Shown here piece after piece: positions 1-64,000 of a DNA stretch of 64,000 nt. Within the stretch, counting starts at the first letter, position 1. Every line of letters begins with the position of its first letter. This stretch comes from Acidobacteriota bacterium. Its GTDB lineage: Bacteria > Acidobacteriota > Thermoanaerobaculia > Gp7-AA8. The notes under the pieces are model-generated. The model saw nothing but the letters and a program-made list of their open reading frames with translations. It was not told the DNA's origin and did no database searches. Made by a program: the position numbers and the translations under genes. The stretch is from assembly GCA_003223645.1 (NCBI GenBank), contig QHVT01000004.1, forward strand, positions 59,334-123,333. The letters are read 5' to 3'.

Positions 1-1
1 C

Positions 2-274
2 GAGGTAAACGCGGATCGTGTCGCTTGCAACAGATGTGTTACCAACGACCTCGAATCGCTCGACGGTCTGTCCGGTGAGGTCGCCGACGGGACCCGTGCT
101 CGGCTTCGGAGTCGTCGGCGCGTCGGTGATGCGGCCGCCGGAGGACGGCGTCTCGAGAATCGTTCCCGGCTTCGGGCGCGGCTTCTCCGGCTGTTGCTGC
201 TGCGTGTTCGTTTGCGCCTGTGCAGCGCCTGCGAGCAGGACGGCAGCCAGCGAGATGCGTAGGATTCGAGTCAT
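2..274 (-). CDS. Omp85/BamA-like outer-membrane assembly factor, N-terminal fragment (signal peptide + POTRA-like segment); runs off window edge
   Basis: Minus-strand ATG at ~274 translates to MTRILRISLAAVLLAGAAQAQ... (signal peptide) followed by ...ERFEVVGNTSVASDTIRVYL, a POTRA1-like motif of BamA. No stop before window start. Lies downstream of the repeat protein on the same strand. Confidence 0.4.
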   Translation of the reverse strand, partial: MTRILRISLAAVLLAGAAQAQTNTQQQQPEKPRPKPGTILETPSSGGRITDAPTTPKPSTGPVGDLTGQTVERFEVVGNTSVASDTIRVYL

Positions 275-376
275 AAAAGTCTGTCGAGACTGCGGTTTTG
301 ATGTGAGACGCGCGAGCCGGGATAGAGGTCACGCGGAAGCCTGAACACCCGGAAAACGCGGCGCATTCTACACGGG

Positions 377-2605
377 TCAGTGCCGGACGACCCGGTTCCG
401 CGGCGCGACGCCGAAGAATCGGAAGAATGCGCGCGGCGTCCCGCCGTACAGAGCTTCCGTCGCAACTCGCTCGTAGAAGGCCAGGAATCCGTCCGGTTTC
501 GCCAGCAGCGTTCCGACGCGCTCGACGTCGCTCGTCGCCGCGAGCGGCACTCGAATCCCCGATCCGACAGCCGAGTAAAACACATTGCCCGCGTCTTCCC
601 ACGCCACGATGTAGCTCGATCCCACCGCGGCGGCGCTCAACTCCTCGACTTGTGCGTTGCGGCCGGCACCGGCGCCGATTTCGCTGACGGTTCCTGCGAT
701 GCCGTCGAAGCCGACGCGACGCGCGAGAATCGCGGAAAAGAAAACGTCGCGCGACTCGCGCCATGCGACGAGGAAGTCGCGGCCGTTCGCGGCGACTGCG
801 GGCGCGCTCTCGGCGCGCTGCGACTCGGCGATCACGATCGGAACGCCGTCGAGGACCGTTCCACCGTCGCTGATTCGCGTCGCGAGAATGTTGTACTGAT
901 AGAGCGTCATCGACTGCCACAACTCGATGAATTGGTTCTCGCGCCACGCGACGAACCACGTGCCGTGCGACCACGCGACGCTGAACTGCGCGCCGGCCTG
1001 CTCGCGCGACGGGATTCGAATCACCGCGGGATCGAGCGTTCCATCCCGCTTCATCCGCTGCGCGAAGATCGCAGGCTTTTGCGCGGCCTCGTAGACGTTC
1101 CACACGAGCAGCGTCTCCGCGCCGTTCGAGCCGAGGCCGAACTCAGTGCACGACGGCACCACGACCTTTCCGCGCACGCCATCGAGGAGCGTTCCGTCGG
1201 GCGAAACGCGAGTCATCCGAAGCGGGCCGGCGTCGCCACGCATCCAGGCCACGACATAGTTGGTTCCGTCAAACGCGACCTGCGCCGGTTGACGCACGTC
1301 ATCGTCGATGAAAATCCCTTCGGCATCGAGGCGCTCTCCGTTCGCGTTCACGCGCGCAACGCGCAACTCGCTGCCTGCCGGCCAGTTGATGAATGCGGCG
1401 AGATAACCGTTGCCGTTCGTCGCGGCGCGCACCTTCGATTGAATCGGAGCGGAACGTGAGAGCAGCGTGCCGTCGCTTTGCGATTCGAGCACGCGCGCGT
1501 ACATGCGGTTCGAGTACCCGAACGAAGCCTCCGTATCGACCCACGCAACCGCCGTCGCCGAGCCGTTCGATCCGAGTGCGACGGTGCTCTCGGCGCGGTC
1601 GCTCCTGTTCAGCGAACGCCATTCGAGGAATCCGCCCTCGCGATCGACGGCCAGCGCGTGCAGCGACCGATCATTGAGTATCGTGTACGCGAACAGATAG
1701 CCGCTGCCGTACGGAGTGATCGCAGCGTTCATGAAAAGGTCCTTCGTCTTGATCGCGAGCGTCGTCGCGCCGAGCGCATTTCCGTTCGCGTCGAAGCGCT
1801 GCATCATCACGTTGTTCGCGAGAATGGCGTACACGACGAGATAGTCACCGCCGTTCGAAGCGATGAGCGGCATCGCCGTCGACAGATTCACTTCGCGCTC
1901 CGCGCCCACGACGCCGCTGCGCGAGACCGGCGCGATCACGAGCGTAAACGCGAGGCCGTTCCATCGCAGCCACGCCGCGAGAAAACCGGCACCGTTCGAT
2001 GCGACGACGATGCTCGAGTCGGTCTCGCGATTCGAAATCGGGATCCGCGCGATCAGCACATCGCCGTGCTCATCGAATAGTGTCGCGGCGAGCATGTCGC
2101 TTCCGCCGGACGGGAACGTGCTCCAAACGATGAGCGATCGATCTCCCGTCGATGCCGCCGCGTTCCATGAAAGCGCGCCGACGCCGGCCACGCGGCGCGG
2201 GCTCGCGTCGAGCACGCGTCCTTCGCGATCGATGCGCACGAATTGCATTCCGACGGATTCCACATCGAACCACGCGACCACGAAGACGCTCCCGCTCCAG
2301 ACAACCGCGGGCGGGCTGTTCGTGTACGAGCTCGGCGGACGGTCATGCCCATCCGGAACGCCGATCGCCGTCGGCTCGTCGAGCAGCCGTCCATCCGGCG
2401 AAAGGCGCGCTGCGAAAACACGTCCGTAGCCGTTTCCGCCGCGCGCGTCGCGCCATGCGATGAGAAAGTTCGTTCCGTCGCTCGCCATCTGCGGGCTCTC
2501 GCGACTGAACGGCGCGGGTCCGTACTGAACGCCGGTCAGAGGAAGTTCCTGGGCGAGGGCGAACGGAGAGAGGAGTAGTGTGAGGAGGAGAACGAACCGG
2601 GTCAC
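377..2605 (-). CDS. Secreted tandem-repeat protein with ~14 repeats of ~50 aa (putative double beta-propeller); function unknown
   Basis: 742-aa ORF with a GTG start and an N-terminal signal peptide MTRFVLLLTLLLSPFALAQ. Recurring motif xNGxxFLVAW...R...DGTLLD about 14 times (FLIAWRD, FVVAWFD, FLAAWLRW, YVVAWMRG, FLVAWRESR, YIVAWEDAG...). Confidence 0.6.
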   Translation of the reverse strand: MTRFVLLLTLLLSPFALAQELPLTGVQYGPAPFSRESPQMASDGTNFLIAWRDARGGNGYGRVFAARLSPDGRLLDEPTAIGVPDGHDRPPSSYTNSPPAVVWSGSVFVVAWFDVESVGMQFVRIDREGRVLDASPRRVAGVGALSWNAAASTGDRSLIVWSTFPSGGSDMLAATLFDEHGDVLIARIPISNRETDSSIVVASNGAGFLAAWLRWNGLAFTLVIAPVSRSGVVGAEREVNLSTAMPLIASNGGDYLVVYAILANNVMMQRFDANGNALGATTLAIKTKDLFMNAAITPYGSGYLFAYTILNDRSLHALAVDREGGFLEWRSLNRSDRAESTVALGSNGSATAVAWVDTEASFGYSNRMYARVLESQSDGTLLSRSAPIQSKVRAATNGNGYLAAFINWPAGSELRVARVNANGERLDAEGIFIDDDVRQPAQVAFDGTNYVVAWMRGDAGPLRMTRVSPDGTLLDGVRGKVVVPSCTEFGLGSNGAETLLVWNVYEAAQKPAIFAQRMKRDGTLDPAVIRIPSREQAGAQFSVAWSHGTWFVAWRENQFIELWQSMTLYQYNILATRISDGGTVLDGVPIVIAESQRAESAPAVAANGRDFLVAWRESRDVFFSAILARRVGFDGIAGTVSEIGAGAGRNAQVEELSAAAVGSSYIVAWEDAGNVFYSAVGSGIRVPLAATSDVERVGTLLAKPDGFLAFYERVATEALYGGTPRAFFRFFGVAPRNRVVRH

Positions 2606-2623
2606 GAACAGTTATTGTACACA

Positions 2624-3466
2624 ATGCCGCCACTTCTTCTTCTCCTCGCGCTCCTCTCCCTCACTCCACGCAACGGCGTGCTGCGAATCGCCGTCACCGG
2701 CGACACCGGCAAAGGCGCGGACGTCGTCGCCGAAGGGATTCGCAACGTGCACGCGAAGACGCCGCTCGACGCGATCATCCTCGCCGGCGACACGTTCTAT
2801 CCGTGCGGCGTGACGAGCGAGCGCGATCCGCGATGGAAGCTCGTGCGTCCGCTCACCACGATCGGCGTCCCGGTCTTCCCCGTCCTCGGCAATCACGACT
2901 TCTGCGGCCAGTCCGATCCCTACGCGCAGATCCGCGCGAGCGGCGTCCTCGCGAACTGGAACTTTCCCGCGCGGCAATACATGGTGCGAGGCGGCGTCGC
3001 CGACTTCGCGTTCATCGACACGACGTCGTATCTCCGCGGCAAGAGCGATCCGAAGCTCGTCGACGCGTTTCGCTCATCGACCGCGGCATGGCACGTTGTC
3101 GTCGGACATCACCCCGTCATTTCGTCCGGCTATCACGGCTACTTTCCGCGCGCCGAGGTGAAGCGGATGCGGGAGATGATCCCGTCGCTGCGCGAGTCGC
3201 ACGCGGATTTCTACATCGCCGGACACGATCATCACGAAGAGTTGATCCGCGGACGGATGCTGCATCTCATCAGCGGCGCAGGATCATCGCCCGTGCCGCC
3301 GGTCAAACTACACGTCAGCACAATCTATCCGCCGGAAATCCGGCCCGAGCGCATCGGCTTCGCGGTCGTGCAGATCGACGCGAAAGAGATTCGTGTGCGG
3401 TTTTACGACGCGAAAGGAAACCCGAAGAGCGAGTGGATCAGGACGAAGCGTTTGACACTTCGTTGA
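2624..3466 (+). CDS. Calcineurin-like metallophosphoesterase (purple acid phosphatase-like), secreted
   Basis: Motifs GDTGKG, GDTFY, GNHDF, GHHP and GHDHH. N-terminal hydrophobic signal MPPLLLLLALLSL. ATG at 2624 inside the listed ORF 2615-3466. Confidence 0.85.
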   Translation: MPPLLLLLALLSLTPRNGVLRIAVTGDTGKGADVVAEGIRNVHAKTPLDAIILAGDTFYPCGVTSERDPRWKLVRPLTTIGVPVFPVLGNHDFCGQSDPYAQIRASGVLANWNFPARQYMVRGGVADFAFIDTTSYLRGKSDPKLVDAFRSSTAAWHVVVGHHPVISSGYHGYFPRAEVKRMREMIPSLRESHADFYIAGHDHHEELIRGRMLHLISGAGSSPVPPVKLHVSTIYPPEIRPERIGFAVVQIDAKEIRVRFYDAKGNPKSEWIRTKRLTLR

Positions 3467-3496
3467 TTTGCTTTGTGTCCCTTTTGAGAGACGCCG

Positions 3497-3945
3497 GTGA
3501 CGAAAGATCACGCTGCTCTATAGTTTTAAGAGACATGGGTGATGAAAGATCACGTCGCTGCGTCGTTTTAGGCGACATGCGTGATGAAAGATCAAGTCGC
3601 TCTGTCGTTTTAAGAGACATTCGTGATGAAAGATCACGCTGCTCTCTCGTTTTGACAGACATGCGTGACGAAAGATCACGCCGCTCTCTCGTTTCCACAG
3701 ACATGCGTGACGAAAGACCACGCCGCTCTCTCGTTTCACACACCTGCGTGACGAAAGACCACGCCGCTCTCTCGTTTTCACAGACATGCGTGATGAAAGA
3801 TCACGCCGCTCTCTCGTTTCGACAGACATGCGTGACGAAAGATCACGCCGCTCTCTCGTTTCACAGACAGGCGTGACAAAAGATCACGCTGCTCTATCGC
3901 TTTAACAGAAATGCGTGATGAACGATCACGGATGAACGTCTCCAC
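3497..3945. repeat. Tandem array, ~10.5 copies of a 41-42 bp unit (gtgaYgaaagaYcacgccgctctctcgttttcacagacatgc); each unit carries a GTGAT-N5-ATCAC inverted repeat
   Basis: Direct reading shows 10 full units plus a partial one between the phosphoesterase and sulfatase genes. Units are 41 or 42 bp, so the array is not coding. Variation is scattered and there are no unique spacers. Confidence 0.9.
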
Positions 3946-4013
3946 ACGCGTAAACGATTGATGCCGAGATCAGCGTCTTTGCTCCTGGATCATGGCTTCT
4001 GCTCACGTTCAAA

Positions 4014-6068
4014 TTGCGGCAGACTCAGAAGGATATGCTGCCCGCGATGAAGCGGGTCCTCCTCCTCTTGTCGCTCGCGCTCTTCGCCTGTCATCGCGAG
4101 CGCGCGCATTCGACGTTCGCGAATGCGCCGGTGATCCTCATCTCGATCGACACGCTGCGCGCGGATCATCTGCCTCTGTACGGCTACACGGCGATCAAGA
4201 CGCCGAACATCGACGCGCTGCGGCGCGACGGCATCCTCTTCGAGAACGCGTACTCGCATTGTCCGATGACGCTGCCGTCGCACATCTCGATGCTGACCGG
4301 CATGCTTCCGACCGAGCACGAAGTGCGCAACAACCTCGGCTATCGCTTCGACGCGGCGAAGCATCCGACGCTGCCGCAGCAACTGAAAGCGCACGGCTAT
4401 GCGACCGGCGCGGCCGTGTCGTCGTACGTGCTGCGCGCGGATACGGGACTCGGCGCGGCGTTCGATTTTTACGACGATGCGATTCCCGTTTCGACCGCGG
4501 GCGCCGCGAGCCAGCATCAGCGTCCCGGCTCGGCGACGCTCGCGGTTGCGCAGCGATGGATCGGCGAGCACCAGTCGCAGCCGTTCTTTTTCTTCGTCCA
4601 CCTCTACGAGCCGCACGCGCCGTATGTGCCGTCGTACGACGGTGAGATCGAGACGTCGGACAAGCTCGTCGGCGAGTTGCTGTCGTTTCTCAAACATACC
4701 GGCATCTACGATCGCGCGCTGATCCTCCTCACGTCCGATCACGGCGAAGGTTTGTGGGAGCACGGCGAGGACCAGCACGGAATCCTGCTGTATCGCGAAG
4801 TGCTGCACGTGCCGCTGATCATCAAGTTGCCGACGTCCGCACGCGCGGGCGGTACGGTAAAACAGCCGGCAGCGCTCGCCGATCTCGCGCCGACGGTGCT
4901 GCGTCTCGTCGACGTCGAATCGAAAGGCATCGACATCGTCGACGATCCGATTCCGCCGCGCCGCATTTACAGCGAGACGTTCTATCCGCGCATTCACCTC
5001 GGATGGAGCGAGCTGCGCTCGCTCGTCGACGATCATCATCACTACATCCAGTCGCCGCGCTCCGAGCTCTACGACGTCGTCGCGGATCCACGCGAGAAAA
5101 AGGACGTCGTCGCGACGGAGCGGCGCGTGACCGCGACGATGCGCAGCGATATCGCGAAATATCCCGCCGGCATCCAAGAGCTGCAGAGCATCGATCCCGA
5201 AGACGCGAAGAAGCTCGAGGCGCTCGGCTACCTCGGCAGCGTGCGCGCGACGAAGGACAACGCGCCGCTTCCGAATCCGCGCGACATGCTGCCGTACCTC
5301 GAGCGCATCAAGGCGGGATTCAAGCTCGCGGACGAGCGACGTTACGGAGACGCAGTCGCGCTTTTTCGCGGATTGCTCAAAGAGAATCCGGGACTGTTCG
5401 ATGTCTGGGACAAGCTCGGTGAAGTGCTCGCGAGCATGGGGGAGTACGACGAAGCGATCCGCGTGTACCGCGAAGGCATGAGCCGCACGCAGCGCTTCTC
5501 TCCCGAGATGGCCCTCTCCCTCGGCGACACGTATCTGAAAGCGAATCAGCTGAATGAAGCGGAGCGCTATGCGCAGCTGGTCATCAAGTCGAACGCGTCC
5601 GGCGCGCATTCGCTGCTCGCGCGCACCGCACTCGCGCGCCGCGACTACGCGACCGCGGAACGCGAAGCCACGCTCGCGATCGGAACACAGAGCCCGCAGC
5701 CGACGACGATGTTGTTGATGGCGGACATCAAACGCGCGGAAGGCGATCTCGCGAGCGCGCTCGCGGCGACGGAAGCAGCGGCAAATCGCGCGCGCGAGCT
5801 CAACGTGCCGAAACTCTATCGCCTTGATTTTCTGCGTGGCGACATCCTCGCGCGCATGGGGCGCGTGGACGAAGCGGTGGCCGCGTATCAGCGCGAGATC
5901 GCGAACTTCCCCGAGGACACGCAGGCGTACGCGAACCTCGCGATCATCGCGTTCATCGAAGGGAAGCACGCGGAGACGAATCGCGTGCTCGAAGAAATGG
6001 TGAAGGCGAATCCGCATCCGGGTGCGCGCGCATTGGCCGCGCGCACCCGGGAGTCACTGCGGAATTAG
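4014..6068 (+). CDS. Sulfatase-family hydrolase/transferase (alkaline-phosphatase superfamily) with C-terminal TPR repeats; probable lipoprotein
   Basis: N-terminal MKRVLLLLSLALFAC lipobox-like signal, so the true start may be ATG 4047. Sulfatase-domain motifs SIDTLRADHL, CPMTLPSH, TSDHGE. C-terminal half is TPR-like (residues ~440-680). Confidence 0.8.
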   Translation: MRQTQKDMLPAMKRVLLLLSLALFACHRERAHSTFANAPVILISIDTLRADHLPLYGYTAIKTPNIDALRRDGILFENAYSHCPMTLPSHISMLTGMLPTEHEVRNNLGYRFDAAKHPTLPQQLKAHGYATGAAVSSYVLRADTGLGAAFDFYDDAIPVSTAGAASQHQRPGSATLAVAQRWIGEHQSQPFFFFVHLYEPHAPYVPSYDGEIETSDKLVGELLSFLKHTGIYDRALILLTSDHGEGLWEHGEDQHGILLYREVLHVPLIIKLPTSARAGGTVKQPAALADLAPTVLRLVDVESKGIDIVDDPIPPRRIYSETFYPRIHLGWSELRSLVDDHHHYIQSPRSELYDVVADPREKKDVVATERRVTATMRSDIAKYPAGIQELQSIDPEDAKKLEALGYLGSVRATKDNAPLPNPRDMLPYLERIKAGFKLADERRYGDAVALFRGLLKENPGLFDVWDKLGEVLASMGEYDEAIRVYREGMSRTQRFSPEMALSLGDTYLKANQLNEAERYAQLVIKSNASGAHSLLARTALARRDYATAEREATLAIGTQSPQPTTMLLMADIKRAEGDLASALAATEAAANRARELNVPKLYRLDFLRGDILARMGRVDEAVAAYQREIANFPEDTQAYANLAIIAFIEGKHAETNRVLEEMVKANPHPGARALAARTRESLRN

Positions 6069-9058
6069 AAGCGGAGCCCGAACGAGATGCGGTACTCGCG
6101 CGGATCCTGATAGGCCTCCCGGTTCGTCGGCTGGCCGAAGTTCGCGGGCAGGGTGTAATGCGTTCCCAGAACGGGCTTGGTCGTGAACGGATTGAAGGGC
6201 GTGAGAGACGCAGTCGTGCGGCGGACGTTGACGAACGTGCTGACGACCGGACCGCGCGCCGTCGACGCGTACTCGACCTTGCTCTCGTTGAACACGTTGA
6301 CGATGTCGGTCTGGACGAACAAGCGCACTTTGCCGAAGCTCGGCGACTCGTAGTTCACGGCGAGGTTCGTCGAAGTGATGTCGTCGAGGCGGAACTCGCC
6401 GCGGCCGCTGAAGTAGTACCAAACGCGCGACGGCGGCGTGACGTAGCCGGGGTTGAGCACGCCGTCGGGCAGCGTCGTGCTGCGGCGGATGTCGATCGCG
6501 GCAGTCGCCGAGTACGGCACTCCGCTGTGGTACTTCTGGAGCAGTGAGAAGTTGAAGCGGCCGAGTCCCGTCATCAGGTTGTACTGCGCCCAAACGCTCG
6601 CGCGATGGCGCATGTCGGCTTCAAGGTAACCGACCGGATGGTTCTGCTCGAAGTTCTGGTACTCCGGCGCGCAGAGACCGGTGTCGGTTCCCGGAACGGC
6701 AGCGCCGCCGTTGCAGCCTGCGAGCACGGTGGCGTTGTTGAACTGCTCGCCTTCGACGTTGCCGCGCAGCTTCGACCACGTGTAGTTGCCGCCGATGCTG
6801 AAGCGATCGTTGAACCGATAGTTCGCCTGCGTCTGCACGCCGGTGTAGTTGCGCTCGAGGTCCGCGTTGCCGGTCTCGATCACGCCCTGATCGACCGACG
6901 CCGTGCTCGGCGACGGCAGATGCACTTTGCCGGTGGTGAGGTCTTTGCGCAGGAGGTAAAAGTCGTTCCACTCCCGGCGAATCAGGTCCGCACGCACGTA
7001 GCCGCGCGTGCCGAGCTGCGCGCCGTAGCCGAGCGAGTATTCATCCATGCTCGGGGACGTGAGGTTGTCGCCGATGCGCGAGGTGTAGCCGGGGAACGAG
7101 AGCGCGTTGATGAGCGAGGTGTTGTTGATGCCGCCCTGCGAGTCGAACCACGCAAACATCTGGCGAATCACTTCCGCCGTCGGAACGATCTGGTTGGCCG
7201 GCGTGCCGGCCGGATTGATCGCCGGTCCGCGGTAGTCCCAGTAGTACGACGCGTAGCGTCCGCCGAACGACGTCGCGTCGCCGGGACCCTGGTCGACCTT
7301 CGACGCGTACTTCGCGTAGCTCGCGGTGAAGCGATGCATGCCGTCGCCGCGGAGGTCGTAGCCGATGCCGAGGCGCGGGCTGATCGCCGTGTCGTCGACC
7401 GTCTTCACCTTCGACTGGTTCTTGCCGTTGGCCTTGTCGTAGCGGATGCCGAGGTTGAAGTTCAGGTGGTTGTTGAAATCCCACTTGTCATTCACGAACA
7501 TGGAGTTGATCTGGAAGTCGGAGCCTTTGCTCTCCTCGAGCAGCGGCATGAATGCGACCTGGCCGTTCGTGGGATTCGCGCGGAAGATCAGCTGTCCGCT
7601 GCTCGTGAAATCGAAGTCGCCCCAGAGGCGATAGTTGCTGCCGGACTGGTAGTTGTCCTCGATGCGGAGCTGATGGAAGTCCTCCCATCCGGCGACGAAG
7701 CTGTGCTGTCCGAGGGACTTCGTCGAGAGGAAGTACGATCCCTTCACTTCGGACGACTTGTTGTTGCGCTCTTTCGGGCGGCAGATGCTGCCGCAGAACG
7801 TCGGCGACCAGGCGCGGAAGCTCGTGCCGGTCTCGCGCAGCAGCGTTCCCTCGATGCGATCTTTCGTTTCCGCACCGGAGCTGAAGATGTTCTTCATCTC
7901 GCTGTACTGCCCTTCGAGGAGCAGGTTGTCGCGAAGGATTCCGTTGTAGTGCAGGCCCTTGAGATTGTTGTTGCGCTGGAGCGTCGCCAGCGAGCGGAGG
8001 TCGACGACGTTGCCGAACACGTTGCCGGGGTTCGTCGTTTCGACCTTCAGGTACGACGCCACGAGATTGTGCTTCGGCGTGATCGCGCCCGTCAGCTTGA
8101 CCTCATAGCGCTTCTGGTCCGTCAGGTTGGCGTACGGAATCTTCGTTTCGACCGTTTCCTGGGAAAGGCTGGTCTTCTCTTTGCGGCCGGCGAGGAAGAA
8201 CCAGAGACGATCGGTGAGGACGCGGCCGCCGAGCGTTCCTTCGTACACGCTGCTGATGTCGTCGATGTGATCGGCTTCGCCGGAGAAGGCGGTCTTGTCC
8301 TTCCACGTGTCGTTGCGCAGGCTGTCGCGCAGCGATCCGGAAAAGTCGTTGCCGCCCGACTTCGTGATCGTGCTGACGACGCCGCCGGTGAAGCGTCCGT
8401 ATTCTGCCGAGATCGCGCCGCCGCTGAGAACGGTCGTTTCCTGAATCGCGTCCTCGATGAAGAGCGGCTGCGCCTGGCCGCGCAGGTTCTCGTTGACGAC
8501 GACGCCGTTCACGAGGAACAGGTTGTCGAACGACTGCGCGCCGGAGATCACGATCTGTTGGTTCGGACCAGCGTCATTGACGCCGGGCGCGAGGAGCGCC
8601 GCGGTGTTGATCGTGCGGTTGAGCGTCGGCAGCTCGGCGATCGCGTCGCTCGTGAAGTTCGTGCTGACCTCGGTCGTCTCGAGCGCGGCCGGCGCCGAGG
8701 CCGTGACCGTGATCGCTTCGCTGACCGTCGTCGGCTTGAGGTCCGCATCCGCGCGGCTCGTCTGCGACAAGTTCACGCGCGTCTTCTTCGTCACGTTCTG
8801 CATGCCGCTCAACTCGAATGCGACGGAGTAGTCGCCCGGCGGCAGGCCGGCGAAGTTGTACGCGCCGCCATCGGCGGTGACGGTGCTTCGTGTTCCCTGA
8901 AGGGAAGGGGAGGACAACGTGACGGTGACGCCGGGAAGGCCGGCGCCGCTGGCCGTCACTGTGCCCACGAGATTACCGGAGGTACCCTGCGCGAACGCAG
9001 CGCCTCCGATCAATAAAAGGAGGGATAACAGCGCGAAAATGCGTGTGAAAGTCTTCAT
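6065..9058 (-). CDS. TonB-dependent outer-membrane receptor with N-terminal carboxypeptidase-regulatory-like domain
   Basis: 997 aa. Signal peptide MKTFTRIFALLSLLLLIGGAAFAQG; CarbopepD_reg-like segment (GTVTASGAGLPGVTVTL...ADGGAYNFAGLPPGDYSV). Plug and barrel motifs, C-terminal ...YRISFGLRF with terminal Phe. Confidence 0.9.
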   Translation of the reverse strand: MKTFTRIFALLSLLLLIGGAAFAQGTSGNLVGTVTASGAGLPGVTVTLSSPSLQGTRSTVTADGGAYNFAGLPPGDYSVAFELSGMQNVTKKTRVNLSQTSRADADLKPTTVSEAITVTASAPAALETTEVSTNFTSDAIAELPTLNRTINTAALLAPGVNDAGPNQQIVISGAQSFDNLFLVNGVVVNENLRGQAQPLFIEDAIQETTVLSGGAISAEYGRFTGGVVSTITKSGGNDFSGSLRDSLRNDTWKDKTAFSGEADHIDDISSVYEGTLGGRVLTDRLWFFLAGRKEKTSLSQETVETKIPYANLTDQKRYEVKLTGAITPKHNLVASYLKVETTNPGNVFGNVVDLRSLATLQRNNNLKGLHYNGILRDNLLLEGQYSEMKNIFSSGAETKDRIEGTLLRETGTSFRAWSPTFCGSICRPKERNNKSSEVKGSYFLSTKSLGQHSFVAGWEDFHQLRIEDNYQSGSNYRLWGDFDFTSSGQLIFRANPTNGQVAFMPLLEESKGSDFQINSMFVNDKWDFNNHLNFNLGIRYDKANGKNQSKVKTVDDTAISPRLGIGYDLRGDGMHRFTASYAKYASKVDQGPGDATSFGGRYASYYWDYRGPAINPAGTPANQIVPTAEVIRQMFAWFDSQGGINNTSLINALSFPGYTSRIGDNLTSPSMDEYSLGYGAQLGTRGYVRADLIRREWNDFYLLRKDLTTGKVHLPSPSTASVDQGVIETGNADLERNYTGVQTQANYRFNDRFSIGGNYTWSKLRGNVEGEQFNNATVLAGCNGGAAVPGTDTGLCAPEYQNFEQNHPVGYLEADMRHRASVWAQYNLMTGLGRFNFSLLQKYHSGVPYSATAAIDIRRSTTLPDGVLNPGYVTPPSRVWYYFSGRGEFRLDDITSTNLAVNYESPSFGKVRLFVQTDIVNVFNESKVEYASTARGPVVSTFVNVRRTTASLTPFNPFTTKPVLGTHYTLPANFGQPTNREAYQDPREYRISFGLRF

Positions 9059-9145
9059 TCCTTCTCCTGATCCGATTGGGGACGATTGGTCCGGGATTGG
9101 CGCATTGTACGCCCGCCATGTTTCGGATTGGTTACGATTCAGGAG

Positions 9146-9677
9146 CTAACTGAAGAGTTCGGCGAGAGGGAGGGACCAGCCGGGAACTACGTCGCCGCCG
9201 GAGAGGGTATCGTTGATGGTGAGGCGGGTGGTGGAGGCAGGGGTGTAGACGGTGGCGCTTTGATTTCGCGGATTGATGACGATCACCATTTGCGTGCCGG
9301 CAGTGAGGTATTCGCGCACTTTCTCGTCTACTTCACTCCAAGTGTCATTCGGTGAGATGACTTCGACTGCGAGATCCGGACCGCCTGGAAAATATTTTCC
9401 GCTGCGGATCACGCGCTCGGCCCGCACAAATGACGCATCAGGTTCGCGGACTGTGTCGGGATTGCGTGAGAGCACATAACCCGTGCTGGAGGACGGAGTT
9501 TTCCCCAGTCTGTTCCGGCGAACATGATTCGAGAGATGTGTGGCAATCAGATCCGTGATGTTTCCGTGATCCCATCCCGCAGGCGACATCGTAATCAACT
9601 CTCCTCGCACGAGCTCATACCGATGCGCTCCGTCATCCGGCATCGCCAGCATCTCGTCCGCGGTCATCAACTTGGTC

Positions 9678-9688
<11 letters not shown>
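9146..9688 (-). CDS. Uma2-family (DUF820) PD-(D/E)XK-type putative endonuclease
   Basis: 180 aa. YELVRGELITMSPAG...H...PDASFV...PDLAVEVISP is the typical Uma2 pattern. Confidence 0.85.
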
Positions 9689-12107
<2,419 letters not shown>

Positions 12108-12219
12108 GGGCCTGACGTTGAGCCGCTTTGCTTCCTTTCGAAGGAAGTCACTCCGTCTCTATTGTGGCACAACGTATCCCCGCGATCCGCTCTTCCGTGC
12201 GTGATCCATGCCGCACGGT

Positions 12220-12885
12220 TCAGTGATAACGCCTCTTCATCTCGAAGATCCGATCACATCGCGCCGCCAAATCGGGATTGTGCGTGACGATGACGGACGT
12301 CAGTCCGCGCTTGCGATGGCACTCGCGCATGAGCTCGAAGACGCGTTCGCTGGTCTCGAGATCAAGATTACCGGTCGGCTCGTCCGCTAAGAACAACACG
12401 GGCTCCGCGAGCAGCGCGCGCGCGATCGCCACGCGCTGTTGTTCGCCGCCGGAAAGTTGATTCGGAAAGTGACGCGCGCGCGGCTCAAGTCCGAGCTCGC
12501 GCAACAAAGCGCCGGCGCGATCGAGCGCCTCCTCGCGTTTCATCCGCGCGATCCACCCCGGCATCGCCACGTTTTCGACGGCCGTGAATTCCGGCAGCAG
12601 GTGATGAAACTGAAACACGAAGCCGACGTTGCGATTGCGGAAGCGCGCCAGCGCGTCGCCGTTCATCGACGTGACTTCCTGCGCGCCGACGACGACGCGG
12701 CCGGAGTCGGGACGATCGAGACCGCCGAGGAGATGGAGCAGCGTGGACTTCCCGATGCCGGACGGACCGACGATCGCGAGCATCTCGCCCTTTTCCACTG
12801 AGAGATTCAGTCCGCTGAAGACAGCGACCGGCACCTCGGCGTTGCGATACGTCTTCGAGAGCTGCAGCCCTTCGAGAAACGCCAT
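12220..12885 (-). CDS. ABC transporter ATP-binding protein, LolD/MacB-type (lipoprotein-release/FtsX-partner family)
   Basis: 221 aa. Walker A GPSGIGKST, ABC signature LSGGEQQRVAIARAL, Walker B LFLADEPTGNLD. No adjacent FtsX permease. Confidence 0.85.
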   Translation of the reverse strand: MAFLEGLQLSKTYRNAEVPVAVFSGLNLSVEKGEMLAIVGPSGIGKSTLLHLLGGLDRPDSGRVVVGAQEVTSMNGDALARFRNRNVGFVFQFHHLLPEFTAVENVAMPGWIARMKREEALDRAGALLRELGLEPRARHFPNQLSGGEQQRVAIARALLAEPVLFLADEPTGNLDLETSERVFELMRECHRKRGLTSVIVTHNPDLAARCDRIFEMKRRYH

Positions 12886-12968
12886 TCGTCGCGATTATGG
12901 CACGCGGTACAATCAGGCCGCCTTTCGGTCTCCCCGCAGTCCAGCGAACAACCAATCGGAGGAAACGC

Positions 12969-15938
12969 ATGTCCATCTTCCACCGTTCGATCCTCGTCTT
13001 TCTCGCGCTGCTCGTCACCGTCACCGCCTTCGCCCAGGGTCTCACCACCGGCACGCTCATCGGCACCGCCACGAGCGAAGGCAACCCGCTCCCCGGCGTC
13101 TCCGTCACCGCATCCTCGAGCAAGCTTCAGGGAACGCGCTCGACGACCACCGGCGACGGCGGCGGCTTCGTGTTTCCCGCGCTGCCGCCGGGCGACTACA
13201 CCGTCACGTTCGAGCTCAGCGGCATGCAGAAGATCGAGAAGAAGGTGACGATCGCCGTCGCGCAAACGAGCCGCGCCGACGCCGATCTCAAAGTCGCCGC
13301 GGTCTCCGAAGCGCTGATCGTGACGGCAGCGGCGCCGCCCGCAGTCGAGACGGTCGAAATCGCGACCAACTTCACGCGCGACGAGATCAACCAGCTTCCC
13401 ACCGGCCGCACGATCGACGACGTCACGCGCCTCGCGCCCGGCGTCAACGAGGCGGGGCCGAACAATCAGATCGTCATCTCCGGCGCGAACTCGTACGACA
13501 ACCTCTTCCTCGTCGACGGCGTCATCGTCAACGAGAACCTGCGCGGACAACCGAACCCGCTCTACATCGAAGACGCAATCCAGGAGACGACAGTCCTCAG
13601 CGGCGGCATCTCCGCGGAGTTCGGACGCTTCACCGGCGGCGTGGTCAGCACGATCACGAAGTCGGGCGGCAACGACTTCTCGGGATCGATCCGCGACTCG
13701 CTGACGAATCCGAACTGGACGGAGAAGTCGGCGTTCACCGCGCAGGTCGATCCGATCGACGACGTCAACAGCTCGTATGAAGGAACGTTCGGCGGACGCA
13801 TCATCCGCGACCGCCTCTGGTTCTTCGCCGCCGGCCGCTACACGAAATCCGATCTCTCCCGGCAGACGACGCTGACCAACATCCCGTATGTCTTCGGCAG
13901 CGAGGACAAGCGGTTCGAAGCGAAGTTCACGGGACAAATCACGCCGAAGCATTCGCTCGTCGGCGCGTACATCAACAGTAAGGACATCCGCGAAAACAAC
14001 GTCAGCGGCGGACGCGTCGTCGATCTGCGCAGCCTCGCGCCGTTCAACCGCCCGCGTACGCTCTTCTCGTTCAATTACAACGGCATTCTCACCGACAAGC
14101 TGCTGCTCGAAGGTCAGCTGAGCCGGATGAACGACAAGTTCACGAACGGCGCGGAGACGCGTGATCTCATCGACGGCACGCTGCTCGTCGACGACGACGC
14201 CGGCGTGCGCGGATGGTCGCCGACGTTCTGCGGCTCGCCGTGTCCCGCGAAGCAGCGCAACAACCGCGGCTGGCTCGCGAAAGGCTCGTACTTCCTGTCA
14301 ACGAGATCGGCCGGCAATCACAGCCTCTCCAGCGGCGTCGAAGAGTTCCGCCAGCTGCGCAACGAAAACAATTTCCAGTCCGGCAGCGACTTCCGCATCC
14401 ACGGCAATTTCGTCTTCGTCAACGGACAGGAGTTCTTCACCGTCACGCCGGACAACGGACAGATCGAGTGGGACCCGGTGCCCGCGCTTTCGCAGACGTC
14501 CGACTTCGGCACGCGCTCGCTCTTCGTCAACGACCGATGGGACTTCACGAAGCACTGGAGCTTCAACGCCGGCGCGCGCTACGACAAAGCGTCCGGTGAA
14601 GATCAGGCCGGACACAAAACCGTCGACGACTCCGCGATCAGTCCGCGCCTCGCCGCGACGTACGACCTGCGCGGCGACGGACGCCAGCGCTTCGGCGCGA
14701 CGTACGGCAAGTACGTTTCCAAAGTCGATCAGGGACCGGCCGACAACACCGCCACCGCCGGCCGCTACGCGTCGTATTACTGGGACTACAAAGGACCGAT
14801 CATCAATCCGACAGGTACGCCGACGAGTCAGCTCGTGCCGATGCCCGAGTTGATCCGCCAGGTCTTCAATTGGTTCAACTCCGTAGGCGGCACGAACAAC
14901 ACCGCGCTCCTCAACAGCGTGTTCATCCCCGGCGTGACGACGCGCTTTGATCATTCGTTGAAGGCGCCAAGCATGACCGAGATGACGGTCGGGTACGCGA
15001 TGCAGTTCGGCAAGGGCTACATGCGCGTCGACGCGATTCATCGCGACTGGACGGACTTCTATGTCGTCCGCCGCAGTCTGGCGACCGGAAAAGCAACGGG
15101 ACCCGACGGCGATCTGTTCGATCAGGGCGTGATCGAAAACGCCAGTGCAGGTTTGAGCCGCGAATATCAGGGCCTGCAGCTGCAAGGCAACTATCGCTTC
15201 GCCCCCGCGCTGCTCCTCGGCGGCAATTACACGTGGTCGAAGCTGCGCGGCAACGTCGAAGGCGAGCAGCCGAGCTTCGCGACGACGTTCACCGACTTTC
15301 ACAACTATCCCGAGTACACCGATTTCGAGCAGAACCACCCCGTCGGCTACCTCGGGCCGGACATGCGCCATCGCACAAACATCTGGCTCTCGTACGACCA
15401 CGACCTCGGCTTCGGCCGCATGAACCTCACGCTCCTCGAGCGCTATCACTCCGCGCTGTCGTACTCCGCCGTCGCGACGATCGACGTGCGCAAAACATCG
15501 AGCAACGGTCCCGCGAACGGCGTCGTCAATCCGGGCTACGAAGTGCCGCCGTCGTCCGTCACGTACTACTTCAGCAAACGCGGCGCGTTCCGCGTCGATG
15601 ACATCACCTCGACGGACCTCGGCATCAACTATTACGCGCCCGCATTTCACGGCGCGCGGTTCTTCGTCGAGGCTGACGTCCTCAATCTCTTCTCCGAGGA
15701 GGGCATCGAAGATCCCGACTTCGTCAACAAGACCGTGCTGACGCGCCGCAACAACTCGTCGACCGCGCGCTGCCTGCAATCCGACGGCACGACTCGCTGC
15801 CTCGCGTTCAATCCGTTCACCGATAAGCCGGTCGAAGGTGTCCACTACCGCAAGAGCACGGCGTTCGGCCAACCGACGTCGGAGCTCGCGTACCAGACGC
15901 CGCGTACGTATCGCATTTCGATTGGTCTAAAGTTCTGA
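12969..15938 (+). CDS. TonB-dependent receptor with carboxypeptidase-regulatory-like N-terminal domain (paralog of 6065-9058)
   Basis: ATG 12969 preceded by ggagga. Signal MSIFHRSILVFLALLVTVTAFAQG. Near-identical domain order and many identical stretches to the first TBDR (QTSRADADLK, LFLVxGVxVNENLRGQ, ETTVLSGG). C-terminal ...YRISIGLKF. Confidence 0.9.
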   Translation: MSIFHRSILVFLALLVTVTAFAQGLTTGTLIGTATSEGNPLPGVSVTASSSKLQGTRSTTTGDGGGFVFPALPPGDYTVTFELSGMQKIEKKVTIAVAQTSRADADLKVAAVSEALIVTAAAPPAVETVEIATNFTRDEINQLPTGRTIDDVTRLAPGVNEAGPNNQIVISGANSYDNLFLVDGVIVNENLRGQPNPLYIEDAIQETTVLSGGISAEFGRFTGGVVSTITKSGGNDFSGSIRDSLTNPNWTEKSAFTAQVDPIDDVNSSYEGTFGGRIIRDRLWFFAAGRYTKSDLSRQTTLTNIPYVFGSEDKRFEAKFTGQITPKHSLVGAYINSKDIRENNVSGGRVVDLRSLAPFNRPRTLFSFNYNGILTDKLLLEGQLSRMNDKFTNGAETRDLIDGTLLVDDDAGVRGWSPTFCGSPCPAKQRNNRGWLAKGSYFLSTRSAGNHSLSSGVEEFRQLRNENNFQSGSDFRIHGNFVFVNGQEFFTVTPDNGQIEWDPVPALSQTSDFGTRSLFVNDRWDFTKHWSFNAGARYDKASGEDQAGHKTVDDSAISPRLAATYDLRGDGRQRFGATYGKYVSKVDQGPADNTATAGRYASYYWDYKGPIINPTGTPTSQLVPMPELIRQVFNWFNSVGGTNNTALLNSVFIPGVTTRFDHSLKAPSMTEMTVGYAMQFGKGYMRVDAIHRDWTDFYVVRRSLATGKATGPDGDLFDQGVIENASAGLSREYQGLQLQGNYRFAPALLLGGNYTWSKLRGNVEGEQPSFATTFTDFHNYPEYTDFEQNHPVGYLGPDMRHRTNIWLSYDHDLGFGRMNLTLLERYHSALSYSAVATIDVRKTSSNGPANGVVNPGYEVPPSSVTYYFSKRGAFRVDDITSTDLGINYYAPAFHGARFFVEADVLNLFSEEGIEDPDFVNKTVLTRRNNSSTARCLQSDGTTRCLAFNPFTDKPVEGVHYRKSTAFGQPTSELAYQTPRTYRISIGLKF

Positions 15939-15941
15939 TCC

Positions 15942-17336
15942 ATGCGACGCACGATCCTCGTCCTGCTCTGCTGCATCTCCGCAACTGCAGTTGCACAGAC
16001 GAGGATCGCGCTCACCGGCGCGACGCTGATCGATGGACGCGGCGGCGCGCCGGTGAACCACGCGAACGTCATCGTCGCCAACGGCAAGATCGAATGCGCG
16101 GGCGCGGACTGCGCGGTGCCGAAAGACGCGAAGGTCGTCGACGCGAAAGGCATGTGGATCACGCCCGGACTCGTCGACTCGCACGTGCACTTCTCGCAAA
16201 CCGGGTGGGCGGACGGGCGGCCGGACGCGCTCGACGTGCGCGCGCAGTATCCGTACGAGAACACGATCGCCGATCTGAAGACGCATCCCGAGCGATTCGC
16301 ACACACGTACCTCTGTTCGGGCGTAACCGGTGTGTTCGACGTCGGCGGTTACCCTTGGACGCTGCAGCTCGCGTCGCGATTCGAGAAGGACACGAGCGCC
16401 CCGCACATCAGCGCGGCGGGACCGCTGCTCTCGACGCTCGATCACTGGCTGAACCTTCCGGCCGAGCGGCAGTTCATCCATCTGAAAGACGAAGTGAGCG
16501 GCCGCGACGGCGTGAAGTACCTGGCGTCGCAAGGCGCGAAGGCGATCAAGGTCTGGTACATCGTCACCAACTCGCTGCCGGTCGATCAATCGGAGCCGTT
16601 CGTCACAGCCGCCGGCGACGAAGCGGCGAAGCGAGGACTCCCGCTCATCGTGCACGCGACCGGACTCGTCGAAGCGAAAGCAGCGCTGCGCGCTGGCGCG
16701 AAGCTGCTCGTGCACAGCGTGTGGGACCTGCACCTCGACGACGAATTCATCGCGCTCGCGAAAAAGAACGGCACGATCGTCACGCCGACGCTCACCGTCG
16801 CCGACGGCTACGGCCGCATGTTCGCGTCCGTCGTCGGCGAGATCGCGATCGTCCCCGACGATCCGAACCGCTGCGTCGACGCGCAGACGGTCGCGAAAGT
16901 GAAGGCGACGCCGAAGATGAAGGATCCGTCGATCACGGTCGCGCAGGTGCTGAACCGCGAGCAACGCACGCGCGAGCTCGCACAGATCGCGGCGGACAAC
17001 CTGATGGAGCTCGTCGACGCGGGCATTCCGATCGCCACCGGCACCGACGCCGGCAATCCGCTCACGCTGCACGGCGTGTCGATGTACGCGGAGATGGAGG
17101 CGATGCAAAAGGCCGGCATGACGCCGATGCAGGTGATCGTCTCGTCGACCGCCATCGCCGCGCGCGCCGCGCGATTCGACGACGTCACCGGCACGATCGA
17201 AAAAGGCAAAGACGCGGACCTGCTGCTGCTCGACGCCGATCCAACGCACGACGTGAAGAACTTCCGGCGCGTCCGCTTCGTCATGCGCGCCGGCGTGCTG
17301 CGCAGCATCGCGGAGCTCAGCGCGATGGCTCGATGA
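15942..17336 (+). CDS. Amidohydrolase-family metal-dependent hydrolase, secreted
   Basis: Signal MRRTILVLLCCISATAVAQT. Metal-binding HxH (DSHVHF), PGLVD motif, later HATG/TGTDAG motifs typical of the amidohydrolase superfamily. Starts 3 bp after the TBDR stop. Confidence 0.85.
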   Translation: MRRTILVLLCCISATAVAQTRIALTGATLIDGRGGAPVNHANVIVANGKIECAGADCAVPKDAKVVDAKGMWITPGLVDSHVHFSQTGWADGRPDALDVRAQYPYENTIADLKTHPERFAHTYLCSGVTGVFDVGGYPWTLQLASRFEKDTSAPHISAAGPLLSTLDHWLNLPAERQFIHLKDEVSGRDGVKYLASQGAKAIKVWYIVTNSLPVDQSEPFVTAAGDEAAKRGLPLIVHATGLVEAKAALRAGAKLLVHSVWDLHLDDEFIALAKKNGTIVTPTLTVADGYGRMFASVVGEIAIVPDDPNRCVDAQTVAKVKATPKMKDPSITVAQVLNREQRTRELAQIAADNLMELVDAGIPIATGTDAGNPLTLHGVSMYAEMEAMQKAGMTPMQVIVSSTAIAARAARFDDVTGTIEKGKDADLLLLDADPTHDVKNFRRVRFVMRAGVLRSIAELSAMAR

Positions 17337-17799
17337 GCGCGATGTGTCGCGCGCTCCACGCGCGGCCTCGCTTCTCGAGGATGCCGACCGATACCGGCAG
17401 GTGAAACCGCCGCGGTCCCGCGCTCGCGGGATTGAAGTACCACACGCCGTTCAGCGACGCGTTGAACTGCATGTGACTGTGTCCGAAGATCACGATGTCG
17501 GCTGGCGCCTTCTTCAAGGACGCGACGACGCGCGGCGCCGGCTTCTCCGGGTTCGGCAGGATGTGCGTGAGCAGCACGCGCAATCCGCCGACGTCCGCAC
17601 GCACGATCTCTTCGCCCGTGGCGTCGTCGTTGTTCCCTTGGACGAACGTCAGCGGCGCGATCGCGCGCAACGCATCGAGCACATGTTTACCGCCGATGTC
17701 GCCCGCGTGCACGATCGCGTCAACACCTTTGAACACGCTCGCAACTTCAGGACGAACGAGTCCATGCGTGTCGGAGATGACGCCGATTCGAAACCGCAT
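17317..17799 (-). CDS. YfcE/MJ0936-type metallophosphoesterase (phosphodiesterase)
   Basis: 160 aa. ISDTHG, HAGDIG, GNND, FGHSH motifs. 3' end overlaps the amidohydrolase 3' end by 20 bp (convergent). Confidence 0.85.
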   Translation of the reverse strand: MRFRIGVISDTHGLVRPEVASVFKGVDAIVHAGDIGGKHVLDALRAIAPLTFVQGNNDDATGEEIVRADVGGLRVLLTHILPNPEKPAPRVVASLKKAPADIVIFGHSHMQFNASLNGVWYFNPASAGPRRFHLPVSVGILEKRGRAWSARHIALIEPSR

Positions 17800-17816
17800 A
17801 CACTTACCCCGCCATC

Positions 17817-19112
17817 ATGACACTCGCAATTGCACTGGGGGTTCTCATGTCCACCGCCGCCGCCACGCCCTCGCTGGGCCAACGTATGGACCAGCGCATC
17901 GATGACGCCGCCGCGCGCGTCGAACAGAAGGTCATCGCCTGCCGGCGCGACATCCACGAGCATCCCGAGCTCGGCAATCGCGAAATGCGCACGGCGAAGC
18001 TCATCGCTGACCGTTTGCGCGAGCTCGGCATCGAAGTGAAAGAGAACGTCGCGCACACCGGCGTCGTCGGACTCCTGCGCGGCGGCAAACCGGGACGCGT
18101 CGTCGGACTGCGCGCGGACATGGACGCGCTCCCCGTCACCGAGCAAGTCGATCTCCCGTTCGCGTCCAAAGTGCGCACGACTTACAACGGCCAGGAAGTC
18201 GGCGTGATGCACGCCTGCGGGCACGACGCGCACGTCGCCATCCTCCTCGGCGTCGCCGAAGTCCTCTCCGGCATCCGCGATCAACTCTCCGGCACCGTCA
18301 AATTTCTCTTCCAGCCCGCCGAGGAGGGCGCGCCGCAGGGCGAAGAAGGCGGCGCGGAGCTGATGGTGAAAGAAGGCGCGCTCGAGAATCCGAAAGTCGA
18401 CGCCGTGTTCGGACTACACGTGACGTCGCGCTATCCCGTCGGCGAGATCGCATACAAGCCGGAAGGGATGATGGCCGCGGTCGACTCGTTCAAGATCATC
18501 GTCAAAGGAAAACAGACGCACGGCGCGTATCCGTGGCTCGGCGTCGATCCGATCGTCGTCGCCTCGCAGATCGTTCTCGGCCTGCAAACGATTCCGAGCA
18601 GACAAGTCGACTCGACACTCGCGCCGTCCGTCGTCACCGTCGGCGCGATCCACGGCGGTGTGCGCAACAACATCATCCCCGACAGCGTCGAAATGATCGG
18701 CACCATCCGCTCGCTCGACGCGAAGATGCGCGACGACATTCACGCCCGCATCAAACGCACCGTCGAGAACATCGCCGCGAGTGCCGGCGCGACCGCCGAG
18801 CTGACCATCACGACCGGATACCCGATCACCTACAACGATCCCACGCTCACTGAGAAAATGGCGCCGACGCTGCGCCGCGTCGCCGGCTCGAGCAACGTGC
18901 GGGTCGTCAACGCGACGTTGGGCGCGGAAGACTTCTCGTTCTTCCAGCAGAAAGTGCCGGGACTCTTTTTCTGGCTCGGCACGCGCCCGAAGAATCAGAC
19001 AGCCGAAGAAGCGGCGTCGAATCACTCGCCGCTCTTCTACGTCGACGAAAGCGGACTCGGATTAGGCGTGCGCGCGATGGCACACGTCGCCGTCGATTAC
19101 TTGCGACAGTAA
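17817..19112 (+). CDS. Peptidase M20D-family amidohydrolase (N-acyl-amino acid amidohydrolase/hippuricase-like)
   Basis: IHEHPELGNRE...HACGHD...FQPAEEG...GAIHGG motifs of M20D. Possible signal/anchor MTLAIALGVLMSTAAA. Confidence 0.9.
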   Translation: MTLAIALGVLMSTAAATPSLGQRMDQRIDDAAARVEQKVIACRRDIHEHPELGNREMRTAKLIADRLRELGIEVKENVAHTGVVGLLRGGKPGRVVGLRADMDALPVTEQVDLPFASKVRTTYNGQEVGVMHACGHDAHVAILLGVAEVLSGIRDQLSGTVKFLFQPAEEGAPQGEEGGAELMVKEGALENPKVDAVFGLHVTSRYPVGEIAYKPEGMMAAVDSFKIIVKGKQTHGAYPWLGVDPIVVASQIVLGLQTIPSRQVDSTLAPSVVTVGAIHGGVRNNIIPDSVEMIGTIRSLDAKMRDDIHARIKRTVENIAASAGATAELTITTGYPITYNDPTLTEKMAPTLRRVAGSSNVRVVNATLGAEDFSFFQQKVPGLFFWLGTRPKNQTAEEAASNHSPLFYVDESGLGLGVRAMAHVAVDYLRQ

Positions 19113-19210
19113 GTGGAGCGGCGCCCGCCCTCGGGCGCCGAATTGCGAGCGGCCCGAATCTGGCGCGTCCTTTCGGCGGCCGAGGGCGGCCGCCGCTCCA
19201 CAGCTAGGAG
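19113..19210. repeat. GC-rich palindromic element (GTGGAGCGGCGCCCGCCCTCGGGCGCCG ... CGGCGGCCGAGGGCGGCCGCCGCTCCAC); second copy at 25410-25470
   Basis: Long imperfect inverted repeat immediately after the M20 stop, between convergent genes. The same core GAGCGGCGGCCGCCCTCGGCCGCCG recurs after the ADOP permease gene. Confidence 0.7.
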
Positions 19211-19324
19211 CCTGCGCGGCAGAAACGACGATCTCAGGCGCGTTGCGCCGCTCGAAGTCGCAGGTCGTGACGTGGCGACAAGCATGCCGCGAGGCGGAGC
19301 AATCCACGCAGCCGCCCGTGGCGG

Positions 19325-20143
19325 CTAACGCGGCATCATCTGCTTGAGACGCGTGAAGTAGTCCGCGCCCGACAGCCACTGCCCGCCGTCGATCACGAGA
19401 TTCTCGCCCGTGACGTACGCGGCATAGTCGCTCAGCAGATACACCGCCGCGTTGACGATCTCCTCCATCAATGCGAAGCGCCGCACCGGAATCGTCTTGC
19501 GGATCCCTTCGACGATCGCCGGATCGGGAAACAGCCGCGACGACGCGCCCGGCGTATCGACCGGCCCCGGCGTGATGCAATTCGCACGGATTTTGTGGCG
19601 CGCCCATTCGACGGCTAGCGTGCGCATCATCGCCAGCACTCCCGCCTTCGCCGATGCCGAATGAATTACCCCCGGCCCGCCCGTCCACGCGTAATTCGCG
19701 ATCACGGAGAGCATCACCCCGCCCTTCCCGCTCGCAATCATCTTCTTCCCGACCGCACTCGAACAGTAAAACGTCCCGTTCAGCACGATCCCGATCACCG
19801 AGTTCCACCCGTTCACCGACAACTGATCCGACGGCACGACGAAATTGCCCGCGGCGTTGTTTACCAGAAAATCGATCTGCCCGAAATCCGTCGCGACCTT
19901 GTCCGCCATCGCGCCGACTGCTTCCGCATCGCGAACATCGAGCGCGTGATACGAAGCCGCATCCGCGCGCCCCGTCTCCGACCGGATCTCCTCGACCGCC
20001 TTTGCGAGGTTCTCCTCCTTGCGGCTGACGAGCACGACCCGCCCGCCCAACCGCGCAACCTCGCGCGCAATCGCGTTCCCGATCCCCGTGGCTCCGCCCG
20101 TGATGATGCCGACGCGGCCGGCGAAACTTTGTTCTGGAAGCAT
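19325..20143 (-). CDS. SDR-family oxidoreductase (2,4-dienoyl-CoA reductase / enoyl reductase-like)
   Basis: TGGATGIG Rossmann motif, NNAAG, YxxxK (SASKAGV). Confidence 0.9.
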   Translation of the reverse strand: MLPEQSFAGRVGIITGGATGIGNAIAREVARLGGRVVLVSRKEENLAKAVEEIRSETGRADAASYHALDVRDAEAVGAMADKVATDFGQIDFLVNNAAGNFVVPSDQLSVNGWNSVIGIVLNGTFYCSSAVGKKMIASGKGGVMLSVIANYAWTGGPGVIHSASAKAGVLAMMRTLAVEWARHKIRANCITPGPVDTPGASSRLFPDPAIVEGIRKTIPVRRFALMEEIVNAAVYLLSDYAAYVTGENLVIDGGQWLSGADYFTRLKQMMPR

Positions 20144-20154
20144 GCGACCTCTTT

Positions 20155-20565
20155 TCAGATGAGGATTAAGCCGGCGTCGGTGAAGTGCCGGAAGTCGCGA
20201 TCATATGTGATGAGGGGGACTCGCGCGTCAATGCACGCCTGAGCAATGAGACAGTCGCCGAGCGCTCCTTTATATCCCTGGCTCTTCAGCCACGCGCGTG
20301 TCAATCCTGCCCGTTTCCAATATCCGTCGCGAAGCGGCAGCAGCGGCAACACGCGAATCGTCGCGGATTTGTCGACCGGCAGCCGCGGGTCGCTGAGCAC
20401 CTCGCTTAGCACCGGAGGCGGTAAGAGGAGCCGACCCTGCTCAAAAAATCGCCGCAGCAGCGCGATTTTTTCGTCGAGCTTTCCTTCGAAGAACGCGTGA
20501 ACGGCGTTCGTATCCGCGGCAGCTATCGTTCTTCCAGCCGCAAGTTCTGCCACGAAATCGACCAC
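20155..20565 (-). CDS. PIN-domain protein, VapC-like toxin
   Basis: 136 aa with AADTNAV (DTN acidic motif), LITYDRDF near the C-terminus. Overlaps the upstream small ORF. Confidence 0.65.
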   Translation of the reverse strand: MVDFVAELAAGRTIAAADTNAVHAFFEGKLDEKIALLRRFFEQGRLLLPPPVLSEVLSDPRLPVDKSATIRVLPLLPLRDGYWKRAGLTRAWLKSQGYKGALGDCLIAQACIDARVPLITYDRDFRHFTDAGLILI

Positions 20566-20744
20566 TTCACCGTCCCGACGATTTCCAGTGCTCTTTCGTA
20601 AACGCCATCACGAAAAGCCTGCTCACATCGACGCATGGCTTCTACATGCGCCTGGTCCTTTTCCTCGGGCGTCAGTTGCGCCGCAAGAATCTCGTCCCAC
20701 AGGAGATCCGTTTGGCTTTTTTCTTCGACCTTCGCAGGTGCCAT
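20523..20744 (-). CDS. Small protein upstream of and overlapping the PIN gene; putative antitoxin
   Basis: ATG at ~20744 preceded by gaggga. 73 aa, acidic and helical (MAPAKVEEKSQTDLLWDEILAAQLTPEEKDQAHVEAMRR...). The longer listed ORF starts with TTG. Position and overlap fit a TA pair; the family is not recognisable. Confidence 0.4.
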   Translation of the reverse strand: MAPAKVEEKSQTDLLWDEILAAQLTPEEKDQAHVEAMRRCEQAFRDGVYERALEIVGTVKWSISWQNLRLEER

Positions 20745-20797
20745 GCGAACATTCTCCCTCGGTATCCGGTGATACGGCAAATGCAATAATCCCAATC

Positions 20798-21109
20798 ATG
20801 CGCGTCGTCGCTGCATTCCTCACCCTCGCCCTCCTCGCCTGCGGCGCGGAGAAAAAGGACCGGCCGGTGAGTGAGCCCGGCGAGAAGTTGTATGCAATGC
20901 GCGGCATCGTCCTGTCGCGCAGTGCGGAGGACAACTCGCTGAAGATCGACCACGAGGCGATTCCGGGATTCATGGAAGCGATGACGATGGACTATCCGGT
21001 GCGTGGCGCGAAGGTCGGGTCGTTGCCGGCAGACAGGAGTCGCATCGAAACGAAGCTCCACGTGACAGAACGGTCGTACTGGATCACGGACGTCAAAGCG
21101 GTCCGATGA
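20798..21109 (+). CDS. CusF-like periplasmic Cu(I)/Ag(I)-binding lipoprotein
   Basis: MRVVAAFLTLALLAC lipobox. DHEAIPGFMEAMTMDYPV matches the CusF H-x(n)-M-x-M metal-site pattern (E. coli CusF: HHDPIAAVNWPEMTMRF). Confidence 0.55.
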   Translation: MRVVAAFLTLALLACGAEKKDRPVSEPGEKLYAMRGIVLSRSAEDNSLKIDHEAIPGFMEAMTMDYPVRGAKVGSLPADRSRIETKLHVTERSYWITDVKAVR

Positions 21110-22280
21110 GCAGTGTGGTCGCGAGCGCTCCGGCCTCGATGCGCGTATTGGCTTCGACGACCGCGAGTCCGTTCGCGCCGGTCATCGACGTAAGCGAGCC
21201 GGAGCCTTGCGACGCGAGCGGCTGCGCGATCAACTCGCCATCCTTCGCGAAGATGCGCACGCGGAAGTAAACGCGTCGGTCGGCGGCGCGCAGCGGCGCG
21301 GTGAGTCGCACGCGCACTTCGGAGGGAAGGAGCGACCCTTCCTCGCCTGCGGCTTTCCGAAGGGCGGCAGCGACGAAGAGGTGAAAGGAGACGAAGCAGG
21401 AGACGGGGTTCCCCGGGAGTCCGAAACAGATCGAATCGCCGAGACGCGAGAGGACGACCGGCTTGCCGGGCTTCATCGCGACTCTCCAGAACTTCGTCTC
21501 AGCGCCGAGGGCGTCGAGCGCGTCTTTGACGAAATCGAACGCGCCGACGGAGACGCCGCCCGACGTCACGATGAAGTCGCACGACGCGGCTTCGCGCAGC
21601 GCGGCGATCGTCGCTTCGCGCGTGTCGGGCACGATGCCGAGGACGCGCGGCGTGGCGCCGGCGGCGCGGACGAGCGCAACGAGAAGCGGCGCGTTGGTGT
21701 TGACGATTTTTCCCGGCGCGCGTGACTCGGTGACGTCGATCAGCTCATCGCCCGTCGAGAGAATCGCGACCTCCGGTTTGCGTCCGACTTCGACCGAAAC
21801 TTTCTGCACGCCGGCGAGCACCGCGATCTCTGCTGCGCCGATGCGCGTGCCGCGCTTCAACACGACGTCGCCCGCGCGCATGTCCTCGCCTCTTTTGCGA
21901 ACGTTCGCGCCGCGCGCCAATGCGCTCTGCACTTCGACGAAGTCGACCCCGCCATTGGTCAGCTCGACCTGCACGACCGCATCCGCGCCTTCGGGCACAT
22001 ACGCGCCCGTCATGATGCGCATCGCCGTTCCGCTCTCGACGCGCGACGTTGCGAGATGTCCGGCGGCGATCGTCTCGATCACCCGCAACCGCCCCGGCAG
22101 ATCCTCCGCGCGCACGGCGTAGCCGTCCATCGCGCTGTTGCCCGCCTCCGGCGCGTCGAACGGCGCGATCACGTCCTCTCGCAGCACACGGCCGAACGCG
22201 TCGTCGAAACGCACGCTCTCCGCGCCGAGGATCGCCACTTCGGCAAGCACGCACGCCTGCGCTTCTTCGACTGTGAGCAC
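21093..22280 (-). CDS. moeA: Molybdopterin molybdotransferase MoeA
   Basis: DGYAVRAED, MoeA N/linker/MoCF-biosynthesis domains, GG...GD motifs. The listed ORF extends to 22433 through repeat-derived MADGGWR sequence; a GTG at ~22280 (VLTVEEAQ) is the more plausible start. Confidence 0.85.
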   Translation of the reverse strand: MLTVEEAQACVLAEVAILGAESVRFDDAFGRVLREDVIAPFDAPEAGNSAMDGYAVRAEDLPGRLRVIETIAAGHLATSRVESGTAMRIMTGAYVPEGADAVVQVELTNGGVDFVEVQSALARGANVRKRGEDMRAGDVVLKRGTRIGAAEIAVLAGVQKVSVEVGRKPEVAILSTGDELIDVTESRAPGKIVNTNAPLLVALVRAAGATPRVLGIVPDTREATIAALREAASCDFIVTSGGVSVGAFDFVKDALDALGAETKFWRVAMKPGKPVVLSRLGDSICFGLPGNPVSCFVSFHLFVAAALRKAAGEEGSLLPSEVRVRLTAPLRAADRRVYFRVRIFAKDGELIAQPLASQGSGSLTSMTGANGLAVVEANTRIEAGALATTLLIGPL

Positions 22281-22304
22281 GCCGCGATCATACGCAAGTG
22301 CCGG

Positions 22305-22355
22305 TGTAGGGCAGGCTTTCCAGCCTGCCACCAGGGGGCGGGCTGGAAAGCCCGC
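22305..22355. repeat. Palindromic element of CAGGCTTTCCAGCCTG type; second copy at 49895-49950
   Basis: gcaggctttccagcctgccaccagggggcgggctggaaagcccgc here; ggacaggctttccagcctgtcctccggggcgcaggctggaaagcctgcgc at 49895. Confidence 0.7.
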
Positions 22356-22378
22356 ATCACACCCACAATCGTTCTCTC

Positions 22379-22450
22379 CGCCATCCGCCATCCGCCATCC
22401 GCCATCCGCCATCCGCCATCCGCCATCTGCCATCTGCCATCTGCCATCTG
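22379..22450. repeat. Single-arm tandem heptamer array (GCCATCC)5(GCCATCT)5 in the moeA/padR divergent region
   Basis: Direct reading of ccatccgccatccgcc...atctgccatctgccatctg. Same heptamer as the hairpin family at 26597, 28066, 48498 and 60308. Confidence 0.9.
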
Positions 22451-22467
22451 GTCAATATAGCCACCAT

Positions 22468-22842
22468 GTGTATAATCGTCGCGTGTATAGCCAGGATGAG
22501 ATCGACTCGCTGCTTCCGCTGCCACCCGCCACGTTCCACATCCTCGTCGCGCTGAGCGACGGGGAGCGTCACGGATACGCGATCATTCAGGACGTCGAGT
22601 CGTCCACCGACGGCGAGCTGCGGCTCTCCGCCGGCACGCTCTATCGCTCGATCGCGCGCATGGTCGAGCAGGGACTGATCGCCGAGACCACGAAGAAATC
22701 CTCGCGCCGCGACGACGATCAGCGCCGCCGCTACTACCACGTCACTTCGTTCGGCACCGCCGTCGCGCGCGCCGAGATGCGCCGCCTCACCCGCCTCGTC
22801 CGCCTCGGCCGCGCCAGCGGCCTCACTCCGGAGAACGTCTGA
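22468..22842 (+). CDS. PadR-family transcriptional regulator
   Basis: LPLPPATFHILVALSDGERHGYAIIQDVE...LSAGTLYRSIARMVEQGLI is the PadR winged helix. GTG start at 22468 or 22483; a TATAAT at 22471-22476 suggests a short or leaderless transcript. Stop overlaps the next gene's ATG (TGATG). Confidence 0.8.
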   Translation: MYNRRVYSQDEIDSLLPLPPATFHILVALSDGERHGYAIIQDVESSTDGELRLSAGTLYRSIARMVEQGLIAETTKKSSRRDDDQRRRYYHVTSFGTAVARAEMRRLTRLVRLGRASGLTPENV

Positions 22843-25409
22843 TGCGCTTCTATCGCCTGCTCCTGCATCTCTATCCATCCACATTCAGCCGCGACTACGA
22901 AGACGAACTGACGGACGTCTTCCGCGAGCGCGTGCGCGGCGCGAACCTGCTGCGCGTGCTCTTCGCCGCAATGGCCGACATCGTGCCGAACGCGATCGCC
23001 GCGCATTGGGAGCTGCTCGTCTTCGATCTCCGCTTCGCATTCCGCTCGCTGATGCGCACGCCGGGCTTCGCGATGACCGCGATCCTCGTCGCCGCCCTCG
23101 GCGTCGGCGCAAACACGGTTGCGTTCTCGCTCGCCGACTTCGTCCTCTTCCGCCCGCTGCCGCTCGTGCGCGCGGACCGGCTCGTGAAAATCTGGGAAAA
23201 GCCGCCCGACGGCAGCCGCAACGAAATGTCGCCGGCGAACTATCGCGACTTCACGACCGGCGCGCGCTCGTTCAGCGGCACGGCGGCGTACTCGCACCGG
23301 ACGGCGAATCTCACCGAGCAGGGCGAGCCGAGGCGAGTGGACCTGACGCTGGCGACTCCGGAGCTCCTGCCGCTGCTCGGCGTGCAGCCGATTCTCGGAC
23401 GTACGTTCACGGCTGCGGACGCAACGTCGACGGACACGGTCGTGCTCAGCTACGGACTCTGGAAGTCGCAGTTCGGCGGCGACCGCGCGATCCTCGGCCG
23501 CGTCGTCCGCCTCGACGGCACGCCGCACACCGTCATCGGCGTGATGCCGGCATCGTTTCAGTTTCCGACTCGCGATAGCGAAGGTTGGATCCCGCTCACG
23601 TTCCGCGAAGAAAACTACCAGGATCGCACCGACACGTTTCTCGAAGTCGTCGCGCGTCTGCGCGACGGCGTATCGATCGAGCAGGCGCGCAGCGAGATCG
23701 AAGTGCGCGCGAAAAATGTCGAGCGCAAGAATCCGAAAGATAACGAAGGCCTCGGCGCGTGGGTGATGGACCTGCGCGGCGAGACGCCGCGCAACGCGCG
23801 CATGCTCGTCCTCGCGCTTTGCGGCGCAGCTGTCTGCATCCTGCTGCTTTCCTGCGCGAACCTCGCGAGCCTTTTCCTCGCGCGCGGCACGCATCGCGCG
23901 CGCGAGCTCGCCGTTCGCTCCGCGCTCGGCGCGGGACGCGAGCGCATCGTGCGGCAGCTGATGACCGAGAGTTTCGTCGTCTCCGCGATCGGCGGCATCG
24001 TCGGCATCATCGCCGCCGCACTCGCGGTGCCGCTGTTCGCGAAGCTGGTCCCGAGAACGCTGCCGGTCGCCAACTATCCGAGCATCGACCTGCGCGTCCT
24101 GGCGATGGCCATCGGCTTCGTTCTCGTCACCGGACTCGCCTTCGGCGTGTTGCCGGCGATGCGCGCGTCGCGCGGAAGCGACTTCGACGCGCTGCGCACC
24201 GGAGTACGGAGTGGCGGCGGACGGACGCAACGTTTGCGATCGGTGCTCGTCGTCATCGAGATCGTCGCGTCGGTCGTGTTGATGATCTCCTCCGGACTGC
24301 TGCTGCGCGCGGTGTGGAACATTCAAAACCGAGCGCCGGGATTCAGTGCGGACAACGTACTGGTTGTCGGCACCGCTCTGCCGATGCCGAAATACGAAAA
24401 CGTCGCGCCGCGCGCGCGCTTTTACGAACAGGTGCTGAGCGAAGTGCGCGCGCTGCCCGGCGTAAAGAGCGCCGCGTACATCACCGGCCTGCCGATGCAG
24501 ATGACCGGCGGCATCTGGGCCGTCGGCATCAACGGTCAGGAACCGATCCGCAACGGCGACTACGACGTGAGTCTTCGCTACGCGACGCCGCAGTTTTTCG
24601 CGACGTTGCAGATTCCGCTGCTGCGTGGACGCGACATCGCGAACGCCGACGATCAAACGCATCCGAGCGTCGCCGTCGTCAGCGACTCGTTCGTCAAACA
24701 GTACTGGCCGGGACAGGACCCGATCGGCAAGCAGTTCAAAGTCGCGACGATGGACCGCACGATCGTCGGCGTCGTCGGCGACTTGAAAGTGCGCGGACTC
24801 GAGCGCCAGAGCGAGCCGCAGGTGTATCTGCCGTACCAGCAGGTGAAAGACGGCGACATCATCGGATACACGCCGAAGAAGCTGGTCGTGCGCACGGCCG
24901 GTGCGACGCAATCCCTCGTCACTCCGATCCGTCACATCGTGCAGCGCGCCGATCCGGAACAGCCGCTGTCGGACATCAAAACGATGGAGACGATCCTCAG
25001 CGACGACACCGCCGCGCGCGTCACACAAGTGCGACTGCTGGGCGCGCTCGCTGCGATCGCGCTGCTCATCGCCGGCATCGGCATCCACGGACTGCTCACC
25101 TACAACGTCTCGCGACGTGTGCCCGAGATCGGCGTGCGTCGCGCGCTCGGCGCGCAAGTCAGCGGCATCGTCGCGCTCGTCGTGCGCGAAGGCGTCGTCA
25201 TGGCCACGGTCGGTGTCGCGATCGGCGCGTTGCTCGCGTACGGAGCCGCGCGCTCGATGGCCGCGCTGCTCGCGGGCATCCGCCCCGCGGATCCGCTCAC
25301 GTTCACGCTCGCGTCGTTGCTCTGCGTCGCGACCGTGCTCGTGGGTTGCGCGCGCGCGGCGCTGCGGGCCGCCCATGTTGATCCGGCCCGCGCCCTGCGC
25401 GTCGAATAG
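22842..25409 (+). CDS. ADOP-family permease (FtsX-like with MacB-type periplasmic domain), PadR-associated
   Basis: 855 aa. N-terminal MRFYRLLLHLYPSTFSRDYEDEL...FDLRFAFRSL (ADOP signature), two FtsX 4-TM modules. Confidence 0.9.
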   Translation: MRFYRLLLHLYPSTFSRDYEDELTDVFRERVRGANLLRVLFAAMADIVPNAIAAHWELLVFDLRFAFRSLMRTPGFAMTAILVAALGVGANTVAFSLADFVLFRPLPLVRADRLVKIWEKPPDGSRNEMSPANYRDFTTGARSFSGTAAYSHRTANLTEQGEPRRVDLTLATPELLPLLGVQPILGRTFTAADATSTDTVVLSYGLWKSQFGGDRAILGRVVRLDGTPHTVIGVMPASFQFPTRDSEGWIPLTFREENYQDRTDTFLEVVARLRDGVSIEQARSEIEVRAKNVERKNPKDNEGLGAWVMDLRGETPRNARMLVLALCGAAVCILLLSCANLASLFLARGTHRARELAVRSALGAGRERIVRQLMTESFVVSAIGGIVGIIAAALAVPLFAKLVPRTLPVANYPSIDLRVLAMAIGFVLVTGLAFGVLPAMRASRGSDFDALRTGVRSGGGRTQRLRSVLVVIEIVASVVLMISSGLLLRAVWNIQNRAPGFSADNVLVVGTALPMPKYENVAPRARFYEQVLSEVRALPGVKSAAYITGLPMQMTGGIWAVGINGQEPIRNGDYDVSLRYATPQFFATLQIPLLRGRDIANADDQTHPSVAVVSDSFVKQYWPGQDPIGKQFKVATMDRTIVGVVGDLKVRGLERQSEPQVYLPYQQVKDGDIIGYTPKKLVVRTAGATQSLVTPIRHIVQRADPEQPLSDIKTMETILSDDTAARVTQVRLLGALAAIALLIAGIGIHGLLTYNVSRRVPEIGVRRALGAQVSGIVALVVREGVVMATVGVAIGALLAYGAARSMAALLAGIRPADPLTFTLASLLCVATVLVGCARAALRAAHVDPARALRVE

Positions 25410-25505
25410 TGAGCGGCGGCCGCCCTCGGCCGCCGAAGGGTTCCCGGCGCCCAAGGGCGGGCGCTGCTCCACTATAGAATCGCTTTTTGCAAGGGAGCCC
25501 ATCCG

Positions 25506-26594
25506 ATGACTGCCACTCTTCCGCTCGAATCGCAGACCACGGCGACGCGCACCGATCGCATTCCGGTCGCCGTTCTCGGCGCCACCGGCTCCGTCGGGCA
25601 GCGATTCATCCAGCTCCTCGAAAACCATCCGTGGTTTCGCCTCCACGAAGTGGTCGCGTCCGAGCGCAGCGCCGGAAAAACGTACGGCGACGCCGCCGAC
25701 TGGCGACTCGACTCGCTCCTGCCGCGTGACGCGTCGAAGCTGATCGTCAAAGACCTCGGCGCCGGTCTCGAGTCGCGCCTTCTTTTCTCAGGGCTCGATT
25801 CCTCGGTTGCAGGCGAAGCCGAGGAGGAGTACGCGAATCGCGGATGCGCCGTCATCTCCAACTCGCGCAATCACCGCATGGATGACGACGTGCCGCTGCT
25901 GATTCCCGAGATCAATGCCGATCACGTCGGCGCGATCGAAGTGCAGCGGAAACGGCGGCTCGGATACATCGTCACGAACCCGAACTGCAGCGTGATGGGA
26001 CTGGCGATGGTCCTCGCGCCGCTCGAGCGCGCATTCGGCGTCGACAAGGTGCAAGTCACGACCATGCAGGCGATCTCCGGCGCGGGCTATGCCGGCGTCG
26101 CGTCGTACGCGATCCTCGACAACGTGATCCCGTTCATCGGCGGCGGCGAGGAAGACAAGATCGAGAAAGAGCCGCGCAAGATCCTCGGCAAGTGGGACGG
26201 CGCGCATCACATCGACGCGCAGATGACGATCTCCGCGCAGGTGAATCGCGTCCCGACGATCGACGGACATCTGATGACGATCTCCGTGAAGCTGCGCGAC
26301 CATGCGTCGGTTGAAGACGTGCGCGCAGCGATCGAGTCGTTCAGCGGCGAGCCGCAAGCGCTCGGACTTCCATTCGCGCCCAAACATCCGCTGCACTACA
26401 TCGACGCGCCCGACCGTCCGCAGCCGCGGCTCGATCGCGATCGCGAGCGCGGCATGGCCGTCAGCGTCGGCCGCCTCCGCCCGTGCAACGTGCTCGACCT
26501 GCGCATGGTCGCGCTCGTGCACAACACGATTCGCGGCGCCGCGGGCGCGGCGATCCTCAACGCGGAGCTGTTGCAGGCGCGGGGACTGCTGTGA
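25506..26594 (+). CDS. asd: Aspartate-semialdehyde dehydrogenase
   Basis: VLGATGSVGQRF NAD(P) motif, active-site NPNCS, SGAG. Confidence 0.9.
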   Translation: MTATLPLESQTTATRTDRIPVAVLGATGSVGQRFIQLLENHPWFRLHEVVASERSAGKTYGDAADWRLDSLLPRDASKLIVKDLGAGLESRLLFSGLDSSVAGEAEEEYANRGCAVISNSRNHRMDDDVPLLIPEINADHVGAIEVQRKRRLGYIVTNPNCSVMGLAMVLAPLERAFGVDKVQVTTMQAISGAGYAGVASYAILDNVIPFIGGGEEDKIEKEPRKILGKWDGAHHIDAQMTISAQVNRVPTIDGHLMTISVKLRDHASVEDVRAAIESFSGEPQALGLPFAPKHPLHYIDAPDRPQPRLDRDRERGMAVSVGRLRPCNVLDLRMVALVHNTIRGAAGAAILNAELLQARGLL

Positions 26595-26596
26595 GG

Positions 26597-26690
26597 CGAC
26601 GGATGGCGGATGGCAGATGGCGGATGGCAGAAGCGCCACACGGGTGGCGGGGCCATCTGCCATCTGCCATCTGCCATCGGGACGGGCGGC
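26597..26690. repeat. Hairpin element with heptamer-repeat arms: (GGATGGCR)x4 - loop agaagcgccacacgggtggcgggg - (CCATCTG)x3
   Basis: Between asd and lysC. The arms are reverse complements built from GGATGGC/GCCATCY units. Confidence 0.9.
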
Positions 26691-26694
26691 AGCG

Positions 26695-28062
26695 ATGATC
26701 GTCATCAAGTTCGGCGGCACCTCGGTCGGCGACGCGGACCGCGTCGCGAATGCGATCGAGATCGTCGCCGAGCGCAGGCAGCGCAAGCCGATCGTCGTCG
26801 TCTCCGCGCTCTCCGGCGTCACGAACAACCTCGTCGATGCGTCCGAGGCCGCGTGCTCGCAGGACCCGAAGCGCGTGCGCGAGATCATCGCCGCGGTGCG
26901 CCAGCGGCACGAAGACGTCGCGCTGCAGCTCGTGCAGCAGAAGTCCGATTTCTTCGAGTCGTTCATCAAGCAGCTCGACAAACAGATCGAGGAGATCGAC
27001 ACGATCCTGCGCGGCATCGCGCTCCTCGGCGAGATCACGCCGCGCGCGCGCGACAAAGTGATGTCGATCGGCGAGAAGCTGTCATCCGTCCTGTTCGCGT
27101 ACACGATGATGATGCGCGCGCTGCCGGGCGAGCATGTGCATTCCGAGGAAGTGATCTGGACCGATGACCGCTTCGGCGGCGCGACGCCGGACATGGCGAA
27201 GACGCGCGACGCCGCGCAGCGCGTGCTGATGCCGCTCCTCGAGCGCAATCGCATTCCGGTGATGGGCGGCTTCATCGGCCGCACCGAAGCCGGCGCGACG
27301 ACCACGCTCGGACGCAACGGATCGGATTACAGCGCCGCGATCGTCGGCGCGGCCCTCGGCGCAAGCGAAGTGCAGATCTGGACGGACGTCGACGGACTGC
27401 TCACGTGCGATCCGCGCCTCGTGCGCGGCGCGCGCGTCATCGATCGCCTGTCGTTCGACGAAGCCGCGGAGCTCGCATCGTTCGGCGCGAAGCTGCATCC
27501 GCGCACGCTCGAGCCGGCAATCGCGGAGAACGTTCCGGTGCGCGTCCTCAACACGCACAACCCCGCTTCGCAGGGGACGCTGATCACGCGCGTCGTCGAG
27601 AACGCGCCCGCCGGGCCGCGCTCGATTGCGCGCAAGAAAGGCATTGCCGTCGTGCACATCTCGTCGAACAAGATGCTCGGCGCACACGGATTTCTCGCGC
27701 GCCTCTTCGACGAATTCGAGCGGCTCGCGATCTCGGTCGATCTCATCACGACGTCCGAAGTGTCGGTGTCCGTGACGGTCGACGACACGCAGAACCTCGA
27801 CAAACTGGAAGCGCGCTTGCGCGAAGTCGCGGACGTGAACGTCGAAGCCGATCAGTGTGTCATCGCTGTCGTCGGAACGGACCTCCTCGCCGATTCCGCT
27901 GTCGGCGTGCGCGTGTTCGAGGCGCTCCGCGGCATTCGCCTGAAGATGGTCTCCCTCGGACGCTCCGGTCTCAATCTCAGCCTCGTCGTCGACAACGCCG
28001 ACGCCGATCGCGCGGTCGAGTCGATTCATCACGCGCTCTTCGAGGCGCCCGTCGCCGTATGA
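26695..28062 (+). CDS. lysC: Aspartate kinase
   Basis: MIVIKFGGTSV, VVSALSGVTN; C-terminal ACT domains. Confidence 0.9.
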   Translation: MIVIKFGGTSVGDADRVANAIEIVAERRQRKPIVVVSALSGVTNNLVDASEAACSQDPKRVREIIAAVRQRHEDVALQLVQQKSDFFESFIKQLDKQIEEIDTILRGIALLGEITPRARDKVMSIGEKLSSVLFAYTMMMRALPGEHVHSEEVIWTDDRFGGATPDMAKTRDAAQRVLMPLLERNRIPVMGGFIGRTEAGATTTLGRNGSDYSAAIVGAALGASEVQIWTDVDGLLTCDPRLVRGARVIDRLSFDEAAELASFGAKLHPRTLEPAIAENVPVRVLNTHNPASQGTLITRVVENAPAGPRSIARKKGIAVVHISSNKMLGAHGFLARLFDEFERLAISVDLITTSEVSVSVTVDDTQNLDKLEARLREVADVNVEADQCVIAVVGTDLLADSAVGVRVFEALRGIRLKMVSLGRSGLNLSLVVDNADADRAVESIHHALFEAPVAV

Positions 28063-28065
28063 GAG

Positions 28066-28150
28066 GCGGATGGCAGATGGCAGATGGCGGATGGCAGAAG
28101 AGGGTGCCGGGTGGTGGGGCCATCTGCGATCCGCCATCTGCCATCCGGGA
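28066..28150. repeat. Heptamer-armed hairpin (GGATGGCR)n - loop agaagagggtgccgggtggtgggg - (CCATCYG)n
   Basis: Between lysC and dapB. Same architecture as 26597-26690. Confidence 0.9.
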
Positions 28151-28159
28151 GGACGTGCG

Positions 28160-28798
28160 GTGAAGATCGCGCTGCACGGCTACGGCAAGATGGGACACGC
28201 CGTCGAGCGCGTCGCGAAGGAAACGGGACACGAGATCGTGCAGCCGGCCGACGCCGTGGTGCTGATCGATTTCTCTAACGCGAGCGTGCTCGATCGCGCG
28301 ATCGCGACCGCGATCGACAACCACCTCGACCTCGTCATCGGCACGACCGGCTGGAACGATCGCCTCGACGAAGTGCGCGACCGCGTGAAGAACATCGGCT
28401 GCGTCTACGCATCGAATTTTTCGCCCGGCGCAAATGCCGTGTTCGCGCTGGCGCGGCGCGCGGGAGAACTGTTCGCGCGCTTCCCGCAATACGCGGCGGG
28501 GATGGAAGAGCGGCATCACGCGCAGAAGAAAGACGCGCCGAGCGGAACGGCGCTGCGCATTGCGTCCGAGGTGCAGCAGGGAAGCGGGGGAACATTCGAT
28601 CCGCCGATCGCGGCGCTGCGCGTCGGCGCGGAATTCGGACTGCACACGCTCTACTTCGACTCGCCCGATGATCTCGTCGAGATCACGCATCGCGCGCGCG
28701 GCCGCGACGGATTCGCGCGCGGCGCGATCTTTGCGGCGGAGCTCGTGCGAGGGAAAAAGGGATTGTTTCGATTTGATGAATTGCTGGGAAGGGAATAG
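28160..28798 (+). CDS. dapB: 4-hydroxy-tetrahydrodipicolinate reductase (short form)
   Basis: GTG 28160 preceded by gggagg. VKIALHGYGKMG NAD motif, later GTTGW, HHAQKKDAPSGTA. Confidence 0.85.
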   Translation: MKIALHGYGKMGHAVERVAKETGHEIVQPADAVVLIDFSNASVLDRAIATAIDNHLDLVIGTTGWNDRLDEVRDRVKNIGCVYASNFSPGANAVFALARRAGELFARFPQYAAGMEERHHAQKKDAPSGTALRIASEVQQGSGGTFDPPIAALRVGAEFGLHTLYFDSPDDLVEITHRARGRDGFARGAIFAAELVRGKKGLFRFDELLGRE

Positions 28799-28872
28799 GA
28801 CAAATAGGACCTCTAGGACAGATAGGACGCCGATGTCCTATGCGTCCTATCTGTCCTATTCGTCCTAGTTGG
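28799..28872. repeat. Hairpin with (ATAGGAC)n / (GTCCTAT)n repeat arms
   Basis: ggacaaataggacctctaggacagataggacgccgatgtcctatgcgtcctatctgtcctattcgtcctag. A related element lies at 52193-52290. Confidence 0.9.
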
Positions 28873-28882
28873 AGTTAAACAC

Positions 28883-29764
28883 ATGTTTCGTGGCGTCGGC
28901 ACCGCACTGGTCACTCCGTTCCAATCCGACGGCACCCTCGATGAGGGCGCGCTGGCGCGTTTCGTCGATTGGCAAATCGATGAAGGCGTGAACTTTCTCG
29001 TGCCGTGCGGCACCACCGGCGAGAATCCGGCGCTGAGCGCGGAGGAACATCGCCGCGTCGTCGAGATCACGGTGCAGCGCGCGAAGGGGCGCGTGCCCGT
29101 CCTCGCCGGCGCGGGCAACAACAACACAGCGCGCGCGGTCGAGCTCGCGGAGCTCGCCATCGACCTCGGCGCCGACGGCGCGCTCACGATCACGCCGTAC
29201 TACAACAAGCCGACACCCGACGGACTGCGGCGGCACTTCGGCGCGCAGGCCGAGGCGATCGAGAAAAAGAAAAGCGGCTTCCCGATGGTCATGTACAACG
29301 TTCCCGGACGCACGGGACTGAACATGACGGCGGAGACGACGCTGCGCATGGCGCGCGAGATCCCGAACATCTGCGGCGTGAAAGAAGCGTCGGGAAACAT
29401 GGAGCAGATCCTCACGATCCTCCGCGATCGTCCCGAAGGATTCCTCGTCATCAGCGGCGACGACGCGTGGACGCTGCCGCTGCTGGCAATGGGCGGCGAC
29501 GGCGTGGTCTCGGTCGCGAGCAACGAAGTGCCGCGGCTGATGCGGCAGATGGTCGACCGTCGCGACCTCGACATTCACAATCGATTGCTGCCGCTGCTGA
29601 CCGGCAACTTCATCGAGTCGAGTCCGATCCCGGTGAAGACCGCGCTGAAGATGATGGGCATCCTCGAAAGTGATACGGTTCGTCCGCCGCTCGCGCCGAT
29701 TACCGACGCGAATCGCAAGAAACTCGAGGCGATCCTGCGCGAATGCGGCCTCTTGCCGTCATGA
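28883..29764 (+). CDS. dapA: 4-hydroxy-tetrahydrodipicolinate synthase
   Basis: ALVTPF, GTTGE, active-site Lys region (YNVP...K). Stop overlaps the dapD start (ATGA). Confidence 0.9.
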
Positions 29765-30591
29765 TCACCATCGAAGAGCGCGTGAAAGCGCTGAAGACGT
29801 ACACCGAGCGCGATCGCCCCGAGGCGGTCAAGACGATCAGTCTGCTGCTCGTCGAATTGGAGAAAGGGAACGCGCGAGCGGCCGCGCGCGACGAAGACGG
29901 CGTGTGGCGCGCGAACACGTGGGTGAAGGAAGGAATCCTCGCCGCGTTTCGCTGGGGCGTCGCCGCCGAGTTCGCGTCGGGTGCACTGTCGTTCGTCGAC
30001 AAAGACACGATCCCGCCGCGTCGCTTCAAGGCCGCCGACGGAATCCGCATCGTGCCCGGCGGCTCGTCGATCCGGCGCGGCTCATACATCGCCAGGAGCG
30101 TGGTCATGATGCCGCCCGCGTTCGTCAACGTGGGCGCGTACGTCGACGAGAAGACGATGATCGATTCTCATGCGCTGGTCGGCTCGTGCGCGCAAATCGG
30201 CAAAGGCGTGCACATTTCCGCGGCCACGCAGATCGGCGGCGTGCTCGAGCCGGTCGGAAGTCTGCCGGTCATCATCGAAGACGACGTGATGGTCGGCGGC
30301 AACTGCGGTATTTACGAAGGAACCGTCGTGCGCTCGCGCGCCGTCATCGGCGCAGGTGTCGTGCTCACGAAATCGACGCGCGTCTACGACCTGGTGCGCG
30401 GCCAGATCTATCGCGGCAGCGCCGAGCGCCCGCTGGAAATTCCGTACGCCGCGGTCGTCATTCCGGGTTCGCGTCCGGCGGAAGGCACGTTCGCCGAAGA
30501 ACACGGTCTCAATATCGCGACGCCAATCATCGTGAAGTACCGCGACGACAAAACCGACGGCGCGACGGCGCTGGAAGAAGCCCTTCGGTGA
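29761..30591 (+). CDS. dapD: Tetrahydrodipicolinate N-succinyltransferase (hexapeptide-repeat acyltransferase; DapD-like)
   Basis: Left-handed beta-helix hexapeptide repeats ([40 protein letters not shown]...). Operon context between dapA and an aminotransferase. Confidence 0.75.
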
Positions 30592-31697
30592 AAGCCGATC
30601 GCCTCGCGAACATCGAGCTCTCGCTCATCCGCCAGATCAACGCGCTCGCCACGCCCTACTCCATCAACCTCGGCATCGGCGAGCCGAATCTCGCGCCCGA
30701 TGACACGCTGCGCGAATTCGCCGCGCGCGCCGCGACGCTGCCGTGGCAATACTCCGCGAACGCGGGCACGCTGTCGCTGCGCAAGAAATTGTGCGAGGGA
30801 ACGGAGTTCGATCCGAAGACCGAGGCGTGCGTCACCGCGGGCACGCAGGAAGCGCTGTTCGCGATCTTCACCGCGTACGTGAATCCCGGCGACGAAGTGC
30901 TCGTGCCGAATCCCGGCTTCGTGTCGTACGCGACGCTCGCGCGCATCTGCGGCGCAACGCCCGTTACGTATCAGCTCGATCCGCCGGAGTGGCACATTGA
31001 CGTCGACGCGCTGCGAAAAAAGATCACGCCGAAGACGAAGCTGATCGTCGTCAACTCGCCGTCGAATCCCCTCGGCTCGGTGATCGATCGCGAGACATTG
31101 CAGGTGATCGCGGACACCGGCGTGCTCGTCGTCAGCGATGAGATCTATCGCGAGATCTGGTACGACGCGTGGCCGGCGTCGATGGTCGGCATGGGCGACA
31201 ACGTGATCCTGATGAACGGCCTCTCGAAGAGCCACGGCATGACCGGCCTGCGCCTCGGGTGGATTCTCGCGCGCGCCGATGTGATGCAGCCGATCGTCAC
31301 CGCGCATCAGTACATCGCCACGTGCGCGTCCGTTTTCTCGCAGGCGCTCGCGGAGATGATCTTCGATCATCGCGAATGGAACGAGCAGTGGCTCGCCGGC
31401 GTGCGCGAGCAGTTCGCGGCGCAGCGCGAAGCAGCGTTGTACGCGATCCGCCACGAGCTCGACACCGAGCTCGATCCGCCACGCGGCGCGTTCTACGCGT
31501 TCGTGCCGATGCCTGCGTGCAACACGGTGGAGACCGCGAAAGAGCTCGCGACCGACGCCGCGGTGCTCGTGATTCCGGGAATCGCGTTCGGGAAAATGGG
31601 ACAGGGATTCGTGCGGGTCTCGTACGCCGCGCCCGTCGATCAGATAGCGACCGGAATCGAGCGCATCGGACGATGGTTGCGCGCAAAGGAAAGATGA
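30588..31697 (+). CDS. Class I/II PLP-dependent aminotransferase, likely N-succinyl-diaminopimelate aminotransferase
   Basis: GTG start overlapping the dapD stop (GTGA). [22 protein letters not shown] (PLP lysine), fold-type I. Confidence 0.8.
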
Positions 31698-32530
31698 AGG
31701 CAGAAGGCAGAAGGCAGAAGGCAGAAATAAGAAAGCGCCGAGGCACTCGTCTCGCGGTCTTTCTCACTTCTGCCTTCTGCCTTCTGCCTTCTGCCTTCAT
31801 TGCTCTCCCAGTTCACGCCCAAACGCCCGATTACTCCCAGTGGAACCGCGTCCTCTCCACGTACTACAACCCCGCGAAAGGCATGGACTACCGTGCGCTC
31901 AAAGCGCGCGACTTCAAGACCGTGCAGTCGCTGCGACAGCAGCTCGGCAAAGTGAACGTCGCCGCGCTCGATCGCAAGTCGCAGCTCGCGTACTGGATCA
32001 ACGTCTACAACATCAACACCGTCGCTACGGTGCTCGAGGCGTATCCGGTCGACTCGATCCGCGACATCTCGACGGATCTCATCATCCGCCTCAACGTTTT
32101 CAAGAAAGAACGCATCCCGTTCGGAAACGTCCAGCTTTCACTCGACGCCGTCGAGAACGGAAAGATTCGCGAGGGCTTTCACGATCCGCGCATTCACTTC
32201 GCGATCAACTGCGCGGCGAAAACGTGTCCGCCGATCCGGATGGAGGCGTTCAGCGGCCTGAGGCTCGACGCGCAGCTCGACGATCAGGCACGCGCGTTTC
32301 TCAACGGCCCGCACGGCGTCCGCTTCGAGCGCGACGGCGGCACGCTCACCATCCACACGACGAAAATCATGGACTGGTTCAGCGACGACTTCGAAAAATG
32401 GGGCGGCGGCAAAGCGAAGTTCATTCGCAAATACGTCCCTGCCGACAAACAGAAACTGATCGACTCCGCGAAAGAGATCGAGTTCGAGTACGACGACTAC
32501 GACTGGGACCTGAACGACTGGAAGCGCTAG
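31694..32530 (+). CDS. DUF547-domain protein with signal peptide
   Basis: ATG overlaps the aminotransferase stop (ATGA) with an aaggaaag RBS. YWINVYNINTV and FAINCAAKTCPP are DUF547 hallmarks. N-terminal 40 aa are encoded by the GAAGGCA hairpin. Confidence 0.7.
   Translation: MKAEGRRQKAEIRKRRGTRLAVFLTSAFCLLPSAFIALPVHAQTPDYSQWNRVLSTYYNPAKGMDYRALKARDFKTVQSLRQQLGKVNVAALDRKSQLAYWINVYNINTVATVLEAYPVDSIRDISTDLIIRLNVFKKERIPFGNVQLSLDAVENGKIREGFHDPRIHFAINCAAKTCPPIRMEAFSGLRLDAQLDDQARAFLNGPHGVRFERDGGTLTIHTTKIMDWFSDDFEKWGGGKAKFIRKYVPADKQKLIDSAKEIEFEYDDYDWDLNDWKR
31697..31800. repeat. Hairpin with (GAAGGCA)x3 / (TGCCTTC)x3 arms
   Basis: gaaggcagaaggcagaaggcagaaataagaaagcgccgaggcactcgtctcgcggtctttctcacttctgccttctgccttctgccttc. 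Confidence 0.9.
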
Positions 32531-32640
32531 ACAAAAGCAGAAAGCAAAAGGCAGAAAGCAGAAGTGGGAGCGGCGAGACCCAAAACGCTTTCGTCTTTAC
32601 TTCTGCTTTCTGCTTTTTGCTTTCTGCTTTCTGAGCACGC
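32531..32640. repeat. Hairpin with (RGCAGAA)n / (TTCTGCY)n arms
   Basis: aaaagcagaaagcaaaaggcagaaagcagaag...cttctgctttctgctttttgctttctgctttc, following the DUF547 stop. Confidence 0.9.
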
Positions 32641-32667
32641 ATCTTTCTTGCTTAGCATTCACGTGAG

Positions 32668-33561
32668 ATGGTCGCGAAAGCACAACGGCTTCCGGTTCCG
32701 CCGCCGCAGGATTCCGTCGCCGCGTCGGAGGTCTCGCTGTATCGCAATCTGCTCAAGATCAAAGACGAACACGCGCTGCGCGATCTCGGCATCTCGTTTT
32801 ATGACGCCGAGACGACCGTGCAGTGGTCGTACAACGCCGACGCCTGGTTCCACGCCGCGTCGACGATGAAGCTGGCCGTGCTCCTCGGCGTGTTCCGCGA
32901 AGTCGATCGCGGGGAGCTCGCGCTCGATGCTCCCGTGCACGTGCGCAACCGCTTCACGAGCATCGTCAACCAGGAAGCGTTCATGCTCGACCTCGGACGC
33001 GACGCCGATCCCGACGTCTACGGGCATCTCGGCAAGACGCTCTCCGTCAAAGAGCTCGCGTATTGGATGATCACCAAGTCGAGCAATCTCGCGACGAATT
33101 TGCTCGTCGATGTCATCGGCATTCCGACGATCCAGCTCGCGCTCGACGAACTGGAGATCCACGGCATCAAAGTGCTGCGCGGCGTTGAAGACCAGCGCGC
33201 GTTCGCAGCGGGACTGAACAACGAAGTGACGGCGCACGGCTTACTGAAAATGCTGCGATTGATCGCCGAGGGGACGGCGTATTCGCAGGAAGCGTGCGAT
33301 GAAATGCTCGACATCCTTCTCGATCAGCAGTATCGCAGCGGCATTCCCGCCGGCCTCCCGAAGGCCGCGCGCGTGGCGCACAAGACCGGCAACATCTCGA
33401 CGGTACATCACGACGCCGGTATCGTGTACCTGGAAGGGAGAAAACCGTACGTGCTGGTGATCCTCACGCAGTTCCCGGCTGAGCAAGGCCGTGGTACGGC
33501 CGTCGCCGAAGTGTCGCGCGACATCTTCAACACGCTCGCCGGGGTCGTGTATGAATCATGA
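32668..33561 (+). CDS. Class-A beta-lactamase-like serine hydrolase, no signal peptide
   Basis: SxxK (ASTMK), SDN-like (KSSNLATN), KTG (HKTGNIS) motifs in class-A spacing. N-terminus is not hydrophobic. Confidence 0.75.
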   Translation: MVAKAQRLPVPPPQDSVAASEVSLYRNLLKIKDEHALRDLGISFYDAETTVQWSYNADAWFHAASTMKLAVLLGVFREVDRGELALDAPVHVRNRFTSIVNQEAFMLDLGRDADPDVYGHLGKTLSVKELAYWMITKSSNLATNLLVDVIGIPTIQLALDELEIHGIKVLRGVEDQRAFAAGLNNEVTAHGLLKMLRLIAEGTAYSQEACDEMLDILLDQQYRSGIPAGLPKAARVAHKTGNISTVHHDAGIVYLEGRKPYVLVILTQFPAEQGRGTAVAEVSRDIFNTLAGVVYES

Positions 33562-34252
33562 CGAAGCGGAACCGGGATTGAAGGTCGTCGACGCCTTCGA
33601 TCTCGATGACGAGCTGCGCTCGCTGCTGAAGCCGGGCGAACTGCTGCGCGACGAACTGGGGCGCCGCCATCGCCTGCCGCGCTATTTCTACGAAATCCCG
33701 TCGCACGAGATCGCGCTCAACATGCGTCTCACGTCGCACTTCGCGATGAACGAGCTCGTGCTCAACGACCTCCGCGAAGCGCCGCGCCTTCAGCAGTGGC
33801 CGCGCTACATCCCCTGCGCAGTGCGCATCCTCGCGAATTATCTCGAGCAGTTCCGCGCCGCGGCCGGCGCATCGGTGCACATCGCCGTCAACGGCGGCTA
33901 CCGGTCGCCGTCGCACAAGCATTCGCAGTACGCGTCGGCGCACATGTGGGGCACTGCCGCCGACGTTTACCGCATCGGATCGACGATCCTCAAAACGAGA
34001 GACGCGATCGAAAAGTACAACGAGATCGCCGAAGACGTCAGCGACGAGATTCGCGTACTCCCTTACGGTCACGACGTCGGCAAAAATGCCGACGACCACG
34101 TCCACCTCGACCTCGGCTACGTCACGCTCGTTCCGCGCGAGATCAGCGAAGACCGCATGGAACAGCCGCAGGAACACCGCCCCCGCTTCGCGTTCGAAGA
34201 GCGGCGGCGGAAGGAGCGGCGGGCGGTGGTGGCGGCGGACAGCGAGACATAG
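33551..34252 (+). CDS. Peptidase M15 family (YcbK/DUF882-like zinc D,D- or L,D-peptidase), no signal peptide
   Basis: NGGYRSPSHKHSQYASAHMWGTAADV and DHVHLDLG match the SGYR...H..G.A.D...H.D zinc site of M15. ATG overlaps the end of the bla-like gene. Confidence 0.6.
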   Translation: MNHDEAEPGLKVVDAFDLDDELRSLLKPGELLRDELGRRHRLPRYFYEIPSHEIALNMRLTSHFAMNELVLNDLREAPRLQQWPRYIPCAVRILANYLEQFRAAAGASVHIAVNGGYRSPSHKHSQYASAHMWGTAADVYRIGSTILKTRDAIEKYNEIAEDVSDEIRVLPYGHDVGKNADDHVHLDLGYVTLVPREISEDRMEQPQEHRPRFAFEERRRKERRAVVAADSET

Positions 34253-34376
34253 GTTGCGCAGTCGCGCCGTTGCGCGGTCGCGAACGGTTCTCGGCTACCG
34301 CGAGACCGCGTAACCGCGCACCTATGTCCGGCCCACCGTTTGCTTAGTTCGCTTTCCGCAGTTCCTAGGTTCCTCC

Positions 34377-35891
34377 ATGCCACCCATCGATCGCAAAGGC
34401 GAGCTCGACAGCGAAATTCGACGTTCCCGGCGGAACTGGCTGGAGATGCCGGCCATCGGGATGGAGTCGGAGTTCAATGTCTGGCTCGATGAAGTCGAGA
34501 TCAATCCCGAGCCGTACTGGAAACATCCGGGCGCGTTTATCGACCGGCCGCTGCTGAAGCGGGAAAAATCTTCCCTGCAACTGCCGACCGGAGGCGCGGT
34601 TTACTTCGACCGCGGCGTCATCGAAGTCGTCACGCCGGTCATCGAGCTCGCGCCGTCCGCCACCGCCCGGATGGTGCGCAACCTGTGGGAACAGATCGGC
34701 TTCGTGCGCGAGCAGCTCACGAAGTGGGGTGAGCAGAACGGACATACCGTTCGTCTCAAGGCCTACAGCACCCATTACAACGTCTCCTACGAGATCCCGA
34801 AGTCGCGGCAGCATGCGCGCCGCAATGTGAAAGCGCTGGCGCTCCTCCTCGCGTATCTCCTGCCCGTGCCGGTAATGATCACCGGCGCAAACCGGCGCTC
34901 GACGGGCGTCGGCGTCCGTCCGCGCGGCAATCGCATCGAGATCACGGTCGACTTCACTCCCGATCCCGGTCTCATGATCGCCACCGCCGCGCTCGTCGTC
35001 GGCATCGTGCGCGAAGTCATGAGCTGGCCGTCGTACGACCTCTCGCTCCTCGAGTCGCTGCCGCTGCCCGTGATCGCGGGCGTCATCCCCGGCAAGCACA
35101 CGACGCGCAAGGGCTGGCTGACGAAAGACTTTCACTATCCGCAGAGTCCGTACACGTCGGACATCGACGCGCCGATCTGGACGACGCAGTTCGGCGAGAA
35201 GAAATCGCTGCGGCAGATCGCGAAAGAAGTCGCGTTCTACTTCCGCTTGTCGATTCGCAAGTACTCCGACCCGTTCAGCCTGCGGCTGCTCTTCGCCATT
35301 CTCGAGGGACGCGCGCCGTCGCTGCTCGATCTCGACGAGCGTCCGAAAGCGTACGAAGACGTCGGCAATCTCTGCCGCTGGGGCGAAGTGATCGAAGAGC
35401 TGCGCGAGTTCGGATCGCACGAACGCCGCACCGAGCCGGCGATCGAGCAGTACGTGATCGAGCGGCATCACGCGCGCGAGCAGCACGAGAGCAATGAGCC
35501 GCAGCCGATTGCGCTGAAAGCGGCAAAGCCGCGCATCGACGATCTCCGTCCGCGTCCGCTGCAGACGCGAGCGGCGATCACGACGTACTACATCGAGCGG
35601 CGCCGCCCCGTCTCGCTCCTCAACGGCAACGGCGGCGACCGGCGCAGAGGACGCGACCGCCGCCGCAACCACTACGCGATTCCGTTTCCCGACCGCCGTC
35701 TCACGCGATCGGCCTACGAGCAGGTCTTCCTCAAGCTCGTCTCCGGCGGACACCTGCGCCTGGGCGACGAGGTGTACACGCCGGTCGGAATGAAGGGGTG
35801 GTATCACGCGATCTTCCGCCGCGACTCCGATGGCGCGGAAAAGCTGCTGACGATCGATCAGCTGCTGAGGAAGATGAACGACTGGATTTGA
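34377..35891 (+). CDS. Hypothetical 504-aa protein; N-terminal half resembles GCS2-type carboxylate-amine ligase (YbdK-like); C-terminal half unassigned, Arg-rich tail
   Basis: IGMESEFNVW (compare LGIELEMQV of YbdK), FDRGVIEVVTPV and YSTHYNVSY (compare HVHVG) are in the same order as GCS2 catalytic motifs. This is a low-similarity call from memory. Confidence 0.45.
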   Translation: MPPIDRKGELDSEIRRSRRNWLEMPAIGMESEFNVWLDEVEINPEPYWKHPGAFIDRPLLKREKSSLQLPTGGAVYFDRGVIEVVTPVIELAPSATARMVRNLWEQIGFVREQLTKWGEQNGHTVRLKAYSTHYNVSYEIPKSRQHARRNVKALALLLAYLLPVPVMITGANRRSTGVGVRPRGNRIEITVDFTPDPGLMIATAALVVGIVREVMSWPSYDLSLLESLPLPVIAGVIPGKHTTRKGWLTKDFHYPQSPYTSDIDAPIWTTQFGEKKSLRQIAKEVAFYFRLSIRKYSDPFSLRLLFAILEGRAPSLLDLDERPKAYEDVGNLCRWGEVIEELREFGSHERRTEPAIEQYVIERHHAREQHESNEPQPIALKAAKPRIDDLRPRPLQTRAAITTYYIERRRPVSLLNGNGGDRRRGRDRRRNHYAIPFPDRRLTRSAYEQVFLKLVSGGHLRLGDEVYTPVGMKGWYHAIFRRDSDGAEKLLTIDQLLRKMNDWI

Positions 35892-35962
35892 GGGCCTCCT
35901 GGCCTCCTGGCCTCCCAGCCTCTGAGCCTCCCAGAAACCCTTAGACGCCTGGAGGCTTGGCG
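35892..35962. repeat. Hairpin with (GGCCTCC)n / (GGAGGC)n arms between convergent genes
   Basis: gggcctcctggcctcctggcctcccagcctctgagcctcccag...cctggaggcttggcggcctggaggct. Confidence 0.85.
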
Positions 35963-35971
35963 GCCTGGAGG

Positions 35972-36208
35972 CTAATCCTGTGATCGCCGCTCGAGGTCCT
36001 CGCGCAACGCGCGTCCCGGCGTGCGGTCCTTCAATCGCGGGCGCTCGAGAATGCTCGCCAGCAAATCGGTCACGCCCCAGGCGATGAACGACACGGCGGC
36101 CATGGTGAAGAGATTCGAGACCGTTTGCAGCGGTAAGAGCAGGAACAGCGTGACGGGCACGCCGATGGCCATCACGATCACGCCGACAGTCAGTCTGATT
36201 GCGGACAC
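35972..36208 (-). CDS. Small membrane protein (2 TM), unknown function
   Basis: 78 aa with two hydrophobic segments (LTVGVIVMAIGVPVTLFLLL; AAVSFIAWGVTDLLASIL). Confidence 0.45.
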   Translation of the reverse strand: MSAIRLTVGVIVMAIGVPVTLFLLLPLQTVSNLFTMAAVSFIAWGVTDLLASILERPRLKDRTPGRALREDLERRSQD

Positions 36209-36226
36209 CGCGTTATTGAATCACAG

Positions 36227-37111
36227 CTAACGCGCGTCTGTTGCGACGTCGGTCGCGCTGCTCGCTTCGTCGACGCGGTTCTGCACGCGATTCTGAAACT
36301 CGTTCTCGAAGTTGCGCACGCGCTGCACGTACCGGCGTGTCTCGCGGAACGGCGGCACGCCGTTGAAGCGCTTCACGTTCCCCTCGCCCGCGTTATACGC
36401 CGCGATCACCGCGGTCTCGTTGCCGTTGAATCGGTCGTGCAAGTACTTCAGGTACTTCGCGCCCGCGCTGATGTTCTGCGCCGGATTGTGCAGGTCCCTC
36501 GCCCCCATCCACCGCCCCGTCTTCGGCACGAGCTGCATCAGGCCGAGCGCGCCCGCGCCCGATCGCGCCGTCGGCTTGAACTTCGACTCCGCCTGCACGA
36601 CTGCCGCGATCAGCTCCGGCCGGAGATTGTTCTTCTTCGCCTCCTGGTAAATGATCGAGCCGAACGGCACTTCCTCGTGGAAGAAGTCCTGCCGCACTTT
36701 CTCCGAGATTACGGCCAATTTTTTCGGGGCCTCGCTGACGGCCTCCAACGGCGACGACACCGCCGCCTGCACGCCGCTCGCGACGCCGCCGGCAACCTGT
36801 TTCGCGATCGACTGCGCGGCCTTGATGTCGCCCGCGAGTTGCTGATCGATCGGAACCGTTGCCGTCGCGCTCGCCGTCTGCTCGTCCTGTCCGCCGCTGC
36901 CCTGAGCCGACTGCGCCATCTTCAGCGGAACGCCGAGGCCGCCTAAGGCGAGCGATGCGCCGAGGGCGTAAGTCGCGTACTTTTTCCGGAGGCCGGCGAA
37001 TCTCTGTTTCTTCCGGGGCTTGACCGCTTCAACCTCTTTGCGCAATTGGGAGCGATCGAAGTTGTCGAGAAAACGCTCGCGAAACGGCCTGCCTGTCTTC
37101 AGTTCGCCCAT
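36227..37111 (-). CDS. Lytic transglycosylase, SLT-domain
   Basis: AESKFKPTARSGAGALGLMQLVP and AYNAGEGNV (SLT catalytic Glu and motifs). ATG at 37111 preceded by gaggga; the listed ORF extends to 37156. Confidence 0.8.
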   Translation of the reverse strand: MGELKTGRPFRERFLDNFDRSQLRKEVEAVKPRKKQRFAGLRKKYATYALGASLALGGLGVPLKMAQSAQGSGGQDEQTASATATVPIDQQLAGDIKAAQSIAKQVAGGVASGVQAAVSSPLEAVSEAPKKLAVISEKVRQDFFHEEVPFGSIIYQEAKKNNLRPELIAAVVQAESKFKPTARSGAGALGLMQLVPKTGRWMGARDLHNPAQNISAGAKYLKYLHDRFNGNETAVIAAYNAGEGNVKRFNGVPPFRETRRYVQRVRNFENEFQNRVQNRVDEASSATDVATDAR

Positions 37112-37242
37112 CGTCGTCCCTCGCTTCGGGGTATTTATTTGCAATCGAGACGCCACGATGAAGCTGCTGAGCTGTAACGACTTACCGGAATAACTTGCCG
37201 TCGACTTGGCGCAACGATTGAAATCCGCATAGAATCGGATCG

Positions 37243-37806
37243 ATGGCGAACCGTGCTTTTCTCGCAGTCGCCATGCTCCTGCTGGCCGTGCCGGTCGCGC
37301 AGGCGCAGCAGGATCGCAGCTGTGTCCGCGAACCGCTGGCGCAGCATTGCACCGACTGCAATCCCGAAATTCAAACCGAGTCCGCGCCCGCGGACCTGCC
37401 CGTGCTGCGCTACGCCGACCTCGAGTCGGAGCACAAGCTCTCCGGCCTGGCGAGCTACTACTCGACGTTCTTCGACGGCCGCAAGACCGCGAACGGCGAG
37501 ATTTATCGCAATCGGAAGTTCTCCGCCGCGCACCTCACGCTGCCCCTCGGCACGTGGATCGAAGTGACGGCGCGCGCGACCGGCAAGAAACTGCGCCTGC
37601 GCGTCAACGACCGCGGCCCCTTCGCGAAAAAGTTCTTCCTCGATCTCTCGCAGGCCGCCGCGCGCTTTCTCGGCGTCGACGTCACGGAAGATCGTCACGT
37701 CGAGGCGCACATCATCGCGCTGCCGGGCGAAGAGCCGCCGCCGGAGACGATCGATGTGACGGAGCCCGCGGCCGCCATCGCGTCCGCTACGCCAACGGGA
37801 CAGTGA
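37243..37806 (+). CDS. rlpA: Septal-ring lytic transglycosylase RlpA-like (DPBB domain) with signal peptide
   Basis: GLASYYSTFFDGRKTANGEIY...AAHLTLPLGTWIEVT...LRVNDRGPF is the RlpA double-psi beta-barrel signature. Confidence 0.85.
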   Translation: MANRAFLAVAMLLLAVPVAQAQQDRSCVREPLAQHCTDCNPEIQTESAPADLPVLRYADLESEHKLSGLASYYSTFFDGRKTANGEIYRNRKFSAAHLTLPLGTWIEVTARATGKKLRLRVNDRGPFAKKFFLDLSQAAARFLGVDVTEDRHVEAHIIALPGEEPPPETIDVTEPAAAIASATPTGQ

Positions 37807-38557
37807 AGCAGAACGCGCTTCCGGTGCCCGGCACCGAATCCACCGTCAGCGCGCCGCCGTGGCTCTCGATGACTCGCTTGGCGAGATAAAGTCCGTAGCC
37901 CGGTCCGCCGCCGCGCGCTTTATCGAGCTTGCTCACGCCACCGAGGTCGAAGACCTGGCTGACGTAGCGCGGATCGATGCCGATGCCGTTGTCGCGGATG
38001 CACAACTTCACGTTCGCGGCTTCGGTCGAGCAGTCGATGGCGAGATGACGCTCCCCTTTTTCGCGGTCGGTAAAGAAGAGCGCGTTGCCGACGATCGCGC
38101 CGATCGCCTCGCGCATCTTTTCCGGATCCACGATCACGGTCGGCATTTGATCCGGCATGTCGACTTTCACGCCGCCTTCTTCGATCTGGAAGTTGTACTT
38201 GAGGATCACTTCCTCGACGATCTCGCGCAGCGGCGTCGGCTTGCGCGCGTTCGGTCGCGCGAGCAGCTTCACCATGCCCGACATGTCGTCGAGCACGCGC
38301 TTCATGTTCTGCGCGCTGGAGCGCACGCGCTGGAGAAAATCCTGTCCTTCTTCATCGAGCTTGGCGTTGTAGTCCGTGAGCAGCAGCTCGCTGAAGCCGT
38401 CGATCGCGAAGATCGGCGATTTCAGGTCGTGCGACAGCACGCTGAAGAACCGGACGAGCTCCTCGTGCGATACGGAAGCCTCGGCCGCCTGAGACGGTTC
38501 CACTGTCGTGATGCAAGCCTCCTGCGGGCCGCGAACTGCAACGGTTGAGCCATTCAC
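37787..38557 (-). CDS. Soluble sensor histidine kinase (HisKA + HATPase_c), no transmembrane or obvious sensor domain
   Basis: H-box SHDLKSP, N/G1/G2 boxes (NALFFT, DNGIGI, GGPGYGLYL). Confidence 0.85.
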   Translation of the reverse strand: MNGSTVAVRGPQEACITTVEPSQAAEASVSHEELVRFFSVLSHDLKSPIFAIDGFSELLLTDYNAKLDEEGQDFLQRVRSSAQNMKRVLDDMSGMVKLLARPNARKPTPLREIVEEVILKYNFQIEEGGVKVDMPDQMPTVIVDPEKMREAIGAIVGNALFFTDREKGERHLAIDCSTEAANVKLCIRDNGIGIDPRYVSQVFDLGGVSKLDKARGGGPGYGLYLAKRVIESHGGALTVDSVPGTGSAFCFTVPLA

Positions 38558-39222
38558 TGTTTGCGGAATGCCGCGATCTGTCCCTCGCCCGCGATCGTTC
38601 CTTCGCCGTCATCGCCGGCGACGAGCGCCGTTTTCGGAGGAATGCCGAGGCCCAACTCCACGTCCGGCAAAGACATGAGACGCCGCAGCGCATCGTCATG
38701 CTGCGGATCGAAGCCCGTGTCGATGACGGTGTGCGCGAGCCAAGCGAGGGCGGGGAGGAACGTGCCGCCGCGCATGTCGCGCGTAAAGATCCCGAAACAC
38801 GAAGCCGCCGCGCCGATCGCCGCGATGACCGTGCCGTTCGCGGCCGCGTCGCGCATCGCGATGTCGGTCGGCGACTCGCGAATCGTCGCGAGCAGATTGT
38901 TCGTCACGCCGCCGCCGAGGTAGATCATCCCCGCCGACAAAATCGTGTTGAGATTTTTCTGGCGACGACTGTCGCGACCGCGATAGATCGGAACGTTGAT
39001 CACTTCGAGCGAGGGATCGATCTTCTGAAAGTACGCGCCGAGATGCTGCGCGTATTCGGGCGACCCGGACGCGGTCGGAAGAAACGCGATCGTGCGCCGG
39101 TCGGCCGGCATGCGCGCGACGAGCAGCTCATCGATCTCGCGCGTCTCGCCGAAGGAAAACTCGCCGCCGCCGATCAGCGCGAGCGTGGTCACCGGTGTCG
39201 ACAGACGGACCGCGAGTTTCAT
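38554..39222 (-). CDS. Peptidase S51 family (dipeptidase E/cyanophycinase-like)
   Basis: ATG at 39222 (MKLAVRLSTPVTTLALIGGGEF...). S51 GGG and Ser-nucleophile region. The upstream part of the listed ORF overlaps the SDR gene and is not coding. The 3' end overlaps the HK start by 4 bp. Confidence 0.65.
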   Translation of the reverse strand: MKLAVRLSTPVTTLALIGGGEFSFGETREIDELLVARMPADRRTIAFLPTASGSPEYAQHLGAYFQKIDPSLEVINVPIYRGRDSRRQKNLNTILSAGMIYLGGGVTNNLLATIRESPTDIAMRDAAANGTVIAAIGAAASCFGIFTRDMRGGTFLPALAWLAHTVIDTGFDPQHDDALRRLMSLPDVELGLGIPPKTALVAGDDGEGTIAGEGQIAAFRKQ

Positions 39223-39235
39223 ACGCTGCAAGTGT

Positions 39236-39856
39236 ATGGCACCGGTCGCGATCATTCCCGGCGGCACTTCCGGCCTCGGCGCCGCAATCGCCGCGCTCCT
39301 GCGCGGGCGCGACATCGCCGTCGTCACGGTCTCGCGTCGCGAGACAGCGCACGTCGCCGGCGATGCGTCGCATGAAGACACCGTGAAGCGCGCGATCGCC
39401 GCGGCGGAGAAACTCGGCGAGATCACGCTGCTCATCAACTGCGCCGGCGTCGGCGGATTCGGTCCCGTCGGAACGTACGACCAAGAAAACGTACGGCGGA
39501 TCATCGACGCGAACCTCACGTCAACGATTCTCTTCTGCGACGCGCTTTTCCCGCGCTTCGCGCGCGACGGCGGCACGATCGTCAACGTGTTGTCGACCGC
39601 GGCGCTCATCGCGAAAAAAGACGAGAGCGTCTACTGCGCGGCGAAGTGGGGCGCGCGCGGATACACCGAGGTGCTGAAAGCGGAGGCGAAAGGGACGAAG
39701 GCGCGCGTCATCTCCGTCGCGCCGGGCGGGATGCAGACGCCGTTCTGGGAATCGCCGCGCGAGGGATTCATGGACCCGCGCGAGATCGCGAAGATCATCG
39801 TCGACGCGATCGACCGTCCGGTGAACGTCAACGCGATCGTGATCGAACGAAACTAG
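39236..39856 (+). CDS. SDR-family oxidoreductase (short, ~206 aa)
   Basis: IIPGGTSGLGAAIA Rossmann motif, NCAG, YCAAK catalytic Tyr/Lys. Confidence 0.8.
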   Translation: MAPVAIIPGGTSGLGAAIAALLRGRDIAVVTVSRRETAHVAGDASHEDTVKRAIAAAEKLGEITLLINCAGVGGFGPVGTYDQENVRRIIDANLTSTILFCDALFPRFARDGGTIVNVLSTAALIAKKDESVYCAAKWGARGYTEVLKAEAKGTKARVISVAPGGMQTPFWESPREGFMDPREIAKIIVDAIDRPVNVNAIVIERN

Positions 39857-40866
39857 CCGGAACGGCCGGCAGCGTTGGTTGGCCAAGCCTTCTTGCCAGG
39901 CGTTCGCACGTCGGAGTGCTTTCCGCCGCGCAGATGCCTGGGCTGCATCCACGCACACTTGCCGTTCGAGTCGATCACCTTCGCGCGCACGTACAGCTCG
40001 TTGCCGCGAAAGGCGTACGTCGCGCTTGTTCCCGCCGACTCTGAAAGCACGCGTCCGTTCGCGCCGATGAACTGGATGCGATAGCGCGCGTCGTTCTTCG
40101 CGTGCACCTTCACCGTCATCGACTTCGCGTCGACGGCGTAGTCTTCCAGCTCGACGCCGGTCGACGCATAGAAGTCGCCGCGCTCGATCGCGCCGAGGAT
40201 CGCCTTCGCGCTGCGCTCGTCCGCGTGCACGACGATCCACGCCTGTCCCGGCGGACGCGGATCTTTGTCCTCCGGCTTGAAGGTGTGCGAGTCGTCGACG
40301 CCAATCGCCCAGATGCGCTTGCCCGCGGTCAACAGCTTGTCCCACATCTCCTCGACCGACGGCGGTCCCTGCATGTTCACGTACGGATGTCCGCTCGCGA
40401 TCTCGAGCAGCGTCGCGCGCTCGACTTTCAGCAGTTCGTCAGCGCCGAACGCCCAGCCGAAGTTCGGATGATTGATCGCCGGAATCGCGCCGGCCGCGCG
40501 CACCGCGTCGACGTTCTTCTGCAGGTTCTCGACGATCGTCGCACCATGCTGCGGCTTGATCGCCTCTTCGAGGCCGATCGCGCAGACGTGCAGCGGTTTC
40601 TTCGGCAATCGATCGGTGACTTCTTCGCCGGGGATCATCAGCATGCCGCCGCCGTCGACACGCGTGACTTTGTCGTGATCGGTAATCACGAGAAAGTCGT
40701 AGCCGTGCTCGCGGTACCACTTCACGGTGTCGGCGGGCGAAGAATCGCCGTCGCTCTCCAGCGTGTGCGTGTGCGTGTTGCCCTTCAGCCACGCCGCATG
40801 CAGCGGCGCACACGCGAGGAATGCGAGAATGAAAATTACAGGAGGCCCGATGCGTCGCACGTTCAT
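39853..40866 (-). CDS. PHP-domain metal-dependent phosphoesterase with signal peptide
   Basis: ATG at 40866 (MNVRRIGPPVIFILAFLACAPLHAAWLKGNTHTHTLESDGD...VITDHD). PHP His/Asp motifs. Confidence 0.8.
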   Translation of the reverse strand: MNVRRIGPPVIFILAFLACAPLHAAWLKGNTHTHTLESDGDSSPADTVKWYREHGYDFLVITDHDKVTRVDGGGMLMIPGEEVTDRLPKKPLHVCAIGLEEAIKPQHGATIVENLQKNVDAVRAAGAIPAINHPNFGWAFGADELLKVERATLLEIASGHPYVNMQGPPSVEEMWDKLLTAGKRIWAIGVDDSHTFKPEDKDPRPPGQAWIVVHADERSAKAILGAIERGDFYASTGVELEDYAVDAKSMTVKVHAKNDARYRIQFIGANGRVLSESAGTSATYAFRGNELYVRAKVIDSNGKCAWMQPRHLRGGKHSDVRTPGKKAWPTNAAGRSG

Positions 40867-41509
40867 CTTCGTTCTTACTCTACTCGTCTGCGCGCCGCTC
40901 TTTGCGCAGGAAGCGAAATCGCAGGAGATCACGCCCGCCCAACTCTGGACGATCCTCGAGGCGGGGAACAAAACCTTCGTCGCCGGCAGCATCGCGTACA
41001 CGCAGCTCAAGACCGAGCGCTCGCAGCTCGCCGCTTATCAATCGCCGCCCGTGACGATCCTCTCGTGCTCCGACAGCCGCGTGCCGCCGGAGCTGATCTT
41101 CAATCAGTCGCTCGGCACCTTGTTCGTGATTCGCAGCGCGGGCAACGTCGTCGACGACTTCGGCATCGCGTCGATCGAATACGCAATCGCGCAGGGCTAC
41201 ACGAAACTGATCGTCGTCCTCGGCCACTCCAGCTGCGGCGCCGTGGTCGCCTCACTGGGCGGCGCTGATCCGGCAACGCCAGCGCTAACCGCGCTGGCGA
41301 TGCGCATCCGCTCCTCGTTCGTCGGCATTCCGTATGACTCACGCGACCCGAAGAACGTGCAGCGGGCGGTCGAAATGAACGCGAAAGCGGCAGCAGTATC
41401 GCTGCTTGCACGCAGCAAACTGATTCGCGATGCGGTCTTGACGGAGAAGGTGAAGATTGTGACGGCGAACTACGACTTGAGCACCGGAGAGGTGAAGCGC
41501 GTCGATTGA
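40850..41509 (+). CDS. Beta-class carbonic anhydrase with signal peptide
   Basis: ggagg RBS, MRRTFIFVLTLLVCAPLFAQ signal. CSDSRV and HSSCGA zinc-ligand motifs. Confidence 0.85.
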   Translation: MRRTFIFVLTLLVCAPLFAQEAKSQEITPAQLWTILEAGNKTFVAGSIAYTQLKTERSQLAAYQSPPVTILSCSDSRVPPELIFNQSLGTLFVIRSAGNVVDDFGIASIEYAIAQGYTKLIVVLGHSSCGAVVASLGGADPATPALTALAMRIRSSFVGIPYDSRDPKNVQRAVEMNAKAAAVSLLARSKLIRDAVLTEKVKIVTANYDLSTGEVKRVD

Positions 41510-41514
41510 TCTGG

Positions 41515-41830
41515 GATTCAACGCCGGGATTCCGGGATTCATCCCATGAGCTCTGGGATCGATCCCATGATTTCTGGCATCGATCCCATGAGCTCCGGGA
41601 TCGATCCCATGATTTCTGGCATCGATCCCATGATTTCTGGCATTGATCCCATGATTTCTGGGATCGATGCCATAGATTCTGGCATCGATCCCATAGATTC
41701 TGGGATTCATGCCAGAAATTCTGGGATTCATCCCATAGATTCTGGGATTGATCCCATGAGTTCTGGGATTCATGCCAGGATTCTGGGATTCATGCCAGGA
41801 TTCTGGTATTCGTCCCAGGATTGGGATTGT
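41515..41830. repeat. Tandem array of ~14 degenerate 21-bp units (gatYcatcccatgaKttctgg) between carbonic anhydrase and sucD
   Basis: Direct reading of gatcccatgatttctggcatc gatcccatgagctccgggatc ... . Units are 21 bp (two helical turns) and the region is non-coding between convergent genes. Confidence 0.85.
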
Positions 41831-42712
41831 CTATGAGGCTCTTCCCCGCCATACCTCTTCGAGCTTCTTCCCCATGTCGCTCGGCGCCTGGACGACGTGA
41901 ATGCCGGCCGCGCTCAGCGCGTCCATTTTTTCCGCCGCCGTTCCCTTGCCGCCGCTGATGATCGCGCCGGCGTGGCCCATGCGCCGTCCCGGAGGCGCGG
42001 TCTGCCCGGCGATGAACGCGACGACCGGCTTCGTCACATTCGCTTTCACGAATGCGGCCGCGTCTTCTTCCGCCGATCCGCCGATCTCGCCGATCATGAT
42101 GATCGCTTCCGTCGCATCGTCGGCCTGGAACGCCGCGAGGCAGTCGATGAAGTTCGTGCCCGGCAGCGGATCGCCGCCGATGCCGACCGCGGTCGACTGT
42201 CCGATGGTGCGCGTCTGCCCGACCGCCTCGTACGTCAGTGTTCCGGAGCGCGACACGATCCCGATCGGTCCCGGCTTGTGAATGTGTCCCGGCATGATCC
42301 CGATCTTGGCCTGCCCCGGCGTGATGATGCCGGGACAATTCGGTCCGATGAGGCGCGATCCCGTTCCGTGCTTCTTCAGAAAATCGTGCGCCTTCATCAT
42401 GTCGTTCACCGGAATGCCCTCGGTGATGCAGACGATCAATTCGATTCCGGCGTCGGCGGCCTCCATGATCGCGTCGGCCGCGAATGGCGGCGGCACGAAG
42501 ATCAGCGAGCAGTTCGCGCCCGCTTTCTCGCGCGCTTCCTTCACGTTGTTGAAGACCGGAAATCCCTCGTGCGTCGTTCCGCCCTTGCCCGGCGTCACGC
42601 CGCCGACGACCTGCGTTCCATAGTCGCGGCACTGGATCGCGTGGAACGTCCCCTCGCGGCCGGTGATGCCTTGAACGATGACCTTCGTGTCCTTGTCAGC
42701 CCAGATCGCCAT
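41831..42712 (-). CDS. sucD: Succinyl-CoA ligase subunit alpha
   Basis: 293 aa. [11 protein letters not shown], phospho-His region SRSGTLTYE, CoA-binding motifs. Confidence 0.95.
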
Positions 42713-42720
42713 TTCATCTC

Positions 42721-42832
42721 CATGTCATCCCGAGCGTGAGCGAGGGACCTGGGCGGGTGGGGCGCGCTGCATGTTCTTCGCAGCCCCACCCACCCAGGTC
42801 CCTCGCTCACGCTCGGGATGACATCGTTTTAT
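42721..42832. mobile_element. MITE-like ~105-bp perfect palindrome (gtcatcccgagcgtgagcgagggacctgggcgggtggggc ... gccccacccacccaggtccctcgctcacgctcgggatgac), intergenic copy between sucD and sucC
   Basis: ~40-bp arms that are exact reverse complements, with a ~20-nt loop. A second copy lies at 44488-44584. Confidence 0.8.
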
Positions 42833-43992
42833 CTTCCCTTCGCAGCCGCGACGACTTTCTGTGCCGCGTCCCACATTCCGTCCGCCGTGATCAGCGGCAG
42901 CCCCGAGTCCTTCAAAATCTGCTTGCCCAACTCGACGTTCGTGCCTTCGAGACGGACAACGACCGGCACCGGCAGTCCGACTTCGCGCGACGCGCTCACG
43001 ACGCCTTCCGCGATGCGATCGCCGCGCATGATGCCGCCGAAGATGTTGATCAGGATCGCCTTCACGTTCTTGTCGCTGAGGATGATGCGGAACGCGTTCT
43101 TCACCTGTTCCGCGCTCGCGCCGCCGCCGACGTCGAGGAAGTTCGCGGGCTCGCTGCCGGCGAGCTTGATGATGTCCATCGTCGCCATTGCCAGCCCCGC
43201 GCCGTTGACCATGCAGCCGACGTTTCCGTCGAGCTTGATGTAGTTGAGTCCGAATTTCGACGCCTCGACTTCCAGCGGATCTTCTTCGTTGAGATCGCGC
43301 ATCTCAACGACGTCCTTGTGCCGGAACAGCGCGTTGTCATCGAAGTTCATCTTGCAGTCGAGCGCGAGGACGTCGCCTTCCTTCGTCAGCAGCAGCGGAT
43401 TGATCTCCGCCAGCGACGCGTCGGTCTCGATGTACGCGCGCATCAGCTTCTGCACGAAGTCGACGCATTTCTTGAACGAGTCGCCGGTGAGTCCCAGCGC
43501 GTTCGCGACCGCGCGCGCCTGGAACGGCTGCACGCCGAGAACGCTGTCGACCGCCTCGCGATGAATCGCGTTCGGATCGTGCGCGGCGACTTCTTCGATG
43601 TCCATGCCGCCCTGCGCGGAGGCCATGATCACGTTCGCGCCGCGGGCGCGGTCGAGCGTGATGCCGAGGTAGAGCTCCTTGTCGATGTTGAGCGCTTCTT
43701 CGATCAGCACCTTGTGCACGACGCGCCCCTCGGGGCCGGTCTGGTGCGTCACGAGCGTCATTCCGATCATCTTCTTCGTCAGTTCGGACGCCTCGTCGGC
43801 GTCCTTCGCGAGCTTCACTCCGCCGCCCTTGCCGCGGCCGCCCGCGTGGATCTGCGCCTTCACGACGACGCGTCCACCGAGGTCCTTCGCAGCCTGGCGA
43901 GCCTCGTCGGGAGTCGTCACCACGACGCCGCGCGGAGTCGGAACTCCGTAGCGCCGCAGGATCTCTTTTGCCTGATACTCGTGGACTTTCAT
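42829..43992 (-). CDS. sucC: Succinyl-CoA ligase subunit beta
   Basis: 387 aa. [15 protein letters not shown]-grasp, GGxGKGGGV. Confidence 0.95.
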
Positions 43993-44002
43993 AGGGGGCG
44001 CG

Positions 44003-45157
44003 TTGTATCACATCGGAGATCAAGTCGTCGTCGAGCCGACCGCGCTGGTTGCGGGCGGCGCAGCACTCGCGCGCGTAGACGGTTTTCCCATCTTCGCCGT
44101 CAACGTTTTTCCCGGCGACATCGCGCGCGTCGAGCTCGTCGAAGTGAAGAAAGGCTTCGCGCGCGCGGACCTCGTCGAGCTCATCACGCCGAGCCCGTGG
44201 CGGCGAGCGGCACCGTGTCCGATCGCGAGCGAATGCGGCGGCTGCGATTGGACGGCGCTGCGGCTCGACAAACAACTCGAGGCGAAGCGCGGGATTTTGT
44301 TCGAGTCGCTGCGGCGAATCGGGAAGATTCATGACGCGCCGGAGATCACGCTGCATCCGTCCGCGCTCAACTATCGATTGCGATCGCGATTGCATCGCGA
44401 TGGAGATGCGATCGGGTTTTATGCGATGCGCTCGAATCGGGTCGTGCCGTTGGCGGAGGAGTGTGAAGTTGTGGGAGTCAACACCGCTCATGTCATCCCG
44501 AGCGTAGCGAGGGACCTGGGTGGGAGGGGCAACGCATCGCAACCCCACCCGCCCAGGTCCCTCGCTGACGCTCGGGAGGACATCTGGGAGATCGACGGCC
44601 GCGTCATCACAGAAGGCGAGCTCTCCATCGCCGGCTATCGTCTCAACACCGACGCGTTCTTCCAGGTCAACCGCCATCTCCTTCAAACGATGTTGCAGCT
44701 CGTGCAGACGCACGCGTCAGACGTGCGCTCGAAGAAGACAGCGATCGATTTGTACGCGGGCGTCGGCTTCTTCAGCGCGCCGCTCGCGCGGATGTTCGAG
44801 CGCGTGATCGCGGTCGAGGGCTCGCCGGTGTCGGCGCGCTACGCGCGCGTCAACCTGCCGGCGAACGCGAAGGTGATCGAGGCGCCGGTCGAGCGGCACA
44901 TAGCCAAGCTGCCGCCCGCGGAGTTCGTGTTCCTCGATCCGCCACGCGCGGGGACGCGTCCGGAGGTGATCCGTGCGATCGCGGAGCGGACGAAAGAAAA
45001 GATTGCGTACCTGTCGTGCGATCCCGTAACCTTCGCGCGTGACGCGAGCCGGCTGATCGCGTCGGGTTGGCGTCTGTCGACCCTCGACCTGCTCGACCTT
45101 TTCCCCAATACCCATCACGTCGAGACGCTCTCCTCGTTCGAGCGTGCGCAAACATGA
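44003..45157 (+). CDS. 23S rRNA (uracil-5-)-methyltransferase RlmD/RumA family (TRAM + 4Fe-4S + SAM MTase), carrying an in-frame 31-codon palindromic insertion
   Basis: TRAM-like N-terminus, Cys cluster ([12 protein letters not shown]), DAFFQVN hallmark, SAM motifs ([17 protein letters not shown]). Residues ~163-193 ([31 protein letters not shown]) are encoded by the palindromic element. Confidence 0.85.
44488..44584. mobile_element. Second copy of the MITE-like palindrome, inserted in-frame inside the RlmD/RumA-like CDS
   Basis: gtcatcccgagcgtagcgagggacctgggtgggaggggcaacgcatcgcaaccccacccgcccaggtccctcgctgacgctcgggaggacat. Arms match the 42721 copy with a few substitutions. Length ~93 bp (31 codons), and the reading frame of the flanking gene is preserved. 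Confidence 0.8.
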
Positions 45158-47252
45158 TGTCCCTGCTGCCCTTGCACTGATCGGTTTGATCGCCGGACTC
45201 GCAATCGGTCCGGTTCTCGTCAATCCATTGTTCGCGGTGATCGGCCTCGTGCTGATCTCTCCGCGCGTCGGCCGCTGCGCTCTCTTCGCCGCGATCGGCA
45301 TCCTGCTGTCGCTGCATCACGCGAAGCTGCCGGCGTTCGCGGAGGATCGGTTCACGATCATCGAAGCGCCGATCGAGCACGACTGGCGTCAGCGCGGCGA
45401 TTCGTTCGCGCTGCTGTCCTCTCGTTTCTGCGCAGACGGCGTGGAGGTGAACGCGCCGATTGCGATCTACGCGCGTTTTGAACCGCAGACGATCGCGATG
45501 GAGAAGTTCGTGCGCGCGGAAGCGTTCGTGCGGCTGAACGAGCACGGTGAATATGTGGCGAGCGTGAAGGCGCAGCCGCTGCTCGCGTACGAAGAAACGC
45601 TGCCGCGATGGCAGCCGGCGGCGTGGAATCGCATTCTCGCCAATCGACTCCGCCCGCACATTCGCGAGCATCCGCTCGCCGTCGCTCTCGCCGAGGCGCT
45701 GGTCCTCGGGCGCGGCGAACTGCTCGATGATGCGCTGCGCGACAGCTACCGGCGCGGCGGCACATATCACCTGCTCGTCTTCTCGGGACTCCAGATCGCG
45801 TTTGCCGCGGCCGTGCTCGCACTGCTGCTGCGCTGGCTGCACAAGCCGCGCGCCGCCGACTGGCTGCTGCTGGTCTTCTCGATCCTCGCACCGCTTTTCA
45901 TCGGCCCGACGTCGTCCGTCTCGCGCGCGAGCATCGGCATCGGCCTTTACGCACTCTCGCGCATCTGCAAACGCCCGACGTCAATCGAGAACCTCTGGTG
46001 CGTGGCCGCGATCGCGCGCCTCCTCATCGCGCCGCACGACCTCACCGACGCCGCGTTTCATCTGACCTATGCCGGCGCCGGCGCGCTGCTGTTCATCGGC
46101 AACCACTTCTCGAAGCGCCGCTGGCTCGCCTCGATCGTCGCCGCCGAAACGGTGCTGACGCCCCTCACCCTCTTTCACTTCCACCAATTCGCCCTCGGCG
46201 GCGCACTGCTCACCTTGATCATGTCGCCGCTCATCTTCGCGATGCTCATCGTCTCCGCGCTCGCGTGCGCGTTTCCGTGCGACGCGCTCTTCGCGATCAT
46301 CGGCGCCCTTCACTCCGCGTGCGCGTTCCTCAATCGATTTGGCGCGTCCGGCTTCTTCACCAGGCCGCCTCTCGCTGCGCTCGTTCTCGGCGCGTCGTTT
46401 GCGCTGATCGCGGTCGCATTCTTCCGCGAACGCAGGCGCGCGTTCGCGATCGTGCTGGCGATGTTGATTCCGAGCGTCGCCGCGATCGTCGCGTTCAAGC
46501 GCGAGCACCGCGTCGATCATCCCCGCGTCACGTTTCTCGACGTCGGGCAAGGCGACTCGATCGTGATTCGCTCCGGCACACACAACATCCTCGTCGATGG
46601 CGGTCCATCGCGACACGTGCTGTCACTCCTTGCCGATCGCGGCATTCGCACGTTGGACGCGGCGATCCTCACGCACGCCGATCTCGATCACTGCGAAGGT
46701 CTCGTCGAAGTCATCCAGCACCTCGACGTGCGCTCGGTCTGGGTCTCGCCGCGCAGCTTCCACGGCGACTGCGCCGTGCATCTGCTCGAAGTCACGCGCG
46801 TGCCAATCCACCTGACGCGCGACGGCGACATGCTCTCGCTCGATGGCGTTCGCGTCACCGCGTTCGTCACCGATCATCAGTTCCGCCGCCACCGGTTGAA
46901 CAATGCGTCAACCGTGCTTCGCGTGGACATCGGCAAGCGCCGGGTCCTCCTCACCGCCGACATCGAGCACGAGACGGAGATCATCCTCGAAGATCGCGAT
47001 CTGCACGCGGACGTGCTGAAGGTCGCGCATCACGGCAGCAAGACCTCGACGTCGCCGAACTTCCTCGAGCTCGTCGCGCCGCGCATCGCCGTCATCTCGT
47101 GTGGCCGCCGCAACCTGTTCGGACATCCGCATCCGTCGACGCTGCGCACGTTGGCCGAGGCGAATGTGCGCACGTGGCGCACCGATCGCGACGGCTCGAT
47201 CGACGTCGACGTGCGCGGCGCGAGGTTGTACGTGAGCGCGCGAACAGATTAG
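45144..47252 (+). CDS. comEC: DNA internalization competence protein ComEC/Rec2 (DUF4131 + competence + metallo-beta-lactamase domains)
   Basis: Polytopic membrane N-region, then HADLDHCEG...VAHHGS metallo-beta-lactamase motifs. GTG start overlaps the upstream gene's end. Confidence 0.85.
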   Translation: MRKHDVPAALALIGLIAGLAIGPVLVNPLFAVIGLVLISPRVGRCALFAAIGILLSLHHAKLPAFAEDRFTIIEAPIEHDWRQRGDSFALLSSRFCADGVEVNAPIAIYARFEPQTIAMEKFVRAEAFVRLNEHGEYVASVKAQPLLAYEETLPRWQPAAWNRILANRLRPHIREHPLAVALAEALVLGRGELLDDALRDSYRRGGTYHLLVFSGLQIAFAAAVLALLLRWLHKPRAADWLLLVFSILAPLFIGPTSSVSRASIGIGLYALSRICKRPTSIENLWCVAAIARLLIAPHDLTDAAFHLTYAGAGALLFIGNHFSKRRWLASIVAAETVLTPLTLFHFHQFALGGALLTLIMSPLIFAMLIVSALACAFPCDALFAIIGALHSACAFLNRFGASGFFTRPPLAALVLGASFALIAVAFFRERRRAFAIVLAMLIPSVAAIVAFKREHRVDHPRVTFLDVGQGDSIVIRSGTHNILVDGGPSRHVLSLLADRGIRTLDAAILTHADLDHCEGLVEVIQHLDVRSVWVSPRSFHGDCAVHLLEVTRVPIHLTRDGDMLSLDGVRVTAFVTDHQFRRHRLNNASTVLRVDIGKRRVLLTADIEHETEIILEDRDLHADVLKVAHHGSKTSTSPNFLELVAPRIAVISCGRRNLFGHPHPSTLRTLAEANVRTWRTDRDGSIDVDVRGARLYVSARTD

Positions 47253-47253
47253 A

Positions 47254-47598
47254 GTGAAGGTCGAGCACGAAATGTCTGCGACGCTACTGCGGCTGGGTTT
47301 GTGGACGATGATTCTCGCGCTCGCGCTCTACGTGATCGACGAGACGTTCCCCGACCAGCCGATCGGCGACATCATCTCGACGTCACTCCTCACCCAAATC
47401 ATGCTCGTCGCCGGTGGCGCGATCGCCGCCGGCTTCCTGCTGCATTTCTTCGGGAAAGGCGCAGCCGCCGTAGGCAAAAACCGCTGCCGCGTTTGCAAGA
47501 CGCCCATCCCTCATGGCGCGATTTACTGTCGAGCGCACTTGCGCAACATATTGCACCAGGAAGACGACAAAACGCATTCGACGCGCCTGCGGCGGTGA
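47254..47598 (+). CDS. Small membrane protein with C-terminal Cys/His zinc-ribbon-like motif
   Basis: Two TM segments then CRVCKTPIPHGAIYCRAH. Stop overlaps the miaA GTG (GTGA). Confidence 0.45.
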   Translation: MKVEHEMSATLLRLGLWTMILALALYVIDETFPDQPIGDIISTSLLTQIMLVAGGAIAAGFLLHFFGKGAAAVGKNRCRVCKTPIPHGAIYCRAHLRNILHQEDDKTHSTRLRR

Positions 47599-48494
47599 AG
47601 CCGATCCTCCTCGCCGGCCCCACCGGCACCGGTAAATCATGGCTGGCAATTGAGTTAGCCAAAGCCATCGGCGGAGAGATCATCAACTACGACTCTGTTC
47701 AGATCTATCGCGGCTTCGACATCGGCAGCGCGAAACCGGCCGCCGATGAACGGCAAGCCGTTCCCCATCATCTATTTGACATCGTCGATGCCGATGAGGA
47801 GTTCAATGCCGCCGAGTACGGGAAAGTCGCACGTGTCTTGTGCAGTAAATTGCACACACCGGTGATCTTCGTCGGCGGGACGTTCTTCTACCTCCGCGCG
47901 TTTCTGAGCGGCCTGCCGGAGATGCCGGGACGGGATGAAGCGATTCGCACGCGGCTCCGTGCGATCGCGAAAACGGAACGCGGACGCGAGCGGCTGCATC
48001 GCTGGCTGTCGAAAATTGATCCGCGAAGTGGTAGAAAGATCGCGTTGGGTGACCGGCATCGCGTGGAACGAGCGTTGGAGGTTTGGCTGATCGGCGGCAG
48101 GCCGATCTCGAGCTGGGAGCGCGGCAGCGAAGACGAGCTGCCGTCGATCAAGATCGCGCTGTCGCTCGACCGTGCGCGTCTCAACGAAGTGCTCGACCGC
48201 CGCGTCGACGCGATGTTCGCCTCCGGCCTGCTCGAAGAGACGCGCGGACTGCTCGCGCGCTTCCCCGCCACCGCCCGCCCGTTCGGCACGATCGGCTACA
48301 AAGAAGCGGCAGCCGTCGTACGCGGCGAAATGGCACTGGACACCGCGATCGCGGAAACCAAACGCCGCACGCGCGCGTATGCGAAACGGCAGATGACATG
48401 GCTCAGGTCGGAGCGAAATGTGCACTGGCTCGACGCGTCTGACCGGAATGCAATGCTCGCCGCCGCGCTGCGGCTGATCGAGGTAGAGAGTTGA
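47595..48494 (+). CDS. miaA: tRNA dimethylallyltransferase
   Basis: GPTGTGKS P-loop, YDSVQIYRGFDIGSAKP, HHLFD. Confidence 0.9.
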   Translation: MKPILLAGPTGTGKSWLAIELAKAIGGEIINYDSVQIYRGFDIGSAKPAADERQAVPHHLFDIVDADEEFNAAEYGKVARVLCSKLHTPVIFVGGTFFYLRAFLSGLPEMPGRDEAIRTRLRAIAKTERGRERLHRWLSKIDPRSGRKIALGDRHRVERALEVWLIGGRPISSWERGSEDELPSIKIALSLDRARLNEVLDRRVDAMFASGLLEETRGLLARFPATARPFGTIGYKEAAAVVRGEMALDTAIAETKRRTRAYAKRQMTWLRSERNVHWLDASDRNAMLAAALRLIEVES

Positions 48495-48497
48495 GAA

Positions 48498-48660
48498 GAA
48501 GTGGATGGCGGATGGCGGATGGCCTAGGGCGGATGGCGGATGGCGGATGGCAGATGGCGGGTCGCGGATCGCGGATGGCGGGTCACAGACCGTGGTTTTC
48601 TTCCGCCATCCGCCATCTGCCATCTGCCATCCGCAATCTGCCGTCTGCCATCTGCCTCAT
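48498..48660. repeat. Largest heptamer-armed hairpin: (GGATGGCR)n left arm, central segment, (GCCATCYG)n right arm
   Basis: Direct reading. Both arms are >40 bp of GATGGCG/GATGGCA units and their complement. Confidence 0.9.
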
Positions 48661-49888
48661 CGCGCTCGTCGCCGCGAGCTGCACGACCACGACGCCCCCG
48701 CCGCCCGCGGTCACGCCGCAGGGGGAGGATCGGTATCTCATCGATCCGCGAACCGGCTCCGCGGCCGGCGATCCGCTGACGGAGCGCAAGTTCGAAGCGG
48801 CATGGGCAAACATTCTCTCCGGCGATGAAACGGAAGCGCGTCGATTGCTCGACGAGATCCGCCGGAAAAATCCCGCGTACGTTCCCGCCGCGCTCGCGCA
48901 GGCAGTCATCGACATCCACGCGAATCGCTTCGATGAAGCGCTGACCATCGCGAAAAAATACGACACGATCGCCGCGAAAGTGTACGAAGCGGAGATCGCG
49001 CTGCGCGAGAACGATGCGCGCAACGCGCTCACGCTCTATCGCGCCATCGCCGCGCAGCCCGGCGCGCCTTCGACCGCGGGCGAGCGCGTCGCGCAACTCG
49101 AGAACACGATGTACGAGCAGCTCTTCGCATCCGCGAAAACCGCGGCGGACGCGGAGTCGATCGCGCTCCTGCGCGAAGCGCTCACGTACAGACCCGCGGC
49201 GGTCGAGCCGCGCATTCTGCTCGCGCGCAGGCTCGTCACGCAGCGCGCGTTCGATGAAGCGCGGCGCGAGCTCGATCCGCTCCTCAACAGCGCCGAAGTC
49301 GACCGCCCCGAAGTGCAGGAACTGCTCGCGGAGATCGACGTCGGACGCGGCCGCTTTCAGGAAGCGATCGTGCGCTACGACCGGCTCGCGCGCCGCACCA
49401 AAGAGCCGCGCTACCAGCAGCGCCTCGACGAGATCAAGTCGGAATGGAGCAGCGCCAACATGCCCGCGGACTATCGCGCTGCGCTCGACAGCCCCGCGAT
49501 CACGCGCGCCGACTTCGCCATCCTTCTCTACTGGTCCGTCCCCTCGATCCGCTTCGCCCGCAACCTCGGCACGCCGCCGATCGCCGTCGACATCGAAGAC
49601 GTTGCCGGCCGCGACGAGATCGTCCGCGCGATCGCCATCGGCGTCTTCGACGTCGATCCCGTCACGCGACGCGTCGGCCCGACGCGCACTGTCACGGCCG
49701 AACGCCTCTCGCGCCACCTCGCGCGCGTGCTGCAACTCCGCGGCGCCGCCTGCGCGCGTGGCGTGACGATCGACAAAGTGCTCCCGGCCTGCGGCGTGAA
49801 CGACCCGCTCGCAACGATGCCGCCCGACGCGCTCGTGAGCGGACGCGATGCGAAGGCGCTGTTGGATCAAGTCGCGAAACAGCTCTAG
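48575..49888 (+). CDS. Hypothetical lipoprotein with helical/TPR-like N-terminal region
   Basis: Candidate ATG at 48575 lies inside the hairpin. The right arm encodes ...SAIRHLPSAIRNLPSAICLIALVAASC (lipobox-like VAASC). No recognisable catalytic motifs; the start is uncertain. Confidence 0.45.
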   Translation: MAGHRPWFSSAIRHLPSAIRNLPSAICLIALVAASCTTTTPPPPAVTPQGEDRYLIDPRTGSAAGDPLTERKFEAAWANILSGDETEARRLLDEIRRKNPAYVPAALAQAVIDIHANRFDEALTIAKKYDTIAAKVYEAEIALRENDARNALTLYRAIAAQPGAPSTAGERVAQLENTMYEQLFASAKTAADAESIALLREALTYRPAAVEPRILLARRLVTQRAFDEARRELDPLLNSAEVDRPEVQELLAEIDVGRGRFQEAIVRYDRLARRTKEPRYQQRLDEIKSEWSSANMPADYRAALDSPAITRADFAILLYWSVPSIRFARNLGTPPIAVDIEDVAGRDEIVRAIAIGVFDVDPVTRRVGPTRTVTAERLSRHLARVLQLRGAACARGVTIDKVLPACGVNDPLATMPPDALVSGRDAKALLDQVAKQL

Positions 49889-49949
49889 CGTCCTGGTGTG
49901 GGACAGGCTTTCCAGCCTGTCCTCCGGGGCGCAGGCTGGAAAGCCTGCG

Positions 49950-50510
49950 CTACACGAACAACGTCAACCGCGGCACCCCGAATCTCTCGCGCACCAGTCT
50001 CCGCAGATGCGCCTCTTCGGCGCGCGCGTTTCCGGCCGCGGCGCTCGCGGCTTCGGCGCGAATGTCGTCGGTCGCGAGCGACCGCGCGAGCTCGTGTTCG
50101 AGCTCGATCAATCCTTCCTCGATGCGCGCGACGCTGCGCTCCCGCGCGAGCTCGCGCACGCGCGGCGCAAACGACGGCGCGCTCGTCTCGAGCAAAGCGG
50201 CAAGTTCGTTGAGTGCCGGCTCCGCCCCTTCTTCCGGCACTGCCTCGTTCGCGCCAACCTGCAGCTCGCGCCGCTCCTTCCAGAGCTCCGTTACCGCATG
50301 CTTGCAGTAACTGAGGCTGTTCACCCTCTTCTGCCGCTCGGCCGCCTTCTCGAAGACCGAGTCGATCGCCTCGATCACGACAGGAAGCGGGATCGCGTCT
50401 TCGGCCCACTTCTTCATCAGCGCCCAGTCCTTCGCATTGAGCACGAAGGGCGTTCCACGCCGCAAAGCGAAGTGCGATTCGATCTCCTGAAAATACTCCA
50501 CGGCAGCCAT
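49950..50510 (-). CDS. Hypothetical protein (186 aa), unknown function
   Basis: Clean ORF divergent from the FHA gene; acidic helical C-terminus. No family recognised. Confidence 0.5.
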   Translation of the reverse strand: MAAVEYFQEIESHFALRRGTPFVLNAKDWALMKKWAEDAIPLPVVIEAIDSVFEKAAERQKRVNSLSYCKHAVTELWKERRELQVGANEAVPEEGAEPALNELAALLETSAPSFAPRVRELARERSVARIEEGLIELEHELARSLATDDIRAEAASAAAGNARAEEAHLRRLVRERFGVPRLTLFV

Positions 50511-50559
50511 TAGCGATCTAATTTACAATTCTCCGCCTCAACGCTCTCGGAGCCCTAGC

Positions 50560-52191
50560 ATGGAATCGGTCCCGCCTCGCGCGGAAGTCACTGTCTACTC
50601 GCCGCTGTTCTCGCCCTTTCGTCACACGCTCGACGGGAGTGCCGTGTCCATCGGAAGGGCATCCGACTGCTCGATTCCCATCAAGGATCGTTACCTCTCG
50701 CGCAAACACGCCGAGATCATCGCCGTCGGCGCGGCGTGGGTCCTCAAGGACCTCGGCAGCGCGAACGGCACGTACCTCAACGGCACGCGCGTCGAACGCG
50801 ACGAAGCGCTGAAGCCCGGCGACCGCATCCGCCTCGGCGACACCGAGATCGTCTTCGAGGCGACGGAGCGCAACACCGATCGCTTCATCGCCGTCGCCGA
50901 GTCGAAAGCCAGCGCCACGATCGCGATCCCCGTTCACGAGATCACCGACCGTCCCGAAGCCGTCGACATCGCGCGCCTGCAGACGCTCACGCTCCTCGCG
51001 CGCGAGCTGATCGAAGACCGCCCGATGGACGAGCTGTTCGGCTTCATCGTCGAGCGCGTGATGGAGCATTTGCATCCCTCGAGAGCGGCGATCGCGCTGC
51101 TTGCGTCGGACGGAAAGTCGTTCACCAAAGTCGAAGTGCGGCGGCAGGACAAGAACGACTCCAGCGAGCTGACGATCAGCCACACGCTCCTGGCCGACAT
51201 CGTCGAAGAGAAAAAAGCGCTCGCGTTCATGGACATCAGCGCGGACGACAAACTGAGCCGCGCGCAGTCGATCATCATGCAGGGCATCCACTCGATTCTC
51301 TGTGCACCGCTGATGATCGGCAACGCCGTGGTCGGCGTGCTGTATGTCGACTACCTCTTCACGCAGCGCTCGATCACCGAAGACGACGTGCGCCTCGTCG
51401 CGCAGATCGGACGCTTCGCCGCCATCAAGCTCGAGACGACGCGTCTCCGCGAAGACGCGATCCAGAAACGCATCATGGACGAGGAGCTGAAGACCGCGTC
51501 AAACATCCAGCGCCGGCTCCTTCCCGCCGCGCCGAGCGCGATTGCCGGCTACACGTTCGTCGGCCGCAACCAGCCGAGCCGCGTCGTCAGCGGCGACTAC
51601 TACGACTTTGCCGTCCGTCCGAACGGCAAGGTCTACTTCGTCATCGGCGACGTGAGCGGGAAAGGCGTGACCGCAGGAATCATGATGGCCGGCCTCCAGG
51701 TCGCATTCCGCATCTTCTCGAAGACCGATCCCGATCCGGCCACGCTGGTGACGCAGCTCAATCTCGCGCTCAAAGAGAATCTCCCGCAGTCGAAATTCGT
51801 CACGCTCTTCCTCGGACGCCTCGACACCACGACCGGCGTGATCGAGTACGTCAACGCCGGCCACACACCGCCGCTCTGGCTGCACAAACGCGGCGTCACG
51901 GAGTTGACGGAAAGCGATCTCCTCCTCGGCGTCGTCACGCGCGCCGAGTTCGTGAACCGCAAACTGCAGCTCGATGCCGGCGACTCGCTCATCCTCTTCA
52001 CCGACGGCGTGAGCGAAGCGCGCAACGCCGCCGACGCCGACCTCGGATCGAATCTCCCGCTCGGCTCGATGCACGGAGCCAGCGCGGAGCTCATCGCGCG
52101 CGCCGTCAACGAAGCCGTGATCGCGCACGTCGGCGCCGCAGAAAATCTCGAGGACGACGTCACGGTCGTCATCGTCAGCCGCTCCGCGTAG
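50560..52191 (+). CDS. FHA-GAF-PP2C (SpoIIE/RsbU-type) serine/threonine phosphatase
   Basis: N-terminal FHA (SIGRASDCSIPIKDRYLSRKHAEI...GSANGTYLNG), central GAF, C-terminal PP2C (SGDYYDF...FVIGDVSGKG...LFTDG). Confidence 0.85.
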   Translation: MESVPPRAEVTVYSPLFSPFRHTLDGSAVSIGRASDCSIPIKDRYLSRKHAEIIAVGAAWVLKDLGSANGTYLNGTRVERDEALKPGDRIRLGDTEIVFEATERNTDRFIAVAESKASATIAIPVHEITDRPEAVDIARLQTLTLLARELIEDRPMDELFGFIVERVMEHLHPSRAAIALLASDGKSFTKVEVRRQDKNDSSELTISHTLLADIVEEKKALAFMDISADDKLSRAQSIIMQGIHSILCAPLMIGNAVVGVLYVDYLFTQRSITEDDVRLVAQIGRFAAIKLETTRLREDAIQKRIMDEELKTASNIQRRLLPAAPSAIAGYTFVGRNQPSRVVSGDYYDFAVRPNGKVYFVIGDVSGKGVTAGIMMAGLQVAFRIFSKTDPDPATLVTQLNLALKENLPQSKFVTLFLGRLDTTTGVIEYVNAGHTPPLWLHKRGVTELTESDLLLGVVTRAEFVNRKLQLDAGDSLILFTDGVSEARNAADADLGSNLPLGSMHGASAELIARAVNEAVIAHVGAAENLEDDVTVVIVSRSA

Positions 52192-52192
52192 G

Positions 52193-52290
52193 ACTTTTAG
52201 GACGAATAGGACATCTAGGACAGATAGGATGTCCTAGAAGTCCTATTCGTCCTATTCGTCCTATTCGTCCTACCTGTCCTACCCCGCCTT
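52193..52290. repeat. Hairpin with (ATAGGAC)n / (GTCCTAT)n arms; second member of this family
   Basis: ggacttttaggacgaataggacatctaggacagataggatgtcctagaagtcctattcgtcctattcgtcctattcgtcctacctgtcctacc. Confidence 0.9.
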
Positions 52291-52327
52291 CATCAATTCT
52301 TCATCGCCGCTCCCTACATTGCGCCGC

Positions 52328-53701
52328 ATGAAAATTCGACTTCTTCTTTTCTCACTTCTCATCGCGACCGCGGCGCTCGCGCAGGTGCCGGGCGAAGAGC
52401 GCGCGCTCGGGTGGTTCCGCGCGTTCAACAGCGGCGACGCTCAGCAGATGGAAGCGTTCGTTCACGAGAATTACACCGCCGAGGCACAGCAGCGGATGAC
52501 CAGCGATGCGCGCAAAGAACGCTTCGAGCAGCTGCGTGCGACGCACGGAAAGTTGCGGCCGGTGAATGTGCTCGCGAGTCCGGACGGATTACAGATCGAA
52601 GCGGAATCGGACAAAGGCGAGCGCTTGTCCTTCCGCTTCACGATTGAGCCAACGTCGCATCTCATCGTCGGGGTCGGCATTCAGATCGGCGGACCTGCGA
52701 ACGGCGAAGACCGCGGACCGAAGCTCGCGCCGCTGTCGATCGCGAGAGACGCAACGCGCGAACAAGTCGCGAAAACGGTCGACGCCTACGTTCGCGACCT
52801 CGCGTCGCGCGACGAATTCTCCGGCAGCGTGCTCGTCGCGAAGAATGGCGACGTGCTCTTCGAGAACGCGTACGGACTCGCCAGCCGCCGCTACAACGTG
52901 CCGAACAAAATCACCACGCGCTTCAACGTCGGCTCGATCACGAAAGACTTCACGCGGCTCGCCATCGCGCAGCTCGCGCAGGCCGGCAAGTTGAAAGTCG
53001 ACGCGCCGGTGATCACGTACCTCCCCGACTATCCGAACAAAGAGTGGGCGCAGAAGGCCACGGTCGATCAGCTCGTGAAGCACACGTCCGGCCTCGGCGA
53101 CGTGTTCACGAAGCGCTTCTGGGACACGAACACGATGCGCTTCCGTACTCCGAAAGACTTCATCGACTTCTTCGCAGGCGATCCGCTGCAGTTCGAGCCC
53201 GGCAAGGGCCAGCGCTATTCGAACTACGGTTACGTCGTCCTCGGCGCGATCATCGAGGCCGTCTCCGGCGAAAACTATTACGACTACATTCAGAAGCACG
53301 TCTTCGACGCCGTCCCGATGCGCGCCTCCGGCTTCCTCGAATATCGCAAGCCGAACCCCGACGTTGCGCTCGGCCACACGCGCGATGACAACTCGAAGCA
53401 GTGGCTCGAGACGCGCTCGCAGTTCGAGCGCGGCATTCCGGCCGGATCGAGCTTCGCCACCGCGCGCGATCTCATGCTCTTCGATCGCGCGATGCGCGCG
53501 GGCAAGCTCGTCAACGACGCCGGCACGCGCTGGTACTACGGCGGATCACAGGACGGCGAAGACATCGCCGCCGGCGGCTCACCCGGTTGCAACGCCGGCG
53601 TCGCCAGCGGCGGCGCGTGGACCGTCGTCGTCCTCGCCAACATCGATCCGCCGATCGCCGAGAACCTCGCCGAGCACGTCTACAAAGCGCTCACTCGCTG
53701 A
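52328..53701 (+). CDS. Beta-lactamase/transpeptidase-fold serine hydrolase (class-C/esterase-like) with N-terminal extra domain and signal peptide
   Basis: Signal MKIRLLLFSLLIATAALAQ. SxxK at FNVGSITK, YxN-like and later motifs consistent with the AmpC/esterase family. Confidence 0.8.
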   Translation: MKIRLLLFSLLIATAALAQVPGEERALGWFRAFNSGDAQQMEAFVHENYTAEAQQRMTSDARKERFEQLRATHGKLRPVNVLASPDGLQIEAESDKGERLSFRFTIEPTSHLIVGVGIQIGGPANGEDRGPKLAPLSIARDATREQVAKTVDAYVRDLASRDEFSGSVLVAKNGDVLFENAYGLASRRYNVPNKITTRFNVGSITKDFTRLAIAQLAQAGKLKVDAPVITYLPDYPNKEWAQKATVDQLVKHTSGLGDVFTKRFWDTNTMRFRTPKDFIDFFAGDPLQFEPGKGQRYSNYGYVVLGAIIEAVSGENYYDYIQKHVFDAVPMRASGFLEYRKPNPDVALGHTRDDNSKQWLETRSQFERGIPAGSSFATARDLMLFDRAMRAGKLVNDAGTRWYYGGSQDGEDIAAGGSPGCNAGVASGGAWTVVVLANIDPPIAENLAEHVYKALTR

Positions 53702-54062
53702 TGCCTTCTTCGTCAAGCCACGCGCGGATCGCGCGCGTGGCTTGATCGTTCTTGAAGTTGAAGAACTTCTTCTGCACGTAAATGTCCTCGGAGAGCTTCG
53801 CGCGAAATCCCTGCGGCTCGTCGATGAGCTGCGCGAGCTGATCTCGCAGCGGCGACCGGGCGTCCATTCGCTCGACGAACAGCCGCCGATCCTCCGCTTC
53901 GCTCTCCGGCGTGCGCGCCGGAACCCGCCGGAATCGCGATGGATCACCGGGCGGATCGTCATCGAGCGGGACGTCGAGAATTTCGCCGGTCTCGAGGTCG
54001 AGGTAATGCGCCAGCGCAACGCCGAGGTACGCGACTTGAAGGCCGTCGAGGTCCAGGCTCAT
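53691..54062 (-). CDS. Hypothetical protein (124 aa)
   Basis: ATG at ~54062 at the edge of a hairpin repeat; the rest of the listed ORF upstream is repeat-derived. No family recognised. Confidence 0.4.
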   Translation of the reverse strand: MSLDLDGLQVAYLGVALAHYLDLETGEILDVPLDDDPPGDPSRFRRVPARTPESEAEDRRLFVERMDARSPLRDQLAQLIDEPQGFRAKLSEDIYVQKKFFNFKNDQATRAIRAWLDEEGISE

Positions 54063-54124
54063 GGGCTCATAGTCGCATAGGCTCATAGAAACTATGCGCC
54101 CGTGAGCCTGTGAGCCCATGCGCC
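54063..54124. repeat. Hairpin with GGCTCATAG-type repeat arms
   Basis: gggctcatagtcgcataggctcatagaaactatgcgcccgtgagcctgtgagccc, in the divergent region before murQ. Confidence 0.8.
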
Positions 54125-54148
54125 CTGTGGGTGATATCTTCGGTGACG

Positions 54149-55009
54149 ATGTCCCGCCTTGAATCGAGTCTCGACATCGATCGCGCATCCGCGCGCCAAA
54201 TCGTGCGCATCATTCAGGAACAGGACGCTCTCGTCGCGTCCGCGGTCGCGACGCAGGCGGATCGGATCGCGCACGCCATCGATCAGATTGTTGAACGCAT
54301 GCAGCACGGCGGACGCTTGTTTTACGCGGGCGCGGGGACGAGCGGCCGCATCGCGATGCTCGACGCGTCGGAGATTCCGCCGACGTACGGCGTCGATCGA
54401 TCGCTCGTGCGCGTGATCATGGCCGGCGGCGAGCGCGCATTTTTCGAAGCGGTTGAAGGAGCCGAGGATGATGAAGACGCGGCGATCGAGATCGTCACGC
54501 GCGAAGTGACGGCGGACGACGCGATCGTTGGCGTCGCTGCATCCGGCACGACGCCGTTCACGGTCGCGGCGGTGCGCAAGGCGAACATGCTCGGCGCGCT
54601 CACGATCGGACTCACGTCGATCGCCAACACGCCGCTCGCGCGCGACGTCGATATCCCGATCGTCGTCGATGTCGGACCCGAAGTAATCATGGGATCATCG
54701 CGAATGAAAAGCGGCACCGCCCAGAAAATGGTGCTGAACACGATCTCGACCGGAGTCATGATCCGCTACGGTCGCGTCTATTCGAATCTGATGATCGACA
54801 TGCCGGCAACGAACGAGAAGCTGCGCGCGCGCGCCGTCACGATGGTCGAGCTCGCGGCCGGAGTATCGCGTCCGGCAGCGGTGCAGGCGATTCGCGAGGC
54901 GGACGGCGACGTGCGGCTGGCGAGCGTGATCGCGAAGAAACGCGTCAGCGCCAGCGAAGCGCGGGAGCTGCTCGAACGAAACGAACTGCGGGAGGTTCTG
55001 GAGTCGTGA
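54149..55009 (+). CDS. murQ: N-acetylmuramic acid 6-phosphate etherase
   Basis: SIS-domain protein with GAGTSGR and the MurQ catalytic Glu region (EIVTREVTADD); ~285 aa. Confidence 0.85.
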   Translation: MSRLESSLDIDRASARQIVRIIQEQDALVASAVATQADRIAHAIDQIVERMQHGGRLFYAGAGTSGRIAMLDASEIPPTYGVDRSLVRVIMAGGERAFFEAVEGAEDDEDAAIEIVTREVTADDAIVGVAASGTTPFTVAAVRKANMLGALTIGLTSIANTPLARDVDIPIVVDVGPEVIMGSSRMKSGTAQKMVLNTISTGVMIRYGRVYSNLMIDMPATNEKLRARAVTMVELAAGVSRPAAVQAIREADGDVRLASVIAKKRVSASEARELLERNELREVLES

Positions 55010-56199
55010 ACCGCCTCGAGCGGCTGATCGCAATCGCGCGGAAGAAGGAGCGAGTGATCGTCGGCCTGATGTCCGGCACATCGGTCGACGCGATCGACGC
55101 CGTGCTCGTGCGCATCGCCGGCGACGGCCACAGCAAAGCAGTCATGGAGAAGCTGCGCTTCGACAGCTTCCCGTTTCCCGACGATATCCGCACGCGCATC
55201 AAGACGCTGTTCGATCCGAAGAAGGCGAACATCGACGAGATCTGCACGCTCGACTTCATCGTCGGCGAGATGTTCGCGGTGGCGGTGAACCGCATCATTG
55301 CCGATGCGGGGATGAAGAACGAGGAGGTCGACTTGATCGCGGCGCCGGGACAGACGATCTGGCACCATCCGCGGCCGGCCACGTTTCAATGGCAGGACCA
55401 GAGCATCGCCACGCGCGGCACGCTCGCGATCGGACAATCCGCCGTCATTGCCGAGCGCACCGGCATCACCACCATTGGCGACCTCCGCGTGCGTGACATC
55501 GCCGCAGGCGGACACGGCGCTCCGCTCGTCGCGTACTTCGACTGGGCACAGCTCCGGCATCCCAAACGATCGCGCTGCATGCAGAACATCGGCGGGATCG
55601 CGAACGTAACGCACGTCCCGCCGCGCGCGACGCTCAACGACGTGGCAGCGTTCGATACCGGGCCCGGAAACATGGTCATCGACGAACTGGTTTTCATCCT
55701 TTCCGATGCGCAGGAGTCGTACGATCGTGACGGCGAGCGCGCCGCGCGCGGCAGCGTGCGCGAGGACGTGCTCGCGTGGGGACTCAGCGAGCCGTACTTC
55801 GATCTCGATCCGCCGAAGACGACCGGACGCGAGCGATTCGGACGGCAGTACGCGCGGCGGATGATCGAGAAGTTTCCCGACGCCGCGCCGGATGATCTCG
55901 TCGCGACCGCGACCGCGCTGACCATCGAGTCGATCGCGCGCGCGTACGAACGCTGGATTTTTCCGAACGGCAACGTCGACGACGTGATCATCGCCGGCGG
56001 CGGCGCGAAAAATCCGACGCTGCTGCGGATGATGCGCGAGCGCCTGCCGCAGTGCGCGATCGAAGTCTACGAACACCTCGAGGCGAAAGAAGCGATGGCG
56101 ATGGCGCTCATCGCCAACGACTCGCTCCTCGGCCTCACCACGAACGTCGCCAGCGCCACCGGCGCGCAGCCGACGATCCTCGGCAAGATTTCGCTATGA
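55006..56199 (+). CDS. anmK: Anhydro-N-acetylmuramic acid kinase
   Basis: GLMSGTSVD, DTGPGN and the full-length AnmK fold (~397 aa). GTGA overlap with murQ. Confidence 0.9.
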   Translation: MNRLERLIAIARKKERVIVGLMSGTSVDAIDAVLVRIAGDGHSKAVMEKLRFDSFPFPDDIRTRIKTLFDPKKANIDEICTLDFIVGEMFAVAVNRIIADAGMKNEEVDLIAAPGQTIWHHPRPATFQWQDQSIATRGTLAIGQSAVIAERTGITTIGDLRVRDIAAGGHGAPLVAYFDWAQLRHPKRSRCMQNIGGIANVTHVPPRATLNDVAAFDTGPGNMVIDELVFILSDAQESYDRDGERAARGSVREDVLAWGLSEPYFDLDPPKTTGRERFGRQYARRMIEKFPDAAPDDLVATATALTIESIARAYERWIFPNGNVDDVIIAGGGAKNPTLLRMMRERLPQCAIEVYEHLEAKEAMAMALIANDSLLGLTTNVASATGAQPTILGKISL

Positions 56200-57323
56200 A
56201 GCATCTTTACGGACGCGCCTTCGTCGACGGCGCGGTTCGCGACGACATCCTCGTGCGGTACGAACACGGCGTGCTCGTCGACGTCGTGCAGACGCTACGT
56301 GTGCCGGCGGACGCGGAGCGCGTCGACGGACTGCTCGTTCCCGGCTTCATTGACGTGCACGTGCATGGCGGCGACGGCGCGGATTTCATGGACGCGCACG
56401 GCGAGTCGACGTCGCGTGTTATCGCGTTTCACGCGCGCCACGGCACGACCGCACTCGCGGCGACGACGTTGTCGGCATCGCGCGGCGATTTGCAGAACGC
56501 CGTCGAAGCGATCGCGCGCGGGTCGGTCGAGGACGGCGCGGAGATCGTGGCGATTCATCTCGAAGGACCGTTCATCAGTCCCGATCGCGCCGGCGCGCAG
56601 GACCGCCAGTCGATTCGCGGAGCGGACATTCACGAGTTGTCGGCGCTCATCGCCGAGGCGCCGCGGATGCGATGGATCGTCACGCTTGCGCCGGAATGTG
56701 AAGGCGCGCAGAGACTGATCGAACATTTTCGCGAGCGCGTGCTCTTCTCGATCGGACACACGAGCGCCGATCACGCGCTCGCCGTCGCTGCGCTGGAGTG
56801 GGGCGCGCAGCACTTCACGCACCTCTACAACGCGATGACGGGATTGCATCACCGCGATCCCGGCGTCGTCGGCGCGGCGCTCACGTCCGTCGACGCGACG
56901 GCGGAGCTGATCGCGGACGGCGTGCACGTCCATCCGGCCGCGTTGCGCGTCGCGGTCGCGGCGATGCCGCATCGCATCGCGCTCATCACCGACGCGATCC
57001 GCGCATGCGGACTCGCCGACGGCACGTACAAACTCTATGACTACGACGTCACTGTCGCCGACGGCACGGCGCGGCTCGCCGACGGCACGCTGGCCGGAAG
57101 TGTGCTCACGATGGGAAACGCGGTGAAGAACATGGTCGAGCTGGCGGGGCTGCCGATCGAGACGGTGATTCCGCTGGCCACGGAAGTGCCCGCGCGGATC
57201 GCCGCGGTCGCGGATCGGAAAGGAAAGATCGAGATGCGTTACGACGCGGACCTCGTGATGCTGAGCGAGAAATTCGAAGTGGAGCGCGTGTGGGTGCGTG
57301 GCAATGAAGTGGCACACGTTTGA
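56196..57323 (+). CDS. nagA: N-acetylglucosamine-6-phosphate deacetylase
   Basis: GFIDVHVHGG, HLEGPF, amidohydrolase metal ligands. ATGA overlap with anmK. Confidence 0.9.
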   Translation: MKHLYGRAFVDGAVRDDILVRYEHGVLVDVVQTLRVPADAERVDGLLVPGFIDVHVHGGDGADFMDAHGESTSRVIAFHARHGTTALAATTLSASRGDLQNAVEAIARGSVEDGAEIVAIHLEGPFISPDRAGAQDRQSIRGADIHELSALIAEAPRMRWIVTLAPECEGAQRLIEHFRERVLFSIGHTSADHALAVAALEWGAQHFTHLYNAMTGLHHRDPGVVGAALTSVDATAELIADGVHVHPAALRVAVAAMPHRIALITDAIRACGLADGTYKLYDYDVTVADGTARLADGTLAGSVLTMGNAVKNMVELAGLPIETVIPLATEVPARIAAVADRKGKIEMRYDADLVMLSEKFEVERVWVRGNEVAHV

Positions 57324-58026
57324 TCGCGCGGACGCGCTGTCCGAACACGCCGCCGATGTTTTCCTGAAAGCGATTCAGTCGAATCCGCGCGTCGTGCTCG
57401 GATTGCCGACCGGCCGCTCGCCGATCGGGATGTACGAGCGCGTCGTCAGCCAGTGCGCGCGCGAATACCGCTGCTTCCGCGACGTCACGACGTTCAATCT
57501 CGACGAGTACGCCGGCGTGCCGCGCGAGCATCCCGGGAGTTACTGCACCTACATGAAGCAGCACCTCTTCGATCACGTCGATCTCGATCCGAAGAACACG
57601 CACATTCCGGACGGAATGGCTGACGACCTCGACGCCGAATGCGCACGCTACGAGCAGGCCATCAAGGACGCCGGCGGCCTCGATCTCACGTTTCTCGGAC
57701 TCGGCCGCAACGGACACATCGGCTTCAACGAGCCCGGCACTCCGTTCGACGCGCGCACGCGCGTCGTCGAGCTCACGCCGTCGACGCGCGCCGCGAACGC
57801 GGAGTTTTTTTCGGGCGAGGACGTGCCGTCGCGCGCGATCACGATGGGGATCGGAACGATCCTCTCGTCGCGCGCGATCGTGCTGATCGCGTCGGGCCGT
57901 GGAAAGGTCGATGCGATCGAGCGACTGCAGTCGCATCGCATCGATCGCGCGTTCCCCGCCTCGGCGCTTTGGAACCATCCGAAAGTGACGGTTCTTTGGA
58001 CTGCGGCGGCTACGCCGCCGCTTTGA
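57304..58026 (+). CDS. nagB: Glucosamine-6-phosphate deaminase
   Basis: LGLPTGRSP, LGLGRNGHIGFNEPG motifs. Confidence 0.9.
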   Translation: MKWHTFDRADALSEHAADVFLKAIQSNPRVVLGLPTGRSPIGMYERVVSQCAREYRCFRDVTTFNLDEYAGVPREHPGSYCTYMKQHLFDHVDLDPKNTHIPDGMADDLDAECARYEQAIKDAGGLDLTFLGLGRNGHIGFNEPGTPFDARTRVVELTPSTRAANAEFFSGEDVPSRAITMGIGTILSSRAIVLIASGRGKVDAIERLQSHRIDRAFPASALWNHPKVTVLWTAAATPPL

Positions 58027-58137
58027 TGACACGCGGAGTGGTACGCGCCTCCGGCGCGCCTCCCGTCCCCCCAAAGGCGCGCCGGAGGCGCGCACCACTC
58101 CAACGGTTTGAGACGGTAGCTGACGCAGGCGTGAGTT

Positions 58138-58992
58138 TTGCCCGATGAGCACGGCGTGCGCCGCCGGCTGAAGAAAATCGCTCTCGTCCTCCTCGCGATC
58201 GTCGTCCTCGGCGTCGGCTATCGCGTCATCGGCGTCTATCGCTTCAGTGCCGGCGAATGTGTCGCGCGGCCGGCGCGTCGCTTCGCCAGCACGTATCCGA
58301 GGCACCTCATCGTGATGACGTACAACATCGAAGGGCATGCATCGCTCTTCAAGCCGCATCACATCGAAGAGATCGCGGCGACGATCAACCGGCAGCATCC
58401 AGACATCGTCGGCCTCAACGAAGTGCATCGCGGAACGTGGCAGGCGCGTTTCGCCGATCACACGAAGCAGCTCGCGAAGCTCACCGGCATGAACGTCGTG
58501 TTCGGCCGCAGCTACACGTTCATGCACGGCGACTTCGGCAACGCGATTCTCACGCGCGGCAAGATCCTGCACAGCGAAGTTCACGATCTCCCCGGCTACG
58601 GCGAGCCGCGCACGATGCTCGAGGCGATCGTCGACATCAACGGCGGCCGGATCGAGTTCTATGTCGGCCACACCTCGGCGTGGGCCTCGCTGAATTCGAA
58701 AGCGCGCGGCGTGCAGCTGCAGTGCATGAATCGATTGATCAATGCCAGCGAGTATCCGTTCATCCTCACCGGCGATCTCAACGCGCCGCCCGACAGTCCG
58801 GAGATCTCGAAGTTCCTCGACGTCAACACGCTGCAGTTCGCCGGCAATCCGAAAGTGCCGTCGCACAAAGTGATGGAGCAACGCCTCGACTACATCCTTC
58901 CAGATCCCGGATGGCATGTGCTCTGGTCGCGCGTCGCCGACGAGGGACCATCCGACCACCGGCCCGTGATCGCGGAGCTGACGCATCCATGA
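58138..58992 (+). CDS. Endonuclease/exonuclease/phosphatase (EEP) family protein with N-terminal membrane anchor
   Basis: TM LKKIALVLLAIVVLGV. EEP motifs (MTYNIEG, GLNEV, TGDLNA, SDHRPV). Confidence 0.75.
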   Translation: MPDEHGVRRRLKKIALVLLAIVVLGVGYRVIGVYRFSAGECVARPARRFASTYPRHLIVMTYNIEGHASLFKPHHIEEIAATINRQHPDIVGLNEVHRGTWQARFADHTKQLAKLTGMNVVFGRSYTFMHGDFGNAILTRGKILHSEVHDLPGYGEPRTMLEAIVDINGGRIEFYVGHTSAWASLNSKARGVQLQCMNRLINASEYPFILTGDLNAPPDSPEISKFLDVNTLQFAGNPKVPSHKVMEQRLDYILPDPGWHVLWSRVADEGPSDHRPVIAELTHP

Positions 58993-60314
58993 AGAATCAC
59001 GGAAAACACATCAAGCACATCGAGCACGTCGCCGGCACGACGTACGTCCGCTTGCCGATCATCGCGTTCATCGGCGGCCTGCTCGCGCTCATCGTCCTCA
59101 CGATCGCGTTCTGGTCGGCGAAGCGAAAGCAGGACGCGAAGCTGAACGTGAAGTCGGCGTCGGAGATCCGCACGCTTCTTCCCTCGCTCGTCGGCCTCAC
59201 GCAGTCGACGCTCGACGGCGGCAACAGCGTCCAGGTCCTGCAGAACGGCAACGGATTTTTCCCGCCGATGCTGCGCGACATCGCCGCCGCCCGCGAGAGC
59301 GTGCACGTCGAGACATACATCTGGAGCAAGAGCGCGTTCGCGACGCAGTTTGCGCAATCGCTCGCGGCGAAAGCGCGGCAGGGCGTCGAAGTGCGCGTGC
59401 TCGTCGACGCGTCCGGCGGACGCGATCTCAAGGGCGACACGCAGAAGATCCTGGAGGACGCCGGCGCAAAGGTCGCGCATTTTCATCCCATCCGCATCAG
59501 CAACCTCGGCCGTCTGAACAATCGCGATCACCGCAAGCTCGTCATCATCGACGGCCGCATCGCCTACACCGGCGGCCACGGCATTTCCGCGAACTGGACG
59601 GGCGACGCGCAGGACAAAGAGCATTGGCGCGACACGGGGCTGCGCATCAGCGGCCCGGTCGTCAATCGATTGCAGGCGTGCTTCTCCGAAAACTGGATCG
59701 AGGAGACCGGCGAGATTCCCGCGGGCGACAAGTTCTTTCCGCACATCGCGCCGGCAGGCCCCACCGAGGCGCACGTCGCGTACACGTCGCCGACCGGCAG
59801 CATGTCGTCGGTGGAGATCCTCTACTACCTCGCCATCAAATCCGCGCGGCGCGAGATCCTGATTCAGAATCCATATCTGCTGCCGAACGAGGAGGCGATC
59901 AACGCGCTCGAAGACGCGGTGAAGCGCGGCGTCGACGTGCGCATCATGGTCCCGTCGACCGACGCGACCGACAGCGCGGTCGTGCAGCACGCGAGTCATC
60001 ATCACTTCGGCACGCTGCTCAAGCGCGGGATCAAGCTGTACGAGTACAAACACACGCTGCTGCATCAGAAAGTGATCGTCGTCGACGGCATCTGGTCGTC
60101 CGTCGGCTCGACGAATTTCGACGAGCGCTCGTTCCAGCTCAACGACGAAGTGAACATCGGCCTCCTCGACGCGAACGTCGCCGCGCAGCTGCGCAGCGCG
60201 TTTCAATCCGACCTTCGTTACTGCACGCAACGCCACTTCAACGAATGGCAGAAGCGCTCGCTGTGGCACAAGTTGGAGGATGGGCTGGCATACTTGGCAC
60301 ATGCGCAGATGTAG
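58989..60314 (+). CDS. Phospholipase D-family protein, cardiolipin synthase-like (two HKD motifs)
   Basis: TM anchor, HKD1 RDHRKLVIIDG and HKD2 HQKVIVVDG...GSTNFD. ATGA overlap with the EEP gene. Confidence 0.85.
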   Translation: MKNHGKHIKHIEHVAGTTYVRLPIIAFIGGLLALIVLTIAFWSAKRKQDAKLNVKSASEIRTLLPSLVGLTQSTLDGGNSVQVLQNGNGFFPPMLRDIAAARESVHVETYIWSKSAFATQFAQSLAAKARQGVEVRVLVDASGGRDLKGDTQKILEDAGAKVAHFHPIRISNLGRLNNRDHRKLVIIDGRIAYTGGHGISANWTGDAQDKEHWRDTGLRISGPVVNRLQACFSENWIEETGEIPAGDKFFPHIAPAGPTEAHVAYTSPTGSMSSVEILYYLAIKSARREILIQNPYLLPNEEAINALEDAVKRGVDVRIMVPSTDATDSAVVQHASHHHFGTLLKRGIKLYEYKHTLLHQKVIVVDGIWSSVGSTNFDERSFQLNDEVNIGLLDANVAAQLRSAFQSDLRYCTQRHFNEWQKRSLWHKLEDGLAYLAHAQM

Positions 60315-60400
60315 ATGGCAGATGGCAGATGGCGGATGGCGGATGGCCCCACCGCCCGGCTCGCGCTCCTGCCATCTGCCATCTGCCATCCGCCATCTGC
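60308..60400. repeat. Heptamer-armed hairpin (TAGATGGCAGATGGCAGATGGCGGATGGCGGATGGC - loop - GCCATCTGCCATCTGCCATCCGCCATCTGC)
   Basis: Direct reading, between the PLD-like and GNAT genes. Confidence 0.9.
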
Positions 60401-60403
60401 ATC

Positions 60404-61264
60404 ATGGCAACCCTCCCTGTTGAAGGTCGCTGGTCCGTACGCGCGTTGTCGGAAGACGACGTGCGCCACGCGCTGGAGTTTTTGCGGCGCGATCCGCTGA
60501 TCAACGTCTATCTGATCTCGCGGATCATGGAAGAGCGCTCGCTGGCGACGCAGATCGTGCTCGTCCGCTTCAACGGCGCGATCGTGCTCGTCGCCTCGCT
60601 CGCCACGAACATGGTCCTCGGCGGCGATCCGTCGATCTCCCAGGAGCTCACCGACACCGCGATCATGCTCATCTCCGACCGCATCATCTCGCGCTCGCTG
60701 TCCGTGCGCGCGATCATCTCCCCGCGGCATCTCGTCGAAGCACTGTTCGAGCAGCTGCGGCCGCGGCTCGATCCGCCGACGGTCGTGCGTCTCAGCCAGC
60801 CGGTGTACGCCATCAAGCGGCGGCTCGACTATCCCGATTTGACGGAGTCACGCTTCTCGACGATGCGCGATCTCGACAAGCTCGTGCCGGCGTGCGCGGC
60901 GATGCACAAAGAAGAAGTCGGAATCGATCCGATGGACCGCGACCCGGTGGGATATCGCGAGCGCATTCGCGAGCTGGTGGAGAAAAAGCGCTCGGTCATC
61001 CGCGTCGTCGACGGCCGCATCGCAACGAAGTGCGAGTTCTCTGCGATCACCGGAGACGCGGCGCAGTTGATGGGCGTGTGGACGGATCCGCGTTACCGGC
61101 GCCGAGGTCTGAGCCGCGCATTGCTCGCCGAAGTGTGCGGACATTTCTTCCGCCGCGGGAAGAGCGTCACGCTGTTCGTGAACGACTTCAACAAGCCGGC
61201 AATCGCGCTGTACGAGTCGCTCGGATTTCAGCGCATCGGTGAGAATCGCGCGCTGATCTGGTGA
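60404..61264 (+). CDS. GNAT-family N-acetyltransferase with N-terminal accessory domain
   Basis: C-terminal acetyl-CoA motif (RRRGLSRALLAEVCGHF...ALYESLGFQ). Confidence 0.7.
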   Translation: MATLPVEGRWSVRALSEDDVRHALEFLRRDPLINVYLISRIMEERSLATQIVLVRFNGAIVLVASLATNMVLGGDPSISQELTDTAIMLISDRIISRSLSVRAIISPRHLVEALFEQLRPRLDPPTVVRLSQPVYAIKRRLDYPDLTESRFSTMRDLDKLVPACAAMHKEEVGIDPMDRDPVGYRERIRELVEKKRSVIRVVDGRIATKCEFSAITGDAAQLMGVWTDPRYRRRGLSRALLAEVCGHFFRRGKSVTLFVNDFNKPAIALYESLGFQRIGENRALIW

Positions 61265-61362
61265 ACCGGCGCGAGCATTGCAAAAATCAAAAGCGACGCT
61301 GTGGAAAGCGCAAACGAGCAGCGCGCCGGGCTGAGCTTCACGGTGCGGTCCGGAGGTAGGAA

Positions 61363-61596
61363 ATGCCTGAGATTGGTACAGTAAAGTGGTTCAACAACGA
61401 CAAAGGCTACGGCTTCATCAAACGAAGCACGGGCGAAGACGTATTCGTGCATCACTCTTCGATTCAGGCGTCGGGATATCGCACGCTGAATGAAGGGGAG
61501 CGCGTGGAGTTCGACGTCAAGCAGGGACCGAAGGGACTGCAGGCTGAAAACGTTCGTCGTGCGGGGCAAAGCGAGCACGCCGAAGAAGCCGTTTAG
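61363..61596 (+). CDS. cspA: Cold-shock protein (CspA family)
   Basis: [15 protein letters not shown] (RNP1), VFVHHS (RNP2); ggagg RBS. Confidence 0.95.
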
Positions 61597-61675
61597 GAAT
61601 TCGCGCGACGGGCAAGTCCGACGCGCGACAACGTTCCAAGAAGGCTAGGCCAATCGACGCAGCCGGCCGTGCCGG

Positions 61676-61854
61676 CTAGTCTTCGTTGGGTTCGCTGGGC
61701 TGGACGCGCGCGGCGAAGAACGCGCCAAGCGCTCCGCCTACGGCCACTGCAGGCAACGCCTGCCCGTGTCCCTCACGGGCGAGAAGAATCGCGGCGATGC
61801 CGCCGGCGAGCAGAATGAGCGTGCGCAGCGCGAAATCACGAATGTCGTATCGCA
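61676..61854 (-). CDS. Possible small membrane protein (59 aa); not in the ORF track (<60 aa)
   Basis: My own translation of the minus strand: MRYDIRDFALRTLILLAGGIAAILLAREGHGQALPAVAVGGALGAFFAARVQPSEPNED. Only hydrophobicity supports it. Confidence 0.25.
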
Positions 61855-61901
61855 TGGTCTGAACCGGCGGTTGGACATCCGCCTGAAACGATTGTACGCC
61901 G

Positions 61902-63854
61902 TTACATCCGCTCGGGCACCGGAATTCCCAGCAGCTCCATCGCCCCTACCATCGTCCGCCGGAAAATCTCCGCCGTCACCGCGCGCCGCTGCCGCTCCGC
62001 GTCGTCCTTCTCATTCATGATCGGATACTTGTGATAGAAGCTGTTGAATCGCTGCGCGAGGTCGAGCAGGTACTGCGTGATCACTGACAGCTCGAGCGAG
62101 TCGACGGCGCGGCGGATCGCGGCGGGCAACTCCGCGCTCGAGCGAATCAGCTCCCACATGTCGTCTGTCAGTCCCTGATTGAGCGTGAGATCGTCGACGA
62201 TGCGCTCTTCAAGGCGCGCCTCGACGCCGCGCTCCTGCATCTTGCGGAAGATGTTCTGCACGCGGACGGTCGAGTACTGCAGATACGGACCGGAGTCGCC
62301 TTCGAAGCGCAGCGCCTCATCGAAGTCGAAGGCGATGACTTTGTTGCGGCCGAAGCGGAGCATGAAGTAGCGCAACGCGGCGACCGCGACCTGGTTTCCG
62401 ATCTCGCCGGCGTTCTCGATGTCGGTGGCATTCGCCTTCACCGCGTCCGTCGCTTTGCGCTCGAGCTCATCGAGCAGATCGTCGGCCTTCACACCGAATC
62501 CCTTGCGGCCCGACATCTCCACGTACGGGCGCGTCGCGTCTTCGTCGGAAACCTCCATGCCGAGGGCTTTCGCGGTCGAGGGCGTGAGCGCGACCATCTC
62601 GTACGAAAAATGAATCGACGCCTCGGCGGCCTTGTCGCCGCCCAGCTTGTGCACGCCTTCCTTCACGACCTTCTGCAAGTACGACTGACGCGAGTCGATC
62701 ACGTTCACGACGCGCGTCGCGCCGCCGAATTTCGGCGCGGCCGGATCGCCGTCCTCGCCGTGCGTCGTCTCCCACACGATGTGGCCGTCCGGATAGGTCG
62801 AGAACTTCTGGTACTGGAACGTGCGGTCGAGGAGGCCGAGCTTCCACAGCTGATATGCGATGTCTTTGCCGGTGTACGTGACGGTGCCGTTGGAGCGCAC
62901 GAGAATCTTGTCGGGCTCCTCCATGCCGGCGAACGTCTCCGACTCGTCGAGCTTCATCACCCAGCAGCCTTTGTGCTTGCCTTCCTCCTCGAACACGAGC
63001 GCGCCCGACTGCTTCAGCAGCTCGAACGCGCGATCCCAGAAGTGCGCGTGAATGATGTCGCTCTCTTTCGGCAGCAGGTCGTACTCGATGCCCAAACGCA
63101 ACATCGTCGCGAGATGGCGCCGCACGATCGCGCGCGCCAGGGTCTTCGCGAGCACGGCCGTGTCGCCTTCCTGCTTCTCGATGCGATGCAGCGTGTCTTT
63201 GCGCCACTCCTGCGCTTCGGGGCGATCGGCGTAGTACTGCGCCATGCGCGAGTACGAATCCCAGCAGAGGTAATCGAAGCGCGGATGCGTGTCGATCAAC
63301 TGCTGCACTTCGGCGACGCTCTTTTTTTCGAGAAGCTCGAACGCGACGACGACGTCCGCGACCTGCACGCCGGTGTCGTCGATGTAGTTCTGCGTCTCCA
63401 CGCGATCGCCGAGCCACTTCGAGCAGCGCACGTACGTGTCGCCGAGGACGGCGTTGCGCAGATGACCGATGTGCGCGGCCTTGTTCGGATTGATGTTCGT
63501 GTGCTCGACGATCACGCGCTCGCCGCTCGGCTTCGCCGGCATCATCACCGTGCGGAAATGCTGCGCCGTGAACGCGCCGCGATCGAAACGAAAGTTGAGA
63601 TAGCCCGCGCCTTCGACGCTGACGCTCTCCACGAATATCGGCAGCGCGAGTCCGTTCGAAAGCTGCTCCGCGATCTCGCGCGGCTTGCGCTTGAGGACTT
63701 TCGCCAGCTCCAGCGCGACCGGCGTCGCAAGATCGCCCATGCTCAACTTCGGCGGCGCCTGCAGCACCACGCGTTCGATCGAATGACCGAAGAGCGCGAG
63801 CACGCGCGATTTCAGGGTTTCGGTGAGTTGCTCGTGAATCGTTTCGAGGATCAT
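61902..63854 (-). CDS. argS: Arginine--tRNA ligase
   Basis: Class-I HIGH motif (AAHIGHLRN), DALR anticodon-binding C-terminus ending ...GIPVPERM. ATG at 63854. Confidence 0.9.
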   Translation of the reverse strand: MILETIHEQLTETLKSRVLALFGHSIERVVLQAPPKLSMGDLATPVALELAKVLKRKPREIAEQLSNGLALPIFVESVSVEGAGYLNFRFDRGAFTAQHFRTVMMPAKPSGERVIVEHTNINPNKAAHIGHLRNAVLGDTYVRCSKWLGDRVETQNYIDDTGVQVADVVVAFELLEKKSVAEVQQLIDTHPRFDYLCWDSYSRMAQYYADRPEAQEWRKDTLHRIEKQEGDTAVLAKTLARAIVRRHLATMLRLGIEYDLLPKESDIIHAHFWDRAFELLKQSGALVFEEEGKHKGCWVMKLDESETFAGMEEPDKILVRSNGTVTYTGKDIAYQLWKLGLLDRTFQYQKFSTYPDGHIVWETTHGEDGDPAAPKFGGATRVVNVIDSRQSYLQKVVKEGVHKLGGDKAAEASIHFSYEMVALTPSTAKALGMEVSDEDATRPYVEMSGRKGFGVKADDLLDELERKATDAVKANATDIENAGEIGNQVAVAALRYFMLRFGRNKVIAFDFDEALRFEGDSGPYLQYSTVRVQNIFRKMQERGVEARLEERIVDDLTLNQGLTDDMWELIRSSAELPAAIRRAVDSLELSVITQYLLDLAQRFNSFYHKYPIMNEKDDAERQRRAVTAEIFRRTMVGAMELLGIPVPERM

Positions 63855-64000
63855 GCCGGCTCCACACAATGCGTGGTGTCATTCCACAATTTCAGGACCC
63901 AGCGATCGCCGCGCCGCAGGAACACGTTCAACGCCGCGTTGTCCTGCGCGAGATGGCGCGACGTCGCGATCGAGGCGCCAAGGAGATGCGTGGCGCCGAT
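63851..64000 (-). CDS. 3' end of an unidentified minus-strand gene whose stop overlaps the argS start (ATGA); 5' part lies outside the window
   Basis: My own translation: ...IGATHLLGASIATSRHLAQDNAALNVFLRRGDRWVLKLWNDTTHCVEPA*. Open to the window edge. Confidence 0.3.
   Translation of the reverse strand: MGATHLLGASIATSRHLAQDNAALNVFLRRGDRWVLKLWNDTTHCVEPA

What the first reader, a model, noticed from the sequence alone, without database searches (positions are those of the whole stretch)
32668..35891. Candidate undescribed cytoplasmic peptide-tailoring cluster: bla-like hydrolase + M15 (YcbK-like) peptidase + GCS2-like ligase, beside SLT and RlpA
Three same-strand, overlapping or closely spaced genes encode a class-A beta-lactamase-fold enzyme and an M15 zinc peptidase that both lack signal peptides, then a 504-aa protein. 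The N-terminal half of that protein carries GCS2/YbdK-like carboxylate-amine ligase motifs in order (ExE, E..TP, HxN/H). Its C-terminal ~200 aa and Arg-rich tail match nothing I recognise. The neighbours are a soluble lytic transglycosylase and RlpA, and the MurNAc recycling operon lies 18 kb away. A D-Ala-D-Ala/peptide-bond hydrolase pair next to an ATP-dependent amide ligase is consistent with cytoplasmic re-tailoring or ligation of muropeptide-like or other D-amino-acid peptides, which to my knowledge is not a described system.
Basis: inference. Interest (0 to 1): 0.65.

Follow-up and report, generated by a model that had tools for sequence, protein, structure and literature searches.

The report
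Conserved peptidase-peptidase-ligase operon, function unknown
Three adjacent genes encode two cytoplasmic peptidases of cell-wall-peptide type and a new family of ATP-dependent amide-bond ligase; they travel together as one unit in at least two soil bacterial phyla, so they probably form an undescribed pathway whose substrate is still unknown.

Summary
Three + strand genes are present. The first is a class-A beta-lactamase/PBP-A-like serine peptidase (32668-33561). The second is a divergent M15/LAS zinc peptidase (33551-34252), which overlaps the first by 11 nt. The third is a 504-aa protein (34377-35891). None has a signal peptide.

The 504-aa protein has no Pfam, NCBIfam or PDB sequence match. 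A confident AlphaFold model places its core in the glutamine-synthetase-fold carboxylate-amine ligase superfamily. The nearest folds are PafA/Dop (E 1e-7), then YbdK/GCS2 (1e-5). All metal and ATP motifs are conserved. After the core come an Arg-rich disordered insert and a small conserved C-terminal domain.

The trio is a real module. It is intact in 56 of 63 Thermoanaerobaculia loci that have enough flank. It recurs with overlapping stops and starts in Gemmatimonadota and other lineages, where the flanks are unrelated. The SLT, RlpA, DAP-operon and MurNAc neighbours are lineage-specific synteny and not part of the module.

The function is inferred. The most likely role is cytoplasmic trimming of D-Ala-ended (peptidoglycan-type) peptides followed by ATP-dependent re-ligation or modification. 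I found no description of this module. I class it as a new ligase family in a known superfamily, set in a new operon architecture.

The parts
32534..32630 (+). Long hairpin built from GCAGAAA-type heptamer repeats. It lies between the DUF547 stop codon and the bla-like start codon, and probably acts as a terminator or insulator separating the trio from the upstream DAP/DUF547 genes.
   Evidence: Inverted repeat with 32-nt arms, 97% complementary. RNA fold -62 kcal/mol, z -9.3 against shuffles.
32668..33561 (+). Gene 1: a cytoplasmic serine peptidase of the class-A beta-lactamase / PBP-A type (297 aa). Catalytic motifs are S65-T-M-K68 (32860-32871), S138-S-N140 (33079-33087), R171-G-V-E174-D (33178-33192) and K239-T-G (33382-33390).
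   Evidence: Pfam Beta-lactamase2 E 2e-52. NCBIfam bla_class_A scores 101 bits, below the 200-bit cutoff. Best solved relative is PBP-A/Tll2115, 2j9o, E 7e-20. The motifs are invariant across two phyla. No signal peptide.
33551..34252 (+). Gene 2: a cytoplasmic, divergent LAS-fold (M15-type) zinc peptidase (233 aa). Motifs are H122 (33905-33916), H131-MWGTAA-D138 (33941-33964) and D181-D-H183-V-H185-L-D187 (34091-34111). The C-terminal tail FEERRRKERR lies at 34193-34222.
   Evidence: Peptidase_M15_3 E 4.5e-4 for the window protein. 13 of 17 homologues match, best E 5.5e-6. PHROG 894 endolysin E 2.4e-10. Weak fold hits to Ply500, MepA, LysB4 and LdcB (model pLDDT 66). Invariant residues.
34377..35891 (+). 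Gene 3: a 504-aa member of an unannotated family of the carboxylate-amine ligase (glutamine-synthetase-fold) superfamily.
   Evidence: No Pfam, NCBIfam or PDB sequence hit. AF2 model pLDDT 85, pTM 0.83. Foldseek hits: PafA 1.3e-7, Dop 3e-7, YbdK 1-2e-5, glutamine synthetases 2e-4 and weaker.
34434..35501 (+). Ligase core (aa 20-375). Motifs are the GhExE signature G28-M-E-S-E32 (34458-34472), Y76-F-D78-x4-E83-x2-T86-P87 (34602-34637), H133-Y-N135 (34770-34787) and N172-RRSTGVGV-R181-P-R183-GN-R186-I-E188-ITV-D192 (34890-34955).
   Evidence: Invariant or >=90% conserved columns. GhExE is the stated signature of this superfamily (PMC2588565). The same motif order is seen in C. glutamicum PafA as printed.
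35508..35684 (+). Arg-rich disordered insert (aa 378-436; 14 Arg in 59 residues) carrying [DE]RR motifs. It is absent from the ~400-aa homologues.
   Evidence: pLDDT below 50. Gapped in the short homologues. Composition and motifs.
35709..35891 (+). Small C-terminal alpha/beta domain (aa 445-504: helix, four strands, helix). It is conserved in every full-length family member (R444, S445, Y447, E448, W475).
   Evidence: pLDDT 89-96. Conservation. Only short, non-significant matches to small uncharacterised phage proteins.
35893..35974 (+). Hairpin built from GGCCTCC-type repeats directly after the ligase stop codon. It probably marks the end of the transcription unit.
   Evidence: RNA fold -49.4 kcal/mol, z -4.4.

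Best explanation
The locus is a self-contained three-gene operon for a cytoplasmic peptide-processing pathway.

Shown:
- Gene 1 is a serine hydrolase of the class-A beta-lactamase/PBP-A family, with every catalytic motif intact.
- Gene 2 is a divergent LAS/M15-type zinc peptidase.
- Gene 3 founds an unannotated family of the glutamine-synthetase-fold carboxylate-amine ligases. It is structurally nearest to the Pup ligase PafA, the depupylase Dop and YbdK, and it has the full set of metal- and ATP-binding residues.
- None of the three proteins is exported.
- The three genes are inherited as a unit in Thermoanaerobaculia, Gemmatimonadota and further uncultured lineages.

Inferred mechanism:
1. 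The PBP-A-like enzyme removes a C-terminal D-Ala from a D-Ala-D-Ala-ended peptide. Candidates are a peptidoglycan stem peptide on a nucleotide precursor, or an imported muropeptide.
2. The M15 enzyme cuts the next D-amino-acid bond, in the manner of an LD-/DD-carboxypeptidase or a dipeptidase.
3. The ligase phosphorylates a carboxylate with ATP to form an acyl-phosphate and joins it to an amine. This either re-attaches the trimmed peptide to a carrier (an Mpl-like salvage step) or adds a new residue or amide (a Van-like or amidation-like editing step).

The Arg-rich [DE]RR segments and the small C-terminal domain probably dock a partner or an anionic ligand.

My confidence that the module is real and the enzyme classes are right is about 0.85-0.9. 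My confidence that the substrate is a peptidoglycan-type D-amino-acid peptide is about 0.4.
For: Enzyme classes:
- Gene 1: Pfam Beta-lactamase2 2e-52. The nearest solved protein is PBP-A, which is an experimentally shown DD-carboxy/endopeptidase (PMC11189452).
- Gene 2: M15_3 and endolysin profile hits, plus conserved H..D / H-x-H motifs.
- Gene 3: Foldseek hits to PafA, Dop, YbdK and GS with probability 1.00, on a model with pLDDT 85. The GhExE signature and downstream motifs are conserved.

Module:
- 56 of 63 GTDB loci with enough upstream DNA keep bla-M15-ligase in order. Three more keep all three genes in a rearranged form.
- The trio persists with overlapping stop/start codons and unrelated flanks in Gemmatimonadota and in two further lineages at 41-45% identity.
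- A remote ligase homologue pairs with a different LAS peptidase, M74/MepA-like, E 6e-7. This supports a ligase plus D-peptide-metallopeptidase partnership.
- The trio is bracketed by strong hairpins.

Location: no signal peptides.

Conservation: the bla-like gene is conserved at housekeeping level, with median 83% amino-acid identity, above DapA at 79%.
Against: - No substrate evidence exists of any kind.
- The peptidoglycan link rests only on the family affinities of the two peptidases. The nearest characterised relatives are distant: about 25-30% identity to PBP-A, and an M15 score below Pfam's cutoff.
- PBP-A and the M15/M74 enzymes normally act outside the cytoplasm.
- The Asp of the M15 H-x6-D zinc motif is Asn in the Gemmatimonadota clade.
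- Dop shows that this fold can act as a hydrolase rather than a ligase (PMC7947786).
- The SLT, RlpA and MurNAc genes are not co-conserved with the trio.
- Some ligase paralogues occur alone, or with DUF4261 and an ATP-grasp gene, or inside a DndB/QueC island.
- I could not check whether these genomes lack Mpl, LdcA, MurT or Ddl.
Confidence: 0.45

Rival explanations
1. A Pup-like tagging system. The ligase attaches a peptide or small protein, or a Glu/Asp side chain of a disordered segment, to a lysine of a target, as PafA does. The two peptidases process or remove the tag.
For: The best structural matches are PafA and Dop. Like them, the protein has a large ligase domain followed by a small C-terminal domain. 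Conserved disordered, charged segments travel with the module.
Against: No conserved small Pup-like ORF lies in or next to the trio in any lineage. The 66-78-aa ORF downstream is a two-helix membrane protein, and the Gemmatimonadota operons have no extra ORF. There are no proteasome or ARC/Mpa neighbours. There is no Pfam Pup_ligase hit. The C-termini of the M15 tails are not conserved.
Confidence: 0.12
2. A two-subunit amidotransferase plus a peptidase. The beta-lactamase-fold protein acts as an amidase or glutaminase that supplies ammonia. The GS-fold enzyme uses it to amidate a carboxylate, for example D-iGlu or mDAP of a stem peptide. The analogues are GatA/GatB and GatD/MurT.
For: GatB/GatE belong to the same ligase superfamily and work with a separate amidase subunit (PMC2588565). 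PBP-A, the nearest solved relative of gene 1, is specific for D-iGln-amidated muropeptides. Genes 1-3 are translationally coupled in several lineages.
Against: Gene 1 matches Beta-lactamase2 and not the glutaminase family; no other Pfam hit appears at E <= 0.1. The idea gives no role to the M15 enzyme. There is no evidence for an ammonia channel or a complex.
Confidence: 0.1
3. Handling of a small antimetabolite or secondary metabolite. One version is detoxification of a beta-lactam or dipeptide that targets a cytoplasmic GS-fold enzyme, as tabtoxinine-beta-lactam does. Another is synthesis of a gamma-glutamyl-type compound.
For: A cytoplasmic class-A-type hydrolase is unusual. Tabtoxinine-beta-lactam is a beta-lactam inhibitor of glutamine synthetase (abstract of PMC12371491). 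The trio follows the DAP operon in 42 of 47 Thermoanaerobaculia loci, and from memory tabtoxin is derived from the DAP pathway. GCS2-like ligases have been proposed to make peptide metabolites.
Against: Distribution is near-universal within Thermoanaerobaculia and sequence conservation is very high, which fits a housekeeping role and not an accessory resistance or biosynthesis trait. No biosynthetic genes are co-conserved. DAP adjacency is lost in Gemmatimonadota and other lineages. There are no hits in PADLOC.
Confidence: 0.08
4. Gene 3 is not a ligase but a Dop-like ATP/ADP-dependent amidase. In that case the whole module is catabolic, made of three hydrolases that degrade a D-amino-acid- or isopeptide-containing peptide.
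For: Dop has the same fold and active-site set, is among the top structural hits, and hydrolyses amide bonds using ADP plus Pi (PMC7947786).
Against: Dop is the only known hydrolase in the superfamily. The gene 3 motif R186-x-E188 resembles the GS/GCS2 ligase form more than the PafA/Dop R-L-H form. Current tools cannot decide between the two.
Confidence: 0.12
5. The three genes are adjacent only by chance, or by local synteny, with no shared function.
For: Within close relatives the whole region, from the DAP operon to the S51 peptidase, is syntenic. Conservation among those loci alone would therefore prove little.
Against: The trio alone survives when all flanks change, in at least four divergent lineages, with overlapping start and stop codons.
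Confidence: 0.02

Closest known systems
PafA (Pup ligase) and Dop (depupylase), carboxylate-amine ligase superfamily
   Same: They are the best structural matches (E 1e-7 to 6e-7). They share the GhExE strand, the Y-x-D...E..T motif, the H-x-N motif and the Arg-rich phosphate-binding strands, in the same order. Both have a large ligase domain followed by a small C-terminal domain.
   Different: About 10% identity and TM-scores of only 0.3-0.4. No Pfam Pup_ligase hit. No Pup gene, proteasome or Mpa nearby. The partners are two peptidases instead. The Arg-rich insert is absent from PafA/Dop.
YbdK / GCS2 (gamma-glutamyl-cysteine ligase 2 family, PF04107)
   Same: Same fold (1r8g and 1tt4, E 1-2e-5; TM up to 0.47 normalised on the target). 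Same catalytic motif order, including an R-x-E motif in the last strands.
   Different: No sequence-level relationship is detectable. The window protein has an extra helical region, a disordered insert and a C-terminal domain. The gene context is different.
VanA/VanX/VanY-type cytoplasmic reprogramming of peptidoglycan precursors
   Same: The logic is the same: a cytoplasmic M15 (LAS) peptidase and a DD-carboxypeptidase activity encoded beside an ATP-dependent amide- or ester-forming ligase. This comparison rests on established knowledge of the van operon.
   Different: The ligase here has the GS fold, not the ATP-grasp fold. The carboxypeptidase candidate is a serine PBP-A-like enzyme, not VanY. 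There are no VanH or VanRS genes. The module is a conserved core trait of whole classes and not a mobile resistance cassette.
Peptidoglycan peptide salvage: LdcA plus Mpl (E. coli type)
   Same: Cytoplasmic trimming of the stem peptide, followed by ATP-dependent (ADP plus Pi, acyl-phosphate) re-ligation of the peptide to UDP-MurNAc. This is chemically the kind of reaction a GS-fold ligase could perform.
   Different: Mpl is a Mur-ligase-fold enzyme and LdcA is an S66 peptidase. None of the three proteins here belongs to those families. Whether these genomes lack Mpl or LdcA was not testable.
PBP-A (Tll2115) of Thermosynechococcus elongatus
   Same: It is the nearest solved relative of gene 1 (E 7e-20). 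They share the SxxK, SxN and KTG motifs.
   Different: PBP-A acts on the cell wall outside the cytoplasm. Gene 1 has no signal peptide, a longer omega-loop region and an invariant R-G-V-E-D motif.

Membership tests
Carboxylate-amine ligase (glutamine-synthetase-fold) superfamily | GS-type saddle of conserved beta strands with the active site on its concave face | tested here: met
   Foldseek probability 1.00 to PafA, Dop, YbdK and many glutamine synthetases, on a model with pLDDT 85.
Carboxylate-amine ligase (glutamine-synthetase-fold) superfamily | GhExE signature on the first core strand, which is distinctive for this superfamily (PMC2588565) | tested here: met
   G28-M-E30-S-E32. G28, E30 and E32 are conserved in >=90% of aligned homologues. 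The definition is quoted.
Carboxylate-amine ligase (glutamine-synthetase-fold) superfamily | ATP-dependent formation of an acyl-phosphate and an amide bond | not testable with these tools
   Needs enzymology. Dop shows that the fold can also hydrolyse.
GCS2 / YbdK (PF04107) | Match to the family profile, or a profile-level relationship to YbdK | tested here: not met
   No Pfam hit at E <= 0.1. hhalign of the family alignment against E. coli YbdK gives probability 0.2.
Pup ligase / Dop (PF03136) | Match to the family profile | tested here: not met
   No Pfam hit at E <= 0.1. The family profile finds no PafA or Dop chain in the PDB even at E <= 10.
Pup ligase / Dop (PF03136) | Genomic linkage to pup, proteasome or Mpa/ARC genes | tested here: not met
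   None found in the window or in any of about 90 related loci.
Class A beta-lactamase / PBP-A family (PF13354) | Family profile match plus the SxxK, SxN and KTG catalytic motifs | tested here: met
   E 2e-52 over the full model. STMK, SSN and KTG are invariant in nine orthologues from two phyla.
Class A beta-lactamase (true beta-lactamase, NCBIfam NF033103) | Score above the curated equivalog cutoff | tested here: not met
   101 bits against a cutoff of 200.
Class A beta-lactamase / PBP-A family | Export to the periplasm or cell wall (signal peptide) | tested here: not met
   No hydrophobic N-terminal segment in the window protein or its orthologues.
Peptidase M15 (LAS-fold zinc peptidases) | Family profile match | tested here: inconclusive
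   The window protein scores 20.8 bits against a cutoff of 23.2. 13 of 17 homologues match, best E 5.5e-6. PHROG endolysin family E 2.4e-10.
Peptidase M15 (LAS-fold zinc peptidases) | Zinc ligands H-x(3-6)-D plus a later His | tested here: inconclusive
   H131-x6-D138 and H183/H185 are present in Thermoanaerobaculia. D138 is Asn in the Gemmatimonadota clade.
Peptidase M15 (LAS-fold zinc peptidases) | LAS fold | tested here: inconclusive
   Model pLDDT is only 66. The top fold hits are LAS enzymes (Ply500 E 0.045, MepA, LysB4, LdcB), but none reaches E <= 0.001.
VanHAX(Y)-type precursor reprogramming | ATP-grasp D-Ala-D-X ligase with VanX/VanY and VanH | tested here: not met
   The ligase has the GS fold. 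No VanH-like dehydrogenase lies in the module.

The most novel reading that the evidence does not exclude
The 504-aa protein defines a previously unrecognised, PafA/Dop-like family of ATP-dependent ligases. Together with a cytoplasmic PBP-A-like serine peptidase and an M15 peptidase, it forms a new housekeeping pathway in Acidobacteriota (Thermoanaerobaculia) and Gemmatimonadota. The pathway would be either an Mpl/LdcA-independent route for editing or salvaging peptidoglycan stem peptides, or a new covalent peptide-tagging chemistry that uses the conserved [DE]RR-rich disordered segments.
Probability: 0.3. Interest if true: 0.75.

Novelty: new variant of a known kind. Interest (0 to 1): 0.55.

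Why it matters
Thermoanaerobaculia and Gemmatimonadota are abundant and almost entirely uncultured soil bacteria. Here a gene trio is conserved as strongly as core biosynthetic enzymes, and one member belongs to a family that no database names.

If the ligase acts on cell-wall peptides, it would be a fourth fold used for stem-peptide ligation or editing, after the Mur ligases, the ATP-grasp ligases and MurT/GatD. It would also show that class-A beta-lactamase-type enzymes have an ancestral cytoplasmic job.

If it acts on proteins, it would extend PafA-like chemistry beyond pupylation.

Either way the family is small and well delimited, and it has a confident model. That makes it directly testable by expression and substrate screening.

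Tried and rejected
- Sequence searches of the 504-aa protein and of its family profile against Pfam, NCBIfam, PDB, PADLOC and PHROGs found nothing.
- hhalign of the family profile against E. coli YbdK showed no signal.
- Foldseek against viral structures gave nothing significant for the core. It gave only short matches of the C-terminal domain to small uncharacterised phage proteins.
- I considered the 66-78-aa ORF downstream (35972-36208, - strand) as a Pup-like tag. I rejected it because it is a two-helix membrane protein on the SLT strand.
- I considered SLT, RlpA, the histidine kinase and the S51 peptidase as parts of the system. I rejected them because they are lost in the more distant loci, whereas the trio is kept.
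- I considered the DAP operon as part of the system. It is present in 42 of 47 Thermoanaerobaculia loci with a trio and more than 7 kb of upstream sequence, but it is separated from the trio by hairpins and is absent elsewhere. I treat it as lineage-specific synteny.
- An Rfam scan of the whole window found no riboswitch or other RNA family.
- The promoter and terminator consensus scans were uninformative.
- Literature searches for this gene combination found no description. The Iyer et al. 2009 amidoligase survey (PMC3268129) is not held, so I could not check whether it lists this family.

Full report
**1. The observation**

Gene 1 (32668-33561, 297 aa) matches Pfam Beta-lactamase2 over the full model (E 2e-52).

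Gene 2 should start at ATG 33551, which gives 233 aa. That is the start used by public gene calls and supported by the homologue alignment. It overlaps the stop of gene 1 by 11 nt.

Gene 3 (34377-35891, 504 aa) follows after 124 nt. It has no hit in Pfam, NCBIfam or PDB sequences.

None of the three has an N-terminal hydrophobic segment. The neighbouring RlpA-like and DUF547 proteins clearly do. Orthologues from other lineages also lack signal peptides. The exact 504-aa protein is on record as a hypothetical protein of an Acidobacteria MAG, and its closest relatives are labelled Thermoanaerobaculia.

**2. The 504-aa protein**

An AlphaFold2 model built on 27 homologues is confident (pLDDT 85, pTM 0.83). 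It has three parts:
- a compact core, about aa 20-375
- a disordered stretch, aa 378-436
- a compact helix, four-strand, helix domain, aa 445-504

Foldseek against the PDB returns only carboxylate-amine ligases: PafA (1.3e-7), Dop (3e-7 to 6e-7), YbdK/GCS2 (1-2e-5), then many glutamine synthetases. Identity is about 10% and TM-scores are 0.3-0.47. This is therefore a superfamily-level relationship.

The family alignment shows four blocks that are invariant or nearly so:
- G28-M-E-S-E32
- Y76-F-D78-x4-E83-x2-T86-P87
- H133-Y-N135
- N172...R181-P-R183...R186-x-E188...D192

The first block is the GhExE signature that Iyer et al. describe as distinctive for this superfamily (PMC2588565). The same order of motifs is visible in C. 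glutamicum PafA (GIETE, YLDVGSHPEYATAE, CHENY, RSRP...RRLHVIVGD) as printed.

Family membership fails for both named relatives. There is no PF04107 or PF03136 hit. The family profile finds no PDB chain. hhalign against E. coli YbdK is negative. The protein therefore represents an unannotated family inside a known superfamily.

The family is narrow. It has thousands of near-identical metagenomic copies, but only 369 representatives at 50% identity, many of them fragments.

**3. The 'unrecognised' C-terminal part**

The Arg-rich region is an insert specific to the Thermoanaerobaculia clade. Homologues of about 400 aa go straight from the core to the C-terminal domain.

The C-terminal domain is conserved in all full-length members (R444, S445, Y447, E448, W475).

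A short motif, [DE]-R-R-x-x-[DE]-R-R, recurs in three places:
- the ligase insert
- the C-terminal tail of the M15-like protein of the same clade
- a C-terminal extension of the Gemmatimonadota ligases, which have no insert

I cannot explain this motif. It could bind a nucleotide or a polyanion, or it could dock a partner.

**4. The two peptidases**

The closest solved relative of gene 1 is PBP-A/Tll2115 (E 7e-20). PBP-A is a DD-carboxy/endopeptidase with a preference for D-iGln muropeptides (PMC11189452).

Gene 1 scores well below NCBI's cutoff for true class A beta-lactamases (101 against 200 bits). Its STMK, SSN and KTG motifs and an R-G-V-E-D omega-loop motif are invariant in nine orthologues.

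Across 66 loci gene 1 is the best conserved gene of the region. Its median identity is 83%, against 79% for DapA and 66% for the ligase.

Gene 2 is a divergent LAS/M15 protein:
- Its Pfam score is just under the cutoff. 13 of 17 homologues match, best E 5.5e-6.
- It matches a phage endolysin family at 2.4e-10.
- It has the motifs H131-x6-D138 and D-D-H183-x-H185-x-D187.
- D138 is Asn in Gemmatimonadota.
- Its model is only moderate (pLDDT 66). LAS enzymes (Ply500, MepA, LysB4, LdcB) top the fold search, but none is significant.

**5. Is it a unit?**

Yes.
- Among the 80 best GTDB loci, all Acidobacteriota MAGs, 63 have enough upstream DNA to judge. Of these, 56 show bla-M15-ligase in order on one strand, three have all three genes rearranged, and four are solo paralogues.
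- Some solo paralogues come from genomes that also hold a trio or part of one, for example L075 and L079, which come from one MAG.
- The DAP/lysine operon (asd, lysC, dapB, dapA, dapD, aminotransferase) lies upstream in 42 of 47 loci.
- SLT and RlpA lie downstream in 33 of 51 loci.
- In the more distant loci only the trio remains.
- In Gemmatimonadota the three genes form a tight operon with overlapping stops and starts, set between unrelated genes. The taxon names come and the loci.
- Two further lineages, at 41-45% ligase identity, have the same trio.
- A 39%-identical ligase converges on a gene for a different LAS peptidase, M74/MepA-like at E 6e-7.

There are exceptions. One homologue sits with DUF4261 and a Ddl-like ATP-grasp gene. 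Another lies in a DndB/QueC/TGT island.

In the window the trio is bracketed by two strong hairpins: -62 kcal/mol with z -9.3, and -49 kcal/mol with z -4.4.

**6. How it most likely works**

Shown: three non-exported enzymes of the stated classes, each with intact catalytic motifs, inherited together.

Inferred: the nearest characterised relatives of both peptidases cut bonds next to D-amino acids in peptidoglycan peptides. The only abundant cytoplasmic molecules of that kind are nucleotide- or lipid-linked precursors, D-Ala-D-Ala, and imported muropeptides.

A GS-fold ligase makes an acyl-phosphate and couples it to an amine. That is the same overall chemistry as Mpl or the Mur ligases. Two readings follow:
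- **Trim-and-religate salvage:** pentapeptide to tetrapeptide to tripeptide, then re-attachment to a carrier.
- **Trim-and-replace editing:** Van-like replacement of a residue, or amidation.

I give the peptidoglycan-type substrate about 0.4. The rivals are Pup-like tagging (0.12), a Dop-like hydrolase (0.12), an amidotransferase (0.10), antimetabolite handling (0.08) and chance adjacency (0.02).

**7. Comparison with known systems, and novelty**

The closest structural relatives are PafA/Dop and YbdK. The closest systems by logic are VanA/X/Y and LdcA/Mpl. Family membership fails for each (see the membership table).

No paper in the searchable library describes this gene combination. The Iyer et al. 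2009 amidoligase survey could not be read.

I rate the finding as a new variant of a known kind: a new family within a known superfamily, in a new conserved operon.

**8. Verdict**

Its interpretation is partly supported. The enzyme classes and the co-conservation hold. The GCS2 family label, and the use of the SLT, RlpA and MurNAc neighbours as evidence, do not hold. Interest is 0.55. The finding is solid and testable, but the function is still inferred.

Noticed in passing
window 28067-28147, 28801-28871, 31694-31800, 32534-32630, 35893-35974, 41534-41783, 48495-48661, 52188-52282, 60308-60403: Most of these sites lie between the predicted genes, and each carries a long hairpin whose arms are tandem 7-nt repeats. 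The heptamer differs from site to site (GGCAGAT, TAGGAC., GGCAGAA, GCAGAAA, GGCCTCC and others). Spurious ORFs read through them as 'MADGRWRMADG' or '[10 protein letters not shown]'. They look like a genome-wide terminator or REP-like element class of unusual construction.
   Followed up: partly
window 35595-35669 and 34193-34222; L085, L090 and L091 ligase C-termini: A motif [DE]-R-R-x-x-[DE]-R-R (it fits 'RRxxxR') stays with the module but changes position. It sits in the ligase insert and the M15 tail in Thermoanaerobaculia, and in a ligase C-terminal extension in Gemmatimonadota. Its function is unknown.
   Followed up: partly
window 26302-31697 (+ strand); asd lies further upstream: A DAP/lysine biosynthesis operon (asd, lysC, dapB, dapA, dapD, aminotransferase) runs directly upstream on the same strand, followed by a secreted DUF547 protein. 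No dapE or dapF is in the cluster.
   Followed up: partly
L004 8046-9250: In one MAG, a frameshifted second copy of the M15-like gene and a TIR-domain-like ORF are inserted between the bla-like and M15-like genes. This may be an assembly error or a real insertion.
   Followed up: no
L058 4072-9998: About 6 kb is inserted between the M15-like gene and the ligase. It includes ORFs that I judged, from their N-terminal sequences only, to look like two short-chain dehydrogenases and an FAD-linked oxidase.
   Followed up: no
L093 5408-10002: A ligase homologue (55% identity) lacks the bla and M15 partners. It is flanked instead by a DUF4261 protein, an unknown 244-aa protein and a Ddl-like ATP-grasp enzyme.
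   Followed up: partly
L087 8001-10064; L086 8001-9287: Two remote ligase homologues (39-40% identity) have different contexts. One converges on a Peptidase_M74 (MepA-like) gene in a plasmid-like region with MqsA- and ParA-type genes. The other lies in a DndB/TGT/QueC/PTPS (7-deazaguanine DNA-modification-like) island.
   Followed up: partly
P0265 (648 aa, metagenomic): One representative reads as an M15-like N-terminal part joined to a ligase-like part, with garbled stretches. It is either a frameshifted assembly of adjacent genes or a real fusion.
   Followed up: no
window 52319-58026: A secreted PF00144 beta-lactamase-family protein, a MurQ-like SIS protein, a NagA-like amidohydrolase and a NagB-like isomerase lie 16-22 kb downstream of the trio. 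I saw no equivalent genes within the 7-10 kb flanks of the remote trio loci; the distance at which they sit in the window was never examined in other loci.
   Followed up: partly
window 38554-39222 (- strand) and 37787-38557 (- strand): An S51 (cyanophycinase/dipeptidase E family) peptidase and a histidine kinase without an obvious partner regulator are syntenic with the trio in the closer Thermoanaerobaculia loci only.
   Followed up: no

Follow-up and report, generated by a model that had tools for sequence, protein, structure and literature searches.

Introduction

The palindromic elements of Rickettsia (RPE; Ogata et al. 2000) reportedly lie in frame within protein-coding genes. They are also summarised in the main text, Table 1 and Additional file 3 of Di Nocera et al. 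2013 (PMC3733652), where RPE-4 and RPE-6 are placed, together with dRS3 of Neisseria, in the superfamily of CGTC-tagged REPs. According to these parts of the paper, the stem of CGTC REPs measures 8-9 bp and opens with an A-T and a T-A pair, and the four published families have a loop of 4-5 nt and a 3-nt tail with the consensus CCA. The tag has the variants TGTC and CCTC, and the units are mostly arranged as head-to-head homodimers with spacers of 20-100 nt, whose ends may be complementary. Some copies are in frame and encode peptides of the form V-I-P...D (VIPAKAGIQ...LDSRLRGND and VIPGLDPGIH...DGRVKPGHD), and UvrC is among the decorated genes. The same parts of the paper report no linked transposase and list CGTC repeats only for Proteobacteria, Chlorobi, Bacteroidetes, Spirochaetes and Thermotogae.

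Two other classes have been compared with the repeat described here. REPINs (Bertels and Rainey 2011, PMC3116915) are REP doublets with GTAG-type ends that form hairpins, and they were defined along with a single-copy RAYT (a Y1 transposase) flanked by REPs. Bacterial MITEs such as Correia/NEMIS, ERIC and RUP (PMC10969869) carry 15-30-bp terminal repeats around unrelated internal DNA, produce target-site duplications and have a recognisable parent IS.

The present analysis concerns a window of 64,000 nt, the whole stretch of DNA considered, from an Acidobacteriota bacterium (GenBank assembly GCA_003223645.1, contig QHVT01000004.1, positions 59,334 to 123,333). It contains two near-perfect palindromes, one in the gap between sucC and sucD and the other inside the rRNA methyltransferase gene rlmD.

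Two copies of a palindromic repeat in the window

The features of the two loci are the following, in window coordinates.

41831..42712, minus strand: sucD, succinyl-CoA ligase alpha subunit, downstream cistron
42718..42721, minus strand: Shine-Dalgarno GGAG of sucD, abutting the hairpin base; native, outside the element
42722..42824, no strand assigned: copy 1, 103 nt, occupying the sucC-sucD intercistronic gap
42723..42751, plus strand: left REP unit of copy 1, TGTC-AT-CCC-GAGC-GTGA-GCGA-GGGAC-CTG
42795..42823, minus strand: right REP unit of copy 1, the same 30-mer with 0 mismatches on both strands
42829..43992, minus strand: sucC, succinyl-CoA ligase beta subunit, upstream cistron
44003..45157, plus strand: rlmD (product identical to database protein P0001), rumA-type 23S rRNA U1939 m5U methyltransferase of 384 aa, PF05958; host of copy 2
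44490..44583, no strand assigned: copy 2, a 94-nt head-to-head REP dimer in rlmD, missing from insert-free orthologs
44491..44518, plus strand: left REP unit of copy 2, with TGTC tag, AT-CCC-GA-GC stem, GTA loop, GC-GA-GGG-AC stem and CTG tail
44492..44584, plus strand: element-encoded part of RlmD, 31 codons (residues 164-194)
44519..44553, no strand assigned: spacer or apex of copy 2, GGTGGGAGGGGC...GCCCCACCCGCC
44554..44582, minus strand: right REP unit of copy 2, TGTC-CT-CCC-GAGC-GTCA-GCGA-GGGAC-CTG, with one A-T-pair mismatch and a 4-nt loop

An earlier note on this DNA had announced both copies, and both are present; the loci it gave were right, and only the limits shift, from 42721-42832 to 42722-42824 and from 44488-44584 to 44490-44583. 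The homology between the two copies ends abruptly at ATGTCAT...ATGACAT. The perfectly complementary arms of about 40 bp described in that note are nearly so in copy 1 (42 nt, 98% complementary), while those of copy 2 differ by three mismatches and a one-base indel. Folding of copy 1 as RNA gives a dG of -101/-108 kcal/mol (z = -16/-18) and as DNA a dG of -61 (z = -14); the values for copy 2 are -83/-86 as RNA (z = -10), with a z of -11.8 as DNA. A 30-nt arm motif, with up to 3 mismatches allowed, matches only at these two loci in the whole window, and 100 shuffles gave an expectation of 0. No Rfam family reached its gathering score across the window, and relaxed thresholds returned generic long-hairpin miRNA models only, far under their cut-offs; a known RNA family was accordingly rejected as the identity of the palindrome.

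On the minus strand, sucC stops at 42829 and sucD starts at 42712; the 116 nt that separate them are taken up by copy 1. The hairpin leaves the sucD Shine-Dalgarno unoccluded, and no T-run terminator follows it. A Shine-Dalgarno-like repeat that brackets copy 1 was considered as a target-site duplication and discarded, as native sequence accounts for it; the element-free loci L125 and L130 have the homologous AGGAAGAGATCA-ATG before sucD. The junction is 0-3 nt long in about 24 of 35 syntenic loci. L002 has nothing there, L003, L137 and L145 carry an element, and L132, L142 and L144 hold remnants; the junction has been colonised at least four times.

Architecture of the repeat unit

Both palindromes are made of two REP-type units of about 28 nt, each a putative stem-loop, joined head to head with a TGTC/CGTC tag on the outside. 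The unit grammar and the covariation within arms were derived from 230 arms, which yield the consensus (T/C)GTC-AT-CCC-GA-GC-GNA-GC-GA-GGG-AT-CTN. The tag is TGTC in 181 of these arms, including all four in the window, and CGTC in 37. The proposed stem, AT-CCC-GA-GC against GC-GA-GGG-AT, has 9 positions, made of 7 Watson-Crick pairs plus a tandem G.A, and the proposed unit hairpin d(ATCCCGAGCGNAGCGAGGGAT) combines a GNA triloop with this tandem G.A. The loop has 3 nt (GNA) in 173 arms and 4 nt in 24, and the tail is CTG, CTT or CTC in 154 and CCN in 40. The facing triplets covary as CCC/GGG (184 arms), CCT/AGG (12), TCC/GGA (3) and GCT/AGC (1). Single units folded as DNA with nearest-neighbour energies are no better than shuffles (-3 to -4 kcal/mol, z = -0.4 to -0.95), so that the unit stem rests on covariation drawn from a few subfamilies.

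Several observations bear on the dimer. In 41 of 56 dimers the two arms share their loop base, where 19.9 such dimers would be expected; what replicates thus appears to be the dimer and not one unit alone. Beyond the tag, where the palindrome stops, complementarity between the arms drops at once to background. In canonical dimers the spacer has 16-53 nt (median 23.5); the two copies in the window have one of about 35-43 nt. All the listed exact-terminus copies, at least 125, are tag-outside dimers, in a scan whose pattern required both arms to be tag-outside and which is therefore blind to other layouts. Among 134 copies, direct repeats of 3-8 nt flanking the element are no commoner than chance, whether at its ends or past the tag. 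Within 1.79 Mb of loci (8-21 kb each), tblastn with approximate IS200 TnpA and E. coli RAYT queries found no Y1/RAYT transposase, and no transposase-like ORF sharing the element ends was seen in these flanks, where Y1 enzymes were the only ones sought.

Judged by its sequence, the repeat is a new family with the architecture of the CGTC/TGTC-tagged REP superfamily. As far as the text, Table 1 and Additional file 3 of PMC3733652 go, it shares with CGTC REPs the tag, the head-to-head, mostly homodimeric layout, the in-frame VIP peptides and UvrC as a host, and its predicted stem would likewise begin with A-T and T-A pairs. It differs from them in its unit, ATCCC-GA-GC-GNA-GC-GA-GGGAT, in a loop of 3 instead of 4-5 nt, a CTN instead of a CCA tail, a tandem G.A mismatch in the stem, and hosts among Acidobacteriota, Verrucomicrobiota, Gemmatimonadota, Planctomycetota and Chloroflexota. 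Since loop and tail differ from those of the published families, it is treated as a new family rather than as a member of CGTC-1 to CGTC-4. A full-text literature search for the arm sequence found no paper. Like REPINs, the repeat joins two inverted REP units into a hairpin of about 100 nt, has tens to hundreds of dispersed copies and lacks a target duplication; unlike them, it has the TGTC/CGTC tag, and no RAYT was found in the 1.79 Mb of loci searched with the approximate queries.

Distribution of the repeat

The earlier note had proposed a search for further copies, in the genome and inside other coding sequences, and such copies are plentiful in relatives and in other phyla. At least 125 exact-terminus copies were found in at least 120 loci from at least 7 phyla, and intact copies number about 23 per 0.91 Mb of DNA in Thermoanaerobaculia. 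Complete genomes in which the repeat is abundant include Reyranella NZ_OZ257242 and NZ_OZ257251, Vineibacter terrae CC-CFT640 and Lysobacterales OZ257239. The sequence of the outer 25-bp stem is conserved across at least 7 phyla, while the apex is lineage-specific: among the matches listed, the apex type of copy 2 is confined to Thermoanaerobaculia/Acidobacteriota and occurs only in L022, L023, L041, L047, L057, L081, L084, L107, L137 and L193. Viral contigs yielded no copy of the element.

Copies nested within foreign palindromes amount to 6 of 134 (4.5% versus 0.7% expected). General insertion into pre-existing hairpin loops was examined through flanking complementarity beyond the tag; this is present in the same proportion, enriched over the expectation, and as a general route it was set aside as minor.

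Other host genes were identified from ORFs that span the element in the collected loci, combined with Pfam. In Verrucomicrobiota, the element is also translated within UvrC (L059) and within a FAD-oxidase/Fer4/CCG (Fe-S) protein (L076), and in both cases Pfam domains flank it on either side. A peptide search for other hosts with a 65-aa composite query gave 43 candidates and did not recover rlmD itself.

In-frame insertion in rlmD

Copy 2 lies in frame within rlmD, as had been noticed, with no stop or frameshift at 44492-44584, and the peptide it encodes begins VIPSVARDL. In orthologs the basal site is a conserved segment of 12 codons (36 nt), xETARHPxEGET. The insertion had been described as adding 31 codons; 31 codons do derive from the element, but about 7 native ones are missing (HPREGQS in the closest insert-free ortholog), so that the net gain is 24. 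Its position, formerly given as between the Fe-S/TRAM part and the DAFFQVN core, can be refined to the RlmD central domain, 9 residues past the fourth Fe-S cysteine C154 and 24 before DAFFQVN.

The same residues occur in P0002 (94% identity) and P0003 (85%), whereas the equally close P0005, P0007 and P0018 have the short HPREGQ turn. The basal 36-nt site is found in 51 loci (about 50 of 80 orthologous loci), where hairpin signal is absent (median z 0.15), and the longer variants of the site are palindromes; L001, which has no rlmD copy, supplied the empty-site DNA. Of 121 orthologs, 44 keep the basal HPxEGxT turn; they are spread over the entire tree, and relatives at d = 0.12 are among them. 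Because equally close orthologs and about 50 of 80 loci have the basal site, the 31-residue stretch is, on these alignments, an insertion and not ancestral sequence.

The host protein bears the marks of a working enzyme. It scores 223.1 bits against TIGR00479 (cut-off 183.55) and stays above the cut-off with and without the insert. The Fe-S cysteines C72, C78, C81 and C154 and the catalytic motifs are invariant in orthologs, and Foldseek retrieves RlmCD and RumA folds (TM 0.74-0.78), in line with a TRAM + central + catalytic arrangement. The dN/dS is 0.096 between the window and L002, both insert-bearing, at a dS of 0.34, and 0.093 between the window and L003. AlphaFold gives a pLDDT <50 for residues 156-192, which hold the insert, and >90 for the flanking domains, and in a basal ortholog model the site is occupied by a turn that links helix 159-163 to strand 168-173 (pLDDT 76-87). 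These models suggest that the insert probably forms a disordered surface loop in place of a tight turn. The substitution rates indicate that the gene is under purifying selection, and the insertion is read as tolerated because the enzyme stayed under that selection. Of the two outcomes that had been offered, a tolerated linker insertion agrees with the dN/dS and the equivalog score, while a recently inactivated gene does not.

The rlmD site has been occupied repeatedly. At least 7 unrelated palindrome families sit in one segment of about 15 nt in relatives, five of them also being dispersed elsewhere, and the same native codons, about 5, are lost with every family. On a neighbour-joining tree of 121 RlmD orthologs the state of the site is scattered almost randomly (27 Fitch steps). 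Each of the two empty sites shares a short stretch with the end of the element: in rlmD this is CATCC, at sucC/sucD it is GTCA. The idea that the native rlmD site is a degenerate element arm, captured by homology, was rejected, its alignment being no better than that of same-gene windows: at the median, 27% of same-gene background windows score at least as well against the arm, and only 6 of 51 basal sites fall in the top 5% of arm-likeness.

The parallel with Rickettsia palindromic elements drawn in the earlier note is apt, in that a dispersed palindromic repeat has one in-frame, tolerated copy. As in the RPE, the palindromes are translated as extra segments, in loops, of functional conserved proteins, and vary among orthologs. 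The two differ in host phylum (here free-living soil Acidobacteriota) and GC content, and probably in sequence family, being related, in the terms of the parts of PMC3733652 cited above, only through the shared CGTC tag; in addition, the rlmD insertion site is common to several unrelated repeat families.

Origin of the two copies

The reading we favour with good confidence is that the two copies are members of a selfish family of palindromic repeats, dispersed and non-coding, made of REP dimers around a lineage-specific, partly self-complementary spacer, which is copied as a hairpin and accumulates at permissive sinks. By analogy with REP and REPIN systems, a trans-acting enzyme would copy the dimer in one piece, as a single-stranded DNA hairpin, a process expected to leave no target-site duplication; it is in this form that we infer transposition. 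Copy 1 has come to lie after the stop codon of sucC and before the ribosome-binding site of sucD, where it is simply transcribed as a hairpin without a terminator T-run. Copy 2 has taken the place of the tight H-P-x-E-G turn in the RlmD central domain and, being stop-free and a multiple of three, is translated as a 31-residue loop. Both sites would be permissive, and a filled site would be unable to revert to the basal sequence, so that over time the two would act as sinks that collect, lineage by lineage, the palindromic families that happen to be active. A genuine insertion preference may contribute. A passive sink by itself leaves unexplained that every family removes the same codons of the turn, and that the state of the site changes so often along the tree.

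A possible, though on balance unlikely, explanation is that rlmD and sucC/sucD are true integration hotspots, with several REP families being guided to some local feature of the DNA by a shared mechanism, so that the recurrence reflects insertion bias and not tolerance plus irreversibility. Such a mechanism could be, for example, single-strand hairpin-directed, or a microhomology-templated replacement at a fork-stalling sequence. The convergence of families on the rlmD segment, their dispersal elsewhere, the near-random tree pattern, the identical codon loss, the repeated colonisation of the sucC/sucD junction, the excess of nested copies and the CATCC and GTCA matches are all consistent with it, and REPs are described as targets of other mobile DNA in passages of PMC1525189. 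Against it, the basal rlmD site is no more arm-like than other windows of the gene, basal sites have no hairpin signal, and a single sequence target for all families is impossible given that their ends are unrelated. Allele exchange by homologous recombination among relatives could also yield the scatter on the tree, and rlmD was chosen because it bears an insert, which introduces ascertainment bias. Hotspots used by unrelated REP families would imply, equally tentatively, a common route, mediated by the host or by an enzyme, by which hairpin repeats are inserted at specific sites in exchange for native DNA; such a route may serve the CGTC/TGTC-tagged repeats, for which no transposase is known.

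There is a smaller chance that the hairpins are maintained because they serve the host, as RNA or as DNA, for example by stabilising or decoupling the sucC-sucD mRNA, by acting as a translational pause or linker in RlmD, or, in line with proposals for the REPs of E. coli, by binding a protein of the nucleoid or of DNA topology. Between the window and L002 at the rlmD copy, the apex differs at 6 of 35 nt and the REP units at 1 of 56, against a pS of 0.27. The units are thus far more conserved than synonymous sites, which, small as these numbers are, hints at function or ongoing conversion and not at pure neutrality. The conservation of the outer stem across phyla and the exact placement of copy 1 between the sucC stop and an unoccluded sucD Shine-Dalgarno point in the same direction. 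However, the copies are polymorphic among close relatives (L002 lacks the one at sucC/sucD and L001 the one in rlmD), most orthologs manage without the element, and unrelated palindromes stand in at the same rlmD site; the lack of an Rfam match and of a T-run past copy 1 also weighs against a host role.

A classical MITE, that is, a deleted insertion sequence that has GTCATCCCGAGCG ends as its terminal inverted repeats and is moved by a DDE transposase, is very improbable. The repeat does resemble MITEs in being small (about 65-120 nt), non-coding and dispersed, with inverted ends, and in being sometimes co-transcribed or intragenic. Nevertheless, target-site duplications of 2-8 nt are absent from the 134 copies, an absence that decides against a classical MITE, the inverted repeat runs through the whole element with each arm being a putative tagged stem-loop, and the 1.79 Mb of flanks, searched for Y1 enzymes, showed no transposase-like ORF with the same ends. 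The label MITE-like used for the palindrome in the earlier note was therefore loose, and its anatomy is that of a TGTC/CGTC-tagged REP head-to-head dimer. That the 31 residues are ancestral RlmD sequence, palindromic by chance and the source of the intergenic copy, has next to no chance of being right: P0002 and P0003 do share them, but the reading is refuted by the insert-free orthologs and by the same DNA in unrelated genes, intergenic regions and other phyla.

Implications

The element represents an undescribed family of a known class, the tagged REP dimers, and it can be translated inside genes as the Rickettsia RPEs are. Translated palindromes are thus not an oddity of Rickettsia: they reach housekeeping genes such as rlmD and uvrC in free-living soil Acidobacteriota and in Verrucomicrobiota. 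For annotation, such inserts lengthen proteins and generate spurious small ORFs, for example MSEGPGRVG.... The conservation of the outer stem in at least 7 phyla, several of them without CGTC-type repeats in the cited parts of PMC3733652, sharpens the question of which agent mobilises the family. The RlmD turn, replaced by at least 7 different palindromes, constitutes a natural allelic series with which targeting can be weighed against tolerance, and its alleles allow the effect of a foreign loop of 10-45 residues on an Fe-S RNA methyltransferase to be measured. Should the two sites prove to be true integration hotspots, the same alleles would be a ready series for the study of REP targeting and of protein tolerance to foreign loops.

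A palindromic repeat at two loci

The window carries two copies of one palindrome, one between sucC and sucD (copy 1) and one inside rlmD (copy 2). When both copies are aligned in both orientations their likeness ends abruptly at ATGTCAT...ATGACAT, which sets the limits given here with the neighbouring genes.

41831-42712, minus strand, sucD
42722-42824, copy 1 palindrome
42829-43992, minus strand, sucC
44003-45157, plus strand, rlmD ORF with copy 2
44490-44583, copy 2 palindrome

The 42-nt arms of copy 1 are 98% complementary, and those of copy 2 differ by three mismatches and one indel. RNA folding gives -101/-108 kcal/mol (z = -16 to -18) for copy 1 and -83/-86 kcal/mol (z about -10) for copy 2, the DNA values being -61 kcal/mol (z = -14) and -47 kcal/mol (z = -12), respectively. 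Within the window, the 30-nt arm motif (up to three mismatches) matches at these two loci only, with a chance expectation of zero; a search of the window against Rfam returned no family matching either palindrome. The two arm-motif loci and the strong hairpin z-scores bear out the twofold palindrome described in an earlier note.

Insertion into a functional rlmD

Among 120 RlmD homologs, length is hypervariable in the stretch that follows the fourth Fe-S cysteine motif (C154-EVVG) and runs up to W-E-(L/I)-D. In 51 of 80 orthologous metagenome loci this site is in a basal state, a fixed 36-nt segment coding xETARHPxEGET, and basal sites lack a hairpin signal (median z 0.15). The nearest insert-free relative (L001/P0005, 83% identical) reads ...GCG CAC CAT CCA CGA GAA GGT CAA TCC TGG..., the window ...GCT CAT [GTC ATC CCG ... 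GAG GAC ATC] TGG... (element in brackets), an alignment that places 31 element-derived codons where about 7 native ones stood, a net gain of 24. The 31 in-frame codons reported earlier therefore hold as element codons but not as a pure addition. The same insert is present in L002 (94% identical) and L126. Although these two loci carry it, the basal site is so common that descent of the 31 residues from an ancestral RlmD is refuted, and sequence comparison shows that copy 2 is an insertion. In the rlmD ortholog P0032 a second insertion point lies three residues past the hotspot W; its sequence, WELPRGAGVPPAPGAPNAPVEF, bears a GVPP-type segment similar to GTAG-19 REP peptides of Opitutus terrae as these are described (PMC3733652).

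The closest homologs of the rlmD ORF product carry names that make the host a bacterium of the Thermoanaerobaculia (Acidobacteriota). The ORF product, identical to the database protein P0001, scores 223 bits against TIGR00479 (RlmD equivalog; curated cut-off 183.6) and has a RumA/RlmCD fold by structure comparison, and the four cluster cysteines and catalytic motifs of RlmD are invariant. The dN/dS ratio is 0.096 at dS 0.34 against L002, with the insert in both, and 0.093 against L003, values that show purifying selection on rlmD at the codon level. The in-frame insertion is thus tolerated: of the two outcomes proposed earlier, a tolerated linker insertion stands, and a recently inactivated gene does not, given this ratio and the score over the cut-off. 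In the AlphaFold model of the window protein, pLDDT exceeds 90 in the TRAM and catalytic domains and drops below 50 at residues 156-192, essentially the insert. The basal ortholog is better modelled (mean pLDDT 88), its site being a short turn from helix 159-163 to strand 168-173. The insert is a tolerated, probably disordered loop in the central domain of a protein that, by its sequence, is a functional RlmD.

A new family of tagged REP dimers

Copies beyond these two were found at no fewer than 120 loci in many phyla by a scan with the termini only (TCATCCCGAGCG-N40-70-CGCTCGGGATGA; one genome per species). The matches listed come from Verrucomicrobiota, Gemmatimonadota, Alpha- and Gammaproteobacteria (Reyranella, Vineibacter, Luteimonas and Legionella), Acidobacteriota, Planctomycetota, Chloroflexota and others. 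Among them the outer ~25 bp are kept across phyla and the apex is lineage-specific: that of the window copies, CCTGGGCGGGTGGGGC, occurs only in Thermoanaerobaculia/Acidobacteriota loci. Each arm is one unit with the grammar (T/C)GTC-AT CCC GA GC-GNA-GC GA GGG AT-CTN. Of 230 arms, 181 carry a TGTC tag and 37 a CGTC tag; inside single arms there is covariation of the CCC/GGG triplets (CCT/AGG 12, TCC/GGA 3, GCT/AGC 1), and the loop base is the same in both arms of 41 of 56 dimers (19.9 expected). The unit apex GC-GNA-GC matches the very stable DNA mini-hairpin d(GCGNAGC). Under standard energy parameters a single unit folds no better than shuffles, so that unit folding is read from the covariation only. 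Across the element ends, the three tag positions show complementarity of 0.97, 0.75 and 0.55, beyond which it falls to background, and no target-site duplication was found at the ends of 134 copies. The element is a dispersed repeat, a dimer of tagged units that lies without duplication of its target and whose presence is polymorphic. What was first called MITE-like is indeed a dispersed palindromic repeat, but the MITE label is rejected on the tagged REP-dimer architecture and the absent target-site duplication. Adjacent or nested copies (two dimers 10 nt apart at L055 324-498, a terminus duplicated within a dimer at L108 3630-3710, a dimer made of termini only at L058 5528-5607) show local clustering and rearrangement.

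The same architecture of tagged dimers is described for the CGTC-tagged REPs of Di Nocera et al., which carry a CGTC, often TGTC, tag, have stems beginning with A-T pairs, form head-to-head dimers with spacers of 20-100 nt, occur within genes and without a linked transposase, and include Rickettsia RPE-4/6 and Neisseria dRS3 (PMC3733652). Their intragenic peptides, VIPAKAGIQ...LDSRLRGND and VIPGLDPGIH...DGRVKPGHD (PMC3733652), share their grammar with the window insert VIPSVARDL.... By contrast, the 3-nt loop, the tandem G.A and the CTN tail are the window unit's own, and full-text search of the literature did not find the unit sequence. On these three differences and this absence from the literature searched, the element is classed as a new family within the CGTC-tagged REP kind and not as one of the four published families, as far as their descriptions allow comparison.

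Most of 171 elements in sampled loci are intergenic or fall in GC-rich frames that are spurious. Two sit within genuine genes, flanked on either side by Pfam domains in their own reading frame: a UvrC of the Spartobacteria MAG L059 (residues 370-400, within the RNase-H-like domain) and a 990-aa FAD-oxidase/4Fe-4S/CCG protein of the Verrucomicrobia MAG L076 (residues 708-738, between domains). The published list of intragenic copies includes a CGTC-3 dimer in UvrC of Xanthobacter autotrophicus (Xaut_2344, residues 550-585; PMC3733652). At L188 14366-14442, a variant element end ...CTCGGAATGAC meets the start of a lipoprotein-like ORF (M-T-LAALLAVAAC...), and the ATG of the terminus may be its start codon.

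The sucC/sucD junction

Copy 1 fills a 116-nt gap between sucC and sucD that measures 0-3 nt in about 24 of 35 syntenic loci. At this junction the window, L003, L137 and L145 carry the element or a near variant of it, L132, L142 and L144 retain decayed arms, and the 94%-identical L002 is empty. The GGAG ahead of the sucD start codon is native. An intrinsic terminator is ruled out for copy 1, since no T-run follows the hairpin. In the three loci with decayed arms the scan puts the sucC stop just before half-arms ...GAGCG.AGCGA.GAAGGATCT, so that the TGA of the variant terminus GTCATCCTGA may now end sucC, adding a few element-encoded residues.

Other repeats in the window

A second hairpin class, with about ten members in the 64 kb, pairs a tandem 7-mer (GGCGGAT/GGCAGAT, GAAGGCA, AAAGCAG) or 9-mer (TAGGACnnn) array with a complementary array.

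22363-22459, array hairpin
26602-26678, array hairpin
28067-28147, array hairpin
48514-48656, array hairpin
60308-60403, array hairpin
31694-31800, further array hairpin
32534-32630, further array hairpin
28793-28871, further array hairpin
52188-52282, further array hairpin
54056-54124, further array hairpin

L002 shows CATCTGCCATCTGCCATCTGC around 14699, so relatives have array hairpins too. A tandem array at 41468-41803, in which a 21-bp unit with the palindrome GGGATCGATCCC is repeated about 16 times, is located between a carbonic anhydrase gene (40727-41509) and the sucD 3' end, and 42-bp tandem repeats (at least 9 copies, 60-90% identity) occupy 3441-3900. A large diverged inverted duplication, 6342-8902 versus 13125-15640 (72-84% identity, one 53-nt stretch at 98%), suggests a pair of paralogous genes or gene clusters in divergent orientation.

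Recurrence and site choice

At least seven types of palindrome, unrelated in sequence, make up the long variants of the rlmD site, and five of these types are found at other places in the sampled DNA; hairpin z is below -3 in 13 of 26 variants and below -2 in 18. Every long variant retains T-A-R and E-x-W but is without H-P-x-E-G. When 121 orthologs are placed on a neighbour-joining tree, the filled and basal states require 27 parsimony steps (label shuffles: mean 36, minimum 28), or, if a lost basal sequence never re-forms, no fewer than 38 separate filled clades, and nearest-neighbour pairs have their classified state in common in only 32 of 109 cases. Two GC-rich palindromes in the window, at 19113-19201 (GTGGAGCGGCGCC...) and 58035-58101 (GGAGTGGTACGCGCC...), are REP-like but belong to other families; they are similar to family C, which fills the rlmD turn of L148 and L124.

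On the model of REPINs (PMC3116915), the element would be copied as a single-stranded hairpin by a trans-acting enzyme; a search of 1.79 Mb for a Y1 enzyme, a weak test, found none. Recurrence at the rlmD turn and at sucC/sucD probably arises because each site is permissive and, once filled, does not revert. A true insertion preference at the two sites is less likely. Of two specific versions tested, general insertion into pre-existing hairpins is minor (6 of 134 copies), and a native rlmD site resembling an element arm was rejected. Recombinational allele shuffling, too, could inflate the apparent number of gains. Compared with L002, the window has 1 difference in the 56 nt of its REP units and 6 in the 35 nt of its spacer, at a synonymous divergence of 0.27, small counts that hint at more unit conservation than neutrality would give.

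The earlier observation and its reading are correct with these refinements, and what most deserves follow-up is the hotspot of several families at a single turn of the protein.
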